Source: Spirochaetales bacterium
GTDB taxonomy: Bacteria; Spirochaetota; Spirochaetia; DSM-27196; SLST01
Direction: 5' to 3'
Assembly (NCBI GenBank): GCA_007127335.1
Contig: SKZO01000010.1
Span: forward strand, 35,370-99,369
Length of the DNA stretch: 64,000 nt
Shown piece by piece: positions 1 through 64,000 of this stretch. The number at the start of each line of letters is the position of its first letter. Positions within the stretch are counted from its first letter, which is position 1. Below the pieces are notes generated by a model that had not been told where the DNA came from, made no database searches, and saw only the letters and a list, made by a program, of their open reading frames with translations. The position numbers and the translations under genes are program-made.

Positions 1-204
1 AGCTTCCTGCTCGGTCGGGACGATAATCAACACAGGGAACCGCGTTCGTTCGGTTGCCTGGTGAGCCAGGAAGGCGAGATACGCGCCCCGCGGTCCGGGC
101 ACCGTGAAGGGAAACGGCCCGGAGCGGACACGATCCAGAAACTCCCTCCAGGGGCGGTACCCCTTGAGGGCCTTGCTGAGCTTTTCGTTGAGTGGCAAGC
201 TCAT
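1..204 (-). CDS. 5' end (68 codons) of a gene running off the left edge; possibly transcription-repair coupling factor (Mfd)-like
   Basis: The minus frame is open from ATG (204..202) to base 1. My translation is MSLPLNEKLSKALKGYRPWREFLDRVRSGPFPFTVPGPRGAYLAFLAHQATERTRFPVLIIVPTEQEA. The pattern G..GA..A.L......P.L.I.P....A resembles Mfd N-termini. Only 68 aa are visible. Confidence 0.35.
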   Translation of the reverse strand, partial: MSLPLNEKLSKALKGYRPWREFLDRVRSGPFPFTVPGPRGAYLAFLAHQATERTRFPVLIIVPTEQEA

Positions 205-233
205 GGCGACTCCTGAATGCGGGGAGGACGGTG

Positions 234-1178
234 GTGAAACGAATGAGACAGGCGGTTTCTCTCGTGGTTCTGACATGGCTCGCGCACGGGGCTCTCTTTG
301 CTCAACCGGTGTCGCTGTCCATCGCCTACGAGGACAAGGCAATTTATGTGCCCGGCAGCGACGTCTTCATCTCGTTCACCATCAGAAACGAATCGGACCG
401 CACATTCCGTTTCAGACTGGCGGAGAACCGGATGTTCAGTGTGGATCTGGAGGTTCGAACCTTGACGAATCAGGCACTACCCCCCGCGCGGCAATTTACA
501 ACACAGCGTACATCCAATCAACAGCTCTACTTCCGGGATGTAGCCCTGGAACCGGGAGAGGCGTTCTCGTTCACCGAGAATCTGCGCCACTACGTTGATC
601 TCAGCGAAACCGGCGTCTTCGTCGTGAGAGGACGTCTCCACCGCGAGCTCGTAGGAGGAGACGAGGTTCTCGAGGCGAAGAACACGCTCAGCCTCACGAT
701 CCAGCCTGACCTGCGGCGCGAGGAACTGGTCCGGGTACGGATCGACCAGGAGACCGGTCGGATACTCGAGCGTGCGGCGCTTCCGCCGGACGAAGTCGTC
801 GAGTACATGCTGACCGGCCTGCAACAAGGATCGTGGAACAGGTTTTCACTCTATCTCGACCTCGAAGGGCTGTTGCTCTCAGATCCGGTTCGTTCGCGGG
901 CGTACCGACGCATGAGCCAGCCCGAGCAGCGCGAGCGCCTCACGCTCTATGCCGAGGAACTCGAGGAGCGGTTGGCCGACCCGCAACTGTCCGCCGTGCC
1001 GACCGACTTCCGAATGGTCCGCACTACATACGATCCTCATGAGGCGACAGTCATCATGGATCTGCGCTTCGAGTATCCCCGTTTCACCGAGGTGAAACGG
1101 TACACCTACTTCCTTCGCAGGACCGACACGATATGGTACATTCATGACTACGCGGTGACGAACCTGACGACGGAGTAG
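234..1178 (+). CDS. secreted hypothetical protein (signal peptide, beta-rich N-domain, NTF2-like C-terminal part by impression)
   Basis: This is track ORF 192..1178. GGGGAGG at 221-227 precedes GTG 234, and ATG 243 is an alternative start. The N-terminus KRMRQAVSLVVLTWLAHGALFAQ looks like a signal peptide. I recognise no family. Confidence 0.6.
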   Translation: MKRMRQAVSLVVLTWLAHGALFAQPVSLSIAYEDKAIYVPGSDVFISFTIRNESDRTFRFRLAENRMFSVDLEVRTLTNQALPPARQFTTQRTSNQQLYFRDVALEPGEAFSFTENLRHYVDLSETGVFVVRGRLHRELVGGDEVLEAKNTLSLTIQPDLRREELVRVRIDQETGRILERAALPPDEVVEYMLTGLQQGSWNRFSLYLDLEGLLLSDPVRSRAYRRMSQPEQRERLTLYAEELEERLADPQLSAVPTDFRMVRTTYDPHEATVIMDLRFEYPRFTEVKRYTYFLRRTDTIWYIHDYAVTNLTTE

Positions 1179-1183
1179 CGGCA

Positions 1184-1942
1184 GTGAAGATTCTCCTGGT
1201 ATCCGAACGGGACGAGCTCAAGGGCCACATTCGCAGGAACTTCATGCCTCGTGGTGCTGAGATCATCCAGTACTACAATCCGATCAAGGCGATGGACAAC
1301 CTCGACGAGGTCGAGCCGGACGTGGTGCTCTTCAGTGCGCTCGACTTTCCTCGTCACTGGAAGCCGTTTCTCGTCTTTCTTCGCGATTCACGTGCCCGCG
1401 AGCAGTGCGTCTTCGTCGTTCTGACCGGTGACGAGTTCGATCACGAAGAGGCCGACAAGGCACAGGCACTGCAGGTGAACGGCATCGTGCACGAGGATCT
1501 GCAGGATCAACGAGAGCTTGCACGGCTCAAGGAGCTCGTCAACCGGTACCGGGACATAGGAGACTCGAGAACCGAGCGTCGGCTTGTCCCAACCGAAGTC
1601 GACCAGGTTGGCTTCGTGTTTACCCATCCGTCGCGACTCGAACTGATCTGCGGCGGCATTGAGGATCTATCGGCCGCCGGAGTCTCGTTTGTCCCGTCCG
1701 ACCGGCGCAAGACGATGGATCTGCAGGTGAGCTCCCGGATCGACGTCTGCTCGCTGCGTGTTGGTGAGCACATTCTCGCCTTTCCGGCGAGCATCGTCAG
1801 AAACGAGCGCAGCGTCAGCCTCTCCTTTGACCGGCTCACCGACGGAGCCCGATCGCTCATCCGCACATACGTGGACGGACATGCCGAGCGAGAGCTGCAT
1901 CGCCTCGCATCAGAAGTACCGGCAGCTCTGGAGGAGATCTGA
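1184..1942 (+). CDS. degenerate receiver (REC-like) domain fused to a PilZ c-di-GMP-binding domain
   Basis: The N-terminus MKILLVSE...PDVVLFSALDFP has a CheY-like layout, but Ala sits where the phospho-acceptor Asp is expected. The C-terminal half carries the PilZ motifs RTERR (RxxxR, 1568..1582) and DLSAAG (DxSxxG, 1664..1681). It starts 5 nt after the preceding gene. Confidence 0.7.
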   Translation: MKILLVSERDELKGHIRRNFMPRGAEIIQYYNPIKAMDNLDEVEPDVVLFSALDFPRHWKPFLVFLRDSRAREQCVFVVLTGDEFDHEEADKAQALQVNGIVHEDLQDQRELARLKELVNRYRDIGDSRTERRLVPTEVDQVGFVFTHPSRLELICGGIEDLSAAGVSFVPSDRRKTMDLQVSSRIDVCSLRVGEHILAFPASIVRNERSVSLSFDRLTDGARSLIRTYVDGHAERELHRLASEVPAALEEI

Positions 1943-1992
1943 GCGAACAAAGGCCGACCGCTGAACCCCGTTTTCTGCGTACAAGCGGCGAG

Positions 1993-2970
1993 ATGGTTGC
2001 CTGTACGCTCTGTCCGCATCTGTGCCGCATTCCTCCTTCGGAGGTCGGGATCTGCAAGGTGCGAGCGAACGTCGACGGACGAGCGGCCCTGCCCCATTAC
2101 GCCAAGGTCTCCGGTCTGAACGTCGATCCGATCGAGAAGAAGCCGCTCTACCACGTGCATCCCGGAGCGAGGCTTCTGAGCGTCGGATTTCTTGGCTGCA
2201 ACTTCCGATGCCCCTTCTGCCAGAACTACGCAATCTCGCAGTCTACGCTCGCACAGACGCGCACGCTCCATCCTCACGATCTTCCCGGGCTCGTTACCCA
2301 GGCCGGTGCTCAGGGAGTCGCCTACACGTACAACGAACCGACGATCCACTGGGAATATGTCATGGAAGCCGCAGATCGCGTCCATGATGCAGGGCTCGGG
2401 AACGTCCTGGTCACGAACGGCCATCTGAACCCGCATCCCGCGCGAGAGCTGCTGACGAAGATGGAGGGCGTGAACGTCGATCTCAAGAGTTTTTCGCCCG
2501 GGTTCTACGAGCAGGAGCTTGGGGGCTCACTCGATGCGGTCAGGCAGTTCATCGCGCTGGCAGCCGAACGCACGCACCTTGAGGTCACCACGCTGCTCAT
2601 CCCCGGGAGGAACGATTCCGATGAGGAGGTCTCGGCGATCGCCTCCTTCGTCGCCGGATTCGACTCGTCCATCCCGCTGCACCTCTCTGCCTACCACCCC
2701 ACCTATCGCTACGAGGTTGAAGCGACGACGATGCAGACCGTCCATCGGGCCCGGGACATCGCGTCGCAGCATCTTCGCTACGTGTACACGGGGAACATCG
2801 CCGACGAGGGTGAAACGCGCTGCGCCGGATGCGACGCGACGCTCGTCCGCAGGCGTGGCTACTCGGTCGATCGCGCCGGCCTGCGCGGACACACCTGTGC
2901 ATCATGCGGCGCCCGTGCGCCCTTTCTCTGGTTTGGCGAGTCGGGACGCGACAGGAGTGGACGGGCTTGA
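1993..2970 (+). CDS. amrS: AmmeMemoRadiSam-system-type radical SAM enzyme (pyruvate formate-lyase activase-like)
   Basis: It has the radical SAM motif GCNFRCPFCQNY (CxxxCxxC). An N-terminal Cys cluster CTLCPHLC...GIC and the segment LNVDPIEKKPLYH are typical of the AmrS family. A C-terminal CxxC...CxxC ribbon is also present. Confidence 0.8.
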   Translation: MVACTLCPHLCRIPPSEVGICKVRANVDGRAALPHYAKVSGLNVDPIEKKPLYHVHPGARLLSVGFLGCNFRCPFCQNYAISQSTLAQTRTLHPHDLPGLVTQAGAQGVAYTYNEPTIHWEYVMEAADRVHDAGLGNVLVTNGHLNPHPARELLTKMEGVNVDLKSFSPGFYEQELGGSLDAVRQFIALAAERTHLEVTTLLIPGRNDSDEEVSAIASFVAGFDSSIPLHLSAYHPTYRYEVEATTMQTVHRARDIASQHLRYVYTGNIADEGETRCAGCDATLVRRRGYSVDRAGLRGHTCASCGARAPFLWFGESGRDRSGRA

Positions 2971-3010
2971 CAACCGCCGCCCCGGTAGCTATCTTGTGCT
3001 GGCATTTCAA

Positions 3011-3083
3011 TCCCCTGTAGCTCAGTTGGTAGAGCGGGTGGCTGTTAACCACTAGGTCCTTGGTTCGAGTCCAAGCGGGGGAG
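3011..3083 (+). tRNA. tRNA-Asn (anticodon GTT)
   Basis: The cloverleaf was read by hand. The acceptor stem TCCCCTG pairs with CGGGGGA, with one G-U pair. The D arm is GCTC-AGTTGGTA-GAGC, the anticodon loop is CTGTTAA with GTT at 3044..3046, and the T arm is CTTGG-TTCGAGT-CCAAG. The discriminator is G3083 and no CCA is encoded. Confidence 0.95.
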
Positions 3084-3095
3084 CTTCGAGCGAGC

Positions 3096-3127
3096 GGCGG
3101 TTCCAGCTTCGGGACTGCCTTTTTTTT
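3096..3127 (+). terminator. rho-independent terminator downstream of tRNA-Asn
   Basis: A 9-bp stem pairs GGCGGTTCC (3096-3104) with GGGACTGCC (3111-3119), including two G-U pairs. The loop is AGCTTC and a T8 run follows at 3120-3127. Confidence 0.75.
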
Positions 3128-3182
3128 GCGGCGGGTGGCGGTCCGCGAGAGGGGCCTTCACCTTGAGGAAGCGTTCCTGCCC

Positions 3183-3740
3183 ATGAGTGTATATCGCCTT
3201 CAGATGCGAACCTTGCCCAATGGTGCCGTACGACTCGGTCTTGGGTGGGGCTGGCGGTTCTTCTTCATTGGAGTGACCGCGGCGATCGTGTCCGTGCTCG
3301 TGCAGGAGCAGCGTATAGTCGGGCTGTTGCCTGCAATTGGGCTCATCACGCTCTTTGCAGCGATGTACCGGGAGACGTGGCTGTTCGACCCGGCGAACGA
3401 TCTCGTGGAGAGCCGGATCGGGATTTGCTTCGTTACGAAGGTCCGGCGTTACCGGCTTTCGCGGGTGCGGAGTGTACGCGTGCGCACGCGTGCACAGGTC
3501 GACCCGGACCAGGAGTCCGAACGGCGAGGCCGACGGCCGGTGCGCAGACCGCAGATTCCTCTTGCCATTCAGCGCGGATACGTTCAGCTCATCCTCGAAC
3601 TCGCCGGCGACCAGGATGCTGACGAGCTCTACCCGGTACTCGTCCAGACGGAGTCTGTGAGACACCGCGGACGCGTCTTCGCGCTGGCCCGCGGGATCGG
3701 GTCGGCGCTCGATATCCCGGTTACGACCCGCTTCGGGTAG
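3183..3740 (+). CDS. hypothetical membrane protein (two N-terminal TM helices, basic C-terminal domain)
   Basis: Track ORF 3060..3740 overlaps the tRNA. The first start clear of the tRNA and terminator is ATG 3183. Hydrophobic helices are WRFFFIGVTAAIVSVLV and VGLLPAIGLITLFAAM. Confidence 0.55.
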   Translation: MSVYRLQMRTLPNGAVRLGLGWGWRFFFIGVTAAIVSVLVQEQRIVGLLPAIGLITLFAAMYRETWLFDPANDLVESRIGICFVTKVRRYRLSRVRSVRVRTRAQVDPDQESERRGRRPVRRPQIPLAIQRGYVQLILELAGDQDADELYPVLVQTESVRHRGRVFALARGIGSALDIPVTTRFG

Positions 3741-3771
3741 TCTGCTCTGCCGGCCCCGTGGGGCCGCGGAA

Positions 3772-4791
3772 CTACTCCTCGGCGACCGGGTCTGCCTGGT
3801 CGTGTACGAGATAGCAGGCCGTGTAGTGTTCCTCCTCCGTGGAGATCAGAGCGGGCGGCGCTTCGCGGCACTTGTCCATCACGTACGGACAGCGTCCGGA
3901 GAAGATGCATCCCTTCGGCGGGTTCACCGGGCTGGGAACATCGCCCTCGAGTATGAGCCTCTCGCGCTTCGCGTTGACCTTCGGGATCGGTATGGCCGAC
4001 AGCAGTGCCTGCGTGTACGGATGGCGGGGTCGCGTGAAGATGTTGTGGTACGTAGTGATCTCTACGATCTTTCCGAGGTACATCACGGCGACCCGGTCAC
4101 TGAGATGCCGCACTACGCTCAGGTCGTGGGAGATGAAGACATACGTGAGGTGCAGCCGATCCTGCAGATCCTGGATCAGGTTGAGGATCTGGGCCTGGAT
4201 CGACACGTCGAGCGCCGACACCGGCTCATCGCAGACGACGAACTTGGGATCGAGAGCGAGGGCTCGGGCGACTCCTACTCGTTGACGTCTTCCACCGTCG
4301 AGCTCATGGGGGAAACTGTTCGTCAGTTTCGTGCTGAGCCCCACGAGAGACATGAGGTTCTGTACCCGCTCGAACCGCTCCGCTTTGCTGTAGAGGCTGA
4401 AGATCTCGTACGGCTCGCCGATGATCTCAGATATGCTGAGCCGCGGATCAAGAGAGGCGAAAGGATCCTGGAAGATGATCTGCGCATCCCTGCGGAACGC
4501 ACGCACACGATCTCTCTTGAAGGTCGTGATGTTCTCGCCCTCGAAGATCACCTCGCCGGCGGTCGGTTCGACGAGACGCAGCAGCGCCCGCCCGGCGGTG
4601 GATTTTCCGCACCCGCTCTCACCCACGATACCCAGCGTTTCGCCGCGCCTGACGCTGAACGAAATGTCGTTTACCGCCTTGAGCGAACCCTGCTTGGTGT
4701 TGAAGAACTTCTTCAGGTTCCGTACTTCGAGCAGAGGGTCCTGCTTTTCTTCGCGCTTCACCCCGCCTGCTGCGGTATCATTCGGCTGCAT
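3772..4791 (-). CDS. peptide (Opp/Dpp-type) ABC transporter ATP-binding protein, OppF-like
   Basis: It has Walker A GESGCGKST, the signature region ELDGGRRQRV and a C-terminal oligopeptide-ATPase extension with Cys residues. It is the last gene of a 5-gene minus-strand operon. Confidence 0.9.
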   Translation of the reverse strand: MQPNDTAAGGVKREEKQDPLLEVRNLKKFFNTKQGSLKAVNDISFSVRRGETLGIVGESGCGKSTAGRALLRLVEPTAGEVIFEGENITTFKRDRVRAFRRDAQIIFQDPFASLDPRLSISEIIGEPYEIFSLYSKAERFERVQNLMSLVGLSTKLTNSFPHELDGGRRQRVGVARALALDPKFVVCDEPVSALDVSIQAQILNLIQDLQDRLHLTYVFISHDLSVVRHLSDRVAVMYLGKIVEITTYHNIFTRPRHPYTQALLSAIPIPKVNAKRERLILEGDVPSPVNPPKGCIFSGRCPYVMDKCREAPPALISTEEEHYTACYLVHDQADPVAEE

Positions 4792-4794
4792 CGA

Positions 4795-5799
4795 TCAATC
4801 TTCCTTCTCGCCGATCCGTGCCTCCGGCACGAGGCCCTCGTAGATCATACAGTCCACCTCATGTCCCTCCTCCACGGCAACCATCACCGGCGTCCGCTCG
4901 GCACAGATACCGGTCGCCGCCGGGCAGCGGGGGTGAAACCGACAGCCTGTCGGCAACTCCGTGGGATCGGGCATGATGCCCTTGATGGGACTCAGTCGTG
5001 GCACATCCTCGTCAAGACTGGGAATCGACCCGAAGAGGCCGCGCGTATACGGGTGCCGCGGATTCGTGAACAGCCGTTCGGTGTCGGCCGTCTCAACGGC
5101 CGCGCCCGCATACATGATGGCCACCGAATCGCACGCTTCCGCCACGACACCGAGATCATGCGTAATCAGGAGCATCGACGTGCCGAACTCCGACCGCAAC
5201 CGTCGCATGAGCTCAAGAACCTGTGCCTGTATCGTGACGTCGAGAGCAGTGGTCGGCTCGTCGGCGATCAGCAGCTCCGGGTTGCACGAGAGCGCCATCG
5301 CGATTCCGACCCGCTGTCGCATGCCTCCGGAAAACTCATGAGGATAGTCCCCGGCCCGCCCCTCCGGAATGCCGACGAGCTTGAGCATATCCCGCGCCTT
5401 ACGGCCGGCCTGCCTCTGCGAAAGCCGCTGGTGCAGCATGATCGCTTCCTCGATCTGGAACCCGACGGTCAGAACGGGGTTGAGCGAAGTCATCGGATCC
5501 TGGAAGATCATCGATATCCGGTTGCCTCGGACGTTACGGATGTCTTCCAGTCGCTTCCTGCGCAGGTCCTCGCCGTCGAAGAATATCTCGCCCGTCTCGA
5601 TCCGGCCCGGCGGGCTCGGGACGAGTTGCATGATCGACAGCGCGGTCGTTGTCTTCCCGGCTCCCGTCTCGCCGACGAGTCCGAGCGTCTCTCCACGGCG
5701 CAGCTGGAGGTTGAGGTCGTCAACCGCGACGACAAGGCCTTCCTCCGTGGTGTAGGTGACCCGCAGGTCTCTGATGTCAAGCAGTACGTCGTTCATCAT
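4795..5799 (-). CDS. peptide ABC transporter ATP-binding protein, OppD-like
   Basis: It has Walker A GETGAGKTT, FSGGMRQRV, Walker B LLIADEPTTALD and the C-terminal motif RHPYTRGL. Its stop lies 3 nt upstream of the OppF-like start. Confidence 0.9.
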   Translation of the reverse strand: MMNDVLLDIRDLRVTYTTEEGLVVAVDDLNLQLRRGETLGLVGETGAGKTTTALSIMQLVPSPPGRIETGEIFFDGEDLRRKRLEDIRNVRGNRISMIFQDPMTSLNPVLTVGFQIEEAIMLHQRLSQRQAGRKARDMLKLVGIPEGRAGDYPHEFSGGMRQRVGIAMALSCNPELLIADEPTTALDVTIQAQVLELMRRLRSEFGTSMLLITHDLGVVAEACDSVAIMYAGAAVETADTERLFTNPRHPYTRGLFGSIPSLDEDVPRLSPIKGIMPDPTELPTGCRFHPRCPAATGICAERTPVMVAVEEGHEVDCMIYEGLVPEARIGEKED

Positions 5800-5812
5800 C
5801 TACTCGAGTGGC

Positions 5813-6778
5813 CTACTGTTTGAGGCGTGGGTCCAGCGCGTCCCGCAGCCCATCGCCAAGGAGGTTCAGTGCAAAAATCGTGATCATGATCGCGATTCCG
5901 GGAAACGTTGCCACGTGGGGGGCGCGTCGGATCAAATGGCGTCCCGAGGAGAGCATTGCCCCCCATTCGGGGGTGGGAGGCTCGATGCCGAGCCCGATGA
6001 AACTCAACCCCGCGGCAGAGAGGATTGCGATAGCCACGCCAAGGGTTCCCTGGACGATTATAGGAGCCATAGAGTTGGGAAGGATGTGTTTGAGGATGAT
6101 CCTCAGATCGGTGGCGCCGATTGCGCGCGCCGCCTCGATGAACTCCTGTTCCTTGATCGAAATCACCGAAGCTTTCACGATCCGTGCATATACCGGGATC
6201 GTTGCGATCCCTACAGCGATCATGACATTGCCAAGACCGCCTCCAAAGGCAGAGACGATCGCGATGGCGAGGAGGATGGAAGGGATCGCCAGCAGGACAT
6301 CCATGAACCTCATCACGACGTTGTCCAGGTGCCCCCCATAGTACCCGGCGAGGGCGCCCAGGGTGCCTCCGACGATGAGCGAGATGCTGACGGCAACAAA
6401 CCCCACCTGCAGCGAAACGCGCGCGCCGTGGATGATGCGTGAGAGAATGTCTCGTCCAAGATCGTCGGTACCCAGGAGGTGCTCACGACTGGGGGGATCG
6501 GCGACGCGCAGCAGATTCTGCTCCCGGTAGTCGTACGGTGCAATGATGTCTGCGAAAATCGCAGTGAAGACGATGACGAGAATGATCGCAAGTCCGAACA
6601 TCGCCATCCAGTTGCGTCGCAGCCTTCGCCAGACCTCGGCCCACTGGGTGCGCCTCCGTTTGGGTCGGCTGCCGGTCACCGCCGGAACCGCAGACGTGAG
6701 CCCGGCCTCGGTGTCGTCGAGCCCTTCCTGTTTCTCGTCAATCTCCGCGATCACCACATTGTCGGAACCGGTCCTCAT
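5813..6778 (-). CDS. peptide ABC transporter permease, OppC/DppC-like
   Basis: It is a multi-TM protein with the segments DILSRIIHGARVSLQVG and FIEAARAIGATDLRII, the EAA loop typical of binding-protein-dependent permeases. Confidence 0.9.
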   Translation of the reverse strand: MRTGSDNVVIAEIDEKQEGLDDTEAGLTSAVPAVTGSRPKRRRTQWAEVWRRLRRNWMAMFGLAIILVIVFTAIFADIIAPYDYREQNLLRVADPPSREHLLGTDDLGRDILSRIIHGARVSLQVGFVAVSISLIVGGTLGALAGYYGGHLDNVVMRFMDVLLAIPSILLAIAIVSAFGGGLGNVMIAVGIATIPVYARIVKASVISIKEQEFIEAARAIGATDLRIILKHILPNSMAPIIVQGTLGVAIAILSAAGLSFIGLGIEPPTPEWGAMLSSGRHLIRRAPHVATFPGIAIMITIFALNLLGDGLRDALDPRLKQ

Positions 6779-6789
6779 ACCAAACCTCG

Positions 6790-7716
6790 CTACTTGTACT
6801 GCGCCTTGATGCGTGGGTCTATATAGGCGTACAGCACGTCGACCAGCAGGTTGACCACGCTGAAGGTCAATGCAAGCATCAGAACCCCACCCTGTACGAC
6901 CGGATAGTCACGTTGGCGGATCGCATCGACCATGAGTCGCCCGACGCCGGGCCACGAGAAGATGGTCTCGGTGAGAACCGCACCACCAAGCAGATAGCCG
7001 AACTGGAGACCGATGACGGTCACGATTGGTATCAGCGCGTTCTTCAGCGCATGCCGGGTAATGACCACGCGTTCGCTCAATCCTTTTGCGCGAGCCGTGC
7101 GGATGTAGTCCTGCCTGACGACCTCGAGCATACTCGAGCGGGTCATACGGGTGATGGTCGCCGCAGAGCTCGTTCCAATCGTCAACGAAGGCATGATCAG
7201 ATGGGCGAAGGTCCCATATCCGCTCGACGGAAACCATCGCAGCACGATAGAGAACAGCAGCACCATCATGATTCCCTGCCAGAAGTTCGGCATCGACACG
7301 CCTATGAGAGCGAGAACCATCGATGCGCCGTCGAAGACGGAGTACTGCCGCGTCGCCGAGACGATTCCTATAGGGATCCCGATGAGCACGGCGACAAGAA
7401 CCCCCATCGCCGCGAGCTGCATCGTGGCAGGGAAGCGCGCGAAGAGCTCGAGAGCCGCCGGGCGCCGCGTCGTGAGCGAACGCCCAAGGTCACCGCGGAG
7501 CGCGTTGAAGATGAATCGCCCGTACTGGACGAAGAAGGGATCGTCGAGCCCCATCTGCGTTCGCAGGGCCTGAACCTCGGCTTCCGGCGCACGCTCACCG
7601 AGCAGGATCTTGGCCGGATCGCCGGGGGTGAAGAACATGATCGTGAAGACCAGGAACGACACTCCCAGCATCACGGGAATGAGGAGCAGCAAGCGACGGA
7701 AAATGTACCTGTGCAT
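6790..7716 (-). CDS. peptide ABC transporter permease, OppB/DppB-like
   Basis: The start is refined to ATG 7716 (MHRYIFRRLLLLIPVML, the canonical OppB N-terminus). The EAA loop is YIRTARAKGLSERVVITRHALKNA. Confidence 0.9.
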   Translation of the reverse strand: MHRYIFRRLLLLIPVMLGVSFLVFTIMFFTPGDPAKILLGERAPEAEVQALRTQMGLDDPFFVQYGRFIFNALRGDLGRSLTTRRPAALELFARFPATMQLAAMGVLVAVLIGIPIGIVSATRQYSVFDGASMVLALIGVSMPNFWQGIMMVLLFSIVLRWFPSSGYGTFAHLIMPSLTIGTSSAATITRMTRSSMLEVVRQDYIRTARAKGLSERVVITRHALKNALIPIVTVIGLQFGYLLGGAVLTETIFSWPGVGRLMVDAIRQRDYPVVQGGVLMLALTFSVVNLLVDVLYAYIDPRIKAQYK

Positions 7717-7798
7717 GCGGTATACCTTCGATTGGGTGATGTACCAGAGCATACGTGATCGGTGTCAGGTCGATCCACGCATCCTGTCGTACATCAAT

Positions 7799-7830
7799 GC
7801 CACCACCGGGCCCGAAGGTCCGGTGGTGGC
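7799..7830 (-). promoter_or_regulatory. intercistronic RNA stem-loop between the binding-protein gene and the first permease gene
   Basis: The minus-strand RNA is GCCACCACCGG-A-CC-UUCG-GG-C-CCGGUGGUGGC. It forms an 11-bp perfect stem, an A/C mismatch, 2 more GC pairs and a C(UUCG)G tetraloop. No U-tract follows it. Confidence 0.6.
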
Positions 7831-7850
7831 TGGTGTCAATTCCTGATCTC

Positions 7851-9392
7851 TTACCGATTGCGAACGTTGTAGAGCACGTGATGGCCCGCAGCGTGGGGCT
7901 GAAAGCCCTCCACGTAGTCACGGGTCGCGGCGAGGTCATCCCGGAAGGCGAGGAACACCCACGGTGCCTCCTCAAAGATGATCTCCTGGGCCCGCATGTA
8001 GGCCGCGCTGCGCTCCTCAGGGATAGGACTGGCCTTTCCCTCGTCGAGAAGCCGGTCGACATCGTCATTGCCCCAGAAGGTGCGGTTGCCGGCATCACCC
8101 CATTCGCTGGAGTGGAAGAGCGAGTAGAGACCGTAGTCCGCATCGCCGGTGACCGCCACCCAGCCGAGCATGAACATGTCATGTTCGCCGCGCGCCGTCC
8201 GGTCGAGGTATGGTGCCCACTCGACGATTTCGATGCTGGCGTTGACGCCTACTGCACGCAGCTGCTCCTGGAAGATCTCCGCGTACATGATGCGTACCGG
8301 GTTATCGTTGGTCCAGATTGAGGTGGAGAAACCGTCCGGGTAGCCTGCCTCGGCCAGCAGTTCGCGTGCCGCGTCAGGATCGTACCCGTACCCGGGGAGA
8401 TCGGTATTTGCAAACTGTACGGTCGGGGCCAGCGGTCCGCGAGCCGCGGTTGCGAAGCCACGGAATGCGACGTTGGTAGCCGCCTCGACGTCGAGGGCGA
8501 GGTTGATGGCCCGTCGTACCCGGACATCGTCAAATGGCTCCTTTTGCGCGTTGAAGCCCATATAGAAGGTCGTCAGTCCCTGCGTCTGGAAGCTGATCAC
8601 GCCCGGGAGGTCGCGCACGGCGTCGAAATCGTTTGGACCGACGTCGTAGATAATGTCCGCTTCGGCTGTTTCCAGAGCAATGGTTCGCTGCGTATCCTCA
8701 GTGATAATGCGGAACCGGATGCGTTCGCTTGCAGCCGGACCGCGGAAATGGTCGTCGAACCGCCTCAGCGTGACCGAATCTCCGGATCGCCACTCCACGA
8801 AGCTGAATGGACCGGTACCCACCGGGTTGCGGGCGTACTCCTCGCCGCCGGCCTCTACCGCGGTACGGTTCAGAATTGCGGTCGCCGGGTGCGCGAGGTG
8901 TGTGATAAACGGTCCAAAGGGAAACGAGAGATGCATCGTGAAGGTGTAGGTGTCGGTCACCTCAACTCGATCAAGGGCCGCAACGAGGAAGGCGGCCGGT
9001 GCGTTGATCTCGCGCATCCGTTCAAAGGTGAACTGAACGTCGCTCGCGGTCAGTTCCTCACCGTTGTGGAACTTGACGCCCTGCCGGAGCGTGAACGCAA
9101 ACTCCGTTTCGCTGATGATATCGTAGCTCTCCACGAGACCATTGGTGGTGATCTCGAGATCCGGCGTCTGGTAGAGCAGAGTGTCGTAGATCTGCTTCAT
9201 AACCCGCGCCGAGGGCTGATCGTTGGTGCGCTGCGGATCAAGCGACCGGGGATCCCCGGGCATGCCGACGACGAGCGTTCCGACGTCCTGGCTCTTGCCT
9301 GCCGCCGCTTCCTGCGTGCCTGCGGAGACAAACAGCACGAAGGCGACTGCTACCAGAGTGAGTAACAGTCCGACTTTCTTGGCGTGTTTCAT
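7851..9392 (-). CDS. ABC transporter substrate-binding protein, family 5 (OppA/DppA-like), secreted
   Basis: The start is refined to ATG 9392, with AAGGAG 5 nt upstream. The signal peptide is MKHAKKVGLLLTLVAVAFVLFVSAG. The body has typical family-5 segments (LVVGMPGDPRSLDP, YDTLL, GTGPF.F.EW). Confidence 0.9.
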   Translation of the reverse strand: MKHAKKVGLLLTLVAVAFVLFVSAGTQEAAAGKSQDVGTLVVGMPGDPRSLDPQRTNDQPSARVMKQIYDTLLYQTPDLEITTNGLVESYDIISETEFAFTLRQGVKFHNGEELTASDVQFTFERMREINAPAAFLVAALDRVEVTDTYTFTMHLSFPFGPFITHLAHPATAILNRTAVEAGGEEYARNPVGTGPFSFVEWRSGDSVTLRRFDDHFRGPAASERIRFRIITEDTQRTIALETAEADIIYDVGPNDFDAVRDLPGVISFQTQGLTTFYMGFNAQKEPFDDVRVRRAINLALDVEAATNVAFRGFATAARGPLAPTVQFANTDLPGYGYDPDAARELLAEAGYPDGFSTSIWTNDNPVRIMYAEIFQEQLRAVGVNASIEIVEWAPYLDRTARGEHDMFMLGWVAVTGDADYGLYSLFHSSEWGDAGNRTFWGNDDVDRLLDEGKASPIPEERSAAYMRAQEIIFEEAPWVFLAFRDDLAATRDYVEGFQPHAAGHHVLYNVRNR

Positions 9393-9435
9393 AGGAACTC
9401 CTTTCGTTCTGAAACAGTGTGGATGATGATCAGGG

Positions 9436-9464
9436 ATAATACCGCTCGTGCGGAAGTCGGTCAA
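9436..9464 (-). promoter_or_regulatory. sigma70-type promoter of the peptide ABC operon
   Basis: The minus strand reads TTGACC (9464..9459), a 17-nt spacer, then TATTAT (9441..9436). This lies about 45 nt upstream of the oppA-like ATG. Confidence 0.55.
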
Positions 9465-9528
9465 GATTGGTTCCACCGGGTCACCCGAGTGATTGCCCGT
9501 GGCGGGCATCCCGGCTACAGTAGCGGGC

Positions 9529-10857
9529 ATGAGCGACACCAAGCCCACCCTCCCGAAGGGTTTCTACCGGATTACCGTACTGATCGGTCTCGGGTTCTTC
9601 ACGATGGGTCTGATGGACCCGCTCTACGATACCTACGTGCCGATCTTCCTGCAGGACTTCGTCTCGTCGCGGTTTGTGATCGGTGCGATCATGACGCTCG
9701 ACAACCTTCTCGCGCTCTTCCTGATACCAATCGTGTCGAACCTGTCCGACAACACGAACACCAGGATAGGCAGGCGCATGCCGTGGATCCTGGCGACCGT
9801 GCCGTTGTCCGGCATCTTCTTCGCGCTGCTGCCCTACGGCGGACTCCCGTCGGGCAGTCTGGTTCTGATCATCGTGCTCATTTTCGTGCTGAACCTCGCG
9901 AAGCAGGCCGCGCGCGGACCGGTGGTCGCCCTCATGCCGGACACGATCCCCGGTGAGTTTCGAAGCGAAGCGAACGGGGTGATCAACACGATGGGAGCGA
10001 TCGCCGCGATCGTCGGCACGATCGTACTCGCCCCCCTCATGGATGTCCAGCTCACCCTTCCACTGATCGGTGAGACCCAGCGACGCCTTCCGTTCCTGAT
10101 CTCCGGTCTGCTCGTGATCGTCGCGACGGTCCTGCTTTTCTCCTTCGTGCGGGAGAGCGCCGCCGCCCGGGAGAAGCGCGAACGGACGAAGCTCCGCGCA
10201 TCACTGAAGCTCGTTTTTGGAGGGCGTGACCGCAGCGCGATGCTGATACTCCTGTCGCTCTTTTTCTGGTTTCTCGGGTACCAGGGCGTCCTGCCCTTCA
10301 TGGGCATCTACAGCCGCGAGGTACTCGGGGTCAGCGAGGGACTCGCCGGTCTGTCACCGGGAGCGGTCGCGATCGGATACCTGCTGCTCGCGATCCCGTC
10401 AGGAATCATCGCGCACCGGTTCGGGCGTCGGCGGGTCATCCGGTTCTGCCTCGTCGGCATCGTCGCTGCATTGCTGCTGATGTTCGCGCACGACCCGCTG
10501 ATGAGGATGGTCGGCCTTCCGGCGCAGACCGCATGGGTCGTCTTCCTGTTCATCCTTTTCTGTTTCGGGATGATGTGGGGATCCGTGATCACGAACTCGT
10601 TCCCCATGCTCTGGCAGATGGCAACGTTCAGCAACATGGGTATCTACACGGGTCTGTACTACTTCTTCAGTCAGGGCGCGGCAATCACGTCGCCGCCTCT
10701 GAGCGGAGCGGTCATCGACCTCTTCACATTCGGTTTCGGCGGCACGGTCGGGCTGCGCATGATTTTCGTCTACTCGGCCGTCATGATGGCAATCGCCTTC
10801 CTGATCATGGGCCGCGTCACCGGCGGTGAGACGGATTCGGCGGCGGCCGAGGCGTAG
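9529..10857 (+). CDS. MFS transporter (GPH/SLC45-like by impression)
   Basis: About 12 hydrophobic segments are present. The N-terminus FYRITVLIGLGFFTMGLMDPLYDTYVPIFL and the loop SDNTNTRIGRRMPW resemble sugar-cation symporter MFS proteins. ATG 9529 is preferred over TTG 9493. Confidence 0.8.
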   Translation: MSDTKPTLPKGFYRITVLIGLGFFTMGLMDPLYDTYVPIFLQDFVSSRFVIGAIMTLDNLLALFLIPIVSNLSDNTNTRIGRRMPWILATVPLSGIFFALLPYGGLPSGSLVLIIVLIFVLNLAKQAARGPVVALMPDTIPGEFRSEANGVINTMGAIAAIVGTIVLAPLMDVQLTLPLIGETQRRLPFLISGLLVIVATVLLFSFVRESAAAREKRERTKLRASLKLVFGGRDRSAMLILLSLFFWFLGYQGVLPFMGIYSREVLGVSEGLAGLSPGAVAIGYLLLAIPSGIIAHRFGRRRVIRFCLVGIVAALLLMFAHDPLMRMVGLPAQTAWVVFLFILFCFGMMWGSVITNSFPMLWQMATFSNMGIYTGLYYFFSQGAAITSPPLSGAVIDLFTFGFGGTVGLRMIFVYSAVMMAIAFLIMGRVTGGETDSAAAEA

Positions 10858-10865
10858 GAGGCCGA

Positions 10866-11639
10866 ATGCGGTTGCGGGTGATGACGTTCAACCTGCGCTA
10901 TGACAACGAAGCCGACGGCGGGAATCGCTGGCAGGACCGACGCGACACCGCGGCTGCCGCCGTGCGGGAGGTTGGCGCCCACGTGGTGTGCACGCAGGAA
11001 GGGCTCGCGCACATGCTCTCGTACCTCCAGGACGTGCTGCCCGAATACTCGATGGTCGGTCGTGGCCGCGATGCCGACGGCGGCGGCGAGCACAGCGCGA
11101 TCTTCTTTCGCCCGGACCGCTTTGAGGCGACCGCGGTCGAAACGTTCTGGTTTTCGACCGAGCCGGGCGTACCGGGCAGCCGTTCGTGGGGAGCCGTACT
11201 GCCGCGGATCTGCACCTGGTGCCGACTGGTGTCCCGCGAGACGGGCGAGACGGTACGGGTCTACAATGTGCATCTCGACAACCGCAGCGAAGAAGCCCGG
11301 CGACGGAGCGTGGAGATGCTGGTGGCGCATGTGGCCGGGGCAGACGAACCGACCATCGTCTGCGGTGACTTCAACGCGGAGCCTCTGACGGTAGAGATGC
11401 GACTGCTGTGTTCGCAGGCCGCCGCTCGGGGCGGGCGGGGTCTTCTCGGGTGTACCAGCCTCAGCCGCGGCACATTTCACGGTTTCACCGGGACTCCTGC
11501 GAATGCCGGTCCCATCGACTACATCCTTTCGACGCCCGACCTCTCGGTCTCCGGGCGCAACGTGCTCGACCGCCGGTTCGACGGGAGGTGGCCGTCCGAC
11601 CACTTCCCGGTCTGGGCCGACGTTACGGTGCCCGGGTGA
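10866..11639 (+). CDS. endonuclease/exonuclease/phosphatase (EEP) family protein
   Basis: It carries the EEP landmarks MTFNLRYDN, CTQE, VHLDN, GDFN and SDHFPV. Confidence 0.85.
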   Translation: MRLRVMTFNLRYDNEADGGNRWQDRRDTAAAAVREVGAHVVCTQEGLAHMLSYLQDVLPEYSMVGRGRDADGGGEHSAIFFRPDRFEATAVETFWFSTEPGVPGSRSWGAVLPRICTWCRLVSRETGETVRVYNVHLDNRSEEARRRSVEMLVAHVAGADEPTIVCGDFNAEPLTVEMRLLCSQAAARGGRGLLGCTSLSRGTFHGFTGTPANAGPIDYILSTPDLSVSGRNVLDRRFDGRWPSDHFPVWADVTVPG

Positions 11640-11652
11640 TGGTGTCTGTCCG

Positions 11653-12744
11653 CTATCCGTCGGCGGTACCGGCGCTGCCCCGCCACGTGTCGAGATGCTC
11701 TCGCACGAAATCGTCGTCGGTGAGGTGCGGATAGGCGCGGCGCACGCGCGCGATCTCCTCCGCCTGCCCCGGACTCAGTCGCTCCTGCGGGTCGAGACAG
11801 TGTGGCGACTGCAGCAGCCCCTGCCCCTGCAGCACGGTGTGCACGCCGGGCAGGCATCCGGCGAACCCGTTGGCAGCGTCGAAGACCGCGCCGTTCATGT
11901 CCGTGACCTCCGCCGCGCGCGCGAGCACCTCCGTCGTCAACGGCGCGCGCCCGCCCGCTATCTCCCGGCACGCATGAAAGATCTCGACCGCACGTTTGGT
12001 CCAGACCCCCCAGTGCCCGAGCAGTCCTCCGACGATCCGAATCGGTTCCAGATTGGAGGGTCCATCAAAACGGAAGGGCGTGAGGAGGTCGGTGACGATC
12101 GAGTCGTCGTTTCCGGTGTAGAGGGCGAGCTCAGGAGCGCGACCACCGTCCGCAACGCCTCGGATCACCTCGAGCGTCGCGTACCGGTCGAAGGGTGCGA
12201 TCTTGATGCCCCACGTGTTCTCTACCCGTGCAAACCGACGCCAGAACTCGTACGGCAGCCGCCGTCCGCCCACCGCCGTCTGGAGGTAGAATCCCACGAC
12301 CGGTATCTCCCGGGCGACGGCACGGACGTGATCGATCATCTCGTCGATCGAGGCGAGCGGTAACGCGGCAAGGCTCAGGAGCCCCGCATCGTAACCGAGC
12401 GACCGCGCGAGACGTGCCTCACTCGTCGCCTGCTCGGTCGTTCCGCACACCCCGGCCATCATGACGACGGCAGCGTTCCTGTGCCCGGCCCATACTGAGG
12501 TCTGCTCCATCGCGAAGGCGAGCACCTCCCGGAAGAACCCGGGAGTATCGCGGATCGCGAACTGCGTTGCGTGCACGCCCACGGCGATGCCACCGGCACC
12601 GGCGTCGACGTAGTACCGAAGCAGGGCTCGCTGGCTGACAGGATCAAAGGTTCTCTCCGGGCTCAGCGCGAGCGGCATCGCCGGGATCACGAGACCGGAG
12701 TGGAACCGCGTCCGGGCCTCACTCTCCCCCATTTGAGGCGCCAT
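11653..12744 (-). CDS. DHDPS/NAL-family (class I aldolase)-like protein
   Basis: The start is refined to ATG 12744, which forms an ATGA overlap with the upstream stop. It shows TIM-barrel aldolase-like segments (GGIAVGVHATQF, WGIKIAP with a candidate Schiff-base Lys). The family assignment is by impression. Confidence 0.65.
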   Translation of the reverse strand: MAPQMGESEARTRFHSGLVIPAMPLALSPERTFDPVSQRALLRYYVDAGAGGIAVGVHATQFAIRDTPGFFREVLAFAMEQTSVWAGHRNAAVVMMAGVCGTTEQATSEARLARSLGYDAGLLSLAALPLASIDEMIDHVRAVAREIPVVGFYLQTAVGGRRLPYEFWRRFARVENTWGIKIAPFDRYATLEVIRGVADGGRAPELALYTGNDDSIVTDLLTPFRFDGPSNLEPIRIVGGLLGHWGVWTKRAVEIFHACREIAGGRAPLTTEVLARAAEVTDMNGAVFDAANGFAGCLPGVHTVLQGQGLLQSPHCLDPQERLSPGQAEEIARVRRAYPHLTDDDFVREHLDTWRGSAGTADG

Positions 12745-13778
12745 CAGTACCGCCCGTCCCGCACTTCCCAGTGCGTGGGTCTGCCGAGCCCGCGACCGCC
12801 ACAGGAGACCCAATGCGCCGTCCACCGGATCATGCGGTCAAGCGAAACTTCGGGGTATCCGAACAGGCGTGCCGCCAGACTCGCGTTGCCGAGAAGCGCG
12901 TCCGGGGCGCTCTCGTTCACGAACACCGGCTCGCGGTCGAACAGCCCCGCGAGTCGTTCGGCGAGAACGCGGATAGAGACCGTCTCCGGACCCGCCACCA
13001 CGATCGGCCGTGCCGGTATCCCGGTGTAATCCAGTGCCCGCAGCGACTGGTCGACCGCATCTCCCTGCCACATCACGTTTACGCAGCCCATCGACAGATC
13101 AACGGGGCGGCCCTCCATGACGGCATCAGCGACGTCGCGGATCACGCCGTAGCGCAGATCGTTGGCATAGAAGAGCCTGACAAGACAGACCGGCGTGGAG
13201 AATCTTTGCGAAGCCCATTGAAAAAGGCGTTCGCGCGCGACCGCCGCGTTCGCGTACTCTCCGCGCGGTTCGGTGGCGCAGGACTCCGTTGCTCCGCCCG
13301 TTGCGAGCGGAGACAGCTCGTACACCGAACCGGTCGACAGCGCGACGATCGGCCTGCCGGAATACCTGCGGCACACGTGCACGGGCGGCAGCGTATTCGT
13401 GGCCCAGGTCAGTGCTTCGTTACCGGTCGTACCGAACTTGCGGCCCACGAGGTACACAACGTAGTCAGCATCCGCAAGCGCGTCGACCTGGGAGCCATCC
13501 AGGACATCCGCGGCGCTCGTCGCAATCCCGTGGCGCTCGAGCTCAGCCTGCCGGGACGAATCGGAGAAGCGGGAGACGGCCGTCACACGGGCATCGGCGC
13601 CTGCCTCACGAATCGCACGGCTGAGCCGCACCGCGAAGGTCATGCCCATCTTTCCCCCGGCACCGATCATCGTAACCGTACCCCTGAGCCGGCCGGCAAG
13701 AGCAACGAGCCCGGACGACGGTCGCGTCAACAGGTCGTCGAGCTGTTCTTCAGTTTCAATGCGATCAGGCAGACTCAC
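12744..13778 (-). CDS. NAD-dependent epimerase/dehydratase family protein
   Basis: The start is refined to GTG 13778, preceded by AAAGGAGGG at a 6-nt spacing. The Rossmann motif is MIGAGGKMG, and the body is SDR-extended-like. Confidence 0.75.
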   Translation of the reverse strand: MSLPDRIETEEQLDDLLTRPSSGLVALAGRLRGTVTMIGAGGKMGMTFAVRLSRAIREAGADARVTAVSRFSDSSRQAELERHGIATSAADVLDGSQVDALADADYVVYLVGRKFGTTGNEALTWATNTLPPVHVCRRYSGRPIVALSTGSVYELSPLATGGATESCATEPRGEYANAAVARERLFQWASQRFSTPVCLVRLFYANDLRYGVIRDVADAVMEGRPVDLSMGCVNVMWQGDAVDQSLRALDYTGIPARPIVVAGPETVSIRVLAERLAGLFDREPVFVNESAPDALLGNASLAARLFGYPEVSLDRMIRWTAHWVSCGGRGLGRPTHWEVRDGRY

Positions 13779-15099
13779 GCGATCCCTCCTTTCGAGCTCG
13801 TGCCGATCGCCTCGACCATGCGCGCCGGACGAATCCGTCAAGTCCGGCGAACACCAGCGAAAGCCCGATTGCGCCGGCGAAGACGATGAGCATGGAAACG
13901 AGCGACTCCATGAGATCGGGTGCGAAAAGCAGCACGAGCCCGAGCGCGATCATGATCGTACCGCCGAGCAGCTTGAGCGCTCGTCCGCCGCGCTCGGTGA
14001 TGACAGCGCGTCGGAAGGTGATCGTGGCTCCTGCAACAAGGATCAGCTCGATCAGGAGGTAGATCGCGATATAGAGGAGGACGAGAAGCGCGAAAAAGCC
14101 CACCGGAACCGCGGCGGCGACGACGAGGTTGGACCAGACGACGGGGAGACCGGCGGTGCACGGCAGCTCGATGATCGCGATCCCGGCCGCGAGTCCCGCC
14201 GTTGTGAGGACCAGCATGCCCGGCGACTGGGTGCTGCGACTCAGCGAAGAGAACCGCTTCGCGATCGTGCTCTTCCGTTCGTCGGAGATCGTGAGCGAGA
14301 CGCCGCGCTTGAAGGCGAAGTAGTCCTTGATGTTGATCGCACCCATCGCCAGCGCGAGCACGACGACCACGATACGGATCCAGGGAACATGCGCGAGCAG
14401 GGCCATCGCCTGGACCACGCCCACGATGAAAAGACCGTAGATCGACGCGGTAACGAAGAGGAACACCGATCCTACGAGGAGGACCCGTTTGCGGGAACCG
14501 GTGTGCATCACCATTGCAAGCAGAAAGGTCAGGACCCAGAGCGAGCACGGGTTGAACCCGTCGAGAAAGGCGATCATCGCCGTACTCACCACGATCGGCA
14601 ATTCTTCGGCAGAGACGCCAAAGAGGCGCGGAACGTCGGCTCCACCCGCCGGAGCCGCTGTGGCGTCGGGCTCGGGGGCATCCCCATCGAGCCTGGTCGC
14701 TACCAGGTCGAACGTGTCCGGGCACCCTTCTTCGGCGCATCGGGCCGCCTCTTCCCTGATCTGGCGGACGCTCGTCTCACCGTACCCGATCCAGGCCCGC
14801 GCTCCCATGAAGACCGCAGGGACGGACAACCGGTCGATGTCGAACGCACGAGCGGCGTCAAGCAGCATCGCCCGGTACTCCGGAAACTCGCCGACTTCAA
14901 GCGTGCGCACCGTGAGTTGCGGGTGCGATTCGGCGATGTCGTCGATCACCGGCTTCATGCGCGCGCAGGCAGGGCACCCCTCCTGGACGAAAAAATAGAG
15001 CGTGGCAGGCTGTGGCTCCTCTGCTCTCGCCGCGGGCACACCCGAACACAGGAGTGCTATCACGAGTACCGTTGCCGCTCTGGTGCCCTTTCGACTCAT
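13765..15099 (-). CDS. periplasmic thioredoxin-fold domain (CPAC) fused to a CcdA/DsbD-like thiol:disulfide membrane domain
   Basis: The start is refined to ATG 15099 (ATGA overlap with the upstream stop). The signal peptide is MSRKGTRAATVLVIALLCSGVPAARA. A redox motif EGCPAC is followed by a multi-TM domain with membrane-embedded Cys motifs GFNPCSLW and ELPCTAG. Confidence 0.7.
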   Translation of the reverse strand: MSRKGTRAATVLVIALLCSGVPAARAEEPQPATLYFFVQEGCPACARMKPVIDDIAESHPQLTVRTLEVGEFPEYRAMLLDAARAFDIDRLSVPAVFMGARAWIGYGETSVRQIREEAARCAEEGCPDTFDLVATRLDGDAPEPDATAAPAGGADVPRLFGVSAEELPIVVSTAMIAFLDGFNPCSLWVLTFLLAMVMHTGSRKRVLLVGSVFLFVTASIYGLFIVGVVQAMALLAHVPWIRIVVVVLALAMGAINIKDYFAFKRGVSLTISDERKSTIAKRFSSLSRSTQSPGMLVLTTAGLAAGIAIIELPCTAGLPVVWSNLVVAAAVPVGFFALLVLLYIAIYLLIELILVAGATITFRRAVITERGGRALKLLGGTIMIALGLVLLFAPDLMESLVSMLIVFAGAIGLSLVFAGLDGFVRRAWSRRSARARKEGSRESA

Positions 15100-16328
15100 C
15101 GCACCACCGCCTGATAGACGCTCGTCGCGATGTCGTCGGACAGTTCGGCCGTGTAGGGAACCACCTGCTGCAGGACAAGCCCCACGAGTCGTTCGACCGG
15201 GTCGACCCAGACGCCGGTACTCGCGGCGCCTCCCCACCCGTACCGCCCGAGTGAGGCGTACCCTGCGAACTGCCTCAGGTCGGTCACCACCGAACCCCCG
15301 TATCCGAAACCGACCCCCGGGTTCGACCAGCCCGCGACTCCGCGGGGGAGGTGGTCGCGCATCATCATCCGTACCGTCGCCGGGGCGAGCAGGTAGTCGC
15401 CCGGACGACCGTCCGCGTCGGTTGCGCGTCCGCCGTCAAGGAGCATCTGCGCGAACGCAAGGTAGTCGGCCGCGGTGCTGACGAGCCCGCCTCCTCCATT
15501 CGGATGCGCGTTTGTCTGAACGAAGGAAAGGATCGGCGGATCCGGCGAGGGTTCGAGCCCGTTCTCCGACGGCGTGTAGACCGACGCAAGCCGATCGCGG
15601 TCCGCCTCAGGAACGGTGAAACAGGTATTGCTCATGCCAAGCGGGCCAAAGAGGCGTTGCTCGAGAAAGTCGGCAAAGGGAATGCCGGCTACTTCCTCCA
15701 CCAGCGCGCCGAGCAGGTCGGTCGCGATGCTGTATCGCCAGTGCGTCCCCGGTTGGTGGACGAGCGGCCATTCGGCGACGAGCCGCGCGAGGTCTCGGAG
15801 TGTCAGATCGCGCTCATCTGCGACAGGACCCCAGATGTCCGACTCGAAGCGCCTCTCAACCGGATGCTCGTCGCCGATTCCGTAGGCCAGGCCCGCGGTG
15901 TGCGTCAGCAGATCCAGCACGGTAATCTGCCTGGCCGCCGGTTCCGTGGAGAATGGCGGCTCATCGCCGCCCACGTAGACCATCATCTCCCGGTATTCGG
16001 GGAAGAACCGAGAGACCGGATCCTGGAGCCTGATCGCCGTCTCTTCGACGAGCATCATCACGGCGACAGTCGTGATGGGCTTGGTCATCGAGTAGATCCG
16101 AAAGAGCGTGTGTGCATCCATCGGACTGCCGGATGCGAGGTCGCGGTACCCGCGTGCATCAAACCAGGCGAGCGAGCCGTCGCGGACCACTGCAGTGAGC
16201 GTTCCGGCGGTCCTGCCGGCATCGAGGGCGCGGTCGGTGACCCTTGAGATCCGCTCGAGACGTGCAGGGTCGAATCCGAGCTCCTGTGGCGATCCACGGC
16301 GAAATCGCTGCGGCCCACTACCCTTCAT
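15096..16328 (-). CDS. serine hydrolase, class C beta-lactamase/PBP4*-like family
   Basis: The SxxK motif is in RIYSMTKPIT. Typical family segments include LLTHTAGL and GGGGLVSTAADY. Confidence 0.85.
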   Translation of the reverse strand: MKGSGPQRFRRGSPQELGFDPARLERISRVTDRALDAGRTAGTLTAVVRDGSLAWFDARGYRDLASGSPMDAHTLFRIYSMTKPITTVAVMMLVEETAIRLQDPVSRFFPEYREMMVYVGGDEPPFSTEPAARQITVLDLLTHTAGLAYGIGDEHPVERRFESDIWGPVADERDLTLRDLARLVAEWPLVHQPGTHWRYSIATDLLGALVEEVAGIPFADFLEQRLFGPLGMSNTCFTVPEADRDRLASVYTPSENGLEPSPDPPILSFVQTNAHPNGGGGLVSTAADYLAFAQMLLDGGRATDADGRPGDYLLAPATVRMMMRDHLPRGVAGWSNPGVGFGYGGSVVTDLRQFAGYASLGRYGWGGAASTGVWVDPVERLVGLVLQQVVPYTAELSDDIATSVYQAVVR

Positions 16329-16339
16329 GGCCCCTCCTT

Positions 16340-17554
16340 TCAGCCGACGAGATTCCCGTAGAACATGCCGGCCGCCGTTGAAAGGACGATGACCAGCATG
16401 ACGTAGGCGGCCGTCTTCCTGGATCCGAGCTCACCCCAGATCACCAGCAGCGACGGCAGCGATAGCGATGGGCCTGCGAGCAGTAAGGCCAGTGCCGGCC
16501 CCTGGTTCATCCCGGCGCCTAACAGCCCTTGCATGATGGGCACTTCGGTGAGGGTCGCGAAGTACATCAGGGTGCCGGCCGCGGAGGCGACGAGATTGCT
16601 TGCGAACGAGTTCGTTCCTACCAGACCCGCGATCCACTCTGCCGGAATGAGTGCTGTCTGTCCAGCACGCCCAAGCAGAAACCCCGCGACAAGCACCCCG
16701 GCGAAGAGGAGAGGCACGATCTGGACCGCGAAGTCACGGGTAGCGCGAACCCAGTCGCGGATCTCGGCGCGGGTGAACCAGCGCACGACTCCGTAGACGA
16801 GGAGCGCGGCCCATCCCGCGACGATCGCCCAACGCCACGCATACACTGCGTCCCACCAACCCACCGATCCTGCGCTGGGCGCCCAGTTCATGAACACAAG
16901 GATACCAACCATCGACGCCATGAGCAGGACTGTGTGTCCCGGGGCGTGCGACGCCTCATCGTCCGTGGCCCGGAACATCTGCGCATTGGTTGTTCGTTCC
17001 CGGTCTTCACGCAGGAAGAGGAGCTGCATCACCAGACCGGTCACAAAGGCGAAAAGCACCGCACCGACCGCCCGAGCGACGCCGAGCTGCAAGCCCAGCA
17101 CGCGGGCCGTGAGGATGATCGCGAGGATGTTGATCGCAGGGCCCGAATAGAGGAAGCTCACTGCCGGCCCGAGTCCCGCGCCTTTCTTGTAGATGCCCTT
17201 GAACAGGGGAAGTACCGTACACGAACAGACGGCAAGAACGGCGCCTGACACGGACGCGACGCTGTAGGCGACGAGTTTTGGGGCTTCCGGACCAAGATAC
17301 CTGATCACCGACTGTTGATTCAGAAACACGGTGATCGAACCGGCGATGAAGAAAGCCGGGATGAGGCAGAGCAGCACGTGCTCGCGGGCGTACTCACCGA
17401 GCATGAGCACCGCTTCGCTTACCGCCGCACGCACCCGCGGCTCCGACCACGGTGTGAGGACGACGAAGAGAAAGACGACCGCCATCACCGTGAGACGGCG
17501 GTTGCGCGGATCGCTCCGGAACCGAGCCGCGAGGCTCCCACCGTCACATCTCAC
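16340..17554 (-). CDS. ArsP-family ('predicted permease', two-repeat) membrane protein
   Basis: About 8-10 TM segments are present. The motifs AVCSCTVLPLF (vicinal CxC), GAGLGPAVSFLYSGPAINI and the C-terminal repeat GPALALLLAGPSLSLPS match the permease family that includes the methylarsenite efflux protein ArsP. GTG 17554 overlaps the upstream stop (GTGA). Confidence 0.8.
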   Translation of the reverse strand: MRCDGGSLAARFRSDPRNRRLTVMAVVFLFVVLTPWSEPRVRAAVSEAVLMLGEYAREHVLLCLIPAFFIAGSITVFLNQQSVIRYLGPEAPKLVAYSVASVSGAVLAVCSCTVLPLFKGIYKKGAGLGPAVSFLYSGPAINILAIILTARVLGLQLGVARAVGAVLFAFVTGLVMQLLFLREDRERTTNAQMFRATDDEASHAPGHTVLLMASMVGILVFMNWAPSAGSVGWWDAVYAWRWAIVAGWAALLVYGVVRWFTRAEIRDWVRATRDFAVQIVPLLFAGVLVAGFLLGRAGQTALIPAEWIAGLVGTNSFASNLVASAAGTLMYFATLTEVPIMQGLLGAGMNQGPALALLLAGPSLSLPSLLVIWGELGSRKTAAYVMLVIVLSTAAGMFYGNLVG

Positions 17555-17793
17555 GCTGAATACGCCTTGATACTCGCCTCGATCTCGTCCGCGGTGGAGA
17601 TCCTGCCCGAGTTCTGCACGATGCCGTCGATCGCGTACCCCGGTGTGCGCAGGACGCCCATTTCGACGATGCGGTCCATGTCCGTGACCTTCTCGATCTG
17701 CGCCTCGATCCCAAGGCGCGCGACGGCCTCACGCGCGTTCTTCTCGAGATTGCGGCAGTTCGGACACCCGGGTCCGAGAATCTGAATCGTCAT
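17551..17793 (-). CDS. small thioredoxin-fold protein ('redox-active disulfide protein 2' type)
   Basis: The start is refined to ATG 17793, with GGGAGG 4 nt upstream. MTIQILGPGCPNCRNLE carries the CxxC motif. The size is about 80 aa, and the protein type is classically paired with the permease above and ArsR. Confidence 0.85.
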   Translation of the reverse strand: MTIQILGPGCPNCRNLEKNAREAVARLGIEAQIEKVTDMDRIVEMGVLRTPGYAIDGIVQNSGRISTADEIEASIKAYSA

Positions 17794-17828
17794 GGTTCCT
17801 CCCATTTTGTGGTTATTTGGTTATATGC

Positions 17829-17857
17829 ACAATAACGAGAAGTTGCAAACCGGTCAA
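17829..17857 (-). promoter_or_regulatory. sigma70-type promoter of the thioredoxin/permease operon
   Basis: The minus strand reads TTGACC (17857..17852), a 17-nt spacer, then TATTGT (17834..17829). This lies about 36 nt upstream of ATG 17793. Confidence 0.5.
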
Positions 17858-17868
17858 CCGGCTCATCA

Positions 17869-17904
17869 TCTTGACCCGTGTCTTGACCCGTGTCTTGACC
17901 CGTC
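17869..17904. repeat. three tandem copies of a 12-mer (TCTTGACCCGTG x2, then TCTTGACCCGTC), each containing a -35-like TTGACC
   Basis: The copies were read directly at 17869-17880, 17881-17892 and 17893-17904. They lie in the divergent arsR/thioredoxin intergenic region. Confidence 0.9.
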
Positions 17905-17923
17905 GGGGCGTTATTGGCAATAT

Positions 17924-18274
17924 ATGCAAGGAATGCTCAACGAACAGGAACGACTCAGGGCCCAGGCGCGCGCCTCGATCCTGAAGGCACTCGCCCACCC
18001 GACGCGGGTCTACATCGTCGACCTCATCTCTCGCGAGGGCGCTCACTGCGTATGCGAGCTTACCGACCGGATTGGCGCGGACACTTCGACGGTGTCTCGA
18101 CATCTCTCGCTGCTCAGGAATGCCGGATTACTGTACGATCGCAAGGAGGGAACGACGGTCTACTACGATCTGACCTGCGACTGCATATCCGACTTCATGA
18201 ACGGTCTCGAGTCGGTGCTCCGCGCGCGGCACAAGCGAGAGCAGGCGGCCTTCGCGGCGTCCGTCGGGCAGTGA
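17924..18274 (+). CDS. arsR: ArsR/SmtB-family metalloregulator with CVC metalloid-binding motif
   Basis: It has the wHTH core ILKALAHPTRVYIVDLI...HCVCELT...STVSRHLSLLRNAGLL. The CVC resembles the ELCVCDL As(III) site of ArsR. The start is ATG 17924 or ATG 17933, and the upstream part of track ORF 17792 is rejected. Confidence 0.85.
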   Translation: MQGMLNEQERLRAQARASILKALAHPTRVYIVDLISREGAHCVCELTDRIGADTSTVSRHLSLLRNAGLLYDRKEGTTVYYDLTCDCISDFMNGLESVLRARHKREQAAFAASVGQ

Positions 18275-18284
18275 GCGCGAGCGC

Positions 18285-19130
18285 CTACTCAGTGCGTTCC
18301 GGGCGGTCTTCCGGTCCTGGTACCTGCGCCCGCGACTCAGTACGGTGGAGCGCAGCGGTACCTACTCTCACTCCGATCTTCGGTAGCGCGATCAGGAGCG
18401 GTACGCCGATCAGCGTGGCTGCCAGCGAGAAGACGGCCCGTTCGACCGGCGCGACGAAGGCGAGTCCTCGCCACATCGTCGCCGGCCAGTCGTACAGCAG
18501 GATACCCGCGAAGTTCGCGATTCCTGCGGAGGAGACGAACCCCGCGTAGGCGGCGAAGAAGACGCCCGTTGCCATGCGCGCGGCAGGAACCGCGCCGCTA
18601 TCGGTCCGGGTCGCGAGACGGCGCCAGACCAGTGCCCCCGCGGCCGTTGCCAGGAGTCCCGCCGTGTAGAAGATGAAGGGGAAGATCGCCGCATCAGTCC
18701 CGATCGGCGTGAGGAACCAGAGCCCGTAGCCACCGCCGATGATCGCCGCCGTGACGTACCATCGACCGCGCGTGATCAGTCCTACGGCCGCGGCGTTGAT
18801 AGTGCCAACGAGAAAGGTCGCGGGGCCGAGCCATGCCGTATGTGGCGCGATCAGTTGGGCGATGAACGATCCGACCGCGGCGCAGACAGCGCCGCCTACC
18901 GGGCCAAAGAGAACGCCGGCGAGCGGGACAAAGGCCACGCTGACGGTGAAGGTTCCGGAGATCCCGAGAATGGGGATCGTGGGCAGAAGGTTCCCGGTTG
19001 CGATGATGGCGGCCCAGACAGCGATCACCGCGGGGTGAATACCGGATCCGACGAAGACGGTCTCCTGCTCGTCATCCAGACCGGCCTCTGCATCCAGGCC
19101 GGGTTCGTTCTGCGAAGGGTTCACCCGCAT
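18285..19130 (-). CDS. polytopic membrane protein, candidate ECF-transporter S (substrate-capture) component of unknown specificity
   Basis: It has about 6-7 TM segments rich in Gly and Ala. It overlaps the ECF ATPase stop by 10 nt and is the last gene of the operon. I recognise no specific S-component family. Confidence 0.5.
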   Translation of the reverse strand: MRVNPSQNEPGLDAEAGLDDEQETVFVGSGIHPAVIAVWAAIIATGNLLPTIPILGISGTFTVSVAFVPLAGVLFGPVGGAVCAAVGSFIAQLIAPHTAWLGPATFLVGTINAAAVGLITRGRWYVTAAIIGGGYGLWFLTPIGTDAAIFPFIFYTAGLLATAAGALVWRRLATRTDSGAVPAARMATGVFFAAYAGFVSSAGIANFAGILLYDWPATMWRGLAFVAPVERAVFSLAATLIGVPLLIALPKIGVRVGTAALHRTESRAQVPGPEDRPERTE

Positions 19131-20722
19131 ATCTGCTCCTCGTCATACATGTCGTCTGCGAAGGCACCGGCGAGCTCATAGGGTGCCCCATGCGTCGTGA
19201 GCACACCGGCGGCCTCGAGCACGTCGGTCTGTTCCCGGGTGATCTCGCTGGTCGGCCCATCGGCCACGATGCGCCCTGCGTCCATGACGATCAGCCGCTC
19301 GGCGTACTCGCACAGGAGTCCCAGATCGTGGCCGATCGCGATGACCGTCCTGCCGGCATCCCGCAGGCTGCACGCGATCTCCATGACCCTGCGGCTGCCT
19401 TCGACGTCGTGACCTCGTGTTGGCTCATCGAGCAGGATGACAGCCGAGTCGAGCGCAAGCACCGAAGCGAACGCGACGAGCGATCGGTCGCTGCGTCCGA
19501 GTGCAAGAGGGTGTTCCTGTGCCTTATCGGGCAGCCCCACGATCTCAAGCGATCGTCCGACCCTGTCCTCTACCTCTGCCCGATCGAGTCCCTGGTTGAC
19601 CGGGCCGAATGCGACTTCTTTCCACACCGTGTCCGCGAACAGCTGATGGTCGGGATTCTGCTGGACGTAGCCCACCCGTCGCACCAGCTCGGAGGGGTCG
19701 AGCGTCCGCACCGGTCTGCCGGCAACCCGCACCTCTCCCGCGGCAGGCTCGAGGAGCCCGACGATCGCCTTGAACAGCGTCGTCTTTCCCGAACCGTTGC
19801 GACCCACGATTCCGGCGAACTCACCGGGGGCGAACCCGGCTGAAACATCGTCCACCGCAACCGTCCCGGGATACTCGCAGCGCAGCGCGTCGACATCAAT
19901 TCGGCATCGGTCGACCAGGGGGTCCGCGGCGACGGCGGCGGTCCGTCCGGAAGCCGCACCGCCGGCCCGACGGAAGAAGCGCGACGGATCTGGTCCCGCA
20001 AACACCCGCTCCGGCGTGTCGAATGCCGCGAGCCGGCCGGCCTCGAGCGCGAGGACCCGGTCCGCGTACGCCGATGCGAGCGCCATGTCATGCGTTGCGA
20101 CGATGACCGTCAGCTTGTACCGGAGCTTCAGACGGCACACGAGCTCCATGAGATGCCGCGATCCCTCCGCGTCAAGCTGGCTCGTCGCCTCATCGAACAC
20201 GAGGACGCGCGGCGTCATGGCGAGCAGGGACGCAATCGTGAGGCGCTGCTTCTGACCGCCGGACAGCGTGGCCGGTGCACGGTCTTCGAATCCACGCAGA
20301 CCGACGGCTCGGAGGGCCCGCGCCACCGAGGTCCGGATCGTGTCCGGTTCCATGCCAAGATTCTCTCCACCGAACGCCGCCTCGTCGAGCACCGTGCCGG
20401 CAAACAGTTGGGCGTCAGGATCCTCGAGGACGAGACCCACATGCCGCGCGAGCTCGGCGACCTGGTGCGATCGCGTATCCAGGCCATGGACACGGACCCT
20501 CCCCTTGAGCGCACCTCCCTCGAAATGGGGGACGATGCCGTTCAGACACTTGCAGAGCGTCGATTTCCCTGCGTCGTTCGGTCCAATGACAGCGACGAAC
20601 TCGCCGGGCAGAATCCGCAGGTTGATGTCCTGCAGGGCCCACCGGGGCGAGTCAGGGTAGCGGTACGAGAAACGGTGAAACGTCACTGCTGCAGCGACGT
20701 GGTGTTCGGGAACGGGCAGCAT
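19121..20722 (-). CDS. ECF transporter ATPase, fused double-NBD (EcfA-EcfA')
   Basis: Two ABC domains are present. Walker A motifs are GPNDAGKST and GRNGSGKTT, with signature LSGGQKQR and Walker B motifs VLVFDEATSQLD and ILLDEPTRGHD. Confidence 0.85.
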   Translation of the reverse strand: MLPVPEHHVAAAVTFHRFSYRYPDSPRWALQDINLRILPGEFVAVIGPNDAGKSTLCKCLNGIVPHFEGGALKGRVRVHGLDTRSHQVAELARHVGLVLEDPDAQLFAGTVLDEAAFGGENLGMEPDTIRTSVARALRAVGLRGFEDRAPATLSGGQKQRLTIASLLAMTPRVLVFDEATSQLDAEGSRHLMELVCRLKLRYKLTVIVATHDMALASAYADRVLALEAGRLAAFDTPERVFAGPDPSRFFRRAGGAASGRTAAVAADPLVDRCRIDVDALRCEYPGTVAVDDVSAGFAPGEFAGIVGRNGSGKTTLFKAIVGLLEPAAGEVRVAGRPVRTLDPSELVRRVGYVQQNPDHQLFADTVWKEVAFGPVNQGLDRAEVEDRVGRSLEIVGLPDKAQEHPLALGRSDRSLVAFASVLALDSAVILLDEPTRGHDVEGSRRVMEIACSLRDAGRTVIAIGHDLGLLCEYAERLIVMDAGRIVADGPTSEITREQTDVLEAAGVLTTHGAPYELAGAFADDMYDEEQICG

Positions 20723-20753
20723 TCAGACTCCTTATCCCAGGACGGCAAGCGAA

Positions 20754-21518
20754 TCACAGGACTCGGTCGACAGCAGCGAGAACGCCGAACAGGATCATCG
20801 CTGCCAGGAGAATCAACCCATCGAGCCGGCGGAACGAGAGGGTGTGGATCGACGTGCGCGCCGCACCCGATCCGAAGGCGCGCGACTGCATTGCCACGCT
20901 CATCAGTGTGGCCCGCCGCATCGAGGTCATGACCAGGGGGACCACGAGAGCAGGATATGCCCGAACCTTCTGAAGGAACCGCCCGCGGTCAAACGCCGAT
21001 GATCCCCGTAGCCGTTGCGCTGCGCTGATCGTCGCGAAATCCGCGCGAAGCACCGGTATCTGGTTGAGCGCCGTTGTTACGGTGTAGGCGGCCCTGTACG
21101 GCAACCCGAGGCGGGTGAGGGCGAGTACGATCCGGTCGATGCTCGTCCGTGACGTGAGGATGGGCACCGTGCAGGCGAGCACCAGGACCCTCAGACAGAG
21201 CATGAGCCCGAAGCCGATTCCTTCGAGCGTCACGGGAAGCGTGAGCAGACCGATCCGCGGCAGTTCCACCCGGACCGGCGTGTCGCCCGGGAAAAAGAAC
21301 GCCTGCGCCGTGATGATGAGCACGAAGACGACTCGAAGCGGCTTGATGCCGGCGAGCAGCTGGCCCCATTCGAGTCCCACCGCGCGCCACAGGAGCAATA
21401 CCACGGCAAACGCCGCCCCGATCGTCGCCGGATGTCGCAGCAGAAAACAGAGGGCGGACATCAGGATCACTACGGCGATTCGTACGCGGGGGTCTAGCCT
21501 CTCCATTCTGTACTCCAC
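20754..21518 (-). CDS. ECF transporter transmembrane (T) component, EcfT/CbiQ family
   Basis: It is a multi-TM protein whose C-terminal part carries ISAAQRLRG...MRRATLMSVAMQSRAFG, typical of CbiQ/EcfT coupling helices. Confidence 0.8.
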   Translation of the reverse strand: MEYRMERLDPRVRIAVVILMSALCFLLRHPATIGAAFAVVLLLWRAVGLEWGQLLAGIKPLRVVFVLIITAQAFFFPGDTPVRVELPRIGLLTLPVTLEGIGFGLMLCLRVLVLACTVPILTSRTSIDRIVLALTRLGLPYRAAYTVTTALNQIPVLRADFATISAAQRLRGSSAFDRGRFLQKVRAYPALVVPLVMTSMRRATLMSVAMQSRAFGSGAARTSIHTLSFRRLDGLILLAAMILFGVLAAVDRVL

Positions 21519-21548
21519 CTGTGGGCGCCTCGCCGGCGACCGGAGACA

Positions 21549-22565
21549 TCACGTCCTGGGAATCTCCCGCACGATCTCCGGCAGCACCTCGAAAAGGTCG
21601 CCCACGATCGCCACGTCTGCGAGCTGCATCAGCGGCGTATCGGGGTCCTTGTCGATCGCGATAATGTAGTCACACGACTGCATACCGACAAGGTGTTGAA
21701 TCTGTCCGGATATCCCGCACGCGACATAGACCATGGCCTGGACCGTCTGGCCTGTCTGACCAACCTGGTGGTTATACGGGACCCAGCCGGAATCGACCGC
21801 CGCACGACTCGCTCCAACCGCACCGTTGACGCGTTCTGCAAGGCGTTTCAGCAGCTGGAACCCTTCAGGCCCCTTGACGCCGCGGCCGCCGGCGATGATG
21901 AAGCGTGCGTCGGCAAGGTTGATCGCGTTTTCCGTGTCCTGGAAGATCTCAACCACCTTCTTGAGCGTCGACTTCTCGCTCTCGAGCAGTTGCTCTCTGA
22001 TTACACGGCCGGTCCGGCCCGTGTCCGCGGGAAGGGCATTCATGACGCGTGGGCGGACCGTTGCCATCTGCGGACGGTGGTTGGAACAACGTATCGTGGC
22101 CATGATGTTCCCGCCAAAGGCCGGCCGGGTCTGGAGAAGATCGCCGTTCTCGGGGTCGATCGAGAGACCCGTACAATCAGCCGTGAGCCCGCAGTTCGCC
22201 GCAACGGCCACTCGCGGAATGAGCGCGCGTCCTCGGGTTGTCGCGCCGCAGAGGACGATCTCCGGTTTGTGGGTGTCGACGAACCGTACGAGGACCGACG
22301 CCATGTCTTCGTCGACGAACTCGGCGAAACGCGGCTCATCGACAGCCAGGACAACATCGGCCCCGCCATGGAAGAGCGGTTCGATCTGCCCGTCCAATCC
22401 GTGACCCATCACCACACACCAGACTTCGCAGGCCCGGTCATTCGCGAGCGAACGCGCCGCGCCAAGAAGCTCGTACGTTACCTTCTGGATCTGCCCGCCG
22501 AGCACCTCGGCGACCACCCAGACGTTCCTGTACCCGGTCCGAGCCTCGTCAGTATTGGCTATCAT
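21549..22565 (-). CDS. etfA: electron transfer flavoprotein, alpha (large) subunit
   Basis: It has VWVVAEV...KVTYELLGAAR at the N-terminus. The C-terminal FAD-binding segment is IIAGGRGV...LGASRAAVDSGW....QVGQTGQTV.P.VY.ACGISG.IQH. There is no N-terminal ferredoxin domain. Confidence 0.85.
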   Translation of the reverse strand: MIANTDEARTGYRNVWVVAEVLGGQIQKVTYELLGAARSLANDRACEVWCVVMGHGLDGQIEPLFHGGADVVLAVDEPRFAEFVDEDMASVLVRFVDTHKPEIVLCGATTRGRALIPRVAVAANCGLTADCTGLSIDPENGDLLQTRPAFGGNIMATIRCSNHRPQMATVRPRVMNALPADTGRTGRVIREQLLESEKSTLKKVVEIFQDTENAINLADARFIIAGGRGVKGPEGFQLLKRLAERVNGAVGASRAAVDSGWVPYNHQVGQTGQTVQAMVYVACGISGQIQHLVGMQSCDYIIAIDKDPDTPLMQLADVAIVGDLFEVLPEIVREIPRT

Positions 22566-22593
22566 CTATGCTCCTTTCCTGATTCCGAATCGT

Positions 22594-23382
22594 CTAGAGA
22601 AGACCGCGCCGGCGCAACTCGCGTACGAGTGTTCCTGCGCTCTCTGAAGGCGAGCCGTTGAGCACAAGCGTCTCCGCTCCGCGCGGCGGCGGCGGGTTGG
22701 TCTTGACGACACGGGTTGGAGAGCCGTTGAGCCCAATCAGCTCCTCGTCGGCGCCGATGTCCTCGGGCGACCAGACCGGTATATCGAGTTTCTGGGCTGC
22801 AAGCCGACCCTTCAACGTAGGAACTCGCGGCTGGTTGATATCCTTGACCACGGTGAGCACAGCGGGAAGCGTGATCTCGCAGAGGTCCCACCCATCCTCG
22901 TGCATCCGTCGTGTAGTGATCACTCCGTTGTTAGACTCAGGAATCTCCATGACATAGGTTGCCTGAGCCCATCCGAGCTGGGCGGCGATTCCGGGCCCGA
23001 CCTGCGCCGTGTCGCCATCGATCGCCTGTTTGCCGCACAACACCAGGTCCACGCCACCGATCTTCTCAATCGCCTTCGCCAGCGCATAGCTCGTGGCCCA
23101 GGTATCAGACCCTCCGAAGGCACGTCCGCTGAGCAGTATTCCGGCGTCTGCCCCCACGGAGATCGCCTCGCGCAGGACGGTCTCGGCCCGCGGCGGTCCC
23201 ATCGTCATCACGATGACTTCGCCGCCGCTCTTCTCCTTTATCTTCACCGCTTCTTCCACCGCATAGGTGTCGAACGGATTCATGACCGCCTTGATTCCCT
23301 CCCGGACGATTCGCTTCGTCTCCGGGTCTATCTTCGCGTCATGGGTGCCGGGCACCTGTTTGACGCAGACTACCATCTTCAT
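22594..23382 (-). CDS. etfB: electron transfer flavoprotein, beta (small) subunit
   Basis: The start is refined to ATG 23382 (MKMVVCVKQVP, the canonical EtfB N-terminus), forming an ATGA overlap with the MetF-like stop. It contains CGKQAIDGDTAQVGP (motif at 22993..23019). Confidence 0.85.
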   Translation of the reverse strand: MKMVVCVKQVPGTHDAKIDPETKRIVREGIKAVMNPFDTYAVEEAVKIKEKSGGEVIVMTMGPPRAETVLREAISVGADAGILLSGRAFGGSDTWATSYALAKAIEKIGGVDLVLCGKQAIDGDTAQVGPGIAAQLGWAQATYVMEIPESNNGVITTRRMHEDGWDLCEITLPAVLTVVKDINQPRVPTLKGRLAAQKLDIPVWSPEDIGADEELIGLNGSPTRVVKTNPPPPRGAETLVLNGSPSESAGTLVRELRRRGLL

Positions 23383-24206
23383 GAGGCCACCTCTTCGGAC
23401 TGAACCTGCTCCCAGAGCCCGGTGATCCGGTCGTACTGTTTCTTGAACCCGAGCAGCGACAGGTAGACACCGCAACGGGGGTAGTTCCGGTGCAGGTTCT
23501 TGAGCGTCTCAACCGGATTGAACGACTCGGGGTCCTCGGCAACCTCGTACCCTACGGCCTCGGACAGAAGCCCGATATTCTTGCTCATCCACGCTTCAAC
23601 GGCTACCGGTATGTCCGGGTACTTCTCGAGAAGCTTGTCCACGACCGGATGGTTGTCGATCACCGGCTGCGTGATGATGAACGATGCGCCGGCGTCGATC
23701 TTTCGTTCCATCTTTGCGAACTCGTGTTCCTCCGGCTCGTAGGGGTTGAAGGCCACTCCAAGCTCAAAGACGCCCGGATACTCGCGCCGAATATAGCGCA
23801 GCAGCTCAACTGACGTCACAGACTCGACGTCCGTCGCGCCCACGTCGGCCGGAGTGAGCTTGGGCAGGCGGTCGGATCCGTCACCCGAGATCACGAGCAA
23901 CTGCTCGATCTTCATCTCCTTGCACGACTCGAGAATCCGGTCGAGGTCATCCTTCGTGTGAAAGGTGTTCAGGTGGATCATCACCAGGCCGGGTTTGGGC
24001 TCGAGCTCGAGCTCTTCGATCATCTCCGTTCCCTGGAACGCGAGATTGCCCATCGCGTTGTCGGTAATACAGCAGCAGTAGCCGCTGTCCATCACGCGGT
24101 TGAACTTGTTCGTGAACCGCTCGAGGTCAGCTTCGAGCTTCTCCGAATCCTGCTTTGGAGGCAGGACTTCCACGTGGTAGATCCTGTTTTCGATGTGGTG
24201 CTGCAT
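23379..24206 (-). CDS. divergent methylenetetrahydrofolate reductase (MetF)-like protein
   Basis: The N-terminus YHVEVLPPK resembles the MetF (F)EFFPPK start, and the layout and length (275 aa) are TIM-barrel-like. It sits between fhs and etfB. The assignment is by pattern and context only. Confidence 0.55.
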   Translation of the reverse strand: MQHHIENRIYHVEVLPPKQDSEKLEADLERFTNKFNRVMDSGYCCCITDNAMGNLAFQGTEMIEELELEPKPGLVMIHLNTFHTKDDLDRILESCKEMKIEQLLVISGDGSDRLPKLTPADVGATDVESVTSVELLRYIRREYPGVFELGVAFNPYEPEEHEFAKMERKIDAGASFIITQPVIDNHPVVDKLLEKYPDIPVAVEAWMSKNIGLLSEAVGYEVAEDPESFNPVETLKNLHRNYPRCGVYLSLLGFKKQYDRITGLWEQVQSEEVAS

Positions 24207-24221
24207 ATCCTTCCTCTCTGC

Positions 24222-25988
24222 TTAGAAGAGTCCGCGGACCTTACCGGTCGCTGTGTCTACGTCGATGTTGCGGAATGCGGGATCAGACGACGTGCCCGGC
24301 ATGAGCTTGACACCGCCGGCAACCGGCACGAGAAAACCCGCACCGCGGTACGTCAGGATGTCGCTGATCGGCAGCGTCCAGCCCTTCGGGCGGCCCTTGA
24401 GCGTCGGGTCATGGCTCAGACTCAAGTGGGTTTTCACCATACAGGTCCCAAGCTCTTTCGCCTCCGGATCCTCAGCGATTGCCGCGAGCTTCTCCTCGGC
24501 CTCCGGCGTGTAACTCACCCCGTCGGCGCCGTATACTTCGCGCGCAAGCAGCGCGATGCGCTCCTTGATGGGCATGTCGAGCGAGTAGAGGTAGTCGAAG
24601 GTTGGCTTCTCCTCGCACGCCTCTACCACGGCCTCAGCCAGCTCGACCGCACCTTCACCGCCCTGCTCCCAGTGCTTGCTCAGAGCGACTCTCGCTCCTG
24701 CGGCCTCTGCCGCACGTCTGATCGCCGCCACCTCATCATCGGAGTCGGTGTAGAAGTGGTTGATACAGACAACCGGCTGTATGCCGCTCTTCTTCACCGT
24801 TTCAATGTGCGCGATGAGATTCTCCGTGCCCTGCTCCACGAGGCCGACATTGGCCTTCGTGTACTCTTCGGCGAGCTCCTTGCCCGGCACGACGCGCGGG
24901 CCGCCTCCGTGCATCTTGAGCGCACGGACCGTACACACGATTACCGCGGCGTTCGGGACCAGGCCGGAGAAGCGGCATTTGAGATTCCAGAACTTCTCGA
25001 AGCCTATGTCGGCACCGAAACCGCTCTCGGTCACGTGGTAGTCGGAGAGCTTGAGAGCGAGGCGATCGGCTACAATCGACGATTGGCCGATAGCGATGTT
25101 CGCGAAAGGACCGGCATGCACGAAAACCGGTTGACCTTCAATGGTCTGCATCAGGTTCGGGTTGATCGCCTTGTGCATCAGCGCAGTCATCGCGCCGCCC
25201 ACCTCGAGGTCGTCGGCTGATACCGGCTTCCCTGACTTGCTGTAGCCAACGACCATTTTCCCGAGACGAGCACGCAAATCCGCGAGGTCCCTGGCGACGG
25301 CGAGGATCGCCATGACTTCCGATGAGACGGTGATCTGAAACCCGCTCTTCATCATGAAGCCGTCCATCTTTCCGCCGATGCCGATGATGATCTCCCGCAG
25401 CGCCTGCGCCGAAAAGTCGATCGTCCAGCCCATCGCCGGGTTGCGAGGATCTATGTTGAGTCGCTCGAGCCCGCGTCGTGCGAGGAACTTGTCGCCATAG
25501 TTGAACTCGTGCTGGATCCGCGAGGTGAGGGCGACCATCGCGAGGTTGTGCGCGTTGTTGATCGCGTCGATGTCTCCGGTCAACCCGAGGCTGAACTCGC
25601 TCAGGGGTATGCACTGCGCGAGCCCTCCGCCGGCTGCACTGCCCTTGATGTTGAATGTTGGACCGCCTGACGGTTGCCGAATTCCTCCGGTTACCCGTTT
25701 GCCGATCTTGCCGAGCCCTTCGACGAGACCCATCGTCGTCGTGGTCTTGCCCTCACCCAGGGGCGTCGGCGTTATCGCGGTGACATCAATGTACTTGCCA
25801 TCGGGCTGGTTCTTCAGCCGATCGAGCACGCTGATGTAGTCGACCTTGCCGATATAATGGCCGTATGGATGAAGCTCGTCCTCAGTGATTCCGAGCTCGT
25901 CGGCTATGACGCCAATCCTCTTCATGTCAGCAGCGGCTGCGTCAGCGATCTCCCAGTCCTTCATCTTCTTCGGGTCCAAGGTGGCCAT
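24222..25988 (-). CDS. fhs: formate--tetrahydrofolate ligase
   Basis: The start is refined to ATG 25988, with AAGGAG 5 nt upstream. Canonical FTHFS segments are present: [41 protein letters not shown] and EGAMTALM-like. Confidence 0.95.
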
Positions 25989-25998
25989 ACGTACTCCT

Positions 25999-26898
25999 TT
26001 AGCTCCGCCTGCACGAGGCAAGCGTGTTTTTCATCAGCATTGCGATCGTCATCGGGCCGACGCCGCCGGGTACCGGCGTGATCGAACCGGCGATCTCTTT
26101 CGCCGCGTCGAAGTCCACGTCGCCGCGAAGGATCGCGATCTTCTTCCCCGTCTTCCTGCTGACCTTCTCGCCGACGCGGTTCACGCCCACATCGATGACA
26201 CAGGCGCCGGGCTTGATCCACTCCGGCTTCACGAGTCCGGGCACCCCGGCGGCGACGATCAGAATATCCGCGCGTCGGCAGTGCGACGCGAGGTCTCTCG
26301 TTCTCGTATGCACGACCGTCACCGTCGCGTTCGCCCCGGGGCCCTTCTGAAGCAGCATATTCGCGATCGGCTTCCCGACGATGTTCGACCGTCCAACGAC
26401 GACGACCTCAGCGCCCTCGATCTCAACGCCCGACCGTACGATGAGCTCCTGGATTCCTGCCGGCGTGCACGGCGGGAAGAGCACCTCGTCGCCTCCGATC
26501 ATCAGCCTTCCGACGTTGACGGGATGGAACCCGTCGACGTCCTTGTCCGGATCGATCGCATAGATGACCTTCTTCTCGTCGATGTGGTCCGGCAGCGGGA
26601 GCTGCACGAGAATCCCATGGATCGATTCATCCCTGTTGTACCGTTCGACGAGCGCGAGGAGGTCCGCCTCGCTGATCCCGGGGTCCACGTTCTCCTGCAC
26701 CTCGTTGAACCCGAGATCGAGCGCGGTGCGTACCTTGAGCGTCACGTAGGAGACCGACGCGGGGTTCTCGCCCACGAGTATCGTCACGAGTCCGGGAACC
26801 GTTCCGGTCTTGTCCCGCATCGTCGCCACATCGCTCCTGATCTCGTCGAGAATCGTCTTCGACACCGCACGGCCGTCGATGATCTGCGCGGACATCAC
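25999..26898 (-). CDS. folD: bifunctional methylene-THF dehydrogenase / methenyl-THF cyclohydrolase
   Basis: Canonical FolD segments are present: [45 protein letters not shown] and [12 protein letters not shown]. The start GTG 26898 or ATG 26895 overlaps the upstream stop. Confidence 0.95.
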
Positions 26899-27911
26899 GC
26901 CCCCCTGATCGCGGAGATGAACTGCATTCCGAACTCGTCCTTGCCGAGCAGGACGTCTCGGGCAAGCTGGTTCACCTCCTTCGAGAAATCGATCCCCGCG
27001 AGCACCTCATCGTTGATCTGCATTGGATCGACGATGCCTCCATCACAGCCCGCTTCCTGACACAGCCTGGCAAAGACACGGTTGAGCACGCTTCGCTTGG
27101 GAAAGCCATGGGAGACATTGGAGAGCCCTGGCGCGAAGTGCACTTCGTCTCCGTACTTCTCACGGAGCGTTCTGATGGTCTCGATGACACACGGGCCGTT
27201 CTGGACGTCGACAGAGACCGGGAAGACGAGTGGGTCGAGGAAGGTGTCCGAAAGCGAGATGCCGGCCTCCTGCAGCTTCGGCACGAGCTCGTAGATGTTC
27301 TCGAGGCGCTCTTCCCTGGTCTGGGGCATGCTCGTCGCGCCCATCGCGCTTGCGATGACGCATGCCTTCGCCTTTGCCGCAATGGGGACGAAGGCGACGC
27401 GCTCGAGCGACACGGAGTTCACCAGCGGCTTCCCCTTTGACGGGTCGCACGCGGCGAGTCCGGTCTCGAGGATCTCCGGATCCGAGGAATCAATGCTCAG
27501 CGGGATGGATGTAGCCGATTGAACGACCTGTGCCGCCCACTCGATCGCCCGTTTCTTCTCGTCCTGATCGACGCTGAACTCGTCCACGTTGATGTCGAGA
27601 AACCAGGCGCCGGAGGCCTCCTGTTCGCGCGCCATCGCCTGCACGTAGCGCCGGCCGGCTTCCTTCTCGTCGTTCGATCCGTAGAGACCCTGCTGAACCG
27701 CCACGGCGACGTGACGCACCTTGCCGTCCTGGAAATCCTGTCCCTCAGCGACTTCGGCCGGGATGGGCAGATACTGCTTCTTGCCGTCTTCCCTGAACAC
27801 GAGGGCGGATCTCCCGTCATCGAGCTGCTCGACGTACTTGCCCTTCGTCAGACGTACGCGTGTGCAATGGATGTTTTCTCCGACAATGATAAACGAACCC
27901 TTCGACGCCAT
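26895..27911 (-). CDS. pterin-binding methyltransferase, methyl-THF:corrinoid methyltransferase (AcsE/MeTr) family
   Basis: It is collinear with MeTr landmarks: VGENIH, FLDINV, SIDSS...ETGL, VNSVS, LDPLVFP, GLSNVSHG...R..LNR.F and GCDGGIVDP. GGAGG lies 5 nt upstream of ATG 27911. Confidence 0.8.
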   Translation of the reverse strand: MASKGSFIIVGENIHCTRVRLTKGKYVEQLDDGRSALVFREDGKKQYLPIPAEVAEGQDFQDGKVRHVAVAVQQGLYGSNDEKEAGRRYVQAMAREQEASGAWFLDINVDEFSVDQDEKKRAIEWAAQVVQSATSIPLSIDSSDPEILETGLAACDPSKGKPLVNSVSLERVAFVPIAAKAKACVIASAMGATSMPQTREERLENIYELVPKLQEAGISLSDTFLDPLVFPVSVDVQNGPCVIETIRTLREKYGDEVHFAPGLSNVSHGFPKRSVLNRVFARLCQEAGCDGGIVDPMQINDEVLAGIDFSKEVNQLARDVLLGKDEFGMQFISAIRGA

Positions 27912-27965
27912 AGGAACCTCCGGCTGGTGTATCCGCTCATACTACGGCGAACGCGACGGTACGTC

Positions 27966-27978
27966 TTGAATTATTCAA
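27966..27978. promoter_or_regulatory. perfect 6-1-6 palindrome TTGAAT-T-ATTCAA upstream of the C1 operon (candidate operator)
   Basis: It was read directly. It lies in the 100-bp AT-richer gap between the beta-helix gene stop (28012) and the MeTr start (27911). Confidence 0.3.
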
Positions 27979-28011
27979 CGAAGGATAAAAGAATTGTGCG
28001 ACGTCACCGAC

Positions 28012-30147
28012 TCAGGTTCTCGTTCCCCAGGCCGCGATCGGACGAAAACCAAGCCGCAGCGCCGGGGAGTTCTCGCCCACACGAAAATCCCCGGCCTCCG
28101 CATCACGGAAGAGTGGATCGGCCACGATCGACCGTCCGCCCTTGCCGATCTTCGCCAGCTCCGCGAGCGCAGCGTGCGCGGCATCCGGCTCGTCGACATC
28201 CCACAGGAGGTTGTCGTCCATGGAAACCTCCCGAAGGAAGCCGATCGGGTCGTCAAGCACCCAGAAGGGCTCCTTCTGCGGCCGCGGCGAGCGGACGAGG
28301 ATGTTGCGTCTCATTCCGGTCCCGTAACACGGGCCACGATGGCGTGCGCAGAGGTAGCCGTACTGTCGCGGACCGTAGCAGTCGACGATGATGTTGTTCT
28401 CGATCTGGTTGATGTTCTTGGTCAGGATCCCGGCGCCGCAGATACGATGAACGACGTTCTCCGCGACCAGATTGTGGAACTGCTCGTCGTCAAGCCTGAT
28501 CCCGGAAACCGTGCCCTCTCCCGAGATGTCGTGGACGTAGTTTCGTGCGATGACGTTCCCCACGCCCGCGCCGGAGACGTAAATGCCGTTGCCGTCTCCG
28601 AGCAACTCCATCGCGTCGTGCACTTCGTTGTGTTCGATCGTGTTGTACCGCGCGTGCCGGAAACCGAGCAGGACCGGTTGCTCGAGCGGCGCGTCGCTCA
28701 GCTCCTCGCGGCGGACGGTACGCGCCCCTTCGCGCACTCGGTGACCGCCGGGGTCCAGCACCGACCGCCTTGGCCCGCTGACGACGATCGCGCAGTACGG
28801 CGTGTGGTGGATGAGGTTGTCACAGATTACGTTGTGGCCGCTCTGACAGACGAAGATGCCGGCCGCGTGCCACCAGAGCCGTCCGACGTGATGGATGTGG
28901 TTCGACGCAACACGATTGTGGTGATTCTCGTCGCGCGTTCCGGGTCCGTACCCGATCAGCGAGACGCCGACTCCGCCTATGCCGGAGATCTCATTCGCGA
29001 CGATCTCGTTGTCCACGGCGTGCAGGTCGAGCCGAATGCCCGAGCCCCCCGAGTCGACGAGCCTGCAGTTCGCGACTCGAACTCCCCGAGACCCCCGCAA
29101 TCTCACGAGGGCACTCGCGGAGTCCTCCTCCTCCCAGTCGTGTTGCACCGACCGACGCCCCGCACCAAACTGATAGCGATCGCCGTGCATGAGTGTGAGA
29201 CCGTCGATCACGATATCACGCACGGGCTCGCCCCGCTCGAGATCCCCTTCGAACCGGAGCATCTCGGTCAGCACCGGCGCAACCACGTCGGTCGGCGGCG
29301 TCCGTCCGTCGTTGCTGCGGGGCCAGAGGTAGACGCTTCCGCTCTCCGTGTCGCTGACCCAGCGTCCGGGAGCATCGAGGTAGTCACAGACATTCTCAAT
29401 GCGGTAGAACCGTTTGATGTGTGCAGGCCCGTACGCCGTGGTTATCGGGTATGTCGCGGGGAGCGTCGTTCTCGCGACGCGCCTGTCCTCATCCACGGAC
29501 TCCAGCCCCAGGTAGTTCACCGTCCAGGGGTTGCGCGGCGTGAGAAACAGCTCGACATCCGGCATGGTGCGCCACCGTCGGATCTCGCCCTCGCGGTATC
29601 TCAGCTCCCGGTAGACCGGATGAGCATCCAGGTACGTCGTCGGTTCCTCACCCGGCGGAATATCGGGGGCCACCGGCTCGGTATCCTCCCTCGCGCTCTG
29701 GAATCGAGGCGAATGGGCACGCTCGAGCAGCCCCTCACCGTCGAACAGCGCCTTGATCCCGACAGGTCGGCCCTGGCGTCGGGGCAGTGAGGCCACCCAC
29801 ACGTGCCCGAGTGCGTTCGCGGGCATACCTTCCGGCATGTCGGCTGCCGTAACGAGCCTCCATCCGGACAGCGGAACCCCTCCCGAGAGAACCGGCGTTT
29901 CGCCGGGGTATGCCGCATATCGTATTCTGCGCCCCGGTGCCGGGGAATCGTCCGGGCCCCAGACGATCGCGGTCTCCACGCGATAGACGCCTCCGCGAAG
30001 GTATACGGTGAGGCTTCCGTCGTAGCCGCCGGCCCGCAGCCGGCGTGCGGCTTGCCGGGCAGCGTCGAGCCCCGGTAGCGGGTCGGCCGCGTCCCCCGTA
30101 CCGTTCGCTCGTCCGGCGGGCGAGACGTAGAGTGTCAGCGACTTCAT
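28012..30147 (-). CDS. right-handed parallel beta-helix repeat protein (pectate-lyase fold; glycan-active enzyme candidate)
   Basis: The start is refined to ATG 30147 (MKSLTLYVSP), with GAAGGGG upstream. It contains repeated beta-helix turns such as NHIHHVGRLWWHAAGIFV, GHNVICDNLIHH, GNVIARNYVHDISGEG and NLVAENVVHRICGAGIL. No obvious signal peptide is present. Confidence 0.75.
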   Translation of the reverse strand: MKSLTLYVSPAGRANGTGDAADPLPGLDAARQAARRLRAGGYDGSLTVYLRGGVYRVETAIVWGPDDSPAPGRRIRYAAYPGETPVLSGGVPLSGWRLVTAADMPEGMPANALGHVWVASLPRRQGRPVGIKALFDGEGLLERAHSPRFQSAREDTEPVAPDIPPGEEPTTYLDAHPVYRELRYREGEIRRWRTMPDVELFLTPRNPWTVNYLGLESVDEDRRVARTTLPATYPITTAYGPAHIKRFYRIENVCDYLDAPGRWVSDTESGSVYLWPRSNDGRTPPTDVVAPVLTEMLRFEGDLERGEPVRDIVIDGLTLMHGDRYQFGAGRRSVQHDWEEEDSASALVRLRGSRGVRVANCRLVDSGGSGIRLDLHAVDNEIVANEISGIGGVGVSLIGYGPGTRDENHHNRVASNHIHHVGRLWWHAAGIFVCQSGHNVICDNLIHHTPYCAIVVSGPRRSVLDPGGHRVREGARTVRREELSDAPLEQPVLLGFRHARYNTIEHNEVHDAMELLGDGNGIYVSGAGVGNVIARNYVHDISGEGTVSGIRLDDEQFHNLVAENVVHRICGAGILTKNINQIENNIIVDCYGPRQYGYLCARHRGPCYGTGMRRNILVRSPRPQKEPFWVLDDPIGFLREVSMDDNLLWDVDEPDAAHAALAELAKIGKGGRSIVADPLFRDAEAGDFRVGENSPALRLGFRPIAAWGTRT

Positions 30148-30227
30148 AGACGCCCCTTCGTCCGGGATACTACCCCCCGTGGGGTAATCCTTCAACCATA
30201 ACGTCCGCCGCGCCGTCCGCCGCGCCC

Positions 30228-30256
30228 TTGCCGTGGGGACGGACGCTCCCTATATT
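30228..30256 (+). promoter_or_regulatory. sigma70-type promoter; predicted leaderless transcript for the DUF1893 gene
   Basis: It reads TTGCCG (30228-30233), a 17-nt spacer, then TATATT (30251-30256). ATG 30263 begins 7 nt after the -10 element, with no SD sequence in between. Confidence 0.45.
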
Positions 30257-30262
30257 GCCGGA

Positions 30263-30646
30263 ATGGCGACACTCATTGCCTACCGTGACGGCATCGAGTT
30301 CTACCGCAGCGAGCGAGCCTGGCTCTATCCACTGCTCGATCTCGAGGCCGCGCTCACCGCCGGTCGGGCCGGCGGACCGGCGAGCGGCCGGCTGACGACC
30401 TACGACAAGATCGTTGGTCGCGCCGGTGCGCTTCTCTCCGCCCGCCTCGGGGTCGAGGCAATTGAGGCCGAAGTCGTGAGCAGGCGCGCCCTGGACGTGC
30501 TGTGGTCCCGCGGCATCGAGATCAAGGCGGCGCTGACGGTCGACCAGATCGATTGCGCAACCGAGGAGCTTCTTGCACGGGTCGATGATCCGGACGAGGC
30601 GCACCGGATGATCCTCCGTCGAATCGAAGAGCGTCGCCGCGCCTGA
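30263..30646 (+). CDS. DUF1893 (TM1506-like) domain protein
   Basis: The pattern LYPLLDLE....YDKIVGRAGALL...LGV..I.A.VVS..A...L...GI......VD.I.C..E matches my memory of the DUF1893 family. The start is set at ATG 30263 because the promoter lies inside the longer GTG-30233 ORF. Confidence 0.6.
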   Translation: MATLIAYRDGIEFYRSERAWLYPLLDLEAALTAGRAGGPASGRLTTYDKIVGRAGALLSARLGVEAIEAEVVSRRALDVLWSRGIEIKAALTVDQIDCATEELLARVDDPDEAHRMILRRIEERRRA

Positions 30647-30648
30647 CC

Positions 30649-31635
30649 TCATCCTGAGACGGACGGGATCTCCGCGCTCATACCGGTTCGTGCGCTGCGG
30701 TACGCGCCATCGATTGCGCGCATAACCGGAAGGGCGTCGGCCACGGTGCAACGATGGGGCGGACCGCCCTCTACCCAGTCCCGGAATCCAGCGACCGACG
30801 CCACGTACGGGTGGAGCTGCGTCAGGACGATGCTCCGTCCTACCCGCACCCGGTACGCCCGAAGCCGCGCACGCTGCGGCCCGTGATAGATGAGTGACCC
30901 GGAACTCCCGTACATCGCGATCGAAACCTGCGCGCCCGGGCGGCTCACCATCGACGACGTGATGAACACCGGCGCGCCTGACCCCGTCTCGACGATCGCA
31001 GAGGCGAGGTCCTCGGTTTCGCTCGATGTGTGAAGACGGTGGAATACCCGTGCGGTTGCTCGTACCGGCGGCCCGCCCACGCAGAGCGCGATGTCGAGCC
31101 CATGGCTGCCCTGGGTGAGCAACGTTCCGCCGCCCGAACGCGCGGCCGAGGCATGCCACGCGGCCTCGCGGAAGTAGTCGGCGGATCGGTACCAGGGAAC
31201 GATGACCTGGGCGTAGAGCAGGGATCCCACCCGGTCTGCCGCGCCGAGCATCCGGGCGATCAACGGATCGTACCTGTACTGATAGTTCACCGCGATCTTC
31301 GCTCCCGCCGGCTGCTCGTCGGCGAGCCGTTCGCTGTCGGCCAGGGACGCGGCAACGGGCTTCTCGAGGAGGACACCCATACCGCGATCCGCGAAGGCAA
31401 GCGCGATCCCACGGTGCAGATCGTGCGGAACCGCGACATACACCGCGTCAACGTTTCCCGCATTGAGCACCTCGCGCCAGTCGCCATAGCCCGCCGCGCC
31501 GTGCGCGCGCGCGAAACGATCCCGCCGACGCGCATCGGGGTCTGCTGCCGCGACGATTCGGCAGCGTCGCACGAAGCGCGACGCCAATCCGACTGCACGC
31601 GCGGCGTCTCCGCACCCCACGACGGCGAGTCTCAC
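30649..31635 (-). CDS. Gfo/Idh/MocA-family NAD(P)-dependent oxidoreductase (ThuB-like)
   Basis: It has an N-terminal Rossmann segment MRLAVVGCGDAAR and a VLLEKPVA motif. GTG 31635 overlaps the ThuA-like stop (GTGA). Confidence 0.85.
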   Translation of the reverse strand: MRLAVVGCGDAARAVGLASRFVRRCRIVAAADPDARRRDRFARAHGAAGYGDWREVLNAGNVDAVYVAVPHDLHRGIALAFADRGMGVLLEKPVAASLADSERLADEQPAGAKIAVNYQYRYDPLIARMLGAADRVGSLLYAQVIVPWYRSADYFREAAWHASAARSGGGTLLTQGSHGLDIALCVGGPPVRATARVFHRLHTSSETEDLASAIVETGSGAPVFITSSMVSRPGAQVSIAMYGSSGSLIYHGPQRARLRAYRVRVGRSIVLTQLHPYVASVAGFRDWVEGGPPHRCTVADALPVMRAIDGAYRSARTGMSAEIPSVSG

Positions 31636-32306
31636 GGCGAGGTCTCCCCCCGGAGCAGCCAGTCCAGAACCGCAAACACGATATCCGTCATCTGCCGAGA
31701 GCGCCAGACCGCGGCGCGATGCCCGGTGGTCACGCAGGCAACCCTGCCCTCGCCGTACCCCCGGGTCCAGACGGCCGGGGGGCCTTCTCGCGACGAACGG
31801 GCGTCATGCCACCGGTACCAGACGTCGGTCTCGCCAGTGAAATCGTGCTCGTACATTTCGTCGGTCAGGCACACGGACTCGGGAAGCACGGGGTGCCGCG
31901 AGGAACCTTCGGGGTCGAGACGAATCTCCCGGCGAGAGACTCGCCGGTGGCCGGCAAAGGAGGCACCAAGGAGGTCGCGATAGGCTCGATCACCCTTGAA
32001 CGAAGCGCCTGCTCCGTGTATAGCGAGCAGTGCGCCGCCCTCCCCGACATAACGACAGAGAGCCGCGACCGCTGAAGGCTCGACCCGAGGGTGATGGACG
32101 TAGAGGCCCAGGATACGCGGGCGGTCCTCACAGATCCGTGCGAGCCGATGCATGCGGAGACCGGGCGAACGACGGACAGTCCGCCGAGGCGGCGCCCCCG
32201 CCCGGTCTGCCCCCCTGCGGAACGCCCGAAATGCCCGTCGCTGCGCCGGACGCGAGGGATGCACGACACCGGAGCTCACAAACACCAGCGCAGGCCTGAG
32301 ATCCAT
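31632..32306 (-). CDS. ThuA-like (trehalose-utilisation, class I glutamine-amidotransferase-like fold) protein
   Basis: It has ALVFVSSGVVH at the N-terminus, GGALLAIHGAG and E.YEHDF, and pairs with a Gfo/Idh/MocA gene as in thuAB. The assignment is by pattern. Confidence 0.65.
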   Translation of the reverse strand: MDLRPALVFVSSGVVHPSRPAQRRAFRAFRRGADRAGAPPRRTVRRSPGLRMHRLARICEDRPRILGLYVHHPRVEPSAVAALCRYVGEGGALLAIHGAGASFKGDRAYRDLLGASFAGHRRVSRREIRLDPEGSSRHPVLPESVCLTDEMYEHDFTGETDVWYRWHDARSSREGPPAVWTRGYGEGRVACVTTGHRAAVWRSRQMTDIVFAVLDWLLRGETSP

Positions 32307-32382
32307 GACCCGGAGTATGGGTCATCGGCCACTTGTGAGCAAGTGCGCTCAGGGGTACTATGATGAGGTACATGGAGGCACC

Positions 32383-33951
32383 GTGAACCGGGAGCGTTCC
32401 GAAGTGCTTGACGAGCTCGCGCGGGCAAGCGCCCTGCTGTCCAACGAGGTCAGCTCCTCGCGACTCGTCTCAATCCTCGTGGAGCAGTCGATCGACATCA
32501 CACGCTCGGATCTCGCCGCGCTCTACCTCTGCGGCGAGCACGGCGCGGCGGCAGACCTCGAGCTCGCGTACCGCCGCGGCCGCGGCACGCCACGACCTCG
32601 GCTGGAAGCAGGGTCCGAGCTCGTGCGCTTCATCGCCGAATGCGGCGAAGCAGTCGTCCTGCTCTGCCGCAAGCCGAGTCCCTTCTCGGACCTCCTCCTC
32701 GACTCCGAGACACAGAGCGGGATTGCCCTGCCGGTATCTACGGCGACGCGGCACCTGGGCGTTCTCGTACTGAACTCGCGTGCGCCTCGTCACTACAATC
32801 GTGATCGGTTCGCATTTCTCGACGGCTTCGTGGGCGTCGCCGCCGGAATGCTCAATACCTCCCGTCTCTACCGCGAGCTGCAGGCGCACGCACGGACGAT
32901 CGAGGAGCTCGAGCGGTATCAGGCGAGTGTGTTCGAGTCGATGACCAATCTCCTTGTGACGACCGACGAGACGGGTCGGATCCACTACTTCAACCGTGCC
33001 GCGGCGCAGCGACTGCGCCTCGACGAAGCACGGCTCGGCGAGCCGTTCCGGGAGGTGTTCTCAGCCGGGCTGACGAAGAAGGTTCTCACTGAGATCGACC
33101 GCGTAGCGGCCGACGGCGAGCCGCTCATTGGTCTCGAAGGGATATATAAGACCACGAGTGACGAGATGGACTTCGGGCTCAACGTGACGCCACTGCTCGG
33201 GAAGCGCGGGCGCCACGAGGGGCTCACACTCCTGTTCACCGACCAGACCTCCGAGGCCCAGCTTCGCGAGCAGATGCAGCTCGTCAGCGAGGAACGCCGC
33301 CGCATCAAGGACATGTTCTCCGCCTATCTCTCCGAGGACATCGTGGGCATGCTCGTCGAGCATCCGGAGCTCGTGAGACCGGGAGGCGGTTCGCGCCTGG
33401 CGACGGTGTTCTTTGCCGACATCGCCGGATACACGAGCTTCTCTGAAGGGCGAACTCCGGAGTTCATCGTGGGCGTGCTCAATGAGTTCTTCGAGGAGGC
33501 CGAGCCGGTGGTTCGCAGATACCGAGGCTACCTCGACAAGTACATAGGCGACTGCATCATGGCCGTTTTCGGTGTACCGCTCGAAGAGGGACCCGAGGAC
33601 ACCGTCCGGGCGGTCTCCTGCGCGCTCGAGCTGCAGGCGCTGGTGGATAATCCAAAGAGAAGGTTCTTCACCGGCGAAGCGAAAGACCTGAGGATCCAGA
33701 TCGGCATGCACAGCGGACCTGTGGTTGCCGGCAACCTTGGCGGGTCGAGGCGGATGGATTTCACCGAGATCGGCGACACCGTGAACGTCGCCGCCCGCCT
33801 CGAGGGCATCGCCAGGCCCGGCGAGATCATCATCTCCGGCGAGACCCGCGAGCAGATTGGCGAGCGGTTTCGCCTGGAGAAACGCAGACCGGCCACGCTG
33901 AAGGGGAAGGCACGACCAGTTCCCATCTTCAACGTCATTGGGACGGCATAG
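32383..33951 (+). CDS. class III adenylate cyclase with N-terminal GAF and PAS domains
   Basis: The start is refined to GTG 32383, with GGAGG at 32374-32378; the longer ORF would overlap the divergent ThuA-like gene. The cyclase core is ATVFFADIAGYTSF...YLDKYIGDCIMAVFG...IGMHSGPVVAGNLG...DFTEIGDTVNVAARLE. Both metal-binding Asp residues and the Lys are present. Confidence 0.85.
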   Translation: MNRERSEVLDELARASALLSNEVSSSRLVSILVEQSIDITRSDLAALYLCGEHGAAADLELAYRRGRGTPRPRLEAGSELVRFIAECGEAVVLLCRKPSPFSDLLLDSETQSGIALPVSTATRHLGVLVLNSRAPRHYNRDRFAFLDGFVGVAAGMLNTSRLYRELQAHARTIEELERYQASVFESMTNLLVTTDETGRIHYFNRAAAQRLRLDEARLGEPFREVFSAGLTKKVLTEIDRVAADGEPLIGLEGIYKTTSDEMDFGLNVTPLLGKRGRHEGLTLLFTDQTSEAQLREQMQLVSEERRRIKDMFSAYLSEDIVGMLVEHPELVRPGGGSRLATVFFADIAGYTSFSEGRTPEFIVGVLNEFFEEAEPVVRRYRGYLDKYIGDCIMAVFGVPLEEGPEDTVRAVSCALELQALVDNPKRRFFTGEAKDLRIQIGMHSGPVVAGNLGGSRRMDFTEIGDTVNVAARLEGIARPGEIIISGETREQIGERFRLEKRRPATLKGKARPVPIFNVIGTA

Positions 33952-33960
33952 GAGGAACCG

Positions 33961-36531
33961 GTGGACGTGATAAGGGATCTGCTGGAGGCGGTACCGCGGC
34001 ACGCGCTTGTTGCCGCCGCCGGTGTGGCGGTCATTGTCGTTCTCATTGGACTCGCGCTCCTGCGCAGGCGCCGCTTCATGAGCAGGGTTGACGAGTTCCT
34101 CGCGATCCCCGGCAGCCGCGATGCCGCCGACTACTTCTCCGATGCGGAGCTGCTGCGCCGCTCGCGCACACTTGAACGGCGCATCGAGGCAGGTGACGAA
34201 GAGCTGGTCCATTCGCTCGAGCTCGACCGGCTCTGGACCGAAAGGCTGGCTCGCAAGGAACGACCGGCGGACTTCCGTCGCGTCCTGCGCTACGGAACCT
34301 CCCGGGGGCTGTTTTCCTGCTTCCTCGTCGCGTTGCGCAATCGCAGACTCGCCCGAACGCTTCGCGCCTACCTCGAAGAGCACCCGGACTTCCTGGTGCT
34401 TCGCAGGCTCGCCCTGTCGGGACGGGGTGAGGCGTTCGACGGCCGCAAGGCTCGGGACTTCTTCGAGGACAGGATCGACGAGATACGCGAGATGACCGGC
34501 GACCCGGAGTGGCCAAGCCGCTATTTCTCCACCAAGATCCTGCTTCACGACTCGACCGACCGCAGTGACCGGGCGCTGCGCGATGCCTTTGGCGACCCGC
34601 ATCCACTGGTCCGTCGTACTGTGATCACCGAGTACCGCGGGTCGAACCGGGACGATCTCTACCGGACCCTGCTTGATGCATTTCTCCACGACCCGGTTCA
34701 CGAAGTCCGTGCGGCGGCCCGTGAGCGGATACGGCGCGACTTCAGTGATCTCTACGAGCTTGACCCCAGAGCGCTCACGCCGGAGGAGGCGCTCCACGTG
34801 GTCGGCCTGCTCGATCCGGGCCATCCCGATGACGTGAACGCCGCGCTCGAGCTCCTTGCCGGGTCCAATCGCGAGCTGTGTCTCGCCGCGGCACGGTTCC
34901 TCACCCGAAGCGCGACACTGCGACGCCTCTTCATGAACGTGACATTCGCCGACCGCACCGATCTCGATCGGGTGCGCGGCCTGCTGCGAAAGGCCATCGA
35001 CGTGCATGTCGTCGACTTTCTCAGCGGGGTCAGCGCAGACCCCCGGCCGCCGACGCTCCTGCTCGGCGCCGAGCTCCTCGCCGAACACGGCCCGCAGGAG
35101 TACATCGTCGAGGTCGCCGAACGCGTATTTCGCCTTCAGCCGGAGGCGACCGAACACCACCGGGAGATCTTCCGTGCTACGGTCCATTGTATCGGCGCGA
35201 GAGGCGCAGAGGACGCCCATCGTCTGCTCGCCAGGGAGATCGCCCGCCGACGCGACGAACCGGACCTGCTTGCCGTCGCACTCGAGGGGGTCTCCAGTGG
35301 CCACGACTCGATCTACCGGGACACGCTCATCCAGGCTCTGCAGGACGAGAGGTTTCCGGCGCGCGCGCAGCTGCGCGCGGCATTGCTCAAGCTCGACACA
35401 CCGCTGGTGCTCGCGACCTGCATCGACATCATCACCACTGGACGCGATCGATTTGCCCATCAGGTGAGAATCGACGCGGTGCTCGCACTCGGTGCCCTCA
35501 AACTGCCCTATACACTGCAGGACATCCTCGAACACCTGCCCGTCCTTCCCGTGGAGGAGGCGCAATCCTTCACCCGCACCCTCGATGAGTTCGACTCGAG
35601 TGAGCTCGAGCGAAAGGTCCGCATTCTGTTGGAGGGTGTCGACGGCAGCATACGAGCGGCCGTCATTGCGGCATTACCGGCCACCGGGAAGAAGACCTTC
35701 CTCGCAGAGATCAAGCAGGCGCTCAGCGATGCCGATCCCGACGTCCGAATCGCCGCCACCTGGGCGCTGGTAGACTACGAAGAGACCAGGGCGGTCAACC
35801 AGGCCGCGAGCATGTTGCGCGATCCGGTTGAGCGCGTGCGACGCAGCGTCGCACGCGCGCTCGCCGTCGGGGGGGGGCCGAGTACTGTAGATGCGCTCGG
35901 CAGGACGCTCACCGACGAAAACGAGACGGATGGAGTGAAGGCGGCGGCCATCGAGGGGCTTGGCGCCTGCCCCCACCAGAGCTCCGTTGACGTGCTCGTG
36001 GACCATCTCGCAGAGGAGAGCGGGCTCTCCGGCGCGGTTGAGACCGCTCTCGCCCGGAAGACGGACGCCGCCTCGGTCACACGCCTCGTGGAACGGTTCA
36101 GGGACGCAGACCCGGCGCTGCGTGAGCGGATCTCAGGCGTTTTCCGGATGATGGGCGAATCGGGAGAGCAGGTGATTCGGGAGGTGCTCGAGGAGGAGAT
36201 CTCGGGGCTTCACCGTTCTCTCGCGGAAATACTCGAGCAGACCGGGTACGTGGAGTCGAGAGTCCGCATGCTGAATCACCGCGACCCGCGAGTCCGTCGC
36301 GACGCCGCCGGGCTCCTGGCGCTCGTGGGCAGCGAGGCAGCATTTCGCGGCATCGTTCTCGCAGCCAGAGATCCCGACGACGAGGTCCGCGTCCAGGTGA
36401 TCAAGGCTCTCGAGCGGCTTGCCACGGACGACGGGAAGGAGATTCTCCACACGCTCGAGAACGATCCTGACCGACGTGTCCGGAGATACACGCACTGGGC
36501 GCTGGAGCGGCTGACGGCCAAATCGCTGTAG
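33961..36531 (+). CDS. membrane-anchored HEAT-repeat (PBS-lyase-type) protein
   Basis: GTG 33961 lies 4 nt after GGAGGA and 9 nt after the cyclase stop. One N-terminal TM helix (ALVAAAGVAVIVVLIGLALL) is present. There are many DP..VR..AA.AL-type repeats, for example DPDVRIAATWAL, DPVERVRRSVARAL, DPRVRRDAAGLL and DPDDEVRVQVIKAL. Confidence 0.8.
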   Translation: MDVIRDLLEAVPRHALVAAAGVAVIVVLIGLALLRRRRFMSRVDEFLAIPGSRDAADYFSDAELLRRSRTLERRIEAGDEELVHSLELDRLWTERLARKERPADFRRVLRYGTSRGLFSCFLVALRNRRLARTLRAYLEEHPDFLVLRRLALSGRGEAFDGRKARDFFEDRIDEIREMTGDPEWPSRYFSTKILLHDSTDRSDRALRDAFGDPHPLVRRTVITEYRGSNRDDLYRTLLDAFLHDPVHEVRAAARERIRRDFSDLYELDPRALTPEEALHVVGLLDPGHPDDVNAALELLAGSNRELCLAAARFLTRSATLRRLFMNVTFADRTDLDRVRGLLRKAIDVHVVDFLSGVSADPRPPTLLLGAELLAEHGPQEYIVEVAERVFRLQPEATEHHREIFRATVHCIGARGAEDAHRLLAREIARRRDEPDLLAVALEGVSSGHDSIYRDTLIQALQDERFPARAQLRAALLKLDTPLVLATCIDIITTGRDRFAHQVRIDAVLALGALKLPYTLQDILEHLPVLPVEEAQSFTRTLDEFDSSELERKVRILLEGVDGSIRAAVIAALPATGKKTFLAEIKQALSDADPDVRIAATWALVDYEETRAVNQAASMLRDPVERVRRSVARALAVGGGPSTVDALGRTLTDENETDGVKAAAIEGLGACPHQSSVDVLVDHLAEESGLSGAVETALARKTDAASVTRLVERFRDADPALRERISGVFRMMGESGEQVIREVLEEEISGLHRSLAEILEQTGYVESRVRMLNHRDPRVRRDAAGLLALVGSEAAFRGIVLAARDPDDEVRVQVIKALERLATDDGKEILHTLENDPDRRVRRYTHWALERLTAKSL

Positions 36532-36573
36532 GATGACACCGACCGGTTCTGTTGAGTATGTTCACCAGTAGCT

Positions 36574-36894
36574 ATGGGTGAACCCGTAACACCGCCGGGA
36601 AGCGATCCTCAGGTCAAAGAACGGCCGCAGACCAAGGTCAAGCCTCCCCCGATGTACCGCGTGGTGCTCGTGAACGACGACTACACACCGCGGGAGTTCG
36701 TCGTCTATGTCCTCGTGTCCGTGTTTCGCAAGGACCAGAGCTCAGCGCGGCGCATCATGGTCACCGCCCACCAGGGCGGGCGATCTCTCGTAGGCGTCTA
36801 CACGTACGATGTAGCCAGCTCACGTGTGGACCGGGCGCGAAGGCTTGCGACCGAGGCCGGGTATCCGCTGATGCTCTACACCGAAGAAGCATAG
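36574..36894 (+). CDS. clpS: ATP-dependent Clp protease adaptor ClpS
   Basis: The canonical core is PPMYRVVLVNDDYTPREFVV.VL..VF.....A..IM...H..G....GVYT.DVA, and the size is about 106 aa. Confidence 0.9.
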   Translation: MGEPVTPPGSDPQVKERPQTKVKPPPMYRVVLVNDDYTPREFVVYVLVSVFRKDQSSARRIMVTAHQGGRSLVGVYTYDVASSRVDRARRLATEAGYPLMLYTEEA

Positions 36895-36911
36895 CTGCCG
36901 GGCCATATCCG

Positions 36912-39089
36912 ATGGACAGCCAGGTACACCGCCACTATAGTAGCCGCGTGATTCGTCGATTCGTGCTGTTCCTCCTCCCGCTGATGCTGATTGCGCCCCG
37001 CTATCTGCATTCGGACTCGGTGACGATCCTTTTTGACGCGAGCTACAGCCTCTCGCTCCAGAGCGATGGACGCACGCGGATCGACCGGCTGCGAGATGAG
37101 CTCGACCGTTGGATGTCCGAACAACCTCTGTCCACGCGGTACGCGCTGCTCGTCGCCGAGCACCAGGCGGTCGTACGGCAGCTGTTACCCTACCCTGCCA
37201 CCTCGCGTCAGGTCTCTCTGGCGCTGCGGGAGGTCGCGCCGTGGGGTTCGGTGGACCTCTTCCGCGTGACAGAGCAGGCGGCGAGAACCGCTTCCTCCAT
37301 TGCTCTCGCCAACGACGAGGCGCATGCGACGCTGCTTCTGCTCACCGACGGCGAGGACATCGGGGCGCTCATGCCCCCACGTCCGGTGCGGCTTCCGGAG
37401 AACGTGGAACTCAAGGCGATCGTCCTTCCGTCAACCAGTCCAGCCTCCGTGCTCCCCCTGCTCGATGCGCTCACCGAACAGCACACACTGACCGGCCCGG
37501 ATCCGGAGGCCGTTCCCATGCCCGAACCCTCCATCATCCGGACGGAGCAGCCGCCGCAACGGAGCGAGCACGCCGCTCTGGTACGTTGGGCACGCGTGGC
37601 CCGGTGGGTTTTCGCCACGACGTTCCTGCTGGGGCTGACCGCCGTGGCCAGGGCCGCCGGCATCCATCGTCGCCGTGTAGCGATCGCCGAGCGGCACAAC
37701 AACCGCCCACCGATCCTCCAACTCGAGATACGCCGGTCCTCCGGTCGTGAGACCGTTCGCGTTGAGGACTACCCCCGTGCGCTCGACGTGGACGGCGGTG
37801 CAGCGCCGCTCGAGTTCACAGAGCGCGAGGGCGCTATCGTCGTCTCGAGCCGTGACGCGATCAGAATCAACGGGATGCGACGAATCGATCATCTGATCGA
37901 TTCGGGCGACCAGATCCGTTGCGGAACGACGCGCGTCGCCGTCCGCGACATCGCGCGGACGAAACCGGTTCGTGTTCCTCGATCCCGGCACGGGAGGTAC
38001 GGGGTCGTCCCCGCGGCAGCCGCTGCCGTCGCGATCCTGTCGTTCATCGTGGCGCCGCCTTCAGAGTCGACGGTCACCGCGTCCGCGACCGCCGTACCGG
38101 CTCCCTCCGCAGAATCCCGACGATCGGAACCGGAGACGACGCAGGTCCGCCGTCCGCCGGTGAGTACGGTTACGCCGTCCGGTCCGACGCCGACCCTCCC
38201 GACGCTCACGCTGCCCGCGACCGTCCGGCCCGCCGATCCTTTGCCACAGGCGCGGGTCGACTACCTCGCGATTCACGCGCACCCGGACGATGAGGCGCTG
38301 TACTTTGGCGCGCTGCTTGCGCGGCTTCACGCCCGCGGGCTTACCGGTGCAGTGGTCATCCTGACCGACGGCGAATCAGGCCTGGACCAGCATCCCTGGA
38401 GAGATATCGACGACACGTACCCCAACCACCGCCTTGCCGGGACCGACCTGGCGAACGTGCGCATCGCCGAGGCCCGGGAGGCGATCGGATGGCTTGGCGG
38501 TTCGTTCTACCTGCGCTTGGGTCTGCCCAATCATCCGTACAATACGTGGCTTGACGAGTTGTCTCCATTGGAGGTGATCGAGCGATGGGGCGGCGAGGAT
38601 CATCTGGTTTCGCGGATCGAGAAGATTATCAGGCATTTCCAGCCGAGCGTTATCATCGGCCCCGACGGCCCGGGGCCTGCGCTTGAACACTTCGAGCATC
38701 AGGCGACCGGCATCCTCGTCGCACGCGCGGTCGACCGGGTCTACATATCTCCGGACAACCCCGTAGAGGCGCATATCGTTGCTATCGACCCGAGGCAGCC
38801 GTCCGGCTACGACGACCTCATCTCGATCTCACCATGGACGATCGCCCGGGACGGAACCGCTCCCCGGCTTCGCCAGTTCCTCGCGCTTCGCGCGCACCGC
38901 ACTCAGCGGGACGCCACGGTAATCGGGTTGGAAACACGGCTGGCGCTGCCGTACGACTACGTGCTGGTGCGCAGAGGAGATCGGGACATTGTTCGCCGAC
39001 TCTTCGGGCCCGCAGTCGCCAACGGCTCGGCAGACGCCGTACCGCCTGACCTTGCAGTGCCGCACGAAGATTTGACCGGACACCGGTAG
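36912..39089 (+). CDS. multidomain membrane protein: VWA (MIDAS) domain - TM - FHA-like domain - TM - Pro/Thr/Ser linker - PIG-L/LmbE-family deacetylase domain
   Basis: The MIDAS motif DASYS is at 37035..37049, with LLLLTDGED downstream. TM helices are WVFATTFLLGLTAVA and VVPAAAAAVAILSFIV. An FHA-like tail reads IRINGMRRID..IDSGDQIRCGTTRV. The PIG-L motifs are AHPDDE (38280..38294) and EHFEH. Confidence 0.75.
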   Translation: MDSQVHRHYSSRVIRRFVLFLLPLMLIAPRYLHSDSVTILFDASYSLSLQSDGRTRIDRLRDELDRWMSEQPLSTRYALLVAEHQAVVRQLLPYPATSRQVSLALREVAPWGSVDLFRVTEQAARTASSIALANDEAHATLLLLTDGEDIGALMPPRPVRLPENVELKAIVLPSTSPASVLPLLDALTEQHTLTGPDPEAVPMPEPSIIRTEQPPQRSEHAALVRWARVARWVFATTFLLGLTAVARAAGIHRRRVAIAERHNNRPPILQLEIRRSSGRETVRVEDYPRALDVDGGAAPLEFTEREGAIVVSSRDAIRINGMRRIDHLIDSGDQIRCGTTRVAVRDIARTKPVRVPRSRHGRYGVVPAAAAAVAILSFIVAPPSESTVTASATAVPAPSAESRRSEPETTQVRRPPVSTVTPSGPTPTLPTLTLPATVRPADPLPQARVDYLAIHAHPDDEALYFGALLARLHARGLTGAVVILTDGESGLDQHPWRDIDDTYPNHRLAGTDLANVRIAEAREAIGWLGGSFYLRLGLPNHPYNTWLDELSPLEVIERWGGEDHLVSRIEKIIRHFQPSVIIGPDGPGPALEHFEHQATGILVARAVDRVYISPDNPVEAHIVAIDPRQPSGYDDLISISPWTIARDGTAPRLRQFLALRAHRTQRDATVIGLETRLALPYDYVLVRRGDRDIVRRLFGPAVANGSADAVPPDLAVPHEDLTGHR

Positions 39090-39117
39090 CTTCGTACCCT
39101 CTCCAGGGGAGGAACCC

Positions 39118-40434
39118 GTGAGTGTATCGCGAGAGGCCGTGTTGGCCGCGCTTTCGAGTATCATCGATCCGGATCTTGATCAGGACATAGTGACTCTCGG
39201 CTTCGTGAAGGAGCTCGACATCGCGGACGAACGTGTCACGCTCGAACTCGAGCTCACGACCCCCGCCTGTCCTGTTCGGGACGAGTTTCGTGAGCAGGCG
39301 ATCTCCCGCATCTCCGCGCTCGCAGGAGTCCGATCGGTCGAGGTGACCCTCTCGAGCCGCAGATCCAGGCGTGCGCCGCGAACAGAACGGAGCGGCCTCG
39401 AACAGGTCGACACGCTCGTCGCAATTGCCTCCGGCAAGGGCGGCGTGGGGAAATCGACGGTGGCGGCGGCCGTCGCGACGGAGCTCGCCCGCCGGGGGTA
39501 CCGCGTCGGCCTGCTGGACCTCGACATCTTCGGTCCCTCGGTCCCTACGCTGTTCGAGCACCACGACGTCGGGCTCATTGGCGATGACGAGGACATGGTC
39601 CTGCCGCTCGAGTTCGAGGGGCTGAAGGTGATGTCGTTCGGATTCTGGCTTGGCGACGTTCCCGCGGTCATGCGCGGGCCAATGGTGACGAACTATGTCC
39701 AGCAGTTTCTCCACCAGGTCAACTGGGGCGAGCTCGACTACCTCTTTCTCGACTTCCCACCGGGCACCGGCGACGTGCAGATCACCATCACCCAGAGCGC
39801 ACAACTCGACGGAGCGGTGATCATCACGACACCGCACGTGCTGTCCGCGGCCGACGTCGGCAAGGCGATCCGGATGTTCGACAAGGTCTCTGTTCCCACG
39901 CTCGGCGTGGTCGAGAACATGAGCTACTTCGACGCGCCGGACACCGGTGCGAGGTACAATGTGTTTGGGACCGGAGCTGGTGAGCGAATAGGGTCCCGCT
40001 ACGGGCTTCCCGTTCTCGGACGGCTGCCCATCTCGCCCGATGAGTATGGCGGACCGATTGTCGACAGCCCGCGGACCGATGCAGTTGCGGCGACCGTGGA
40101 TGCGATGGTCCGGCAGATCGGCCGGTCGCGAGCCGGACAGAGCACGCCGGAGTTCAGTTTTGATGAGAGTGGCATCACGCTGCGCTGGGCGAACGGCGAT
40201 GAGGCTCGTGTCGCCTCCAGGACGCTTCGAGCCGCCTGTCAGTGCGCGCTCTGCGTTGATGAGTATACCAATGAGCCGAAGCTCGATCCGAAGACGCTTT
40301 TTGAGACGATCCACGCCAGGAGCGTGGACACGGTTGGGAACTACGCGCTCAGTATCGAGTGGAGCGACGGACACACGACCGGCTTCTTCCCCTACGAACA
40401 GATCAGAAAGCTCGCCGCGAGAGACACACGGTAA
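39118..40434 (+). CDS. Mrp/NBP35-family P-loop ATPase with N-terminal DUF59 and C-terminal DUF971 domains (HCF101-type Fe-S cluster carrier)
   Basis: It has a DUF59-like N-terminus (VLAALSSIIDPDLDQDIVTLGFV), the deviant Walker A ASGKGGVGKST, and a DUF971-like C-terminus (CQCALCVDE...YALSIEWSDGH.TGFFPYEQIR). Confidence 0.9.
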   Translation: MSVSREAVLAALSSIIDPDLDQDIVTLGFVKELDIADERVTLELELTTPACPVRDEFREQAISRISALAGVRSVEVTLSSRRSRRAPRTERSGLEQVDTLVAIASGKGGVGKSTVAAAVATELARRGYRVGLLDLDIFGPSVPTLFEHHDVGLIGDDEDMVLPLEFEGLKVMSFGFWLGDVPAVMRGPMVTNYVQQFLHQVNWGELDYLFLDFPPGTGDVQITITQSAQLDGAVIITTPHVLSAADVGKAIRMFDKVSVPTLGVVENMSYFDAPDTGARYNVFGTGAGERIGSRYGLPVLGRLPISPDEYGGPIVDSPRTDAVAATVDAMVRQIGRSRAGQSTPEFSFDESGITLRWANGDEARVASRTLRAACQCALCVDEYTNEPKLDPKTLFETIHARSVDTVGNYALSIEWSDGHTTGFFPYEQIRKLAARDTR

Positions 40435-40460
40435 CCGGCAGCCGACCCTGGAGCCGACTC

Positions 40461-42227
40461 TCAGGAGAGCGTCAGAAGCGTCTCAGCATACGCCGGCATT
40501 GCGAGGATGACCGCCAGAGCCCGCCACGACCAGACGAGAAGGTTGCGAGTCTGCGGGACGTGGACGGTACTCCTTCTGTGATGCACGGCCACGGCATAGG
40601 CCGCGATGAAGCCCAGTGCCCGCAGCGCGATCGCGGGATGTGGGCCGCCCCATGCCAGCCAGGGGTCGCCGGCCAGTGCCGCTGCGATACCCATGACCAG
40701 GGCAAGGACGCCAAGGTAGCGTTCGCGGACGAGCGCCGGTGCGTACCGGAACAGGAGCGAGGAGACGACCGCAAGGAGCGCGAGAAGCGGGGCGTTCGCG
40801 ATGATCGACCAGTAGAGGGCGAGAACCAGTGCGAGCGGCACCGCGAAGACGACGGCCGCGACGGTCTCTCCGCGGCTGCCGTGCCACGGCACCCCAACGG
40901 CACGCAGGAACGAGGGAGATGCATCCTGGTAGGCGGCCTGCCACATATCCCGATCCGGATCGTGTTGGAGCCATATCGCCCCCCCTGCATCCGCATCGAG
41001 ATGCGGGCTGACGATGCGCCTTGGAGAATCGATCATCACCGCCGGGCCACGAGGGTCCGCGGTCTCGTCAAGGAGAACTGCGTAGTAGGTGGAACGAACG
41101 GCCGAGCCCGGCGCCTCGCGCAGGAACGCCACAACCGGCGTTCCGTCGGATCGAGCGAACTGGAATGAGCTGTCGATCACGCCCGGGATCTCGGCATCCA
41201 CTCCGACGACTCGCGGCGTGCGGTCGCCGGCCGCCTCGACATCGAAGACGACCACCGACGGCTCAACATGGTAAGGACTCAGCGCCGACTGTTGTCTCGT
41301 GATCCGTGATCCGGTGACCATGATCGACTGTCCGTCGTGCGCCACCGCGATCGACCGCCGACCCTCATAGGTCACCCGAGCGCCGGGAAACCCGGCGCGG
41401 GGCGACGCGCCCGGGCCGAACGGCTCGGCGAACCCGAACGGTGCGGCACCCACCTCTACGAGCTCGGCACCGGGTTGCGGCCGCGTGATCACACCGGCGC
41501 GAATAACCGCCTCACGTCCCGGAGGAAACTCCTTCCAGCCGGCGATCAACCGGTCATGAAACGCGTCATAGACGAACGCCGGCACGGCGACACTCGCCTG
41601 CGCCCGCAGAAGCTCCCACCGGTGCGATGGGACGATCCGCCCTTCCTGACGTTCGAGAACGTCCGCCACCAGACGGTCAGCCGACGCCCGCACCAGCCAG
41701 GACTCCCCGCCCGTCTCGACGATGTCCCAGTCGGCCTCTCGGACAAACCCGGCCACATCAACCGCCCCTGTCGCTGCCGCCGGGTCAAACCCGTCGGTCA
41801 GGAGCGACTCGAGGGCGAAGAACAGGATCCGGTGCGCCTCAGGGGTACCGGACGAGTATACGGTCACCGCAACCGTGAGCTCCTCACCCACTGTACGTAC
41901 GAGAGCTTTGCCAAGGCGGTAGTCTCCCTGCACGACGTCGAGCCTTTCAGATCGCAGTCCCTCTCCGTCGTGCACGAGATAGGACGCCGCCCAACGGCTG
42001 CGCCCGGCCTCCCGCACGAGGGTGACGGCGATCGCGTGCCGCTCGTTACCGGTCGCGTACCAGTGCGTCCCGGTCGCGTCGCCCGGGAAAAACGAAGAGA
42101 AGCCGGTCCACGATCGCAGTTCCGGGAGACCGGTGTGAGGGTCGGCCGCAAGCGGGACGGATGCGATGAAGGCATACGCCAGGAGAACCGCGATCGTCGG
42201 CCAGGCGGTTCGGAACGCCCGTCTCAT
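40461..42227 (-). CDS. hypothetical protein: signal peptide, ~430-aa periplasmic domain, C-terminal 4-5 TM helices
   Basis: The start is refined to ATG 42227, with GGGAGG 4 nt upstream and an ATGA overlap with the permease stop. The N-terminus is MRRAFRTAWPTIAVLLAYAFIASVPLAA. The upstream 345 codons of track ORF 40461..43262 overlap the permease gene in another frame and are rejected. Confidence 0.6.
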   Translation of the reverse strand: MRRAFRTAWPTIAVLLAYAFIASVPLAADPHTGLPELRSWTGFSSFFPGDATGTHWYATGNERHAIAVTLVREAGRSRWAASYLVHDGEGLRSERLDVVQGDYRLGKALVRTVGEELTVAVTVYSSGTPEAHRILFFALESLLTDGFDPAAATGAVDVAGFVREADWDIVETGGESWLVRASADRLVADVLERQEGRIVPSHRWELLRAQASVAVPAFVYDAFHDRLIAGWKEFPPGREAVIRAGVITRPQPGAELVEVGAAPFGFAEPFGPGASPRAGFPGARVTYEGRRSIAVAHDGQSIMVTGSRITRQQSALSPYHVEPSVVVFDVEAAGDRTPRVVGVDAEIPGVIDSSFQFARSDGTPVVAFLREAPGSAVRSTYYAVLLDETADPRGPAVMIDSPRRIVSPHLDADAGGAIWLQHDPDRDMWQAAYQDASPSFLRAVGVPWHGSRGETVAAVVFAVPLALVLALYWSIIANAPLLALLAVVSSLLFRYAPALVRERYLGVLALVMGIAAALAGDPWLAWGGPHPAIALRALGFIAAYAVAVHHRRSTVHVPQTRNLLVWSWRALAVILAMPAYAETLLTLS

Positions 42228-44224
42228 CGTGCCTCCCATCTCGCAGCGAGGGCCCTGACGAGGAAGATCGTGCCGATGAGCAGTACGAACGGCCAGAGCG
42301 CCGGAAGATAGATGCCCTTGATGAAGTCCGATCGAGCGTCGGCGAGCAACCTCCCCCATCCGTCGGTAAGCGGTGCCGCAAACCGGAGAAGGCCCTCTGC
42401 GCCGGCGGCCGGCGCGCCGGGACCCGCCGGCAGGAGTCGCAGGAAGCTCAGGTTGGCCGTCAGTACGATCAGATCGACAGAGAGGTCGAGAAGCCGCGCC
42501 CCGTAGCCGCGGGCCAGGTTCGGCAACACGTGTCGGGACAGCTGCTCGAGCGGGCCTTCTCCAATCGAGACGCCGTAGCGCACAAAGTCGGTCTTCCGCA
42601 GCACCACACCATAGTCGCGGGAGTCCGCGAAGAACCGCACCGCCGCTGCAACGACGAGCGCGACGAACACGGGAAGACCGGGCACCTCCGAGAGACCGAC
42701 CACGAGCACGACGACGAGAATGGACGGGAAGACGTGCACGTACGCCATCGCTCGGTCCAGGGTATGGGAGCGGAAGTAGCCGGCGACAATTCCGAGCAGG
42801 CTCCCGACGGATGAGCCAACAAAAGCCGCCACGAGTACGACGAGCAGGAATCGGCCCTCGACCAGCGTGCGAAGGAAGTAGTACCAGATCAGAACGGGAT
42901 GCTCGCGAAGGTTCGGGCGGAACATCACCTGTACCGGTGGACGCTCGGGCGGTGGGAGCAGCCACGGCAGAACGACGAGTGCGCACACGCACGCGCAGAC
43001 GATCACCGTACCGGGACGGATCCGGTCGAACCAGCCCCGGGCCGGCGGTCGCTGCAGACTTCCTTCCGCGCCGGGCGCCATTGCGATCTCCGGTACCGGC
43101 GGTCGACCGACTCCAGAAGCTCCACGACGCCGTATCAGCAGACCCACGAGGCATGTGGCTGCGGCTCCTGCAATGATGCGCCCCGCGACGGCTGCCTGAC
43201 TCGTTGTGCCCAGCGGCGGATACAGGAACGCACCAAGGAGCATGACAGCGACGCCTGCGCATATCGTGCGGGTGATCTGCGCCTGTTGGTCCGTGTCCGC
43301 CGTCCGGTGCGAGGGCACGAGCCAGAGTCCTCCAAGACGAAAGACGAGCTGGAGCAGGACTGTGACGGCCCCGATGTACACCAAAGCCGCCTGAGCCACG
43401 GTAAAGGCCTCTTCACGACGCATTCCCCAGACGCCCGTGTACGGTTGTACGGTGTAGAAGCCGATACCGGTATACCGGTAGGCCAGCTCGACGATGACGA
43501 GGTAGGTCACGAACAGGGGGAGATTCGCGGCGAGGTCGGACAGGAGACGCGCGAGCAGCGGACGCCGGATATGATAGGCGAAGAGCCGGGACGGGCTGAG
43601 TCCGTGAGACCTCGCTATCGTCACGTACTCGGCGAACCGCAGCTCCCTGACGATCAGCAATCCTGAGCGAACGAGCAGGAGCGCCGGAAAGAGCGTGAGC
43701 GTGAGCCAGGGCAGGAAGTAGTGCCGCAACAGATCGACCGCCCGCTCCGCCGGACCCAGGTCGTCGAACCTGGCGCTCGAGGTCCCTCCCACGGGGAACC
43801 ATCCGGTCTCAGAGGCCACGATGAAGAACAGCATCGCGAGTACGGCGATGGGCAGGGAATACGCCAGCGATCCGATTCGCTCGAGTCGTCTGACCGCCCG
43901 CTCACGGTAGCGGACGAAGTTCCATCGAGCGAGCAGGTATCCCGCGAGTACGGATGCCGCCATCGCGCCGGCGAACAGCGCGAGCGTTCGCACGAGCGCC
44001 GGCCGGATGAAGAACGCCGTCTTCACGCCATGCGGAGTGACGCCGGGCTGCAGCAGGAGCAGGCCGCGCAGGTACTGCCAGTACCGGTACAGCGGATGGT
44101 ACGCGGCCTCGGTTGTCCGAAGGGCGATCTCGTACACGAGAAACGTAGCGGTCAGCAGAACGAGCAGCCGCAGGCACGCGTCGGCTACCAGCATGATACT
44201 CCGGTTCGCTGTGCGATCAGCCAT
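42224..44224 (-). CDS. fused peptide/nickel-type ABC permease (DppB-like + DppC-like halves in one polypeptide)
   Basis: It is 666 aa. The first half has the EAA-type loop YVTIARSHGLSPSRLFAYHIRRPLLARL. The second half has DppC-like segments (GIVAGYFRSHTLDRAMAYVHVFPSILVVVLV). ATG 44224 overlaps the ATPase stop by 8 nt. Confidence 0.85.
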   Translation of the reverse strand: MADRTANRSIMLVADACLRLLVLLTATFLVYEIALRTTEAAYHPLYRYWQYLRGLLLLQPGVTPHGVKTAFFIRPALVRTLALFAGAMAASVLAGYLLARWNFVRYRERAVRRLERIGSLAYSLPIAVLAMLFFIVASETGWFPVGGTSSARFDDLGPAERAVDLLRHYFLPWLTLTLFPALLLVRSGLLIVRELRFAEYVTIARSHGLSPSRLFAYHIRRPLLARLLSDLAANLPLFVTYLVIVELAYRYTGIGFYTVQPYTGVWGMRREEAFTVAQAALVYIGAVTVLLQLVFRLGGLWLVPSHRTADTDQQAQITRTICAGVAVMLLGAFLYPPLGTTSQAAVAGRIIAGAAATCLVGLLIRRRGASGVGRPPVPEIAMAPGAEGSLQRPPARGWFDRIRPGTVIVCACVCALVVLPWLLPPPERPPVQVMFRPNLREHPVLIWYYFLRTLVEGRFLLVVLVAAFVGSSVGSLLGIVAGYFRSHTLDRAMAYVHVFPSILVVVLVVGLSEVPGLPVFVALVVAAAVRFFADSRDYGVVLRKTDFVRYGVSIGEGPLEQLSRHVLPNLARGYGARLLDLSVDLIVLTANLSFLRLLPAGPGAPAAGAEGLLRFAAPLTDGWGRLLADARSDFIKGIYLPALWPFVLLIGTIFLVRALAARWEAR

Positions 44225-46079
44225 CGAGCACCTGCCTGTTTCCCGACCAGCCTGCGGCCAGCATCAGCTCCCGGCCGTACGCGGATCCGGGGCGCCGGAA
44301 GAACTCATCCGCCGGGCCGTACTCCTGGACAACGCCGCCCTGAAGGACGAGCACCGTGTGGGCGACAAGACGGACCACGGCCAGATCGTGCGAGACGAAA
44401 ATGAGCGCGAAGCCGAGCTCGGAGACGAGGGTCCGCAGCAGATTGATGACGCCGGCCTGGACGGAAACATCGAGCGCGGAGACCGGCTCATCGGCGAGCA
44501 GTAGCCGCGGCGGATCGACGATCGCCCGGGAGATGGCAATCCGCTGCTTCTGACCGCCCGAGAACTCGGACGTCGGCCTGGCGGCGACAGCCGTTGCCAG
44601 TCCACAGGCGGCCAACGCGTCGCGTGCCGCGCGCCACCGGGAACGCCGGTCGCCCGCGCCGAGGTGCTCGAGCGGCTCGGCGACTGCACGCCAGGCGCAG
44701 TAGCTTGGATCAAGCGCCCCGGCGGGGTTCTGAAACACCGTCTGTATCCGCTCCCGGTACGGTCGGAACTCCGGTTCGGTCATTCGGCTGACATCAATCC
44801 CGTCGAGCTCGATTGACCCGATCGCCTCGGGCTCGAGCCGCAGCAGCGCCCGAAGCAGGGTGCTCTTGCCGGCACCCGTTTCGCCAATGACTCCCAGTAC
44901 CTCACCGGCGTCGACCGCGAGCCCCACGTCGCGAAGCGCGTCGATCCGGCCTGTCTCGCGCCCAAGGAATATGCCCCGCCTGATACGGTAGCTGACCGTG
45001 AGCCCTTCTACCCGCAGCACCGGGACACCGTCGAGGGCTCGTGTCGTCCCGTAGGTCCGAGCCGACTCGATACCCGGCGAGGTCGGGCTCCCGTGCTGCG
45101 GGTGAACACAACGGACGCGTGTCGGGCCGACCGATCGCGACGCTGGCACCGCCTCACTGCATGCCCGGTCGGCCAGATCGCAGCGGGCGGCGAACGGACA
45201 GCTCCTGAGCGGTCGGTCGATGACCGGGGCGGATCCGCGGATACCCTCCACGTGGCGTACCGATGACGACAACCGGGGCACTGCCGCAAGCAGCCCTCTG
45301 GTATACGGATGGGCGGCGTGCGCGGCGACCTCGCGCGGCTCCCCCTCCTCTACGACGAGACCTCCGTACATAACCAGGAGTCTCTCGCACATCCCGGCAG
45401 CCAGGTCGAGGTCGTGCGTGACCAGAACGAGTGACAGCCCCTCGGTCACCCGCAGCCGCTCGAGCAGCTCGAGAATTCTCGTCTGGGTCGTCACATCGAG
45501 GCTCGAGGTGGGCTCATCGGCGATGAGTACCCGTGCCCCGGTAGCGAGCGCGAGCGCGATGGAGATCCGCTGGCACATTCCGCCTGAGAACTCGGCCGGC
45601 CAGGCGTTTCTGCGCAGCGGGTCGATCCCGACCTCGTCAAGCAGTGCGCTCGTCCGTTCGCTCGCCCGTGCCGGCTGCATGCCGCGGTTGAGCAGCACGC
45701 GGTCGATCTGCGTCCCGACGGGAACGTGCGGGTTGAGCGCACCGATCGGGTCCTGTCCTACGAGCGCCATGCCGCCCCGCATGCCCGCATGCCCTTCGCG
45801 GTCACCGGCCACATCGGTACCGCTGAGCCGGATGATGTCCGCACTCACGGTTGCGTATTCGGGGAGCAGACCGAGCAGTGCCCGACAGGTAACGCTCTTG
45901 CCGCTTCCGCTCTCACCGACCAGTCCGATGCTCTGCGCCTCGCGCAGAATCAGGTCGACGCCGTTGACCGCGTGAACCGTCCCGCGTCGGGTGGCAAATG
46001 ACACCTGCAGGTTCCGCACCTCAACGAGAGGCTCCGAGTCTTGCTTTGGCGGTTCGGTCGGGGTACGATGGTCCATCAT
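44217..46079 (-). CDS. fused peptide/nickel-type ABC ATPase (DppD-like + DppF-like NBDs)
   Basis: It is 620 aa with two NBDs. Walker A motifs are GESGSGKS and GETGAGKS, signatures are FSGGMCQR and FSGGQKQR, and Walker B motifs are LIADEPTSSLD and LLADEPVSALD. Confidence 0.9.
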   Translation of the reverse strand: MMDHRTPTEPPKQDSEPLVEVRNLQVSFATRRGTVHAVNGVDLILREAQSIGLVGESGSGKSVTCRALLGLLPEYATVSADIIRLSGTDVAGDREGHAGMRGGMALVGQDPIGALNPHVPVGTQIDRVLLNRGMQPARASERTSALLDEVGIDPLRRNAWPAEFSGGMCQRISIALALATGARVLIADEPTSSLDVTTQTRILELLERLRVTEGLSLVLVTHDLDLAAGMCERLLVMYGGLVVEEGEPREVAAHAAHPYTRGLLAAVPRLSSSVRHVEGIRGSAPVIDRPLRSCPFAARCDLADRACSEAVPASRSVGPTRVRCVHPQHGSPTSPGIESARTYGTTRALDGVPVLRVEGLTVSYRIRRGIFLGRETGRIDALRDVGLAVDAGEVLGVIGETGAGKSTLLRALLRLEPEAIGSIELDGIDVSRMTEPEFRPYRERIQTVFQNPAGALDPSYCAWRAVAEPLEHLGAGDRRSRWRAARDALAACGLATAVAARPTSEFSGGQKQRIAISRAIVDPPRLLLADEPVSALDVSVQAGVINLLRTLVSELGFALIFVSHDLAVVRLVAHTVLVLQGGVVQEYGPADEFFRRPGSAYGRELMLAAGWSGNRQVLDG

Positions 46080-47712
46080 GTACGCAGAGCTTACCCTCTC
46101 CGGGTCCTACCGCGATACGGACCCGCAAGTCAAGTCTCTCCTGGCGCTCTCCACGCGGGATACCTTCGTTTTCACCACCTTCGTGCGTACCTGCGCCGCC
46201 GTGCGCGCAGATCGCCGCGTACGGCGAGTGCTCGTGCACGTCACGCCAACATTCAACGCGCCAATGCCGGCCGCGCTCGAGGAGATCCGTCGCGAGCTCG
46301 TACGCCTGGCCGACGCGGGCAAAGAGCTCGTCTTCTACGCCACCGAGTACCGAGATGCCCACCTCTACCTGGCCTCCGCCTGCTCGAAACGAGCGTTGCA
46401 TCCACTCGGCTCGATCCGGTGCACCGGGATCGCCCGCACCAGCCTCTTCTTCAAGCGGTTGGCCGACCGCCTGGGCATCCGATTCCAGATCGTGCGCCGC
46501 GGAAAGTACAAGAGCGCTGCCGACCGGTTCCGGCTCGAGACCATTGATCCGGCCAATCTCGAGCAATACCAGCGCTGGATCGACCGCGCGGCATCGGTGA
46601 TCCACGGCGCGATCGCCACCGGATGCGGCAAGACACCGGCGGATGTTGACGTTCTCCTTGCGGGCCGAACGCTCGACGCCGCTGAGGCGCTGCGCGAGGG
46701 GTGGGTCGACGAGACAACGACCGTGGAGTCGCTGCGCGATTCGTGGAGTGACGAGAAGATTCGGCGCCGCAGGGCCAGAACGCCTCGCTCGATCGGACGG
46801 GGAAAACGTGTGGCCGTGCTGTGTTTCGAAGGTGCGATCATCGAGGGACGCAGCAGGATGAGCCCCCTCATTGGACAGGCCGTTGGTTCCGAGACCTTCG
46901 TGAAGCAGATCAACGCGCTGCGCAAAAGCCGCAGGGTTCGAGCCGTGGTGCTGCGAGTCAACTCCGGCGGAGGATCGGCGATCGCGAGCGAGGACATCCG
47001 AAGCGCCCTCGCACGGCTTCTCGCGGACAAGCCCCTCCTGGTCTCGATGTCCGGGGTTGCCGGTTCAGGCGGGTACTGGATCTCGATGACCGGGTCGCGG
47101 ATCTACGCCTGCGCCACTACGCTCACCGGAAGCATCGGCGTGATCAACATTGCCGTTGACGCGGGAGCGGCGCTTGCGGAGCAGGGCATCACGAACTCTG
47201 TCATCAAGACCCACGAGCATGCCGACGCGGGAAACGGGCTGCGCTCGCTCACACCACAGGAGATCGAGGACCTCGACGCACAGGTCGCCTCCGTCTACGA
47301 TCGGTTCCTCGAGCTCGTCGCGGACTACCGGAGCATGGATCGTGAGGGGGTGCATGAGCGCGCACAGGGTCGCGTCTGGGCGGGTGAGGATGCCGTCGAA
47401 CAGCGCCTGGTCGACCGGATAGGCGGGTTGAGCGATGCGGTGGAGGAGGCGCGAAGCGTCGCAGGACTTCGGCGGGCGAAGATCGTCTTCGTACCTCGCC
47501 CTCGACGGTCCTTGTTCGAGCGCCTCCTCGCGCGGGGGAGCAGTTCGGCGGCCCTGCATTCACGTTCCCTGTTTCCGGCCGCAACGACCGCCGCCGCGCT
47601 GACGCGACTCGCGAATCGCCCGATGCTGCTCGAGCCCGCCGGCATCGCGGCTGGGCACCTACTCGACCCGTGGGGCCTCGACCTGTTCGATGCAGATCTC
47701 CAGGTCGAATAG
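46078..47712 (+). CDS. sppA: signal peptide peptidase SppA, two-domain (67K) type
   Basis: The start is refined to ATG 46078. Two ClpP/crotonase-like halves are present. The second carries the catalytic-Ser segment MSGVAGSGGYWIS and the RVNSGGGSA motif. Confidence 0.85.
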   Translation: MYAELTLSGSYRDTDPQVKSLLALSTRDTFVFTTFVRTCAAVRADRRVRRVLVHVTPTFNAPMPAALEEIRRELVRLADAGKELVFYATEYRDAHLYLASACSKRALHPLGSIRCTGIARTSLFFKRLADRLGIRFQIVRRGKYKSAADRFRLETIDPANLEQYQRWIDRAASVIHGAIATGCGKTPADVDVLLAGRTLDAAEALREGWVDETTTVESLRDSWSDEKIRRRRARTPRSIGRGKRVAVLCFEGAIIEGRSRMSPLIGQAVGSETFVKQINALRKSRRVRAVVLRVNSGGGSAIASEDIRSALARLLADKPLLVSMSGVAGSGGYWISMTGSRIYACATTLTGSIGVINIAVDAGAALAEQGITNSVIKTHEHADAGNGLRSLTPQEIEDLDAQVASVYDRFLELVADYRSMDREGVHERAQGRVWAGEDAVEQRLVDRIGGLSDAVEEARSVAGLRRAKIVFVPRPRRSLFERLLARGSSSAALHSRSLFPAATTAAALTRLANRPMLLEPAGIAAGHLLDPWGLDLFDADLQVE

Positions 47713-47928
47713 CCGGTACCGTCCCACGTAGTCTGCCGCTTCATTGGGCAGGTCACCGAGTCTCGTGCGGTACTCCTGTATCGTGCGGTACTGTCGCCGG
47801 TTGAGCACAACCCGCGAAACCTGGCGGCCGGCCTCCGCCAGCGCAGCGCGCTGGCGGTAGACCTCTACGATGAGCTCCTGGGCTGCGCCGGCGTCCGCAG
47901 GAACCTCCGACGCGGACTCGCCGCCCAT
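47659..47928 (-). CDS. small hypothetical protein (89 aa) immediately downstream of the pyrophosphatase gene
   Basis: Its ATG lies 3 nt after the hppA stop. Third codon positions are strongly G/C-biased when read by eye. No SD sequence is present. The last 18 codons overlap the sppA 3' end on the opposite strand. I recognise no family. Confidence 0.4.
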   Translation of the reverse strand: MGGESASEVPADAGAAQELIVEVYRQRAALAEAGRQVSRVVLNRRQYRTIQEYRTRLGDLPNEAADYVGRYRLFDLEICIEQVEAPRVE

Positions 47929-47931
47929 TGA

Positions 47932-50109
47932 TCAGCCGAAAAGACCGCCGAGAAAGCTCAGCAGGTTGTACTCCTGGAAGACGCTCACCGCGATCAGCGA
48001 GACGACCGCCATGATCTTGATCAGGATATCGAGCGACGGGCCTACGGTGTCCTTCAGGGGGTCACCTACCGTATCTCCCACGACACCGGCCGAATGCGCC
48101 TCCGAACCTTTTCCTCCGTGATGTCCGTTCTCGATGTACTTCTTCCCGTTGTCCCACGCTCCACCTGCGTTCGCCGTGAACAGCGCGAGCATGACCGCGG
48201 ACAGCGTCGTGCCGATCAGCAGCCCGCCCACGAAATCCGGACCCAGCAGGAAGCCGGTCAGCAGCGGTGTGAGGACCGCGATGAGCGCCGGACCCTTCAT
48301 TTCGGCGAGGGCACCGGCGGAGGAGATCTCAATACAGAGGCGGTAATCCGGTTTGGAGTCTCCGGTGAGAATGCCCGGATCCGCCTGGAACTGGCGGCGC
48401 ACCTCGTCCACCATCTTGCGCGCGGCATTCGCCACGGCCTCCACGAGGATGCCCGAGAAGAGGTACGGAAGCGCGGCGCCGATGAGTCCGCCGGCAAGCG
48501 TCAGCGGGTTGATCATGTCGAGCAGGAGCTCGTACGCCCCGTGCACGTTCTCAGGGCCTGCCTGCGAGTAGAGGTACGAGGCGAAGAGCGACAGCGCGGC
48601 GAGCGCCGCCGACCCGATCGCAAAGCCCTTGCCGATCGCGGCGGTGGTGTTGCCCACCGAGTCGAGCTCGTCGGTGATCTCGCGGACGTGCGGATCGAGC
48701 TTGGACATCTCGCTGATGCCTCCGGCATTGTCCGCGATGGGACCGTAGGTGTCGACGGAGACGGTCGCGACCACGAAGCTCAGCATGCCGATCGCCGCCA
48801 TCGCCACGCCGTAGAGTCCGGCAATCGCGTTCGCGCCGATGACTGCAACGGCGAGCATCAGAATCGGGAAGAAGACCGACTTCATACCGACGGCGAGCCC
48901 CTGGGTGATCGTCAGCGCGGTCCCCTGCCGGCTCGCGGCGGCGATCTTCTGCGTCGGCTTGTAGTCGTAGCTCGTGAAGTGCTCGGCGATCTGTCCGATC
49001 ACGATACCGCTCACGATTCCGAGAATCGCGGCAAACCACGGCGAGAGCGCCCCAAGGCTGAAGCCCAGAATGGGGGTGAAGGTCTCATCCCGGAAGAGTA
49101 CCCATGTCAGAACACCGGTTCCGATCACCGTCAAAATCGCGCTCAGCCAGGTTGATACGTTCAGCTCCCGATGCGGCCGGTCCGACGCCTTCTTGAGCAG
49201 GAGGACCAGGATACCGACCATGCACGCGACCACGCCAATGGATGCGAACATGATGGGATACGTGATCAACTTGCCGACGAGGCTCTCGCTCATCGGCTGC
49301 GGGGCCTGGCTCGTGGTGTAGTACATGTAGGCGGCCAGGACGACGCTCGAAATGAGCGATCCGACGTAGCTTTCCAGGAGGTCGGCTCCAAGCCCGGCGA
49401 CGTCGCCCACGTTGTCGCCCACGTTATCCGCGATGGTCGCGGGGTTCCGCGGGTCGTCTTCCGGAATATGCGCCTCGGTCTTGCCGACGAGGTCCGCGCC
49501 CATGTCCGCGGCCTTCGTGTAGATGCCGCCGCCCACGCGGTCGAACATGGCAATGATGGAGCACCCGAGCGCGTAACCGGAGACGGTCATCGTGAACGGG
49601 ATGAAGTTGATCCCGATCCAGTTGATCTCGATCACGAGTCCGTCCACACTCGTCTGGCCCATGAGGAGTCCAAAGACCACGTAGATCAACCCGAGCCCGA
49701 GCAGGGCGAATCCGCCGACGGAGAGCCCCATGACGCTCCCTCCGCGGAATGCGACCTGCAAGGTCTGCCCGAGGCTCCCCGTTTCGCGGGCACGGTTCGA
49801 AACGCGCACGTTCGACAGCGTGGCTATCTTCATCCCGACCCATCCGGCCGACGCGCTCATGAAGGCGCCGAGGATGAACGCGACACCCGTGTACCACGAC
49901 ACGACCACCCCGAGCAGAACGGCGATGATGCTCGCGATCCCCAGGATGACCTTGTACTCGTGCGTGATGAAGGCATCCGCACCATCCTGGATCGCCGCGG
50001 CGATCTCCTGCATGAGCGGCGTGCCGGTGTCGAGTCGTTTGACACCGTAGAAGTTGACGGCGGCAAAACTGAGTGCGCCGACAACAGCGACTACTACAAA
50101 TCCTATCAT
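47932..50109 (-). CDS. hppA: membrane-bound pyrophosphate-energised cation pump (M-PPase), K+-dependent subtype
   Basis: It has a canonical 16-TM M-PPase sequence (GGGIYTKAADMGADLVGK, DNVGDNVGD, GNTTAAIGKGFAIGSAAL, GGAWDNGKKYIE, VGDTVGDPLKDT). The GNTTAA form (Ala rather than Lys) is the signature of K+-dependent enzymes. Confidence 0.95.
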   Translation of the reverse strand: MIGFVVVAVVGALSFAAVNFYGVKRLDTGTPLMQEIAAAIQDGADAFITHEYKVILGIASIIAVLLGVVVSWYTGVAFILGAFMSASAGWVGMKIATLSNVRVSNRARETGSLGQTLQVAFRGGSVMGLSVGGFALLGLGLIYVVFGLLMGQTSVDGLVIEINWIGINFIPFTMTVSGYALGCSIIAMFDRVGGGIYTKAADMGADLVGKTEAHIPEDDPRNPATIADNVGDNVGDVAGLGADLLESYVGSLISSVVLAAYMYYTTSQAPQPMSESLVGKLITYPIMFASIGVVACMVGILVLLLKKASDRPHRELNVSTWLSAILTVIGTGVLTWVLFRDETFTPILGFSLGALSPWFAAILGIVSGIVIGQIAEHFTSYDYKPTQKIAAASRQGTALTITQGLAVGMKSVFFPILMLAVAVIGANAIAGLYGVAMAAIGMLSFVVATVSVDTYGPIADNAGGISEMSKLDPHVREITDELDSVGNTTAAIGKGFAIGSAALAALSLFASYLYSQAGPENVHGAYELLLDMINPLTLAGGLIGAALPYLFSGILVEAVANAARKMVDEVRRQFQADPGILTGDSKPDYRLCIEISSAGALAEMKGPALIAVLTPLLTGFLLGPDFVGGLLIGTTLSAVMLALFTANAGGAWDNGKKYIENGHHGGKGSEAHSAGVVGDTVGDPLKDTVGPSLDILIKIMAVVSLIAVSVFQEYNLLSFLGGLFG

Positions 50110-50208
50110 AGTGGGCTTCCCTTACTGTGGTTTTCTTGGCGGCGATTCGCCTTCGCGACGCATTCTATCATACATTGTTTTCACGCATCAATTCGTGAGG
50201 GGTTCATT

Positions 50209-50703
50209 GTGCCGGACGCGACGAGAAACGACTGGGACAGTTTCACACCTCAGGAGCGCGCCGTCATAACCTTCCTCCGCCGGGACGGTGAAGTGCTCCT
50301 GATTCACAAGAAGCGCGGGCTGGGTGCCGGGAAGATCAACGGGCCCGGGGGACGGATAGAGCCGGGAGAGACGGCGGCGCAGGCCGCGGTGCGGGAGACC
50401 CGTGAAGAAGTCGGCATCGACGTGCGCCTGCCCGTAGAGCACGCAACGCTGCACTTCGTGTTTCGTCACGGCTATTCGTTGACGGTGTACGTCTTCGTCT
50501 CAGAACGGTTTGCGGGCGCTGCGGAGGAGACGGACGAGGCCGTCCCCTTCTGGGTCCCGCTCGACGCGATTCCGTATGGACGAATGTGGGCCGACGACGA
50601 GCACTGGCTGCCGGTCGTTCTTGCCGGTAAGTATGTGGAGGGACGCTTCGTCTTCGACGGTGACGCGATGGTCTGGTCAGACCTGACCGTCCGTGACCCG
50701 TAG
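50209..50703 (+). CDS. NUDIX hydrolase (MutT-like)
   Basis: The start is refined to GTG 50209, with GAGGGG about 6 nt upstream. The Nudix box is GPGGRIEPGETAAQAAVRETREEVGI. The upstream part of track ORF 49171 is antisense to hppA. Confidence 0.85.
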   Translation: MPDATRNDWDSFTPQERAVITFLRRDGEVLLIHKKRGLGAGKINGPGGRIEPGETAAQAAVRETREEVGIDVRLPVEHATLHFVFRHGYSLTVYVFVSERFAGAAEETDEAVPFWVPLDAIPYGRMWADDEHWLPVVLAGKYVEGRFVFDGDAMVWSDLTVRDP

Positions 50704-52857
50704 TCCCGATACGCCGACGGCTCCTTCCGGGGTCGACTGTTTGACGCGATACATGGCGGCATCCGCCGCGTTGAGCAGCGTCTCGTAGTCTTTGCCGTGC
50801 TCAGGGTAGAGGCTGACGCCGACACTCGCATCGATCCTGCAGACCTGCCCGTCCACCTCGATCGGTTCGCGTATCGCCGCGAGAACCTTCTCGCCAATCG
50901 CCTTCGCATCTTCGGCGCACCCTACCTCGTGCACCACGAGAACGAACTCATCGCCTCCTATGCGCGAGACGGTATCGGACTCGCGGACGGTCGCGCGCAG
51001 GCGCTCGGCGATGCTGACGAGCACCCGGTCACCGGCCTCGTGTCCGAACGTGTCGTTGATTGGCTTGAAGTTGTTCAGGTCAATGTAGAGCAGCCCGAAT
51101 ACCGCGGACCGACGTCGAGCGAGCGCGAGATGCTCGCGAACGAGCTCCGCAAGCAGTCGTCGGTTCGGCAGCTCCGTCAGCGTGTCGTGGTTTGCCATGT
51201 GCGCGATCTGTTCATAGGCGCGCTGCAACTGGTGCTTCTCCTGCTCAAGGGCACGGTTCAGTTGTTCTATGGTCTGCAGCTTTCTCGCATTCTCGAGAGC
51301 GATGGCGATGTAGGGCGAGAGCAGCCGAAGAATGCCCATCCTCTCGGCGTCGTACTGGTGTTTCCGGCCGCTTTGCAGCGTGAGCACACCGATGATCCGC
51401 TCCTCGACCTCGAGCGGCAGAAACACCATTGACCGGCAACGCTTCTCGGTAACCGGTTTTCGCTCAGTGACGTACCGATGATCGTGTCGGTCGGCGTCGT
51501 TCAGGCAGATCTCGTCTCGGTTGCGCACGACCCAGCCGGCGAAGCTCTCAGTGCTGGATACCGGCACCGTGAACGGGGTGATACGCTGGCCGTCTTCGAT
51601 AAGAAGCGCGAAATCGAGCGTCTCGCTCTCTTCACGGAGGAAGGCGATCCCGAAGACGTCCACGCTCATCAGGTCGCTCAGGCGATCGTGCAGCCGCTGC
51701 GTTATCTCGTCGAGATCGAGCGTCGACGTCAACTCTGAGCCTATGCGGTGCATGAGCTGCAGCTTGGCATTCGACGCTTCGAGCGCCTCCGACTTCTCCC
51801 GCAGATCGACGTTTCGGAGGTTGACGATCTTTGCCTCCATCCGTGCCTGATCGGTTTCGTGTCTCGCCTGAAGGGTCCGGACTCGACGGGCAGTCTCCTG
51901 CCCGCTGCGGTCACGCTGCACCGAGAGGCACCACCGCATGACTTCCAGCGCTCTCGCCGAGTCGCCGGCTTCCTCGAGTCGGTCGGCGAGGGTGCGGATC
52001 CGGTCACTCGACGTCATTGTCGCGTCGGTTGACGCGGCGAGATCCATCGCGTGTCGCAGATGCTCCTCAGCCTCATCGAGCCGTCCCGTTTCGATCAGAA
52101 TCTCCGCGAGGCTTTCGGTCGTTGCAATCACACCGGCCGGATAGTCTATCTCGGCGAACCGGGAGATGCTCTGGAGGTGCAGCTCCTCCGCGGTTTTATC
52201 ATCGTCGGATCGGCCGCGGCGGTAGAACTCGAGTCGACCAAGCTGAGTCAGCGCCTCCGCCTCGGCAACCAGATCGCCGGCGGCGACGGCGAGGTCGACC
52301 GCGTCTGTGAGAGCATCATCTGCGCGATCGAACTCGCCGTTCTCGAGAAAGATACGACCGAGGTTCATCCGGATGACCGCAAGCATCCCGTCGTCCTGGA
52401 GGTCCGACGCGAGGTCGAACGCCTCTGTATAGCAGTTGGAGGCCAATGCGAAGTCGCCTCGTTCACAGTGGAGCTCGCCGAGATTGTTGAGCGCTGCGAT
52501 CCGGCGCCGTACGCTGCCGGTCTGTTCCGCGATCCCGAGCGTCTGTTCCCAGATCCGTTGCGCCTGATCGTACTCCCCTATGCGGAACGAGAGCACTCCC
52601 AGCGCGTTCAGCGTCTTGGTCATGCCGTCGAGGTCGTCGAGCGAACGGAACTGTTCCTCCGCTACGGTCAGATGGCTCACGGCCTTCTCGTATCGGCCGA
52701 GGTTAATGAGTGCCCACCCGGCGTTCAGATGAGCGGTAGCCGCCCCCGTTTCGATCGCCTGGTCTTTCGCGTACTGGAGAGCGTCGTTGGCGAGCCGCAG
52801 CGAGAGTCCCGGGTTGCGTTGGGACATCTCCCAGGATTGCGTGTTGAGCGCCTGCAC
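50677..52857 (-). CDS. diguanylate cyclase: TPR repeats - coiled coil - GAF - GGDEF
   Basis: The GGDEF domain has an intact RIGGDEF active site and an RESD (RxxD) I-site five residues upstream. The N-terminal half is TPR-like and the middle is GAF-like. The 3' end overlaps the NUDIX 3' end by 27 nt in convergent orientation. Confidence 0.9.
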   Translation of the reverse strand: MQALNTQSWEMSQRNPGLSLRLANDALQYAKDQAIETGAATAHLNAGWALINLGRYEKAVSHLTVAEEQFRSLDDLDGMTKTLNALGVLSFRIGEYDQAQRIWEQTLGIAEQTGSVRRRIAALNNLGELHCERGDFALASNCYTEAFDLASDLQDDGMLAVIRMNLGRIFLENGEFDRADDALTDAVDLAVAAGDLVAEAEALTQLGRLEFYRRGRSDDDKTAEELHLQSISRFAEIDYPAGVIATTESLAEILIETGRLDEAEEHLRHAMDLAASTDATMTSSDRIRTLADRLEEAGDSARALEVMRWCLSVQRDRSGQETARRVRTLQARHETDQARMEAKIVNLRNVDLREKSEALEASNAKLQLMHRIGSELTSTLDLDEITQRLHDRLSDLMSVDVFGIAFLREESETLDFALLIEDGQRITPFTVPVSSTESFAGWVVRNRDEICLNDADRHDHRYVTERKPVTEKRCRSMVFLPLEVEERIIGVLTLQSGRKHQYDAERMGILRLLSPYIAIALENARKLQTIEQLNRALEQEKHQLQRAYEQIAHMANHDTLTELPNRRLLAELVREHLALARRRSAVFGLLYIDLNNFKPINDTFGHEAGDRVLVSIAERLRATVRESDTVSRIGGDEFVLVVHEVGCAEDAKAIGEKVLAAIREPIEVDGQVCRIDASVGVSLYPEHGKDYETLLNAADAAMYRVKQSTPEGAVGVSGLRVTDGQV

Positions 52858-52935
52858 TCGCTCGGCGGCTGCGGACGACCGCGTATCTGCAGACAGAACG
52901 TCCTCCCGTTCTTAGTATAGACGGCGACACCCACC

Positions 52936-52966
52936 GAGGAAAGCGCCTTTCCTCTGGGTTTATTTT
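52936..52966 (+). terminator. intrinsic-terminator-like hairpin in the leader of the ECF sigma operon
   Basis: It forms a perfect 8-bp stem, GAGGAAAG-CGC-CTTTCCTC (52936-52954), followed by TGGGTTTATTTT. A candidate promoter cAGACA (52890-95), 17-nt spacer, TAGTAT (52913-18) lies just upstream. Confidence 0.45.
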
Positions 52967-53009
52967 CGCGCATGGCGTACAATTCCGGTGACACCCGTGC
53001 CCTCCCGAG

Positions 53010-53528
53010 GTGTTCTACAGACGTGAGGAGCGGCACCAGGATGGAGCTGTGGCAATCGATGTCGAAGCCTACTACCGCAGATATGCCGCCATGGTGCTCA
53101 GACGCTGCAGATTCATGCTGCGGGACGAGGAGGCAGCCCTGGATGCGATGCAGGACGTCTTCGTCGAGCTTCTGCGACGGGAGGACGACCTCGTCCACAG
53201 CGCGCCGTCGAGCCTGCTCTACACGATCGCTACGCATGTCTGTCTCAACCGTCTGCGAAGCTCGAAACGCCGGCCGGAGACTCGCGATGACGAGATACTC
53301 CTGTCCATCGCCGGCGACGAGAGTCCGGAGGATCGGACGCTCTCGAGCCATTTCCTTGACCGACTCTTCCGGCGAGAGCCTGACGGCACGAGAACCATCG
53401 CGGTCCTCCACTATGTGGACGGACTCACCCTTGAGGAGACGGCTGCGCAGGTCGGGCTCTCGATCAGCGGCGTGCGCAAGAGACTGCGCCGACTCCGAGC
53501 GCGCAGCCTCGAGCTCAGGGACATATGA
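53010..53528 (+). CDS. ECF (group 4) RNA polymerase sigma factor
   Basis: It is about 170 aa. Region 2 is YRRYAAMVLRRCRFMLRDEEAALDAMQDVFVEL and region 4 is LHYVDGLTLEETAAQVGLSISGVRKRLRR. The start codon is uncertain (GTG 53010). Confidence 0.85.
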   Translation: MFYRREERHQDGAVAIDVEAYYRRYAAMVLRRCRFMLRDEEAALDAMQDVFVELLRREDDLVHSAPSSLLYTIATHVCLNRLRSSKRRPETRDDEILLSIAGDESPEDRTLSSHFLDRLFRREPDGTRTIAVLHYVDGLTLEETAAQVGLSISGVRKRLRRLRARSLELRDI

Positions 53529-53535
53529 GGCGTAG

Positions 53536-54339
53536 ATGAGCACAGAACGAGTCCCGGAGCTCCTGATCGAACAGTATCTGCTTGGCGAGCTCTCGCCGGA
53601 AGCGGCCGCGCGTGTGGAGCGCTCGATCGGCTTCGAAGAGCGGGTCGAGATGATCCGCCGGGACAACGACTCATTCGCCAGGCGCTATCCGGCCGGAGTC
53701 TACGCGGCACGCATTCGCAACCAGTACGACGCCGGAGCGCGAACGCAAAAGCACGCTCGTCGACGCGCTCGCGTCGTACGCGTGCTGACACTCGCCCTCC
53801 CCGGCGCGGCTGCGATGCTGGCGATCGGGATCCTCCTCTTCGGAGGGAGAGGCGACGGGTTCGTTGCTTCCGGTGATCCCCAGGCCGAGATAACGAGACT
53901 CAAGGGGGCGCAGCCGGGCATCTCCCTCTATCGCGCCGACCCGACGGTCGACGGCGGGGTGCAGCGGCTCAGTGACGGCGAACGTGCCCGACCAGGCGAC
54001 GTCGTGCAGCTCGCCTATCAGGCAGCCGGCGCCTCCTACGGGATGGTATTCAGCATCGATGGAAGCGGCGCTGTGACCCTGCACTACCCGCCGAGTCCGG
54101 CATCATCACCGGCGCTGACGCCCGGAGGGGAGCAGCCGCTGCCCTACGCATACCGGCTCGATGACGCCCCCCGGTTCGAGACATTCTACTTCATCACCTC
54201 CGAGAGTCCGTTCGACGTATCAACTCTCCTTGCCGACCTTCACGGCCAGGCCGCACACATCGCCGGCGACCCCGACCGGAGTCCGGACCTCCCGCGACAC
54301 TTCGAGATCCGGACGATCACCATTCGAAAGGGAGAGTAG
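53536..54339 (+). CDS. single-pass anti-sigma factor candidate with periplasmic DUF4384-like domain
   Basis: Its ATG lies 7 nt after the sigma gene stop, with GAGG upstream. It has an N-terminal helical segment LIEQYLLGELSPEAAARVE, a TM helix VLTLALPGAAAMLAIGILLF and a C-terminal beta domain with GDVVQLAY...YGMVFSIDGSGAVTLHYP. Confidence 0.7.
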   Translation: MSTERVPELLIEQYLLGELSPEAAARVERSIGFEERVEMIRRDNDSFARRYPAGVYAARIRNQYDAGARTQKHARRRARVVRVLTLALPGAAAMLAIGILLFGGRGDGFVASGDPQAEITRLKGAQPGISLYRADPTVDGGVQRLSDGERARPGDVVQLAYQAAGASYGMVFSIDGSGAVTLHYPPSPASSPALTPGGEQPLPYAYRLDDAPRFETFYFITSESPFDVSTLLADLHGQAAHIAGDPDRSPDLPRHFEIRTITIRKGE

Positions 54340-56499
54340 ATGCGTCGGTCAACAGCCCGGGTAGCGACAGCGATCGTACTCTTTCTGGGCATGCTCGTTG
54401 CCGCCACCACATGGGCTCAGGAGATGCCGGTGCGCCGGTACGGTCTGTTCGTGGGCGCGAACGACGGAGGCCGTGGCCGGGTGACGCTTCGATGGGCGGT
54501 GTCCGACGCGCGCCGGCTTGCCGACCTCATGACGGAGATCGGCGGCATCCACCCTCAGGACAGGTATGTTCTGACCGACCCGAGTGTGCGTGACCTCGAG
54601 CTGCAGTTCGAGCACCTCTCGCTGCGCCTTGCCGCAGACCGGCAGCGGGTGCGGAGAGCCGAGATCGTGTTCTACTACTCCGGCCATTCCGACGAGTACG
54701 GGCTGATGCTTGGCGAGGATCATCTCGCGTATGACGAGCTGCGTCGCATGATCAGCCTGCTCGCCGCGGATGTCAGCATCGCGATACTCGACTCCTGCGC
54801 ATCCGGAGCCTTCACCCGCCTGAAGGGTGGCGCTTTCACCCGCCCCTTTCTGATTGACGAAGGGACCTCAGTGACCGGACACGCCTTCCTTGCTTCGAGC
54901 AGCGCCGACGAGGCGAGCCAGGAGTCGGACACGCTCGGCTCGAGCTTCTTCACCCACTACCTCGTCAGCGGATTGCGTGGAGCCGCAGACACGAGCAACG
55001 ACGGGAGGGTTACGCTCGACGAGATCTACCACTATGCCCGCGAAGAGACGCTGCAGCGGACGCTCGGCACCCTTGCCGGTCCGCAGCACGCGAGCTTCGA
55101 TTTCCAGCTCACCGGATCAGGCAGTCTCGTACTCACAGATCTGTCCGACATCACCTCGGCAATCGTCCTCGACCGGTCGATGTCCGGCCGACTCTTCGTT
55201 TCCCGAGAGCACGGGGGGCTCGTCGCAGAGGTTCGAAAGGATGAGGGGAGGGAGCTGCGGATCGCCCTGCCGAGCGATACCTACATACTCACGCTCCAGG
55301 GCGAAGACCGCAACTACCAGCATCGTGTGAGCCTTGGCTCCAACTCCTTCGTCCGTGTTGGTCCTCGGGATTTTCGCGTCACGTTGCTCGATCGCACCCG
55401 ACTGCGCGGAGCGGAACCGTCGCCGGTCCCGCTGAGAGTGACGATGATGCCCGAGGTCGCCCTCCGCGGCAGCGATCCCTACCAGACGACACTCTCGATC
55501 GGCCTGCTGATTGGACGCGCCTATAGAGTGAGGGGCGGGCAGATCAGCAGCGTCTTCAGTATCGCCCACGAGAACCTGTCCGGCATCCAACTCTCCGGAG
55601 CAGGCAATTCCGTTGGCGGAGACCTCGTCGGGGTCCAGGCAGCCGGCGTCTTCAACGTCGTGGGGGGTGACTCGCTGGGCGTTCAGGCAGCCGGTGTGTT
55701 CAACAGGGTGGAGGGCACAGGCGCTCTTCTCCAGAGCGCAGGAGTCTTCAACGTCGCGACGGCGGATTTCGCGGGCGTGCAAACCGCCGGTGTCTTCAAC
55801 GTCGCCGATGGCACGCTCGCCGGGGTGCAGACCGCCGGCGTCTTCAACCGCTCCGGCGCCACCAACGGCGTGCAGATCGCGCTCGTGAACGTTGGAGGAA
55901 ACGTGAACGGAGCCCAGGTTGGGCTGGTGAACGTCGGGAATCGGGTTGTGGGCACGCAGATTGGTCTCGTCAACGTCTCCCGCGAGATGTACGGTGTTCC
56001 TGTTGGGCTGGCGAGTTTCGTGGAGGAGGGCATTTCCAACGCGAGTATCTGGTGGGAGGGCGACGAACGAACGTGGGTCGGCGTGCAGAACGGCAGCAAT
56101 ATCTTCTACACGCTGGTCTTTGCCGGCATCGAGCGAGGCGGACGCTGGCGCGACCTCGACGGGTTCGGCGCCGGCGCCGGGGTCGGGTTCCGGGTTACGC
56201 GTCGGCCCTTCTACATCGACGTCGATGCCGCCTGGAAGCGGATATCCGACGGCGTGGACCCTCAGGAACGATTCTCTGCGCTCTTCGACCCGAACCGCGG
56301 GGCCTCCTTCCCTTCGGCCCGCATCATGGCGGGCATTGCGATAGGAGACGGGTTCGGGTGGTACATGGGCGGCAGCTTCGACGCCGCGGGGCCTTTCTCG
56401 TCCGACACGATCGGTTACTTTGAGGGCAGGGAACACCCGATTCCTTTGTTCGGGAACACGGCGCTCTATCCCAGGTTCTTCACCGGGTTGCGGTTCTAG
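54340..56499 (+). CDS. secreted caspase-family (peptidase C14, orthocaspase) protein with C-terminal Gly/Gln/Asn repeat array and OMP-like terminus
   Basis: ATG 54340 directly abuts the anti-sigma TAG stop. The signal peptide is [28 protein letters not shown]. The catalytic dyad context is YYSGHS (H116) and ILDSCASG (C153). The C-terminus ends ...FFTGLRF. Confidence 0.85.
55582..56013 (+). repeat. about 10 tandem degenerate 14-18-aa coding repeats (G-[VIA]-Q-x-[AG]-G-[VL]-[FV]-N-[VR]...) inside the caspase gene
   Basis: The units are [10 protein letters not shown].., [121 protein letters not shown] and GVPVGLASF. At DNA level GCCGG(C/T)GT(C/G)TTCAAC recurs. Confidence 0.75.
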
Positions 56500-57467
56500 C
56501 TGTCCTGCTGGAACTCCTGGTACGCGCGGATCGTCTGCAGCTGCCGCAGCTTGCGAATCGCTTTTTCCTGGAGTTGACGCACGCGCTCGCGGGTGATTCC
56601 AAGCCTCTCGCCGGTTTCCTCCAGCGTGTAGGGCCCTTCAGACCCGATTCCGAATCGCAGCTTGATGATGTGTTTCTCACGCGCCGTCAGCGCCGACAGC
56701 GCGTCCTGGATGTGTTCGCGAACGCCATCGCGATATGCGCTCTCCACCGGCGCGAGCGACGCGTCGTCTTCGATCAGATCGGAGAGTCTCGTGGAGTTCT
56801 CGTCGTCCACCGTGACGTCGAGACTGGCCGCGTCCTGCGCGAAACGGCTGACCTCCTCGACGCGCTCCGGGTCGCACCCGAGACGCTCGGCTATCTCCTG
56901 CACGCGCGGCTGGCGTCCGAGCTCGTCGGTCAGCTGCCGGCTCACCGAAAAGCAGCGCCGGATATGGGTCAGCATGTGCACGGGAATCCGGATGACCCGC
57001 CCCTTATCGGCGAGCGCCTTCACGATCGCCTGCCGGATCCACCATGTGCCATAGGTGCTGAAACGACACCCCCTGCGGTAGTTGAACCGGTCGACCGCCT
57101 CTATCAGCCCGATGTTCCCCTCGTCTATGAGATCGAGCAGCCCCAATCCCTGGTGCTGGTACCGTTTCGCGATCGAGACGACAAGGCGAAGATTCGACTG
57201 AACCATCGTATGCTTCGCCTCGTGGTACTCGGCTTTCAGCGCGTCGAGCTCCGCGGTATTCCGCCGGGCCGACGACTCCATCTCGGAAATCCGGCTCTTG
57301 AGCTCTGATATTCGCATCGCGAGCGACTGCTCCTCCCGCGCGCTGAGCAGGGAGTAGTCAGATATCTGCTGCAGATAGAAGGCGAGCGGGTCGGCACCGT
57401 CATATGCTGTTGGCGAGCGCAGAACGCCGGCTCGCGGAGTAGCATCGGTCTTCGTCGACTCGCTCAT
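56496..57467 (-). CDS. group-2 sigma-70 family sigma factor (RpoS/RpoD-like)
   Basis: Region 2 is [37 protein letters not shown]...[13 protein letters not shown]. Region 4.2 is [34 protein letters not shown] precedes ATG 57467. It lies directly downstream of an nlpD-like gene, as in the nlpD-rpoS arrangement. Confidence 0.85.
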
Positions 57468-57503
57468 ACTTCCTCTTCCTGTCTACGCAGCACCTCAGGG
57501 CAG

Positions 57504-58325
57504 TCAGCCCCGCGGTGCGGTCTCCGGATCCACGTATCGGTTGTTGCGCCAGACGGTGAACAACACCATCGGTGTTTCAAACGCCGGCGAGAAGCCGACG
57601 GTTCCGAGCGTTGTACCCCCGTCAACGCGATCGCCCCTGCCGACGTGCACACGATCGGCTCCGGCGTATCCGTACAGATACCCGTTCTCGCCGCGAATCA
57701 GAATCAGCTTCCCGAAACTGCTGAACGGCCCGATATACTCCACCACACCTCGCGACACCGAGCGGAACTCGTCGCCGACGCTCCCGCGCATGACCACCCC
57801 GGGGAACTTGCCGTCCCACACTGTGCGAGCTCCCGGGTGCGGCCAGTCGGGAACGCGTTCCACCCGCGCGGGGTCGGCGGGAACCGGGATCACCCCGCTC
57901 CGTGACGGATCGCCGCGCTCGGACGCCGTATCGCGCTCGGGAGCTCGATCCGTTGCGTCCCCGGGTGTCGCGACGGATCCCGGCACGACCAGGACGTCGC
58001 CCGGACGAACAACGTCGTCGCGCCCGAGGTTGTTGGCCGCGAGGAGTTCGAGCCAGTTGACTCCAAGCTTCCGGGCGATCGAGAAGATGTACTCGCCGCT
58101 CTGTACGACATATGTTCCCGGGATCCGGATTCGGGCTCCCACCGAAAGCCGTGTGGGATCGGCTATGTCGTTGTGCCGCAGCAGGTGGTCCACCGATACG
58201 CTGTAGCGCCTTGCGAGCGTATAGAGCGTCTCTCCCTGCCGCAGCACGTGGACCTGTTCTTCCGCCGGCAGCGTCACGGCGAGAAGGAGGAGCGGCAGGA
58301 CGGTCAGGATGCGTTTTCTCGCCAT
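57504..58325 (-). CDS. LysM-LysM-M23 (degenerate LytM) protein, NlpD-like
   Basis: It has a signal peptide MARKRILTVLPLLLLAVTL and two LysM repeats (HVLRQGETLYTLARRY.., YVVQSGEYIFSIARKL..). The C-terminal M23 fold lacks the HxxxD and HxH metal ligands; MVLFTVW sits where HLHFE is expected. Confidence 0.85.
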   Translation of the reverse strand: MARKRILTVLPLLLLAVTLPAEEQVHVLRQGETLYTLARRYSVSVDHLLRHNDIADPTRLSVGARIRIPGTYVVQSGEYIFSIARKLGVNWLELLAANNLGRDDVVRPGDVLVVPGSVATPGDATDRAPERDTASERGDPSRSGVIPVPADPARVERVPDWPHPGARTVWDGKFPGVVMRGSVGDEFRSVSRGVVEYIGPFSSFGKLILIRGENGYLYGYAGADRVHVGRGDRVDGGTTLGTVGFSPAFETPMVLFTVWRNNRYVDPETAPRG

Positions 58326-58388
58326 TTCGTCGATTACATTCTCGGTGGTGAGCGGCGGAAAGTGAAGCCTTTTGCTCTTTGATACGCC

Positions 58389-58892
58389 GTGGTAGGATGC
58401 CGCGTGCTGACACGATGTGGGCTTCCCGGCGCCCTCCTTGCGATCTTCCTCTTCCTGATGGTGCTCATCCCCGGTGCGGCAGCGCTTTCGGATGGGCCTG
58501 TCCCGTCGGACGTGCTCGCAGACGCCCTCGAGGTATCACGGCGGGGGGAGTCGCCTCTGTTCGCGGTCGGCAACCTGGCGCTGCACGAGGTCTCGTACGC
58601 TTCGCTTCCCGCCCTCCTCTCCTTCTCGCTCGAGGGAGAGCGGACCCGCGCGATCGTGGTCTCCTTCGACGCACGCGAAGGCGATCCGGATGGTCTGAGG
58701 CGTGACGCCGACCGTGTGCTCAAGCGTCTGCGCGTGCGGTACGGACCGCCTGCCTCAGTCACCAGAACCGCCGGGGAGTTCAAGACCCACGTATGGCGCG
58801 AAGGCCCGCGAATCCTTGTCCACACGGTTGTCTTCACGCCGGGGCTCGAGCGCCACTACATCGAAGCCAACATGGGCACCCGCGATGAGTGA
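58389..58892 (+). CDS. secreted hypothetical protein
   Basis: It has a hydrophobic N-terminus (GALLAIFLFLMVLIPGAAA). The start is GTG 58389 or GTG 58404. The 3' end overlaps the next gene by 8 nt. I recognise no family. Confidence 0.5.
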   Translation: MVGCRVLTRCGLPGALLAIFLFLMVLIPGAAALSDGPVPSDVLADALEVSRRGESPLFAVGNLALHEVSYASLPALLSFSLEGERTRAIVVSFDAREGDPDGLRRDADRVLKRLRVRYGPPASVTRTAGEFKTHVWREGPRILVHTVVFTPGLERHYIEANMGTRDE

Positions 58893-60915
58893 GCAGGCGC
58901 GCGACCCCGGGAGCCGGCGGATCGACGACCCGTACCGGTGGCTGCGTGATCCGGGCTACCCGCAGGTTTCCGACAGAACGATCCTCGCCTGGCTCGAAGC
59001 CGAGAACGACTTCTACCGGCGCTACTTCGGGCCGCACGAGGAGCTCGTGGAGGGTCTTCTGAGCGAGCTCCGTGGGCGTGTTGAGCAGGAGTCGGAGTCG
59101 GTTCCCGTCCGCGACTCCGGATACGAGTACCAGTGGCGCTTCAGCGCGGGTGACGAGTACCGCGCTCACTACAGACGCCCGATCGGAACCTCAGACTGGG
59201 AGCTCTATCTCGACGAGCGGGAGCTCGCGCGCGGACACCAGTACTTTTCGCTTGGCGGAATGGACGTCAGCGACGGTTCGGTTCTCGCCTATGCCACCGA
59301 TACCGACGGTGACGAGCGGTACGTGCTGCGGTTCCGCAGCCTCACCGGGGCTGCCGATCCTCCGGAGGCGATCGACAACACCATCGGCGAACCTGTCTGG
59401 ATCCCCGGGACCGATCTCGTGCTCTATCTCGAGCTCACGCCCGAATGGCGCCCGTTCCGGGTGCGAGCACACCGTCTGTTCACCGCGACGAGCGACGATC
59501 CGGTCCTCTACGAAGAGGCCGATGAGGGGTTCTTCGTGGACGTCTGTCTGTCGCAGGATCGTCGCTTCGTTGTTGTTTCTACCGGCGATCACCAGACGAG
59601 CGAGGCACTGGTGGTACCCACGACCGATGTTCTCTCGCGCCCGCCGCTTCTCATCGCTGCGCGCCGCCCGGGTCACGAGTACCACGTGGATCACGCGCAC
59701 GCGGCATTCTACATCCTCACGAACGACCGGGCCGTCAACTTCCGGCTCGTCACCGCCCCGGAGGACGCACCGGGCGAAGCGAACTGGCAGGAGGTCATTC
59801 CCGGGCGGAAGGAGGCCTACCTTCGAAGCTTCACGCCCTTTGAGGGCTTTCTGCTGGTGGAGGAACGCGCTGAGGCGACCGACCGGATCGTCGTGCATAC
59901 CTACGAAGGGGATTCCCACCGGATCGACTTTCCGGAGCCACACTGCTCGGTGAGCGCAGCAGAGAACCCGGAATTCGCCGTCGACACGGTTCGGCTGCGC
60001 TACGAGTCGATGGTGAGCCCGCCAACGGTGTACGACTACGAGATACCTTCGCGACGTCTGACGCCTCGCAAGACACAGGTCATTCCTTCCGGTTACGACC
60101 GCTCGCGCTACCGGTCCGAGCGGCTCACCGCGACGGCGAGGGACGGCCGGGACCTCCCGATCTCGATCGTCTATCCGGACGGTTTCCCCACCGACGGCAG
60201 CGGGTGCGTCCACCTCTACGCATACGGCGCATACGGAGCCGGCACCCTTCCTCACTTCTCGACCGACCGGCTCTCACTGCTCAATCGCGGTTTCGCCTGC
60301 GCGATTGCGCACGTTCGTGGTGGAGACGAGCTCGGGTACGAGTGGTATCTCGACGGAAAGCTCGCGAACCGATGGAACACCTTCAACGACTTCGTGGACG
60401 CCGCAGAGCACCTGATTGAAGAGGGATACACGACAGCGGGGCGAATCTGCATCTCCGGAGGATCGGCCGGGGGCGAGCTCATAGGAGTCGTCCTCAACGA
60501 GGCCCCGCACCTCTGGGCCACCGCGGTGGCCCATGTTCCATTCGTCGACGTGCTCAACACGATGCTCGATGACTCCCTGCCGCTGACCCCTATGGAATGG
60601 CCGGAGTGGGGAAACCCGCTCACCGACCGCGACGCGTATGAGCTCATACGCTCCTACAGCCCGTACGACAACGTTCGACCGCAGCCCTACCCGCCCATTC
60701 TCGTGACCGCCGGACTCAACGATCCGCGCGTCACCTACTGGGAACCCGCGAAGTGGGTCGCTCGGCTTCGGGCGACGAAGAACGATCCGAACGTCGTTCT
60801 GCTGAAGACCAACATGGGCGCCGGACACGCGGGGAAGTCGGGCCGGTTCGAGCACCTGCGCGAGACGGCCGAAGAGCTCGCGTTCGTGCTTCTGGAGACA
60901 GGTCACGAGTCGTGA
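58885..60915 (+). CDS. ptrB: S9A serine peptidase, oligopeptidase B-like
   Basis: The start is refined to ATG 58885 (MSEQARDPGSRRIDDPYRWLRD). A beta-propeller region is followed by the hydrolase domain with the nucleophile in ISGGSAGGELIG, and the C-terminus is GAGHAGKSGRFEHLRE.AE..AF. Confidence 0.85.
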   Translation: MSEQARDPGSRRIDDPYRWLRDPGYPQVSDRTILAWLEAENDFYRRYFGPHEELVEGLLSELRGRVEQESESVPVRDSGYEYQWRFSAGDEYRAHYRRPIGTSDWELYLDERELARGHQYFSLGGMDVSDGSVLAYATDTDGDERYVLRFRSLTGAADPPEAIDNTIGEPVWIPGTDLVLYLELTPEWRPFRVRAHRLFTATSDDPVLYEEADEGFFVDVCLSQDRRFVVVSTGDHQTSEALVVPTTDVLSRPPLLIAARRPGHEYHVDHAHAAFYILTNDRAVNFRLVTAPEDAPGEANWQEVIPGRKEAYLRSFTPFEGFLLVEERAEATDRIVVHTYEGDSHRIDFPEPHCSVSAAENPEFAVDTVRLRYESMVSPPTVYDYEIPSRRLTPRKTQVIPSGYDRSRYRSERLTATARDGRDLPISIVYPDGFPTDGSGCVHLYAYGAYGAGTLPHFSTDRLSLLNRGFACAIAHVRGGDELGYEWYLDGKLANRWNTFNDFVDAAEHLIEEGYTTAGRICISGGSAGGELIGVVLNEAPHLWATAVAHVPFVDVLNTMLDDSLPLTPMEWPEWGNPLTDRDAYELIRSYSPYDNVRPQPYPPILVTAGLNDPRVTYWEPAKWVARLRATKNDPNVVLLKTNMGAGHAGKSGRFEHLRETAEELAFVLLETGHES

Positions 60916-60917
60916 GC

Positions 60918-62312
60918 CTACACCAGTGCTCCCCCGGCCGAAAGCCGCGTTCTGACCTCCTCTGCCTCGAGATCGCGGCACCGGCCGTCTGAGGCGGCGG
61001 CGAACGCAGCCGCGACCCCTGCAGCCTCACCGATCGCCATGCATGTCCCCATCACCCGCGCGCCCGCCATCCCTTCATGGGTTGCGGATATGCAGCGTCC
61101 GGTGACGAGCACATTCTCAACGCCATCCGGGACCAGACACCGGTACGGAATGTCGTACCAGTCTCCCGCCGGCGGCGCAAGGCTGTTCCGCGATCGCATC
61201 CCCGACTCGTGCTCGGCCGCCCAGAAGGGGCAGGCCTCGGCGCGCGGACACTCGACCACGCACAGGTGGACCGGCCACGTATGGCCGAGCGGACAGTGGA
61301 TATCGATCCACCACGAACCGCGGGCGATCGCATCGTCGTGTTTGCGCCCGGTCACGATGTCGTCACCGGAGAGGACGTAGGAACCGAGCGCCTGACGGCT
61401 CTCACGAGGGCCACCCTGCGCGGAGGTCGCGCGGAGGTAGACGCCGTCAAATCCCGGTTGTCCGCGCAGGAACCGCACGAACCTCTGAGCCTGCTCGCGG
61501 AACTCGATCTCCGCCGCCGTGAGATCCGCGACGTTGGCAGGATCCGCGGCGAACCTGGTCCGGTTCAGCGCGTAGTGGTCGGGCTGGATGGAGAGGTCCG
61601 ACGCGATACCGCTGCCGTAGAAACGTATTCTGCCGGCCTCCATCTCTTTTTCGAGCCTCTCCCGCGCGCGTTCGGCCTGCTCCGCGGATATTCCCTCAAT
61701 GCCACCGAGGTGGATAAACGAGCCCATCGACTCGACCGCCCCGTCGAACGCCCGCCCCTGGACGGTCCGCGCGCCGGCGCGAAACGCGACGTCTGCGTCG
61801 CCCGTTGCGTCGACGAAGGTCTTCGCCGCCACTGCCTCGCGGCCGGACTTCGACTCCACGAGGAGATGGGTCACCCGCCGACCGTCCGGCTCAGACCCGG
61901 TTACCGCGTCGGTCACCAGCGCATGAAAAAGGATCTGCACGCCTGACTCGAGCACCATCCGGTCGGCCACATACTTGAACGATTCCGGGTCGAACCGGAC
62001 ACCCCATTCGGTACACGCCTGTCGCCACTGCGGCGCGCCGCCTGCCGCGTGCATCCGCTCGGTCATCTCGCGCAGGATCCCCTCGACGATCGGGGTCTCA
62101 CTGTCGTGCGCGGTGTGCGCGAGGATGGGCGCCACGAGACCCGCGGTCGCGAGGCCGCCGAGGAAGCCGTAGCGCTCGACGAGCAGGACCCGCGCTCCTG
62201 CTCGTGCCGCGGCGATCGCAGCCGGGACGCCACCGGGTCCGCCCCCGGCGATGACTACGTCGTACGTTCCTCTCACGGGGACCGACTGCTCTGGTAGGGT
62301 AATGCGTTCCAT
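60918..62312 (-). CDS. FAD-dependent oxidoreductase (FAD_oxidored-type, often glycan-locus associated)
   Basis: It has the dinucleotide-binding motif YDVVIAGGGPGGVPAAIAAARAGARVLLVE. ATG 62312 is preferred over TTG 62339. Confidence 0.8.
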   Translation of the reverse strand: MERITLPEQSVPVRGTYDVVIAGGGPGGVPAAIAAARAGARVLLVERYGFLGGLATAGLVAPILAHTAHDSETPIVEGILREMTERMHAAGGAPQWRQACTEWGVRFDPESFKYVADRMVLESGVQILFHALVTDAVTGSEPDGRRVTHLLVESKSGREAVAAKTFVDATGDADVAFRAGARTVQGRAFDGAVESMGSFIHLGGIEGISAEQAERARERLEKEMEAGRIRFYGSGIASDLSIQPDHYALNRTRFAADPANVADLTAAEIEFREQAQRFVRFLRGQPGFDGVYLRATSAQGGPRESRQALGSYVLSGDDIVTGRKHDDAIARGSWWIDIHCPLGHTWPVHLCVVECPRAEACPFWAAEHESGMRSRNSLAPPAGDWYDIPYRCLVPDGVENVLVTGRCISATHEGMAGARVMGTCMAIGEAAGVAAAFAAASDGRCRDLEAEEVRTRLSAGGALV

Positions 62313-62391
62313 GCCCCATCGTACTCCCGAAAGCGGCAAACCGCAAACGGGCGCACTTGCCGAAGGGCGTCATTGGGTCTACCGTGAAGGT

Positions 62392-63066
62392 ATGAGAAGG
62401 GTCGGGCCGACGCTGCTGTTCTTCCTTGCGGCCACCGCGACCTGGCCGCAGATCCCGGAGCGATCAGTCTCGCGGGACGAGAGTGAGATCAAGGACGTAT
62501 TCCTGGCCTATATCGTGGGAATAATGCTCGAGGACCACGAGCTGGACGTCGACGGTCCAACGCTTCTGGACGTCTTCCCTGAGTTCGAGGGCAGTTCGCT
62601 GGATTTTCCCTTTCACGACATCGAACGGGTGCACCGCACCTCGTCACGTGAGGGCACGATGATCAGCGTGGACTTCGTCAGACCGCTTTCGTTTCCGGTT
62701 CCCGTCGACATCCTCGGGTACCACCCGGGGCGCATCTACACGACGCGACGAATCGTCTTCGACGAGTCTGCCGTCAGCGCTCACGGCGAGCTGAGCCACG
62801 TCCGCCTTCTGGTACGCAGGGAGGGGGAGATCGGCATCGACTTCGTCCGGTGGCTCGATCTGCTTCTCGGCTCGCTGCTCAGCGACGTTGACGCTCGTGT
62901 GCTCGCCGTCGCCGAACTCAACGGCCGCTGGTACGCGATCCTCGGGGGCGACACCCCGGATGGCGGCTCGATCGTCGGGGTTCTTGATCTGCTCCGCAAC
63001 CGCATCCTGCTTCGCCCTCCCCGCGTGCTGCGCGACTTCGCGCTCGAGGCGCTCGAATCGCCCTGA
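62392..63066 (+). CDS. secreted hypothetical protein
   Basis: The start is refined to ATG 62392, with GAAGG upstream. The signal-like N-terminus is MRRVGPTLLFFLAATATWPQ. I recognise no family. Confidence 0.5.
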   Translation: MRRVGPTLLFFLAATATWPQIPERSVSRDESEIKDVFLAYIVGIMLEDHELDVDGPTLLDVFPEFEGSSLDFPFHDIERVHRTSSREGTMISVDFVRPLSFPVPVDILGYHPGRIYTTRRIVFDESAVSAHGELSHVRLLVRREGEIGIDFVRWLDLLLGSLLSDVDARVLAVAELNGRWYAILGGDTPDGGSIVGVLDLLRNRILLRPPRVLRDFALEALESP

Positions 63067-63074
63067 GACGGGTC

Positions 63075-64000
63075 TCACGACAGCAGCCCGGCCTCCAGCA
63101 GGGAGACATAGGGCAAGGCGACAGTGGTGAGGTAGCCGGGATTCTGCCGGTGCGCGAGCTCGTCGTTGACGCACTCGTAGGCGCATTCCACCCCCGTCTC
63201 GTTCCAGCCCTCGCGCATCGCCCTCATGTAGTCCATGAAGAGATCGCGCGCCGCCGAACGGCTCACGAGCGAAAGCGCATGCACGTACCACCCAACCGGG
63301 TATCCCCAGTACGCCCCGTTCTGGTAGGTCCCGGAGGGAGGGATCGCGGAAGGCCAGCCGCGGTCCGGCAGCACATGACTGACCTGCCCGGCGCGAACGG
63401 CGGCGCCGGACTCGAACGCATCCAGCAGGGCGCGGCAGAGGTTGTTGGCGAGCTCGTCGTCGACGAATCCTCGATGAACCGCGAACGCGGTACCCCAGAC
63501 GTCCGGCACATTGCCCGTTCCGGTTGCCGAGTGCAGCCAGATCTGTCCGCCGCAGGCGCGAGCGAAGTGCCGCGGGATGGAGTCTCGAATCCTCGCCGCT
63601 TCCGCGCGAAACGCTGAGGCCCGCCCGTCCTGGCCACACCCTTCACAGAGCGCCGCGAGCTTCAGGCACGACTCAAGACGAAGCAGGCTCGGGAAGAGCA
63701 CCAGTCCGCGCTTGGCGATCGTGTCGTTGTAGCCCCAGTCGACCTGGTGACGATCCGCCCGCACGAGACAGAGCCCGCTCGTCTCATCCACCTCCATCGC
63801 GTGATGCGCGAGATCGCAGGCGAGCCAGACCGGGATCTCGCCCAGGGGGGTCCTGACCGGGCGCGAGCCCACCGACGGATCGCCGCTTCGGACCATCACG
63901 GCGTAGGCGGTGAAGGCGGGCCAGTACTGGTCGTCATGCGGAGGCAGGAGGCCGAAGTCCGGACCGCCCTGGCTCTCGCCGCTGTCGTAGGTCCCCGGGA
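63075..64000 (-). CDS. 3' part of a gene running off the right edge; (alpha/alpha)6-barrel glycoside-hydrolase-like protein (family uncertain)
   Basis: I translated the frame upstream of the track start (63899) and it stays open to base 64000 (..PGTYDSGESQGGPDFGLLPPHDDQYWPAFTAYAV..). Segments YQNGAYWGYPVGWY and DVWGTAFAV resemble six-hairpin glycosidases. Confidence 0.5.
   Translation of the reverse strand, partial: PGTYDSGESQGGPDFGLLPPHDDQYWPAFTAYAVMVRSGDPSVGSRPVRTPLGEIPVWLACDLAHHAMEVDETSGLCLVRADRHQVDWGYNDTIAKRGLVLFPSLLRLESCLKLAALCEGCGQDGRASAFRAEAARIRDSIPRHFARACGGQIWLHSATGTGNVPDVWGTAFAVHRGFVDDELANNLCRALLDAFESGAAVRAGQVSHVLPDRGWPSAIPPSGTYQNGAYWGYPVGWYVHALSLVSRSAARDLFMDYMRAMREGWNETGVECAYECVNDELAHRQNPGYLTTVALPYVSLLEAGLLS

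Follow-up and report, generated by a model that had tools for sequence, protein, structure and literature searches.

A conserved gene cassette pairing a divergent MetF-like protein with bifurcating-type EtfBA in a soda-lake spirochaete

A gene for a MetF-like protein precedes the ETF genes etfB and etfA in a nine-gene operon within the 64-kb window (the whole stretch of DNA that was analysed). In 72 of the 73 genome loci with room for it, across several phyla, EtfB is encoded directly 3' of the MetF-like gene, which makes the link between MetF and ETF stronger than originally predicted; EtfA is next in order in 64/65 such loci. The conserved unit consists of a MeTr-like methyltransferase, the MetF-like protein and EtfBA, often with Fhs. 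We read this unit, with a probability of roughly 0.55, as a cassette that reversibly links methyl-THF and formate, with an ETF-coupled MTHFR at its centre, operating mainly in the oxidative direction on methyl groups delivered via corrinoid methyltransferases. The new element of the cassette is its redox step, the MetF-like protein with bifurcating-type EtfBA, which resembles an ETF-dependent reductase that bioenergeticists had proposed and had not found. For acetogens in particular, a bifurcating MTHFR coupled to an ETF has been proposed (PMC8515935), and a literature search found no published description of the MetF-like-EtfBA cassette.

Anatomy of the nine-gene operon

The nine genes occupy positions 18285-27911, and are listed here in their order on the minus strand, preceded by the upstream region:

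27912..28011, minus strand: intergenic region 5' of the operon (promoter-like TTCAAG-N20-TAGTAT; ribosome-binding site GGAGG)
26895..27911, minus strand: MeTr-like pterin-binding methyltransferase, 338 aa (Pfam Pterin_bind, 73.9 bits)
25999..26895, minus strand: FolD, bifunctional methylene-THF dehydrogenase/methenyl-THF cyclohydrolase (both Pfam domains; NF010765, 543 bits, cut-off 501)
24222..25988, minus strand: Fhs, formate-THF ligase, long form of ~588 aa (NF010032, 1076 bits, cut-off 938; PF01268, 764 bits)
23379..24206, minus strand: MetF-like MTHFR-fold protein, 275 aa (PF02219, 52 bits, gathering score 24)
22594..23382, minus strand: EtfB, bifurcating-type small ETF subunit by its best PDB matches and b-FAD motif
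21549..22565, minus strand: EtfA, large ETF subunit (ETF and ETF_alpha domains)
20754..21518, minus strand: EcfT, transmembrane coupling component (PF02361 CbiQ, 85 bits)
19121..20722, minus strand: fused EcfA-EcfA' ATPase with two nucleotide-binding domains (two ABC_tran stretches)
18285..19130, minus strand: ECF S component of an uncharacterised family (PF07155, 31.2 bits, gathering score 26.7)

The original prediction of this layout was borne out: all nine open reading frames lie where it had placed them, every family assignment holds in Pfam and NCBIfam, and the junctions, when re-measured, lie between an overlap of 10 nt and a gap of 31 nt. The FolD ATG sits on the MeTr-like stop codon in the sequence TGATG (1-nt overlap, or 4 nt with a GTG start), and the EtfB start sits on the MetF-like stop in a 4-nt ATGA overlap. 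Fhs follows FolD after 10 nt, with AAGGAG 5' of its start, and the MetF-like gene follows Fhs after 15 nt. Further along, the gaps are 28 nt (EtfB/EtfA), 30 nt (EtfA/EcfT; 42 nt with an ATG start) and 31 nt (EcfT/EcfA), and the S component starts within the end of EcfA, with a 10-nt overlap. A scan of positions 17700-28400 found promoter- and terminator-like sites at a frequency no higher than in shuffled sequence, and none inside the intergenic gaps. The single-operon anatomy is thus upheld by tight junctions and by internal signals that do not exceed chance, and the nine genes form one transcription unit.

The 100-nt region upstream of the operon follows an unrelated beta-helix gene. TTCAAG...TAGTAT, together with CACAATT, is kept in a 91%-identical relative (L005) despite a different upstream gene there. 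The element was not recovered by the consensus promoter scan of 17700-28400; its conservation weakly suggests a candidate promoter.

The MetF-like protein, its C1 partners and EtfBA

Fold matches, profile comparison and catalytic residues agree in marking the MetF-like protein as a true enzyme of the MTHFR fold. Its AF2 model has a pLDDT of 88.9, and the top 23 Foldseek matches in the PDB are all MTHFRs. Comparison of its profile with those of canonical MetFs using hhalign gave a probability of 99.8% (E 3.5e-28), and alignment to canonical MetF shows Glu, Asp and Gln retained at the catalytic positions. The score against TIGR00676 is 40.9, below the cut-off of 293.7. Family members are ~70% identical across phyla, and a search of 1.84 billion proteins returned only 132 cluster representatives (50% identity) at E<=1e-3. 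Judged by sequence, this is a divergent, compact and strongly conserved MTHFR sub-family. The canonical flavin-binding motif of E. coli MetF, TYGA, is altered here in part, to TDNA, which counts against the flavin that the MetF-like protein may carry. Pfam annotation of the window revealed no MetV gene adjacent to it.

The MeTr-like protein has a ~65-residue insertion after the first strand and a GLSNVS motif. It falls below the cut-offs of the NCBIfam AcsE-type models (189.5 vs 259 and 98.6 vs 370), and its best solved relatives are MeTr (2yci/1f6y), a D. hafniense methyltransferase (4o0q) and MetH pterin modules. Entry 4o0q was deposited as "dihydropteroate synthase DHPS". In loci of spirochaetes and Lentisphaerales, orthologues with 60-68% identity adjoin the MetF-like gene. 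From these sequence features, the MeTr-like protein is probably a methylcorrinoid:THF methyltransferase (MT-II).

Both the b-FAD motif and the best matches, which include all five solved bifurcating ETFs, place EtfBA in the bifurcating type by sequence. For EtfB, five bifurcating ETFs are the best PDB matches, at 197-252 bits as compared with ~108 bits for human ETF. For EtfA, they are CarE, T. maritima EtfA, C. difficile and A. fermentans EtfA, and LctC, at 242-318 bits as compared with 153 bits for human ETF. Since the alignment begins at CarE residue 67, EtfA lacks the N-terminal ferredoxin domain. EtfB residues 121-129 read DGDTAQVGP, a b-FAD recognition motif reported to be absent from non-bifurcating ETFs (PMC9232219); it is present in 75/76 cassette EtfBs, as well as in the EtfB of the window.

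Recurrence of the cassette across genomes

Loci with MetF-like-EtfBA occur in Spirochaetota, Clostridia, Limnochordia, Erysipelotrichaceae, Atribacterota and Lentisphaerales, and the cassette core recurs in ~290 anaerobe species; termite-gut Treponema MAGs and Caldicoprobacterales carry the cassette. Among 31 well-flanked loci, a MeTr-like gene lies no more than ~5 kb away in 26 and Fhs in 18. A FocA formate channel gene is near the cassette in at least 16 loci. In related spirochaete MAGs, all nine genes are in order in L005, FolD to S in L007, and MeTr to EcfT in L008, while in L004 the order is broken at Fhs by the contig end. This recurrence exceeds chance. Further afield only the core is kept: the full order is lineage-specific, because ECF genes accompany just 4/80 loci.

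ORF scanning and tblastn probes of the 64-kb window found no corrinoid protein, MT-I, RACo, CODH/ACS or formate dehydrogenase, in agreement with the gaps in the pathway noted originally, and no formate channel is encoded there. Entry to and exit from the pathway are therefore drawn from other organisms, a weak point of the oxidative reading. At least 14 loci have genes for a corrinoid protein and/or RACo close to the cassette; URO-D family methyltransferases are close to it in ~12, and PocR regulators in 7. An Atribacteria locus (L025) brings together PocR/AraC, a TRAP transporter, MttB, a corrinoid protein, MetF-like, EtfBA, MeTr, Fhs and RACo. These relatives uphold the demethylation logic of the original prediction, with genes for MttB or URO-D methyltransferases, corrinoid proteins, RACo and PocR regulators next to the cassette.

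Proposed reaction and alternative readings

The cassette (MeTr-like, MetF-like, EtfB, EtfA and Fhs, here with FolD) would interconvert a corrinoid-bound methyl group and formate on tetrahydrofolate. Corrinoid methyltransferase systems encoded elsewhere in the genome would strip the methyl from methylated substrates, and the MeTr-like protein, as MT-II, would hand it to THF. Oxidation by MetF-like/EtfBA and then FolD would follow, and Fhs would free formate with formation of ATP. In the redox step, the MetF-like protein would exchange methyl-/methylene-THF electrons with bifurcating-type EtfBA, neither directly with NAD(P)H nor through MetV. By analogy, the coupling is probably bi- or confurcating between NAD and ferredoxin, the most likely reaction being methyl-THF + 2 NAD+ + reduced ferredoxin <-> methylene-THF + 2 NADH + oxidised ferredoxin. 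The analogy is with Ldh-EtfAB, where the lactate/pyruvate couple, at -190 mV, turns EtfAB bifurcation into confurcation (PMC9232219); the methylene-/methyl-THF couple has an E0' of about -200 mV (PMC8515935). The proposed reaction is near equilibrium, and so should be reversible. We infer a physical complex of the MetF-like protein and EtfBA, as well as the ferredoxin coupling and the direction of flux.

Resemblance to bifurcating ETFs is no proof of ferredoxin coupling: the ETF of C. propionicum, although highly related to them, is non-bifurcating (PMC9232219). On the model of the acryloyl-CoA reductase-ETF complex of that organism, EtfBA might merely relay electrons between NADH and the MetF-like flavoprotein, without ferredoxin, in effect supplying the NADH site missing from a trimmed MetF. 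This is a question of mechanism that is independent of direction. An insertion in EtfB has been proposed to block ferredoxin binding. We consider such a relay possible, if doubtful. Subunits of the acryloyl-CoA reductase ETF are among the NCBIfam matches, at 227 and 299 bits, both below cut-off, and methylene-THF reduction by NADH is exergonic without coupling. However, retention of the b-FAD motif in all but one of the cassette EtfBs implies that the second FAD is under selection, and transfer from methyl-THF to NAD+ is endergonic, requiring a driving partner in the oxidative direction favoured by the methyltransferase neighbourhoods. That direction could itself be reversed, with formate from pyruvate formate-lyase or external uptake passing via Fhs, FolD and MetF-like/EtfBA to methyl-THF, and bifurcation saving part of the energy in reduced ferredoxin. 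A split cobalamin-dependent methionine synthase, made up of the MeTr-like protein, a corrinoid protein and a homocysteine S-methyltransferase, would then supply methionine/SAM, for example under the heavy methyl demand of soda-lake osmolyte synthesis. The near-equilibrium reaction makes this anabolic use feasible, and a homocysteine S-methyltransferase-family gene adjoins the cassette in several spirochaete loci: L006 and L011 carry a PF02574 gene beside a corrinoid protein gene, RACo and a cobalamin riboswitch; L063, L072 and L073 have one or two such genes in the vicinity, together in L072 with AdoHcy hydrolase and a SAM-dependent methyltransferase. MetN-like ATPases neighbour the cassette in 4 loci, and the isolated MetF-like-EtfB-EtfA triad of C. 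thermosuccinogenes looks housekeeping-like. Nevertheless, the window holds no methionine-synthase part, and searches of the window and of 16 related loci returned no SAM riboswitch. T-box matches number just two (L084 and L028), each several kb 5' of the MetF-like gene and in front of other genes, which in the L084 gene listing are those for Phe-tRNA synthetase. The same soda-lake genomes carry, adjoining those SAM-cycle genes, a separate YitJ-type fusion with a canonical MTHFR domain (L072 by Pfam, two more loci by clustering), such that the ETF-linked enzyme is not their sole MTHFR. MttB, URO-D methyltransferases, the TRAP transporter and PocR are hallmarks of catabolic demethylases, and a formate channel beside Fhs suits export at least as well as import. 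Anabolic use is thus rather unlikely.

MeTr, FolD, Fhs and MetF are exactly the enzymes of the Wood-Ljungdahl methyl branch, and the cassette could serve acetogenesis, or its reverse in syntrophic acetate oxidation, with CODH/ACS and formate dehydrogenase encoded elsewhere, the MeTr-like protein as AcsE, and MetF-like/EtfBA as the energy-coupling MTHFR. Acetogens are the group for which such an MTHFR was proposed (PMC8515935), the MeTr-like protein has acetogen MeTr structures as its best solved relatives, and carriers include the termite-gut Treponema MAGs and Caldicoprobacterales; bacteria related to Caldicoprobacter were singled out as acetate oxidisers in a stable-isotope study (PMC7334858). 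This role is nonetheless improbable: CODH/ACS, CFeSP and formate dehydrogenase are absent from the 64-kb window and from the annotated flanks of L049, L084, L086, L025 and L027, and the MeTr-like protein scores far under the AcsE equivalog cut-offs (98.6 vs 370). Most carriers, moreover, presumably belong to groups of fermenters, not acetogens. The original prediction had made an importer part of the module; the 4/80 loci with ECF genes are all close spirochaete relatives, so it is not a general part, and EcfT orthologues occur only in L004, L005, L007 and L008. The ECF transporter is an addition of this spirochaete lineage and would import a small molecule, either cofactor or substrate. The Walker A and Walker B motifs each occur twice in the EcfA fusion, which exceeds the cut-offs of TIGR04520 (401 bits, cut-off 315) and TIGR04521 (383 bits, cut-off 330). 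The S component, a ~250-aa core with a disordered ~30-aa N-terminal tail, has no NCBIfam match and no PDB sequence match. Its AF2 model (pLDDT 84.9) has ECF S components as its top 24 fold matches, among BioY, FolT, YkoE, RibU, ThiT and PanT with no clear preference; the substrate cannot be read from these comparisons. That the ECF genes are unrelated passengers, captured 3' of etfA in one spirochaete lineage and co-transcribed by adjacency, is unlikely. Their rarity would fit such a capture, as would a Hydantoinase_A/MutL-like gene filling the same position in a sister soda-lake clade and S-family homologues elsewhere in unrelated-looking clusters. Conversely, the linkage persists in L007 and L008 at 49-56% identity (EcfT, EcfA) and 65% (S), and the 30-31-nt gaps lack a terminator. 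In other phyla, S-family homologues cluster with pterin-binding and MCH-type C1 enzymes, which suggests a recurring tie to folate-dependent chemistry.

Organization and conservation of the nine-gene operon

The region from 18285 to 27911 contains nine ORFs in succession, all on the minus strand. The original prediction read them as an operon in which a folate C1 module is coupled to EtfBA and an ECF transporter. Searches against Pfam and NCBIfam upheld each of the nine gene assignments.

Genes of the region 18285-27911, from the first to the last of the operon, with supporting profile matches
26895-27911, minus strand: MeTr-like pterin-binding protein (Pterin_bind, 73.9 bits; Pfam)
25999-26895, minus strand: FolD (over the equivalog cut-off; NCBIfam)
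24222-25988, minus strand: Fhs (over the equivalog cut-off; NCBIfam)
23379-24206, minus strand: MTHFR-family MetF-like protein (PF02219, 52 bits vs a gathering score of 24)
22594-23382, minus strand: EtfB (ETF domain; Pfam)
21549-22565, minus strand: EtfA (ETF and ETF_alpha domains; Pfam)
20754-21518, minus strand: EcfT (CbiQ, 85 bits; Pfam)
19121-20722, minus strand: EcfA with two nucleotide-binding domains (TIGR04520 and TIGR04521 over cut-off; two Walker A/B sets)
18285-19130, minus strand: ECF S component (PF07155, 31.2 vs a gathering score of 26.7; weak, above threshold)

The coordinates and the tight spacing of the genes were also confirmed when the junctions were re-measured. From 5′ to 3′, the first junction is TGATG; it is followed by gaps of 10 nt (with AAGGAG) and 15 nt, an ATGA overlap, gaps of 28, 30 and 31 nt, and finally an overlap of 10 nt. 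The proposed single transcription unit is in keeping with consensus scans: promoter- and terminator-like sites were no commoner than in shuffled sequence, and none lay in any intergenic gap. The absence from the 64-kb window of genes for a corrinoid protein, a substrate methyltransferase (MT-I), CODH/ACS and formate dehydrogenase, remarked on originally, was reproduced with Pfam and tblastn probes, which likewise found no RACo or CFeSP there.

The operon is separated by a 100-nt spacer from an unrelated upstream gene, which encodes a 727-aa beta-helix protein (28012-30195). We leave this gene out of the operon, since it has no conserved counterpart upstream in L005, the locus of a 91%-identical spirochaete relative (a MAG) that has all nine genes. 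The spacer sequence TTCAAG-N20-TAGTAT is kept in L005 despite the different upstream gene there. A perfect 13-bp palindrome in the same spacer, TTGAATAATTCAA (27966-27978), is not conserved in L005 and for that reason is not counted as an operator. At the other end, a divergent gene for an ArsR-family regulator (17792-18274, plus strand) lies directly downstream of the operon, and beyond it are a thioredoxin_3 gene and a gene for an ArsP_1-type permease (16340-17805, minus strand). These genes (16340-18274) form a small unit separate from the nine-gene operon. The window also encodes a membrane H+/Na+-translocating pyrophosphatase (47932-50109; PF03030, 828 bits), which is consistent with an anaerobic, energy-limited lifestyle.

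The closest loci come from Spirochaetales and Spirochaetaceae MAGs with isolate names starting “CSSed”, which we take to refer to soda-lake sediment from Cock Soda Lake. Their MetF-like proteins are 96% and 91% identical to that of the window, and their gene order is identical. The expectation that the nine-gene order would be conserved holds for close spirochaete relatives but not more widely: ECF T and S genes accompany the cassette in only 4 of the best 80 loci, all from such relatives. The predicted coupling of C1 genes to an ETF, unlike the narrow ECF link, is real and conserved. A survey that scanned one genome per species found the MetF-like gene in 293 species. Among the best 80 loci, on which the neighborhood counts rest, EtfB lies immediately downstream of the MetF-like gene in 72 of the 73 loci with contig room, and EtfA follows EtfB in 64 of 65. 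Within about 5 kb of the MetF-like gene, 26 of 31 well-flanked loci have a MeTr-like gene, 18 have Fhs and 6 have FolD. From these counts, we take the MetF-like gene with EtfBA to be the conserved unit, usually accompanied by a pterin-binding methyltransferase and often by Fhs and a formate channel. An ECF transporter has been added in one lineage. The gene order in Caldicoprobacterales is MetF-like, EtfB, EtfA, MeTr, FocA, Fhs, and in Clostridium thermosuccinogenes the MetF-like-EtfB-EtfA triad stands by itself. More distant MetF-like relatives (32-41% identity) are on contigs of only 1.6-3.8 kb.

An MTHFR-family protein paired with a bifurcating-type ETF

Homologs of the MetF-like protein are about 265 aa long and about 70% identical among Spirochaetota, Clostridia and Atribacterota. 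The family is small and isolated: a search of 1.84 billion cluster representatives returned 132 members at E ≤ 1e-3, with canonical MetFs surfacing only at E ~1e-6. These proteins form a compact clade of their own. Whether the window protein belongs with MTHFR at all had been posed as a question, and family profile, fold and catalytic positions all match. Profile-profile comparison with canonical MetFs using hhalign gave a probability of 99.8% (E 3.5e-28). An AlphaFold (AF2) model (pLDDT 88.9) has the TIM-barrel MTHFR fold, and its best 23 Foldseek matches in the PDB are all MTHFRs (TM 0.57-0.73). In the hhalign alignment, the motifs YHVEvLPPK, ISGDGS and IITQP, which are invariant within the MetF-like family, pair with SFE.FPP, LRGD and ITQ of canonical MetFs; we take these to hold the catalytic Glu, Asp and Gln, at Glu13, Asp109 and Gln180 in the MetF-like protein, corresponding to E28, D120 and Q183 of E. 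coli MetF. In the same alignment, the canonical flavin-binding motifs are retained in part (T48, H78 and GD) and altered in part (TYGA to TDNA).

The MetF-like protein nevertheless differs from canonical MetF, as it misses the MetF equivalog TIGR00676 (40.9 bits vs a cut-off of 293.7). No MetV domain (MTHFR_C, Fe-S/Zn) was found by Pfam among the nine operon proteins, where the MetF-like gene adjoins Fhs and EtfB, or next to the MetF-like gene in those loci of relatives whose genes were listed. The seventeenth fold match is PDB 3ijd, an uncharacterized MTHFR-fold protein (Cthe_2304) of Clostridium thermocellum crystallized with two 5-methyl-THF molecules. Grouping the MetF-like protein with Cthe_2304 was considered and rejected, since the two share 12% identity and the relationship is not detected by sequence. 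Cthe_2304 points to more unexplored MTHFR-like families in anaerobes.

The adjoining ETF genes resemble those of bifurcating systems. The best PDB matches of EtfB and EtfA are bifurcating ETFs, at 197-252 bits (vs at most 108 for non-bifurcating ETFs) and 242-318 bits (vs at most 153), respectively. All five structurally characterized bifurcating ETFs were matched (CarDE, Thermotoga maritima EtfAB, C. difficile Etf, A. fermentans Etf and LctBC), with CarD (252 bits) and CarE (318 bits) the closest solved relatives of EtfB and EtfA. EtfB has an exact DGDTAQVGP at residues 121-129, and 75 of 76 cassette EtfBs share it. It is reported that bifurcating ETFs recognize the bifurcating FAD (b-FAD) through this stretch and that non-bifurcating ETFs do not have it (PMC9232219). 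In the PDB alignment, EtfA does not have the N-terminal ferredoxin domain of CarE and LctC. By its domains, motif and nearest relatives, the window EtfBA is classed as bifurcating (group 2) type, with bifurcation activity as a prediction.

To our knowledge, the postulate of an ETF-dependent MTHFR in anaerobic C1 metabolism dates from about 2010, and the enzyme has never been located. The methylene-/methyl-THF couple has a potential of -200 mV; no other redox step of anaerobic C1 metabolism is as electropositive, and the step is regarded for that reason as an important energy-conserving site (PMC8515935). The lactate/pyruvate couple lies nearby at -190 mV, a position that accounts for the confurcating mode of Ldh-EtfAB (PMC9232219). 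Because of this proximity, we propose that the MetF-like protein would be the partner oxidoreductase of the cassette EtfBA, and that the two would catalyze:

methyl-THF + 2 NAD+ + reduced ferredoxin <-> methylene-THF + 2 NADH + oxidized ferredoxin

By an estimate from standard potentials, this reaction lies no more than a few kJ/mol from equilibrium and should therefore run in both directions. We infer that the MetF-like protein forms a complex with EtfBA, that it carries a flavin and that electron transfer is coupled to ferredoxin. That the MetF-like protein and EtfBA act together as an MTHFR system is probable (roughly 0.85). Ferredoxin-coupled bi- or confurcation by the pair is close to an even call. 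Slightly more tentative is the full identification of the triad as a flavin-based bifurcating or confurcating MTHFR, i.e., the postulated ETF-dependent enzyme, with NADH + ferredoxin + methylene-THF <-> NAD+ + reduced ferredoxin + methyl-THF. EtfBA could instead be a plain NADH relay to the MetF-like protein that works without bifurcation. This is a live rival because the C. propionicum ETF, a relative of bifurcating ETFs, does not bifurcate (PMC9232219).

A close parallel to an ETF-coupled MetF-like protein is the Ldh-EtfAB complex (LctBCD) of Acetobacterium woodii, which also joins a bifurcating-type EtfAB with DGDTAQVGP to an oxidoreductase encoded by an adjoining gene (PMC9232219). In both cases the couple is near -190 to -200 mV, and NAD+ reduction would therefore be possible only if reduced ferredoxin is co-oxidized. 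The window partner is a TIM-barrel MTHFR-fold protein, whereas that of Ldh-EtfAB is an FAD/FMN-dependent lactate dehydrogenase; LctC docks ferredoxin through its N-terminal ferredoxin domain, which the window EtfA does not have. Bcd-EtfAB and CarCDE share the three-gene logic of an oxidoreductase with etfB and etfA, but their partners have the acyl-CoA dehydrogenase fold and reduce enoyl-CoA. The couples of those partners are high-potential, so these systems only bifurcate; the couple of the MTHFR-family partner in the window is mid-potential.

Known MTHFRs comprise E. coli-type MetF, MetFV (2S), RnfC2-MetFV (3S), MetFV-HdrABC-MvhD (6S), the NuoEFG-linked “X type” and the flavin-free mycobacterial enzyme. 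The MetF-like protein has their fold and the same catalytic Glu/Asp/Gln positions, and its substrate pair is presumably the same. It differs in adjoining a bifurcating-type EtfBA rather than MetV, Hdr, RnfC or NuoEFG. The window system belongs to none of the E. coli-type, MetFV, RnfC2, Hdr-linked and NuoEFG-linked types. A 2021 classification of MTHFR types has no ETF-linked type; it notes that coupling of EtfAB to MTHFR had been proposed and lacked genomic support in C. ljungdahlii, where metF has no neighboring etfAB (PMC8515935). Full-text searches, in which subscription journals were incompletely covered, turned up no account of an MTHFR and an ETF paired as genes or as a complex, and an earlier account may exist.

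The proposal bears on the energy coupling of the methylene-/methyl-THF step, and on how NAD+ can serve to oxidize methyl-THF, in a number of acetogens, in methylotrophic fermenters and in syntrophic acetate oxidizers. EtfAB coupling becomes directly testable with a cassette that, in some 290 species, sets an MTHFR-family gene beside bifurcating-type EtfBA genes. One carrier named in the sequence records, Clostridium thermosuccinogenes, is presumably in culture. If the proposal is correct, the system would be a sixth MTHFR type with a new ETF partner class, spread by horizontal transfer across at least four phyla.

Neighborhoods in relatives and the direction of methyl-group flux

The nearest solved relatives of the MeTr-like protein are the acetogen MeTr (2yci/1f6y), a D. 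hafniense methyltransferase (4o0q, 83 bits), which we take to be the MT-II of an O-demethylase, and the pterin modules of MetH. Alignment to 2yci and 1f6y indicates a pterin-binding barrel with GLSNVS, which includes the methyl-THF-binding Asn. The protein falls below both AcsE cut-offs of NCBIfam (189.5 vs 259 and 98.6 vs 370). Compared with MeTr/MT-II proteins of 262-272 aa, some 65 extra residues (~20-85) follow the first barrel strand, an insertion common to orthologs of 338-340 aa in spirochaetes and Lentisphaerales.

Loci of relatives place further methyl-transfer genes beside the cassette. The Atribacteria locus L025 has, consecutively, a PocR/AraC regulator, a TRAP transporter, an MttB-family methyltransferase, a corrinoid protein, MetF-like, EtfB, EtfA, MeTr, Fhs and RACo. 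Genes for a corrinoid protein and/or RACo lie close to the cassette in at least 14 loci. Unbiased clustering of all neighboring ORFs returned FocA (16 loci), a corrinoid protein (10), RACo (9) and PocR regulators (7) as recurrent neighbors, followed by two types of URO-D methyltransferase (7 and 5), CobW (5) and PF02574 proteins (5). Such genes make up corrinoid-dependent demethylase systems, in which the MeTr-like protein would serve as MT-II. The window has only the MT-II-like gene of a three-component demethylase set; relatives encode MT-I, corrinoid protein and activase alongside the cassette, and the source genome may therefore have the parts of the system at separate sites. Known three-component corrinoid systems (MtgABC/MttB-type and O-demethylases) resemble the cassette in that the MeTr-like protein is similar to MT-II and relatives add MttB or URO-D candidates for MT-I, corrinoid proteins and RACo. 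Those systems send methyl-THF into the Wood-Ljungdahl pathway, whereas in the window methyl-THF would go to its own ETF-coupled oxidation or reduction module.

Several details of these loci were observed alongside. The L025 MttB-family gene (7464-8900), from a single-cell genome, is an uninterrupted 478-aa ORF with no in-frame stop, and it matches the Rfam model PYLIS_3 (mttB pyrrolysine insertion) at 8424-8523, at about codon 320; it is likely a non-Pyl homolog that keeps coding-sequence similarity to PYLIS_3. In seven Clostridia loci, among them L068 (2742-4373), a URO-D-family methyltransferase of 543 aa with a C-terminal thioredoxin_3 domain is encoded between Fhs and MetF-like. A CobW GTPase gene lies near the cassette in five loci (e.g., L077, 7449-8387).

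Three readings of the direction of flux have to be weighed. The cassette might run in the oxidative, energy-yielding direction: methyl groups would be transferred to THF, methyl-THF would be oxidized through MetF-like/EtfBA and then FolD, and Fhs would release formate and make ATP. The cassette would instead run from formate to methyl if it feeds a split methionine synthase. The chief evidence against the oxidative direction is a homocysteine S-methyltransferase-family gene that stands beside the cassette in several spirochaete loci; in the relatives L006 and L011 a cobalamin riboswitch precedes this gene and that of a corrinoid protein, and the soda-lake relative L072 has the methyltransferase-family gene near AdoHcy hydrolase and a SAM methyltransferase. 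Methionine-linked regulation was considered and rejected, as Rfam searches found no SAM or T-box riboswitch in the window or ahead of the cassette in 16 related loci; relevant matches were limited to the cobalamin riboswitch of L006/L011 and the PYLIS-like match inside the L025 mttB homolog. L072 also has a separate YitJ-type fusion of PF02574 and a canonical MTHFR domain (635 aa) a few kb from the cassette, and homologs of this fusion cluster in two further loci. The third reading, a role in the Wood-Ljungdahl pathway, may apply if CODH/ACS is encoded elsewhere in the genome; however, CODH/ACS, CFeSP and formate dehydrogenase were found neither in the 64-kb window nor in the annotated flanks of relatives, and no CODH/ACS was found near the cassette in termite Treponema and other loci. 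Because of the demethylase-type neighborhoods, the absence of a SAM riboswitch and the separate YitJ-type MTHFR, we lean, by somewhat better than even odds, towards the oxidative direction.

Oxidation of methyl-THF bears on the original comparison with LigM-MetF-LigH of Sphingobium sp. SYK-6, in which methyl groups are likewise moved onto THF and methyl-THF is oxidized through an MTHFR to the formyl level. The relatives' neighborhoods favor the part of that comparison in which methyl-THF is oxidized to formate with ATP; the methyl donors would be different, being corrinoid methyltransferases, and the first, endergonic step would be ETF-driven. The SYK-6 MTHFR (7xg9, 7xlf) is among the Foldseek matches of the MetF-like protein. 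The SYK-6 system is presumably aerobic, with a canonical MetF and with LigM as a GcvT-family demethylase that works without a corrinoid. In the window, the enzyme that donates the methyl group is a pterin-binding methyltransferase of the corrinoid type, encoded together with an ETF-linked reductase. If the proposed ETF-coupled MTHFR is confirmed, non-acetogenic fermenters could oxidize methyl groups to formate with net ATP, a widespread fermentative route from methoxyl and N-methyl groups to formate would be indicated, and partial Wood-Ljungdahl gene sets in MAGs would be read differently.

Two of the loci cited here have further features. The cobalamin riboswitch of L006 (6675-6793) and L011 (10177-10353) lies between the gene for a PocR/AraC regulator and the pair of corrinoid-protein and homocysteine-S-methyltransferase-family genes, which adjoins MetF-like-EtfBA; the position is unusual in being ahead of genes of a B12-dependent system. 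The genes at 14826-20779 of L072, convergent with the cassette, encode a PF02574 homocysteine methyltransferase, the YitJ-type fusion, a SAM-dependent methyltransferase and AdoHcy hydrolase. They are a SAM-cycle cluster, possibly for osmolyte methylation.

The lineage-specific ECF transporter

The operon encodes the T component, fused A-A' with two ATPase domains, and S together, as do dedicated (group I) ECF transporters such as YkoEDC and CbrTUV. It differs from these in that the S component belongs to an uncharacterized family of about 250 aa, found chiefly in Treponema and other spirochaetes, and in that Rfam finds no riboswitch ahead of it. No named NCBIfam model and no solved S component in the PDB matches its sequence. 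The predicted structure has the six-helix ECF S fold, and the best 24 Foldseek matches are all S components, with weak E-values (0.01 or worse) and no preference among BioY, FolT, RibU, ThiT, PanT and YkoE.

A sister clade of soda-lake spirochaetes has, in place of the ECF genes, a gene for a Hydantoinase_A/MutL-like (ASKHA-type) protein of 690-727 aa directly after etfA. This protein may be an ATP-dependent activase.

Hydantoinase_A/MutL-like genes located after etfA
L072, 12646-14715
L063, 8048-10165
L073, 6454-8637

Homologs of the S component with 44-58% identity occur in other bacteria (loci L088, L090 and L091) in a different recurring, apparently uncharacterized cluster. Besides its own EcfT/A/A', the cluster encodes a GntR regulator, MCH-family proteins (methenyl-H4MPT cyclohydrolase-like; one or two genes), a pterin-binding protein, DAO and HcnABC/sarcosine-oxidase-like oxidoreductases, Amidohydro_1, Amidohydro_2 and an M20 peptidase. 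Its make-up suggests breakdown of a compound of N-methyl or N-heterocyclic type, possibly a pterin or folate. With MCH-family and pterin-binding genes beside these homologs, the S-component family is thus repeatedly linked with folate-type C1 enzymes.

What the first reader, a model, noticed from the sequence alone, without database searches (positions are those of the whole stretch)
22594..24206. MetF-like gene translationally coupled (ATGA) to an EtfB with a DGDTAQVGP motif: candidate ETF-dependent, possibly bifurcating, methylene-THF reductase
The MetF-like stop and the EtfB start share ATGA (23382..23379). This is the tightest form of coupling and usually marks subunits of one complex.

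The EtfB contains CGKQAIDGDTAQVGP (22993..23019). As I recall, this Gly-Asp-Thr-Ala-Gln-Val-Gly-Pro version is characteristic of the FixAB/bifurcating-type ETFs, which bind a second FAD in EtfB. Non-bifurcating ETFs such as human ETFB read ...AIDDDCNQTGQ... there.

The electron partner of clostridial-type MetF is a long-standing open question, and an MTHFR-ETF complex would be a distinct solution. The MetF-like protein is itself divergent. It has an FFPPK-like start, but YCCCITDNAMG sits where canonical MetF has its FAD-contacting segment.
Basis: partly seen in the sequence, partly recalled or inferred. Interest (0 to 1): 0.65.

Follow-up and report, generated by a model that had tools for sequence, protein, structure and literature searches.

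The report
Folate reductase coupled to electron-splitting flavoprotein
A divergent methylene-tetrahydrofolate reductase gene sits directly before the two genes of a bifurcating-type electron-transfer flavoprotein in this spirochaete and in almost every related locus from several phyla (in one lineage it is fused to one of them), which points to an undescribed enzyme complex for the energetically awkward methyl/methylene-folate step of anaerobic one-carbon metabolism.

Summary
A 275-aa MTHFR-like gene (24206..23379, minus strand) overlaps by ATGA the start of a 262-aa EtfB (23382..22594). A 338-aa EtfA follows. All three lie in a nine-gene operon: pterin-binding methyltransferase, FolD, Fhs, MetF-like, EtfB, EtfA, ECF transporter.

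The ETF matches all five solved bifurcating ETFs about twice as well as canonical ones. It keeps the diagnostic Gly123 (IDGDTAQVGP).

The MetF-like protein models confidently as an MTHFR TIM barrel. It keeps the catalytic Glu/Asp/Gln and several flavin-contact residues, but belongs to a small, isolated family.

The main new result is comparative:
- 83 of 84 related loci with room have EtfB immediately after the MetF-like gene.
- Every EtfB relative at 60% identity or more has the MetF-like gene upstream. None of 68 at 57% or less does.
- One treponeme lineage encodes an in-frame MetF-like–EtfB fusion, seen as five distinct sequences.

I found no description of such a complex in the searchable literature. 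EtfAB plus MTHFR has only been hypothesised.

Best reading: a new ETF-dependent MTHFR coupling methylene/methyl-THF to NAD(H) and ferredoxin. The reaction is probably reversible. Neighbouring demethylase genes favour methyl oxidation to formate in many hosts. Biochemistry is untested.

The parts
26895..27911 (-). Pterin-binding methyltransferase, 338 aa (methyl-THF:corrinoid methyltransferase type, AcsE/MtgA-like). First gene of the operon.
   Evidence: Pfam Pterin_bind 73.9 bits. NCBIfam PRK07535 189 bits, below its cut-off of 259. A homologue lies next to the module in 59 of 80 loci.
25999..26895 (-). FolD, methylene-THF dehydrogenase / methenyl-THF cyclohydrolase (298 aa).
   Evidence: Pfam THF_DHG_CYH and THF_DHG_CYH_C. 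NCBIfam PRK14168 543 bits, above its cut-off of 501. Public gene call.
24222..25988 (-). Fhs, formate-tetrahydrofolate ligase (588 aa).
   Evidence: Pfam FTHFS 764 bits. NCBIfam PRK13507 1076 bits, above its cut-off of 938.
23379..24206 (-). MetF-like protein (MetFL), 275 aa. A divergent MTHFR TIM barrel and the proposed folate-reducing/oxidising subunit.
   Evidence: Pfam MTHFR 52 bits over residues 6-184. TIGR00676 scores only 41 bits against a cut-off of 294. AF2 pLDDT 89.7. Foldseek top hits are all MTHFR-fold proteins. E13, H78, D109, R168/K169 and Q180 are conserved.
23379..23382 (-). ATGA overlap of the MetFL stop codon and the EtfB start codon.
   Evidence: Read directly. The same 4-nt overlap occurs in about 9 of 88 related loci; the median spacing is 24 nt.
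22594..23382 (-). EtfB, 262 aa, group-2 (bifurcating-type) small ETF subunit.
   Evidence: Pfam ETF 154 bits. 252 bits to CarD (6fah_B) against 108 bits to human ETFB.
22993..23019 (-). DGDTAQVGP motif (EtfB residues 122-130), including Gly123.
   Evidence: Sequence and alignments. Gly123 is reported as invariant in bifurcating ETFs in PMC12630350.
21549..22565 (-). EtfA, 338 aa, large ETF subunit with the FAD domain. It has no N-terminal ferredoxin domain.
   Evidence: Pfam ETF and ETF_alpha. 318 bits to CarE (6fah_A), with the alignment starting at CarE residue 67, against about 150 bits to human ETFA.
20754..21506 (-). ECF transporter T component (CbiQ family), in the same tightly packed operon.
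   Evidence: Pfam CbiQ 85 bits. Gene call. Present only in the closest spirochaete loci L001, L002, L004 and L005.
19121..20722 (-). ECF transporter duplicated ATPase (533 aa).
   Evidence: Pfam ABC_tran, two stretches.
18285..19130 (-). ECF transporter S component of unassigned specificity (281 aa).
   Evidence: Weak Pfam hits to ECF-ribofla_trS and ECF_trnsprt. No NCBIfam hit.

Best explanation
MetFL, EtfB and EtfA most likely form one enzyme: an ETF-dependent methylenetetrahydrofolate reductase.

Proposed mechanism (inferred by analogy with Bcd-, CarC- and Ldh-EtfAB complexes, not shown here):
- NADH reduces the bifurcating FAD in EtfB.
- One electron goes uphill to ferredoxin or flavodoxin.
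- The other goes through the EtfA FAD to a flavin in the MetFL TIM barrel.
- That flavin reduces 5,10-methylene-THF to 5-methyl-THF.
- Net reaction: 2 NADH + Fd(ox) + CH2-THF <-> 2 NAD+ + Fd(red) + CH3-THF.

The CH2-THF/CH3-THF couple (about -200 mV) is almost the same as pyruvate/lactate (-190 mV). The reaction should therefore be near equilibrium and reversible, as in Ldh-EtfAB.

In the window the complex is embedded in one operon with a methyl-THF:corrinoid methyltransferase, FolD and Fhs. Together these connect a methyl group on a corrinoid or on THF with formate.

Direction. I think the oxidative, confurcating direction is somewhat more likely in many hosts, at about 55:45. In that direction a methyl donor goes to CH3-THF, then CH2-THF, then formyl-THF, then formate plus ATP. 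The reductive direction remains plausible, especially in termite-gut treponemes.

Shown versus inferred. Shown here: gene order, the family memberships, the fold, conserved residues, synteny and the fusion. Inferred: complex formation, flavin content, bifurcation, the ferredoxin partner and the direction.
For: Operon structure. The window operon is tightly packed and co-directional, with the ATGA overlap.

Synteny.
- EtfB directly follows MetFL in 83 of 84 loci with at least 900 nt of room.
- EtfB plus EtfA follow in 67 of 70 loci with at least 2 kb. Two of the three exceptions (L058, L093) do have EtfA, just below my identity filter.
- The loci come from Spirochaetota, Bacillota, Atribacterota, Lentisphaerales and others.

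Reciprocity. All 10 metagenomic EtfB relatives at 60% identity or more that have upstream sequence carry MetFL there. None of 68 at 57% or less does. Those more distant ETFs pair with an acyl-CoA dehydrogenase instead.

Natural fusion. An in-frame MetFL-EtfB fusion of 532 aa occurs in L011. It is present as five distinct sequences (93-95% identical) from independent sources.

Co-evolution.
- Pairwise-identity matrices correlate: r = 0.76 (MetFL-EtfB), 0.79 (MetFL-EtfA) and 0.84 (EtfB-EtfA), against 0.58 for MetFL-Fhs.
- Mean identities are equal at about 0.70.

ETF type. The ETF is of the bifurcating type. Gly123 is present (PMC12630350).

MetFL as an MTHFR. It has the MTHFR fold and the catalytic residues. 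It is closer to flavin-containing MTHFRs (TM 0.63-0.72) than to the flavin-free mycobacterial enzyme (TM 0.56-0.61).

No alternative partner. No MetV, Hdr, RnfC or other dehydrogenase is conserved nearby.

Context favouring methyl oxidation.
- Pterin-binding methyltransferase in 59 of 80 loci, formate/nitrite-family channel in 18, MtgC-like corrinoid protein in 13, RACo in 12, MtaA/CmuA-type URO-D methyltransferase in 11.
- An Atribacteria operon reads MttB-family-CoP-MetFL-EtfB-EtfA-methyltransferase-Fhs-RACo.
- A separate bona fide YitJ (HcyMT/MTHFR, 549 bits against a cut-off of 453) lies 4 kb away in L074.
- Only 1 SAM riboswitch was found in 29 loci, and it precedes metNIQ.

Thermodynamics. 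Redox values are taken from PMC5861303.
Against: - Nothing biochemical was tested. Complex formation, flavin in MetFL, NADH and ferredoxin use and bifurcation are all inferences.
- MetFL is very divergent. Its C-terminal third does not match the Pfam model, so an altered substrate or cofactor cannot be excluded.
- Group-2 sequence features do not prove bifurcation.
- The direction is ambiguous. The pterin methyltransferase, corrinoid protein, Hcy-methyltransferase and RACo found in some spirochaete loci (L003, L006, L008) could equally be a split methionine synthase, which would imply the reductive direction.
- URO-D proteins can also methylate thiols.
- In a locus carrying the protein named after Clostridium thermosuccinogenes, the trio stands alone next to glycoside hydrolase genes.
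- The window itself has no corrinoid protein, MT-I gene or CODH/ACS within 64 kb.
- Divergent MetFL relatives (38-45% identity) are not followed by EtfB.
Confidence: 0.68

Rival explanations
1. Housekeeping biosynthetic enzyme. MetFL-EtfAB only supplies methyl-THF for methionine synthesis. The neighbouring pterin methyltransferase, corrinoid protein, Hcy-methyltransferase or URO-D protein and RACo act as a split cobalamin-dependent methionine synthase. The ETF is simply the electron donor.
For: - Hcy S-methyltransferase genes lie next to the module in 6 loci, and CoP plus RACo in 12-13 loci.
- URO-D-fold enzymes can methylate thiols or homocysteine from methyl-cobalamin (core-MetE, PMC7005905, listed).
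- In L032 a SAM riboswitch and metNIQ lie just upstream.
- In the C. thermosuccinogenes-type locus the trio stands alone with no methylotrophy genes.
Against: - At least one genome has a separate, bona fide YitJ HcyMT/MTHFR 4 kb from the module (L074, 549 bits against a cut-off of 453). Canonical MTHFR-like matches also occur in L055 and L063.
- 28 of 29 loci scanned have no SAM riboswitch and none has a Met T-box.
- The frequent linkage to Fhs and a formate channel, and the MttB-family/MtgC-like operon in L022, are typical of catabolic methyl metabolism.
Confidence: 0.18
2. Reductive, energy-conserving MTHFR of a Wood-Ljungdahl-type methyl branch. Formate is reduced to methyl-THF, NADH-dependent ferredoxin reduction is gained at this step, and the methyl group is passed to CODH/ACS encoded elsewhere.
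For: - The operon order methyltransferase (AcsE-like)-FolD-Fhs-MetFL is that of a methyl branch.
- Termite-gut Treponema MAGs carry methyltransferase-MetFL-EtfB-EtfA-Fhs-FNT-FolD (L046, L058).
- A comparative study reported metF and metV as 'missing' in the acetogen Treponema primitia (PMC5039349).
- EtfAB-coupled bifurcating MTHFR has been proposed for acetogens (PMC8515935).
Against: - No CODH/ACS or CFeSP genes were found in the 64-kb window or near the termite Treponema locus.
- None forms a conserved neighbour cluster.
- No T. primitia protein appeared among the 120 closest homologues of the termite MetFL.
- Corrinoid proteins near the module are of the MtgC/MtbC type, not CFeSP.
- Many hosts are fermenters not known as acetogens (own knowledge).
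Confidence: 0.22
3. Non-bifurcating electron shuttle. The ETF carries electrons one at a time between MetFL and some other acceptor or donor (for example a membrane oxidoreductase), without NADH/ferredoxin coupling.
For: - Some ETFs encoded next to dehydrogenases in anaerobes are canonical (F. nucleatum Ldh-ETF-Bcd, PMC12630350).
- Bifurcation cannot be read from sequence with certainty.
Against: - Both subunits score about twice as high to all five solved bifurcating ETFs as to canonical ones.
- Gly123 is present; canonical ETFs have a bulkier residue at this position.
- No EtfCX, FixCX or quinone reductase gene is conserved near the trio.
Confidence: 0.08
4. MetFL is not an MTHFR in function. 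It is a TIM-barrel flavoprotein of the same fold acting on another pterin-bound or unrelated substrate.
For: - Pfam covers only residues 6-184.
- Equivalog models are missed by a wide margin (41 bits against 294).
- The family is isolated: only 280 representatives at E<1e-3 among 1.84 billion.
Against: - The catalytic Glu, Asp and Gln and the flavin-contact His and Arg/Lys are conserved.
- The gene is almost always flanked by THF-dependent genes, namely Fhs, FolD and the pterin-binding methyltransferase.
Confidence: 0.04

Closest known systems
Lactate dehydrogenase-EtfAB (LctBCD) of Acetobacterium woodii (PDB 7qh2)
   Same: - A bifurcating-type EtfAB is encoded next to, and complexed with, a flavin dehydrogenase whose substrate couple (-190 mV) is almost the same as CH2-THF/CH3-THF (-200 mV).
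- It works physiologically as a confurcating enzyme (substrate + Fd(red) + 2 NAD+).
- Its ETF subunits are homologous to those in the window (197 and 242 bits).
   Different: - The partner is a VAO-type FAD lactate dehydrogenase, not an MTHFR TIM barrel.
- LctC carries an N-terminal ferredoxin domain that the window EtfA lacks.
Caffeyl-CoA reductase CarCDE and butyryl-CoA dehydrogenase-EtfAB (PDB 6fah, 5ol2, 4kpu)
   Same: - These are the closest solved relatives of the window ETF subunits (CarD 252 bits, CarE 318 bits).
- They share the IDGDTAQVG motif.
- The nearest non-MetFL-linked ETFs in metagenomes also sit next to an acyl-CoA dehydrogenase.
   Different: - The partner is an acyl-CoA dehydrogenase-fold enzyme with a much more positive acceptor (about -10 to -30 mV), so those reactions are essentially irreversible.
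- Here the partner gene is replaced by an MTHFR-like gene.
MetFV-type methylene-THF reductases of acetogens (C. ljungdahlii MetFV; A. woodii RnfC2-MetFV; M. thermoacetica MetFV-HdrABC-MvhD; NuoEFG-linked 'X type')
   Same: - They catalyse the same presumed reaction and use the anaerobe-type MTHFR barrel, which does not use NADH directly.
- An accessory electron-transfer module supplies the redox coupling.
- Bifurcation has been proposed for the Hdr-linked form (PMC8515935, PMC5861303).
   Different: - There is no MetV here.
- The accessory module is EtfAB, an arrangement not among the published groups.
- MetFL forms its own isolated sequence family.
Single-subunit NADH-dependent MetF (E. coli, Thermus) and YitJ-type MTHFR domain
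   Same: - They share the fold (TM 0.63-0.69).
- The equivalents of Glu28, His88, Asp120, Arg171/Lys172 and Gln183 are kept.
- The YitJ motifs ELLPP, IPDGP, TGD and TQPV resemble those of MetFL.
   Different: - Sequence identity is only about 15-20%.
- TIGR00676 is missed (41 bits against 294).
- The C-terminal third is divergent.
- Those enzymes need no partner.
Flavin-free mycobacterial MTHFR (MSMEG_6649, PDB 7wmw/7wmz)
   Same: MTHFR-type TIM barrel.
   Different: - The structural match is weaker (TM 0.56-0.61, 14-15% identity).
- There is no sequence hit at E<=1.
- MetFL keeps flavin-contact residues, and an ETF partner implies one-electron chemistry that needs a flavin.

Membership tests
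MTHFR superfamily (Pfam PF02219) | Profile match above the curated gathering score | tested here: met
   52 bits against a cut-off of 24, but only residues 6-184 align.
MTHFR superfamily (Pfam PF02219) | (beta/alpha)8 TIM-barrel fold of MTHFR | tested here: met
   AF2 model with pLDDT 89.7 and eight strand/helix repeats. The top 24 Foldseek PDB hits are all MTHFR-fold proteins, with TM up to 0.72.
MTHFR superfamily (Pfam PF02219) | Catalytic and folate-site residues equivalent to E. coli Glu28, Asp120 and Gln183 | tested here: met
   E13, D109 and Q180 are invariant even among 31-48% identical relatives. hhalign pairs ISGDG with LRGDL and ITQP with ITQFF. E13 was placed from the Pfam register and by inspection.
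MTHFR superfamily (Pfam PF02219) | Bound flavin (FAD or FMN) and CH2-THF reductase activity | not testable with these tools
   Only indirect: T48, H78 and R168/K169 correspond to the E. coli flavin contacts T59, H88 and R171/K172.
Canonical NAD(P)H-dependent MetF (NCBIfam TIGR00676 equivalog) | Score at or above the curated equivalog cut-off | tested here: not met
   40.9 bits against 293.7. MetFL is therefore not filed as an orthologue of MetF.
MetFV-type MTHFR | An adjacent metV gene (MTHFR_C / Fe-S-zinc subunit) | tested here: not met
   No such Pfam family was found within +/-10 kb in the source contig. There is no conserved extra ORF class near MetFL in 80 loci.
Bifurcating (group 2) electron-transfer flavoprotein | Both subunits are closer to experimentally bifurcating ETFs than to canonical ETFs | tested here: met
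   EtfB scores 197-252 bits against 96-108 bits. EtfA scores 242-318 bits against 110-153 bits.
Bifurcating (group 2) electron-transfer flavoprotein | Small residue (Gly123, A. fermentans numbering) that leaves room for the isoalloxazine of the second FAD in EtfB | tested here: met
   The window EtfB has Gly123 in IDGDTAQVGP. The criterion is taken from PMC12630350.
Bifurcating (group 2) electron-transfer flavoprotein | A second FAD instead of AMP, and NADH-dependent ferredoxin reduction coupled to a high-potential acceptor | not testable with these tools
   Requires a purified protein.
ETF-dehydrogenase complexes (Bcd/CarC/Ldh-EtfAB type) | A dedicated partner oxidoreductase is encoded with etfBA and physically bound to it | tested here: inconclusive
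   The co-encoding is very strong (83 of 84; reciprocal 10 of 10 against 0 of 68), and a natural fusion exists. Binding itself was not measured.
Wood-Ljungdahl gene cluster | CODH/ACS and the corrinoid iron-sulfur protein are encoded with the methyl-branch genes | tested here: not met
   None was found in the 64-kb window (Pfam of the large ORFs; tblastn) or in the termite Treponema locus. Whole genomes were not available.

The most novel reading that the evidence does not exclude
MetFL-EtfAB is a new class of flavin-based electron-bifurcating/confurcating enzyme and a new type of methylene-THF reductase. In non-acetogenic fermenters (spirochaetes, clostridia, Atribacterota, Lentisphaerota) it would run backwards, using reduced ferredoxin to pull methyl-THF oxidation to NADH. 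Methyl groups from quaternary amines, methoxylated compounds or methanol could then be fermented to formate with ATP gain at Fhs. That would be an unrecognised methyl-to-formate catabolic route, and it appears to spread between phyla as a three-gene cassette.
Probability: 0.35. Interest if true: 0.85.

Novelty: new variant of a known kind. Interest (0 to 1): 0.74.

Why it matters
The methylene-THF/methyl-THF step (-200 mV) is the bioenergetic puzzle of anaerobic one-carbon metabolism. Reduction with NADH wastes energy, and oxidation with NAD+ is uphill.

Known solutions use MetV plus RnfC2 or Hdr/Mvh modules. For several acetogens the coupling is still debated, and an EtfAB partner had only been speculated and then dismissed because no etfAB lay next to metFV (PMC8515935).

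Here a dedicated metF-like/etfB/etfA cassette is conserved across phyla, and it is fused in one lineage. This gives a concrete, clonable candidate for an ETF-coupled MTHFR.

If confirmed, it would have three consequences:
- It would add a new substrate class to ETF-based bifurcation.
- It would add a new MTHFR type.
- It would change the reading of 'partial Wood-Ljungdahl' gene sets (Fhs, FolD, MetF without CODH/ACS) that are routinely reported in Atribacterota, spirochaete and clostridial MAGs.

Tried and rejected
- Fe-S cluster in MetFL. Four cysteines (C44, C46, C95, C245) are invariant in the close family but are replaced in 31-48% identical relatives. Rejected.
- Second MetFL-EtfB fusion in L057. 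My script flagged it, but translation shows stop codons between the genes. Rejected. Only L011 is a fusion.
- Link to Treponema primitia, whose metF and metV were reported missing. No T. primitia protein was among the top 120 homologues of a termite-treponeme MetFL. Left open, not claimed.
- SAM, T-box and B12 riboswitch control of the module. One SAM riboswitch was found in 29 loci, and it belongs to metNIQ.
- Promoter and terminator scan of the operon. Uninformative.
- Exact-sequence look-ups of two other window proteins to annotate the rest of the window. They failed because of start-codon choice and were replaced by Pfam scans.
- Extending the ETF linkage to divergent MetFL relatives. P0124 is followed by a GFO/IDH/MocA-like oxidoreductase and P0130 by DUF2284, not by EtfB. 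P0122 lies 5 kb from an ETF/GlpA-like cluster.
- Multimer modelling. Not attempted: the structure tool takes single chains, reports no interface metrics, and refuses sequences that are not from the window.
- Literature. Six full-text searches, including the literal terms 'MetF-EtfAB' and the like, found no description of such a complex.
Full report
**1. What is in the window**

On the minus strand, nine co-directional genes lie between 27911 and 18285. They overlap or are separated by at most about 45 nt. In order they are:
- a 338-aa pterin-binding methyltransferase (27911..26895)
- FolD (26895..25999)
- formate-THF ligase Fhs (25988..24222)
- a 275-aa MTHFR-like protein, here called MetFL (24206..23379)
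- EtfB (23382..22594)
- EtfA (22565..21549)
- an ECF transporter: T component (21506..20754), duplicated ATPase (20722..19121) and S component (19130..18285)

The MetFL stop and the EtfB start share ATGA at 23382..23379, with a GAGGTG ribosome-binding-like sequence 5 nt upstream. The motif DGDTAQVGP is EtfB residues 122-130 (23019..22993).

The window is 96% identical in MetFL to a Spirochaetales MAG from sediment (L001). Identical MetFL proteins occur on seven contigs, and the three places shown have the same gene order. The rest of the 64 kb holds peptide ABC transporters, signalling proteins, an H+-pyrophosphatase and peptidases. It holds no CODH/ACS, corrinoid protein, hydrogenase, Rnf or second MTHFR.

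**2. The ETF is of the bifurcating type**

Scores against solved structures:

| Subunit | Five solved bifurcating ETFs | Human, Paracoccus, Methylophilus ETFs |
|---|---|---|
| EtfB | 197-252 bits | 96-108 bits |
| EtfA | 242-318 bits | 110-153 bits |

The five bifurcating ETFs are A. woodii CarDE, T. maritima EtfAB, C. difficile and A. fermentans Etf, and A. woodii LctBC.

- EtfB has Gly123 in IDGDTAQVGP. A recent paper describes this glycine as invariant in bifurcating ETFs because it leaves room for the flavin of the second FAD, whereas canonical ETFs have a bulkier residue (PMC12630350).
- EtfA lacks the N-terminal ferredoxin domain of CarE and LctC. The alignment starts at CarE residue 67.
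- The motif itself is generic for this ETF group. The nearest ETFs not linked to MetFL have it too.

**3. MetFL is an MTHFR-fold protein of an isolated family**

Sequence matches:
- Pfam MTHFR matches residues 6-184 only (52 bits).
- The NCBIfam equivalog for MetF is missed by a wide margin (41 bits against 294).
- A profile of the family finds solved MTHFRs only weakly. The best is yeast Met12 at E = 5e-9, and the mycobacterial flavin-free enzyme is not found at all.

Structure:
- AlphaFold2 gives a confident eight-fold beta/alpha barrel (pLDDT 89.7).
- Its best Foldseek matches in the PDB are all MTHFR-fold proteins (TM 0.63-0.72).
- The flavin-free MSMEG_6649 is further away (TM 0.56-0.61).

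Conserved residues:
- The invariant residues E13, D109 and Q180 correspond to E. coli Glu28, Asp120 and Gln183.
- T48, H78 and R168/K169 correspond to the flavin contacts T59, H88 and R171/K172. I recalled the E. coli sequence from memory.
- The Cys-rich 'YCCCITDNAMG' is the beta2 flavin-contact segment. Its cysteines are replaced in 31-48% identical relatives ('VSIPDNPMG'), so they are not cluster ligands.
- The motif resembles the 'INIPDGPRA' of a YitJ-type MTHFR domain found in a related locus.

Family size. A search of 1.84 billion representatives gave only 280 matches at E<1e-3, many of them fragments. There is a large score gap between the family (at least 160 bits) and ordinary MTHFRs (about 50 bits).

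**4. The decisive evidence is comparative**

Synteny. A scan of one genome per species returned 157 relatives, and the 80 best loci were analysed.
- EtfB follows MetFL directly in 83 of 84 loci with at least 900 nt of downstream sequence. This count includes 11 metagenome loci.
- EtfB plus EtfA follow in 67 of 70 loci with at least 2 kb. Two of the three exceptions merely fall under my identity filter. Only L053 lacks the ETF.
- Hosts include Spirochaetota, many Bacillota/Clostridia, Atribacterota, Lentisphaerales, Erysipelotrichaceae and MAGs labelled Akkermansia.
- Spacing is 9-30 nt in most loci. The ATGA-type overlap occurs in about nine.

Reverse test. I searched metagenome contigs with the window EtfB.
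- All ten relatives at 60% identity or more that have upstream sequence carry MetFL there.
- None of the 68 at 57% or less does.
- That second group has an EtfA with a ferredoxin domain and sits beside an acyl-CoA dehydrogenase and fatty-acid synthesis genes.

The MetFL-linked ETFs are therefore a discrete clade in which an MTHFR-like gene occupies the partner position.

Fusion. In the Treponemataceae locus L011 the two genes are fused in frame, with no stop, the junction ...TTWGSGRRSLKIIVCIKQ. The 532-aa product exists as five different sequences (93-95% identical) from NCBI, ENA, JGI and Logan assemblies, so it is not an assembly error.

Co-evolution.
- The three proteins evolve in step: correlation of pairwise identities is 0.76-0.84, against 0.58 for MetFL and Fhs.
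- They are more conserved across phyla than the adjacent Fhs: mean pairwise identity about 0.70 against 0.60.
- This suggests that the trio travels as a unit.

No alternative partner. No MetV, Hdr, RnfC, FixCX or other dehydrogenase is a conserved neighbour.

**5. Mechanism proposed**

By analogy with Bcd-, CarC- and Ldh-EtfAB, NADH would reduce the EtfB flavin. One electron would go to ferredoxin or flavodoxin. The other would go through the EtfA flavin to a flavin in MetFL and on to the folate.

The redox values reviewed by Buckel and Thauer are NAD -320 mV, methylene-THF -200 mV, pyruvate -190 mV and ferredoxin about -450 mV (PMC5861303). They put this reaction near equilibrium, like the lactate enzyme that works in the confurcating direction. 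All of this paragraph is inference.

**6. Direction and physiology**

Neighbours of the trio:

| Neighbour | Loci out of 80 |
|---|---|
| Methyl-THF:corrinoid methyltransferase | 59 |
| Fhs | about half |
| Formate/nitrite-family channel | 18 |
| MtgC/MtbC-like corrinoid protein | 13 |
| Corrinoid reductive activase RACo | 12 |
| PocR-AraC regulator | 10 |
| MtaA/CmuA-type URO-D methyltransferase | 11 |

Points favouring methyl oxidation to formate with ATP gain at Fhs:
- In an Atribacteria single-cell genome the order is MttB-family methyltransferase-corrinoid protein-MetFL-EtfB-EtfA-methyltransferase-Fhs-RACo. The MttB-family protein scores 512 bits to the trimethylamine methyltransferase model and overlaps an Rfam 'PYLIS mttB' match. 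This is the layout of a quaternary-amine or methylamine demethylation system feeding methyl-THF.
- A separate, bona fide YitJ homocysteine-methyltransferase/MTHFR lies 4 kb from the operon in L074. Canonical MTHFR matches also occur in L055 and L063.
- Only one SAM riboswitch, and no methionine T-box, was found in 29 loci (about 410 kb). That riboswitch precedes metNIQ.

Points against that direction:
- Hcy-methyltransferase, corrinoid protein and RACo in some spirochaete loci look like a split methionine synthase.
- The trio stands alone in a C. thermosuccinogenes-type locus.
- Termite-gut treponeme MAGs carry a methyl-branch-like cluster without nearby CODH/ACS.
- The window itself has no methyl-donor-specific genes.

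I therefore commit to the enzyme (confidence about 0.68) and only weakly to the oxidative direction.

**7. Comparison with what is known**

Published MTHFR types are:
- single-subunit MetF
- the flavin-free mycobacterial enzyme
- MetFV
- RnfC2-MetFV
- MetFV-HdrABC-MvhD
- a proposed NuoEFG-linked type

EtfAB was discussed only as a hypothetical partner in C. ljungdahlii. It was judged unlikely there because each etfAB set already has its own neighbouring dehydrogenase (PMC8515935). Surveys of bifurcating enzymes list Bcd, Car, Ldh and Fix as ETF-based classes and Met only as the Hdr-linked complex (PMC6085437, PMC5861303). Six full-text searches, including literal names for such a complex, found no description. 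Subscription-only literature could not be searched.

I therefore rate this a new variant of known kinds: a new partner for bifurcating ETF and a new accessory module for MTHFR.

**8. Limits**

- There is no biochemistry, no interface model and no whole genomes.
- The locus sets were retrieved with family-specific peptide patterns, so they describe the tight clade (at least about 60% identity).
- More distant MetFL relatives are not followed by EtfB.

Noticed in passing
L011:7463-9058 (+); proteins P0352-P0356: A natural in-frame fusion of the MetF-like protein and EtfB (532 aa, junction TTWGSGRRSL[KR]I[IV]VCIKQ) occurs in a Treponemataceae lineage. It is seen as five distinct sequences from independent assemblies.
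   Followed up: yes
L022:5464-15261 (Atribacteria bacterium SCGC AAA255-G05): The operon reads MttB-family methyltransferase-MtgC-like corrinoid protein-MetFL-EtfB-EtfA-pterin methyltransferase-Fhs-RACo, preceded by putative transporter genes that were not checked. Rfam reports a 'PYLIS mttB' match at 6424-6523 inside an uninterrupted ORF, so this is probably a non-pyrrolysine MttB homologue (quaternary-amine type).
   Followed up: partly
L074:9894-12416 (-); also L055 and L063: A bona fide YitJ-type bifunctional homocysteine S-methyltransferase/MTHFR, plus a separate Hcy-methyltransferase, lies about 4 kb from the MetFL-EtfBA operon. These genomes therefore have two MTHFR-type genes side by side.
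   Followed up: partly
L032:4959-5069 (+): A SAM-I riboswitch lies in front of metN and metQ-like transporter genes that end about 290 nt upstream of MetFL. It is the only methionine-type regulatory RNA found in 29 loci.
   Followed up: partly
Loci L001-L094: MetFL, EtfB and EtfA stay 65-80% identical between phyla, while the adjacent Fhs drops to about 45% and the methyltransferase to about 35%. The trio looks like a horizontally mobile three-gene cassette inserted next to lineage-specific folate genes.
   Followed up: partly
L096-L163: The nearest ETFs without MetFL (EtfB at 57% identity or less) have an EtfA with an N-terminal 2x[4Fe-4S] ferredoxin domain. They sit between an acyl-CoA dehydrogenase and fatty-acid synthesis genes (plsX, fabH, fabD, fabG, fabF) in many metagenome contigs.
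   Followed up: no
L166:1-6813 (protein P0122); L165; P0130 locus: Divergent MetFL relatives (38-45% identity, 'SIPDNPMG' type) have other neighbours. One ends a cluster of EtfB, a short EtfA, a GlpA-like protein, a pyridine-nucleotide oxidoreductase, DUF1667 and glycerol kinase. One is followed by a GFO/IDH/MocA-like oxidoreductase, and one by DUF2284.
   Followed up: partly
window 18285..21506 (-): An ECF transporter (T component, duplicated ATPase, and an S component with no family assignment) is co-transcribed right after EtfA. This occurs only in the closest spirochaete loci (L001, L002, L004, L005). The substrate is unknown; folate, corrinoid and flavin are all conceivable.
   Followed up: partly
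window 28012..30195 (-): A 711-727-aa right-handed beta-helix protein (weak Pel9A-like, NosD and Beta_helix Pfam hits, no NCBIfam hit) lies 100 nt upstream of the operon on the same strand.
   Followed up: no
window 39118..40434 (+): An Mrp/NUBPL-type iron-sulfur-cluster P-loop ATPase carries a C-terminal 'gamma-butyrobetaine hydroxylase-like N-terminal' domain.
   Followed up: no
window 16340..18274: A divergent pair: an ArsR-type regulator on one strand, and on the other a small thioredoxin-like protein plus an ArsP-type permease. It lies immediately downstream of the operon.
   Followed up: no
window 47932..50109 (-): A membrane H+-translocating pyrophosphatase (828 bits to the Pfam H_PPase model).
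   Followed up: no
L046, L058, L076, L080 (termite-gut Treponema MAGs): These loci carry methyltransferase(-)-MetFL-EtfB-EtfA-Fhs-FNT-FolD. A comparative study reported metF and metV as missing in the acetogen Treponema primitia (PMC5039349). No T. primitia homologue appeared among the top 120 hits, so the link is unproven.
   Followed up: partly
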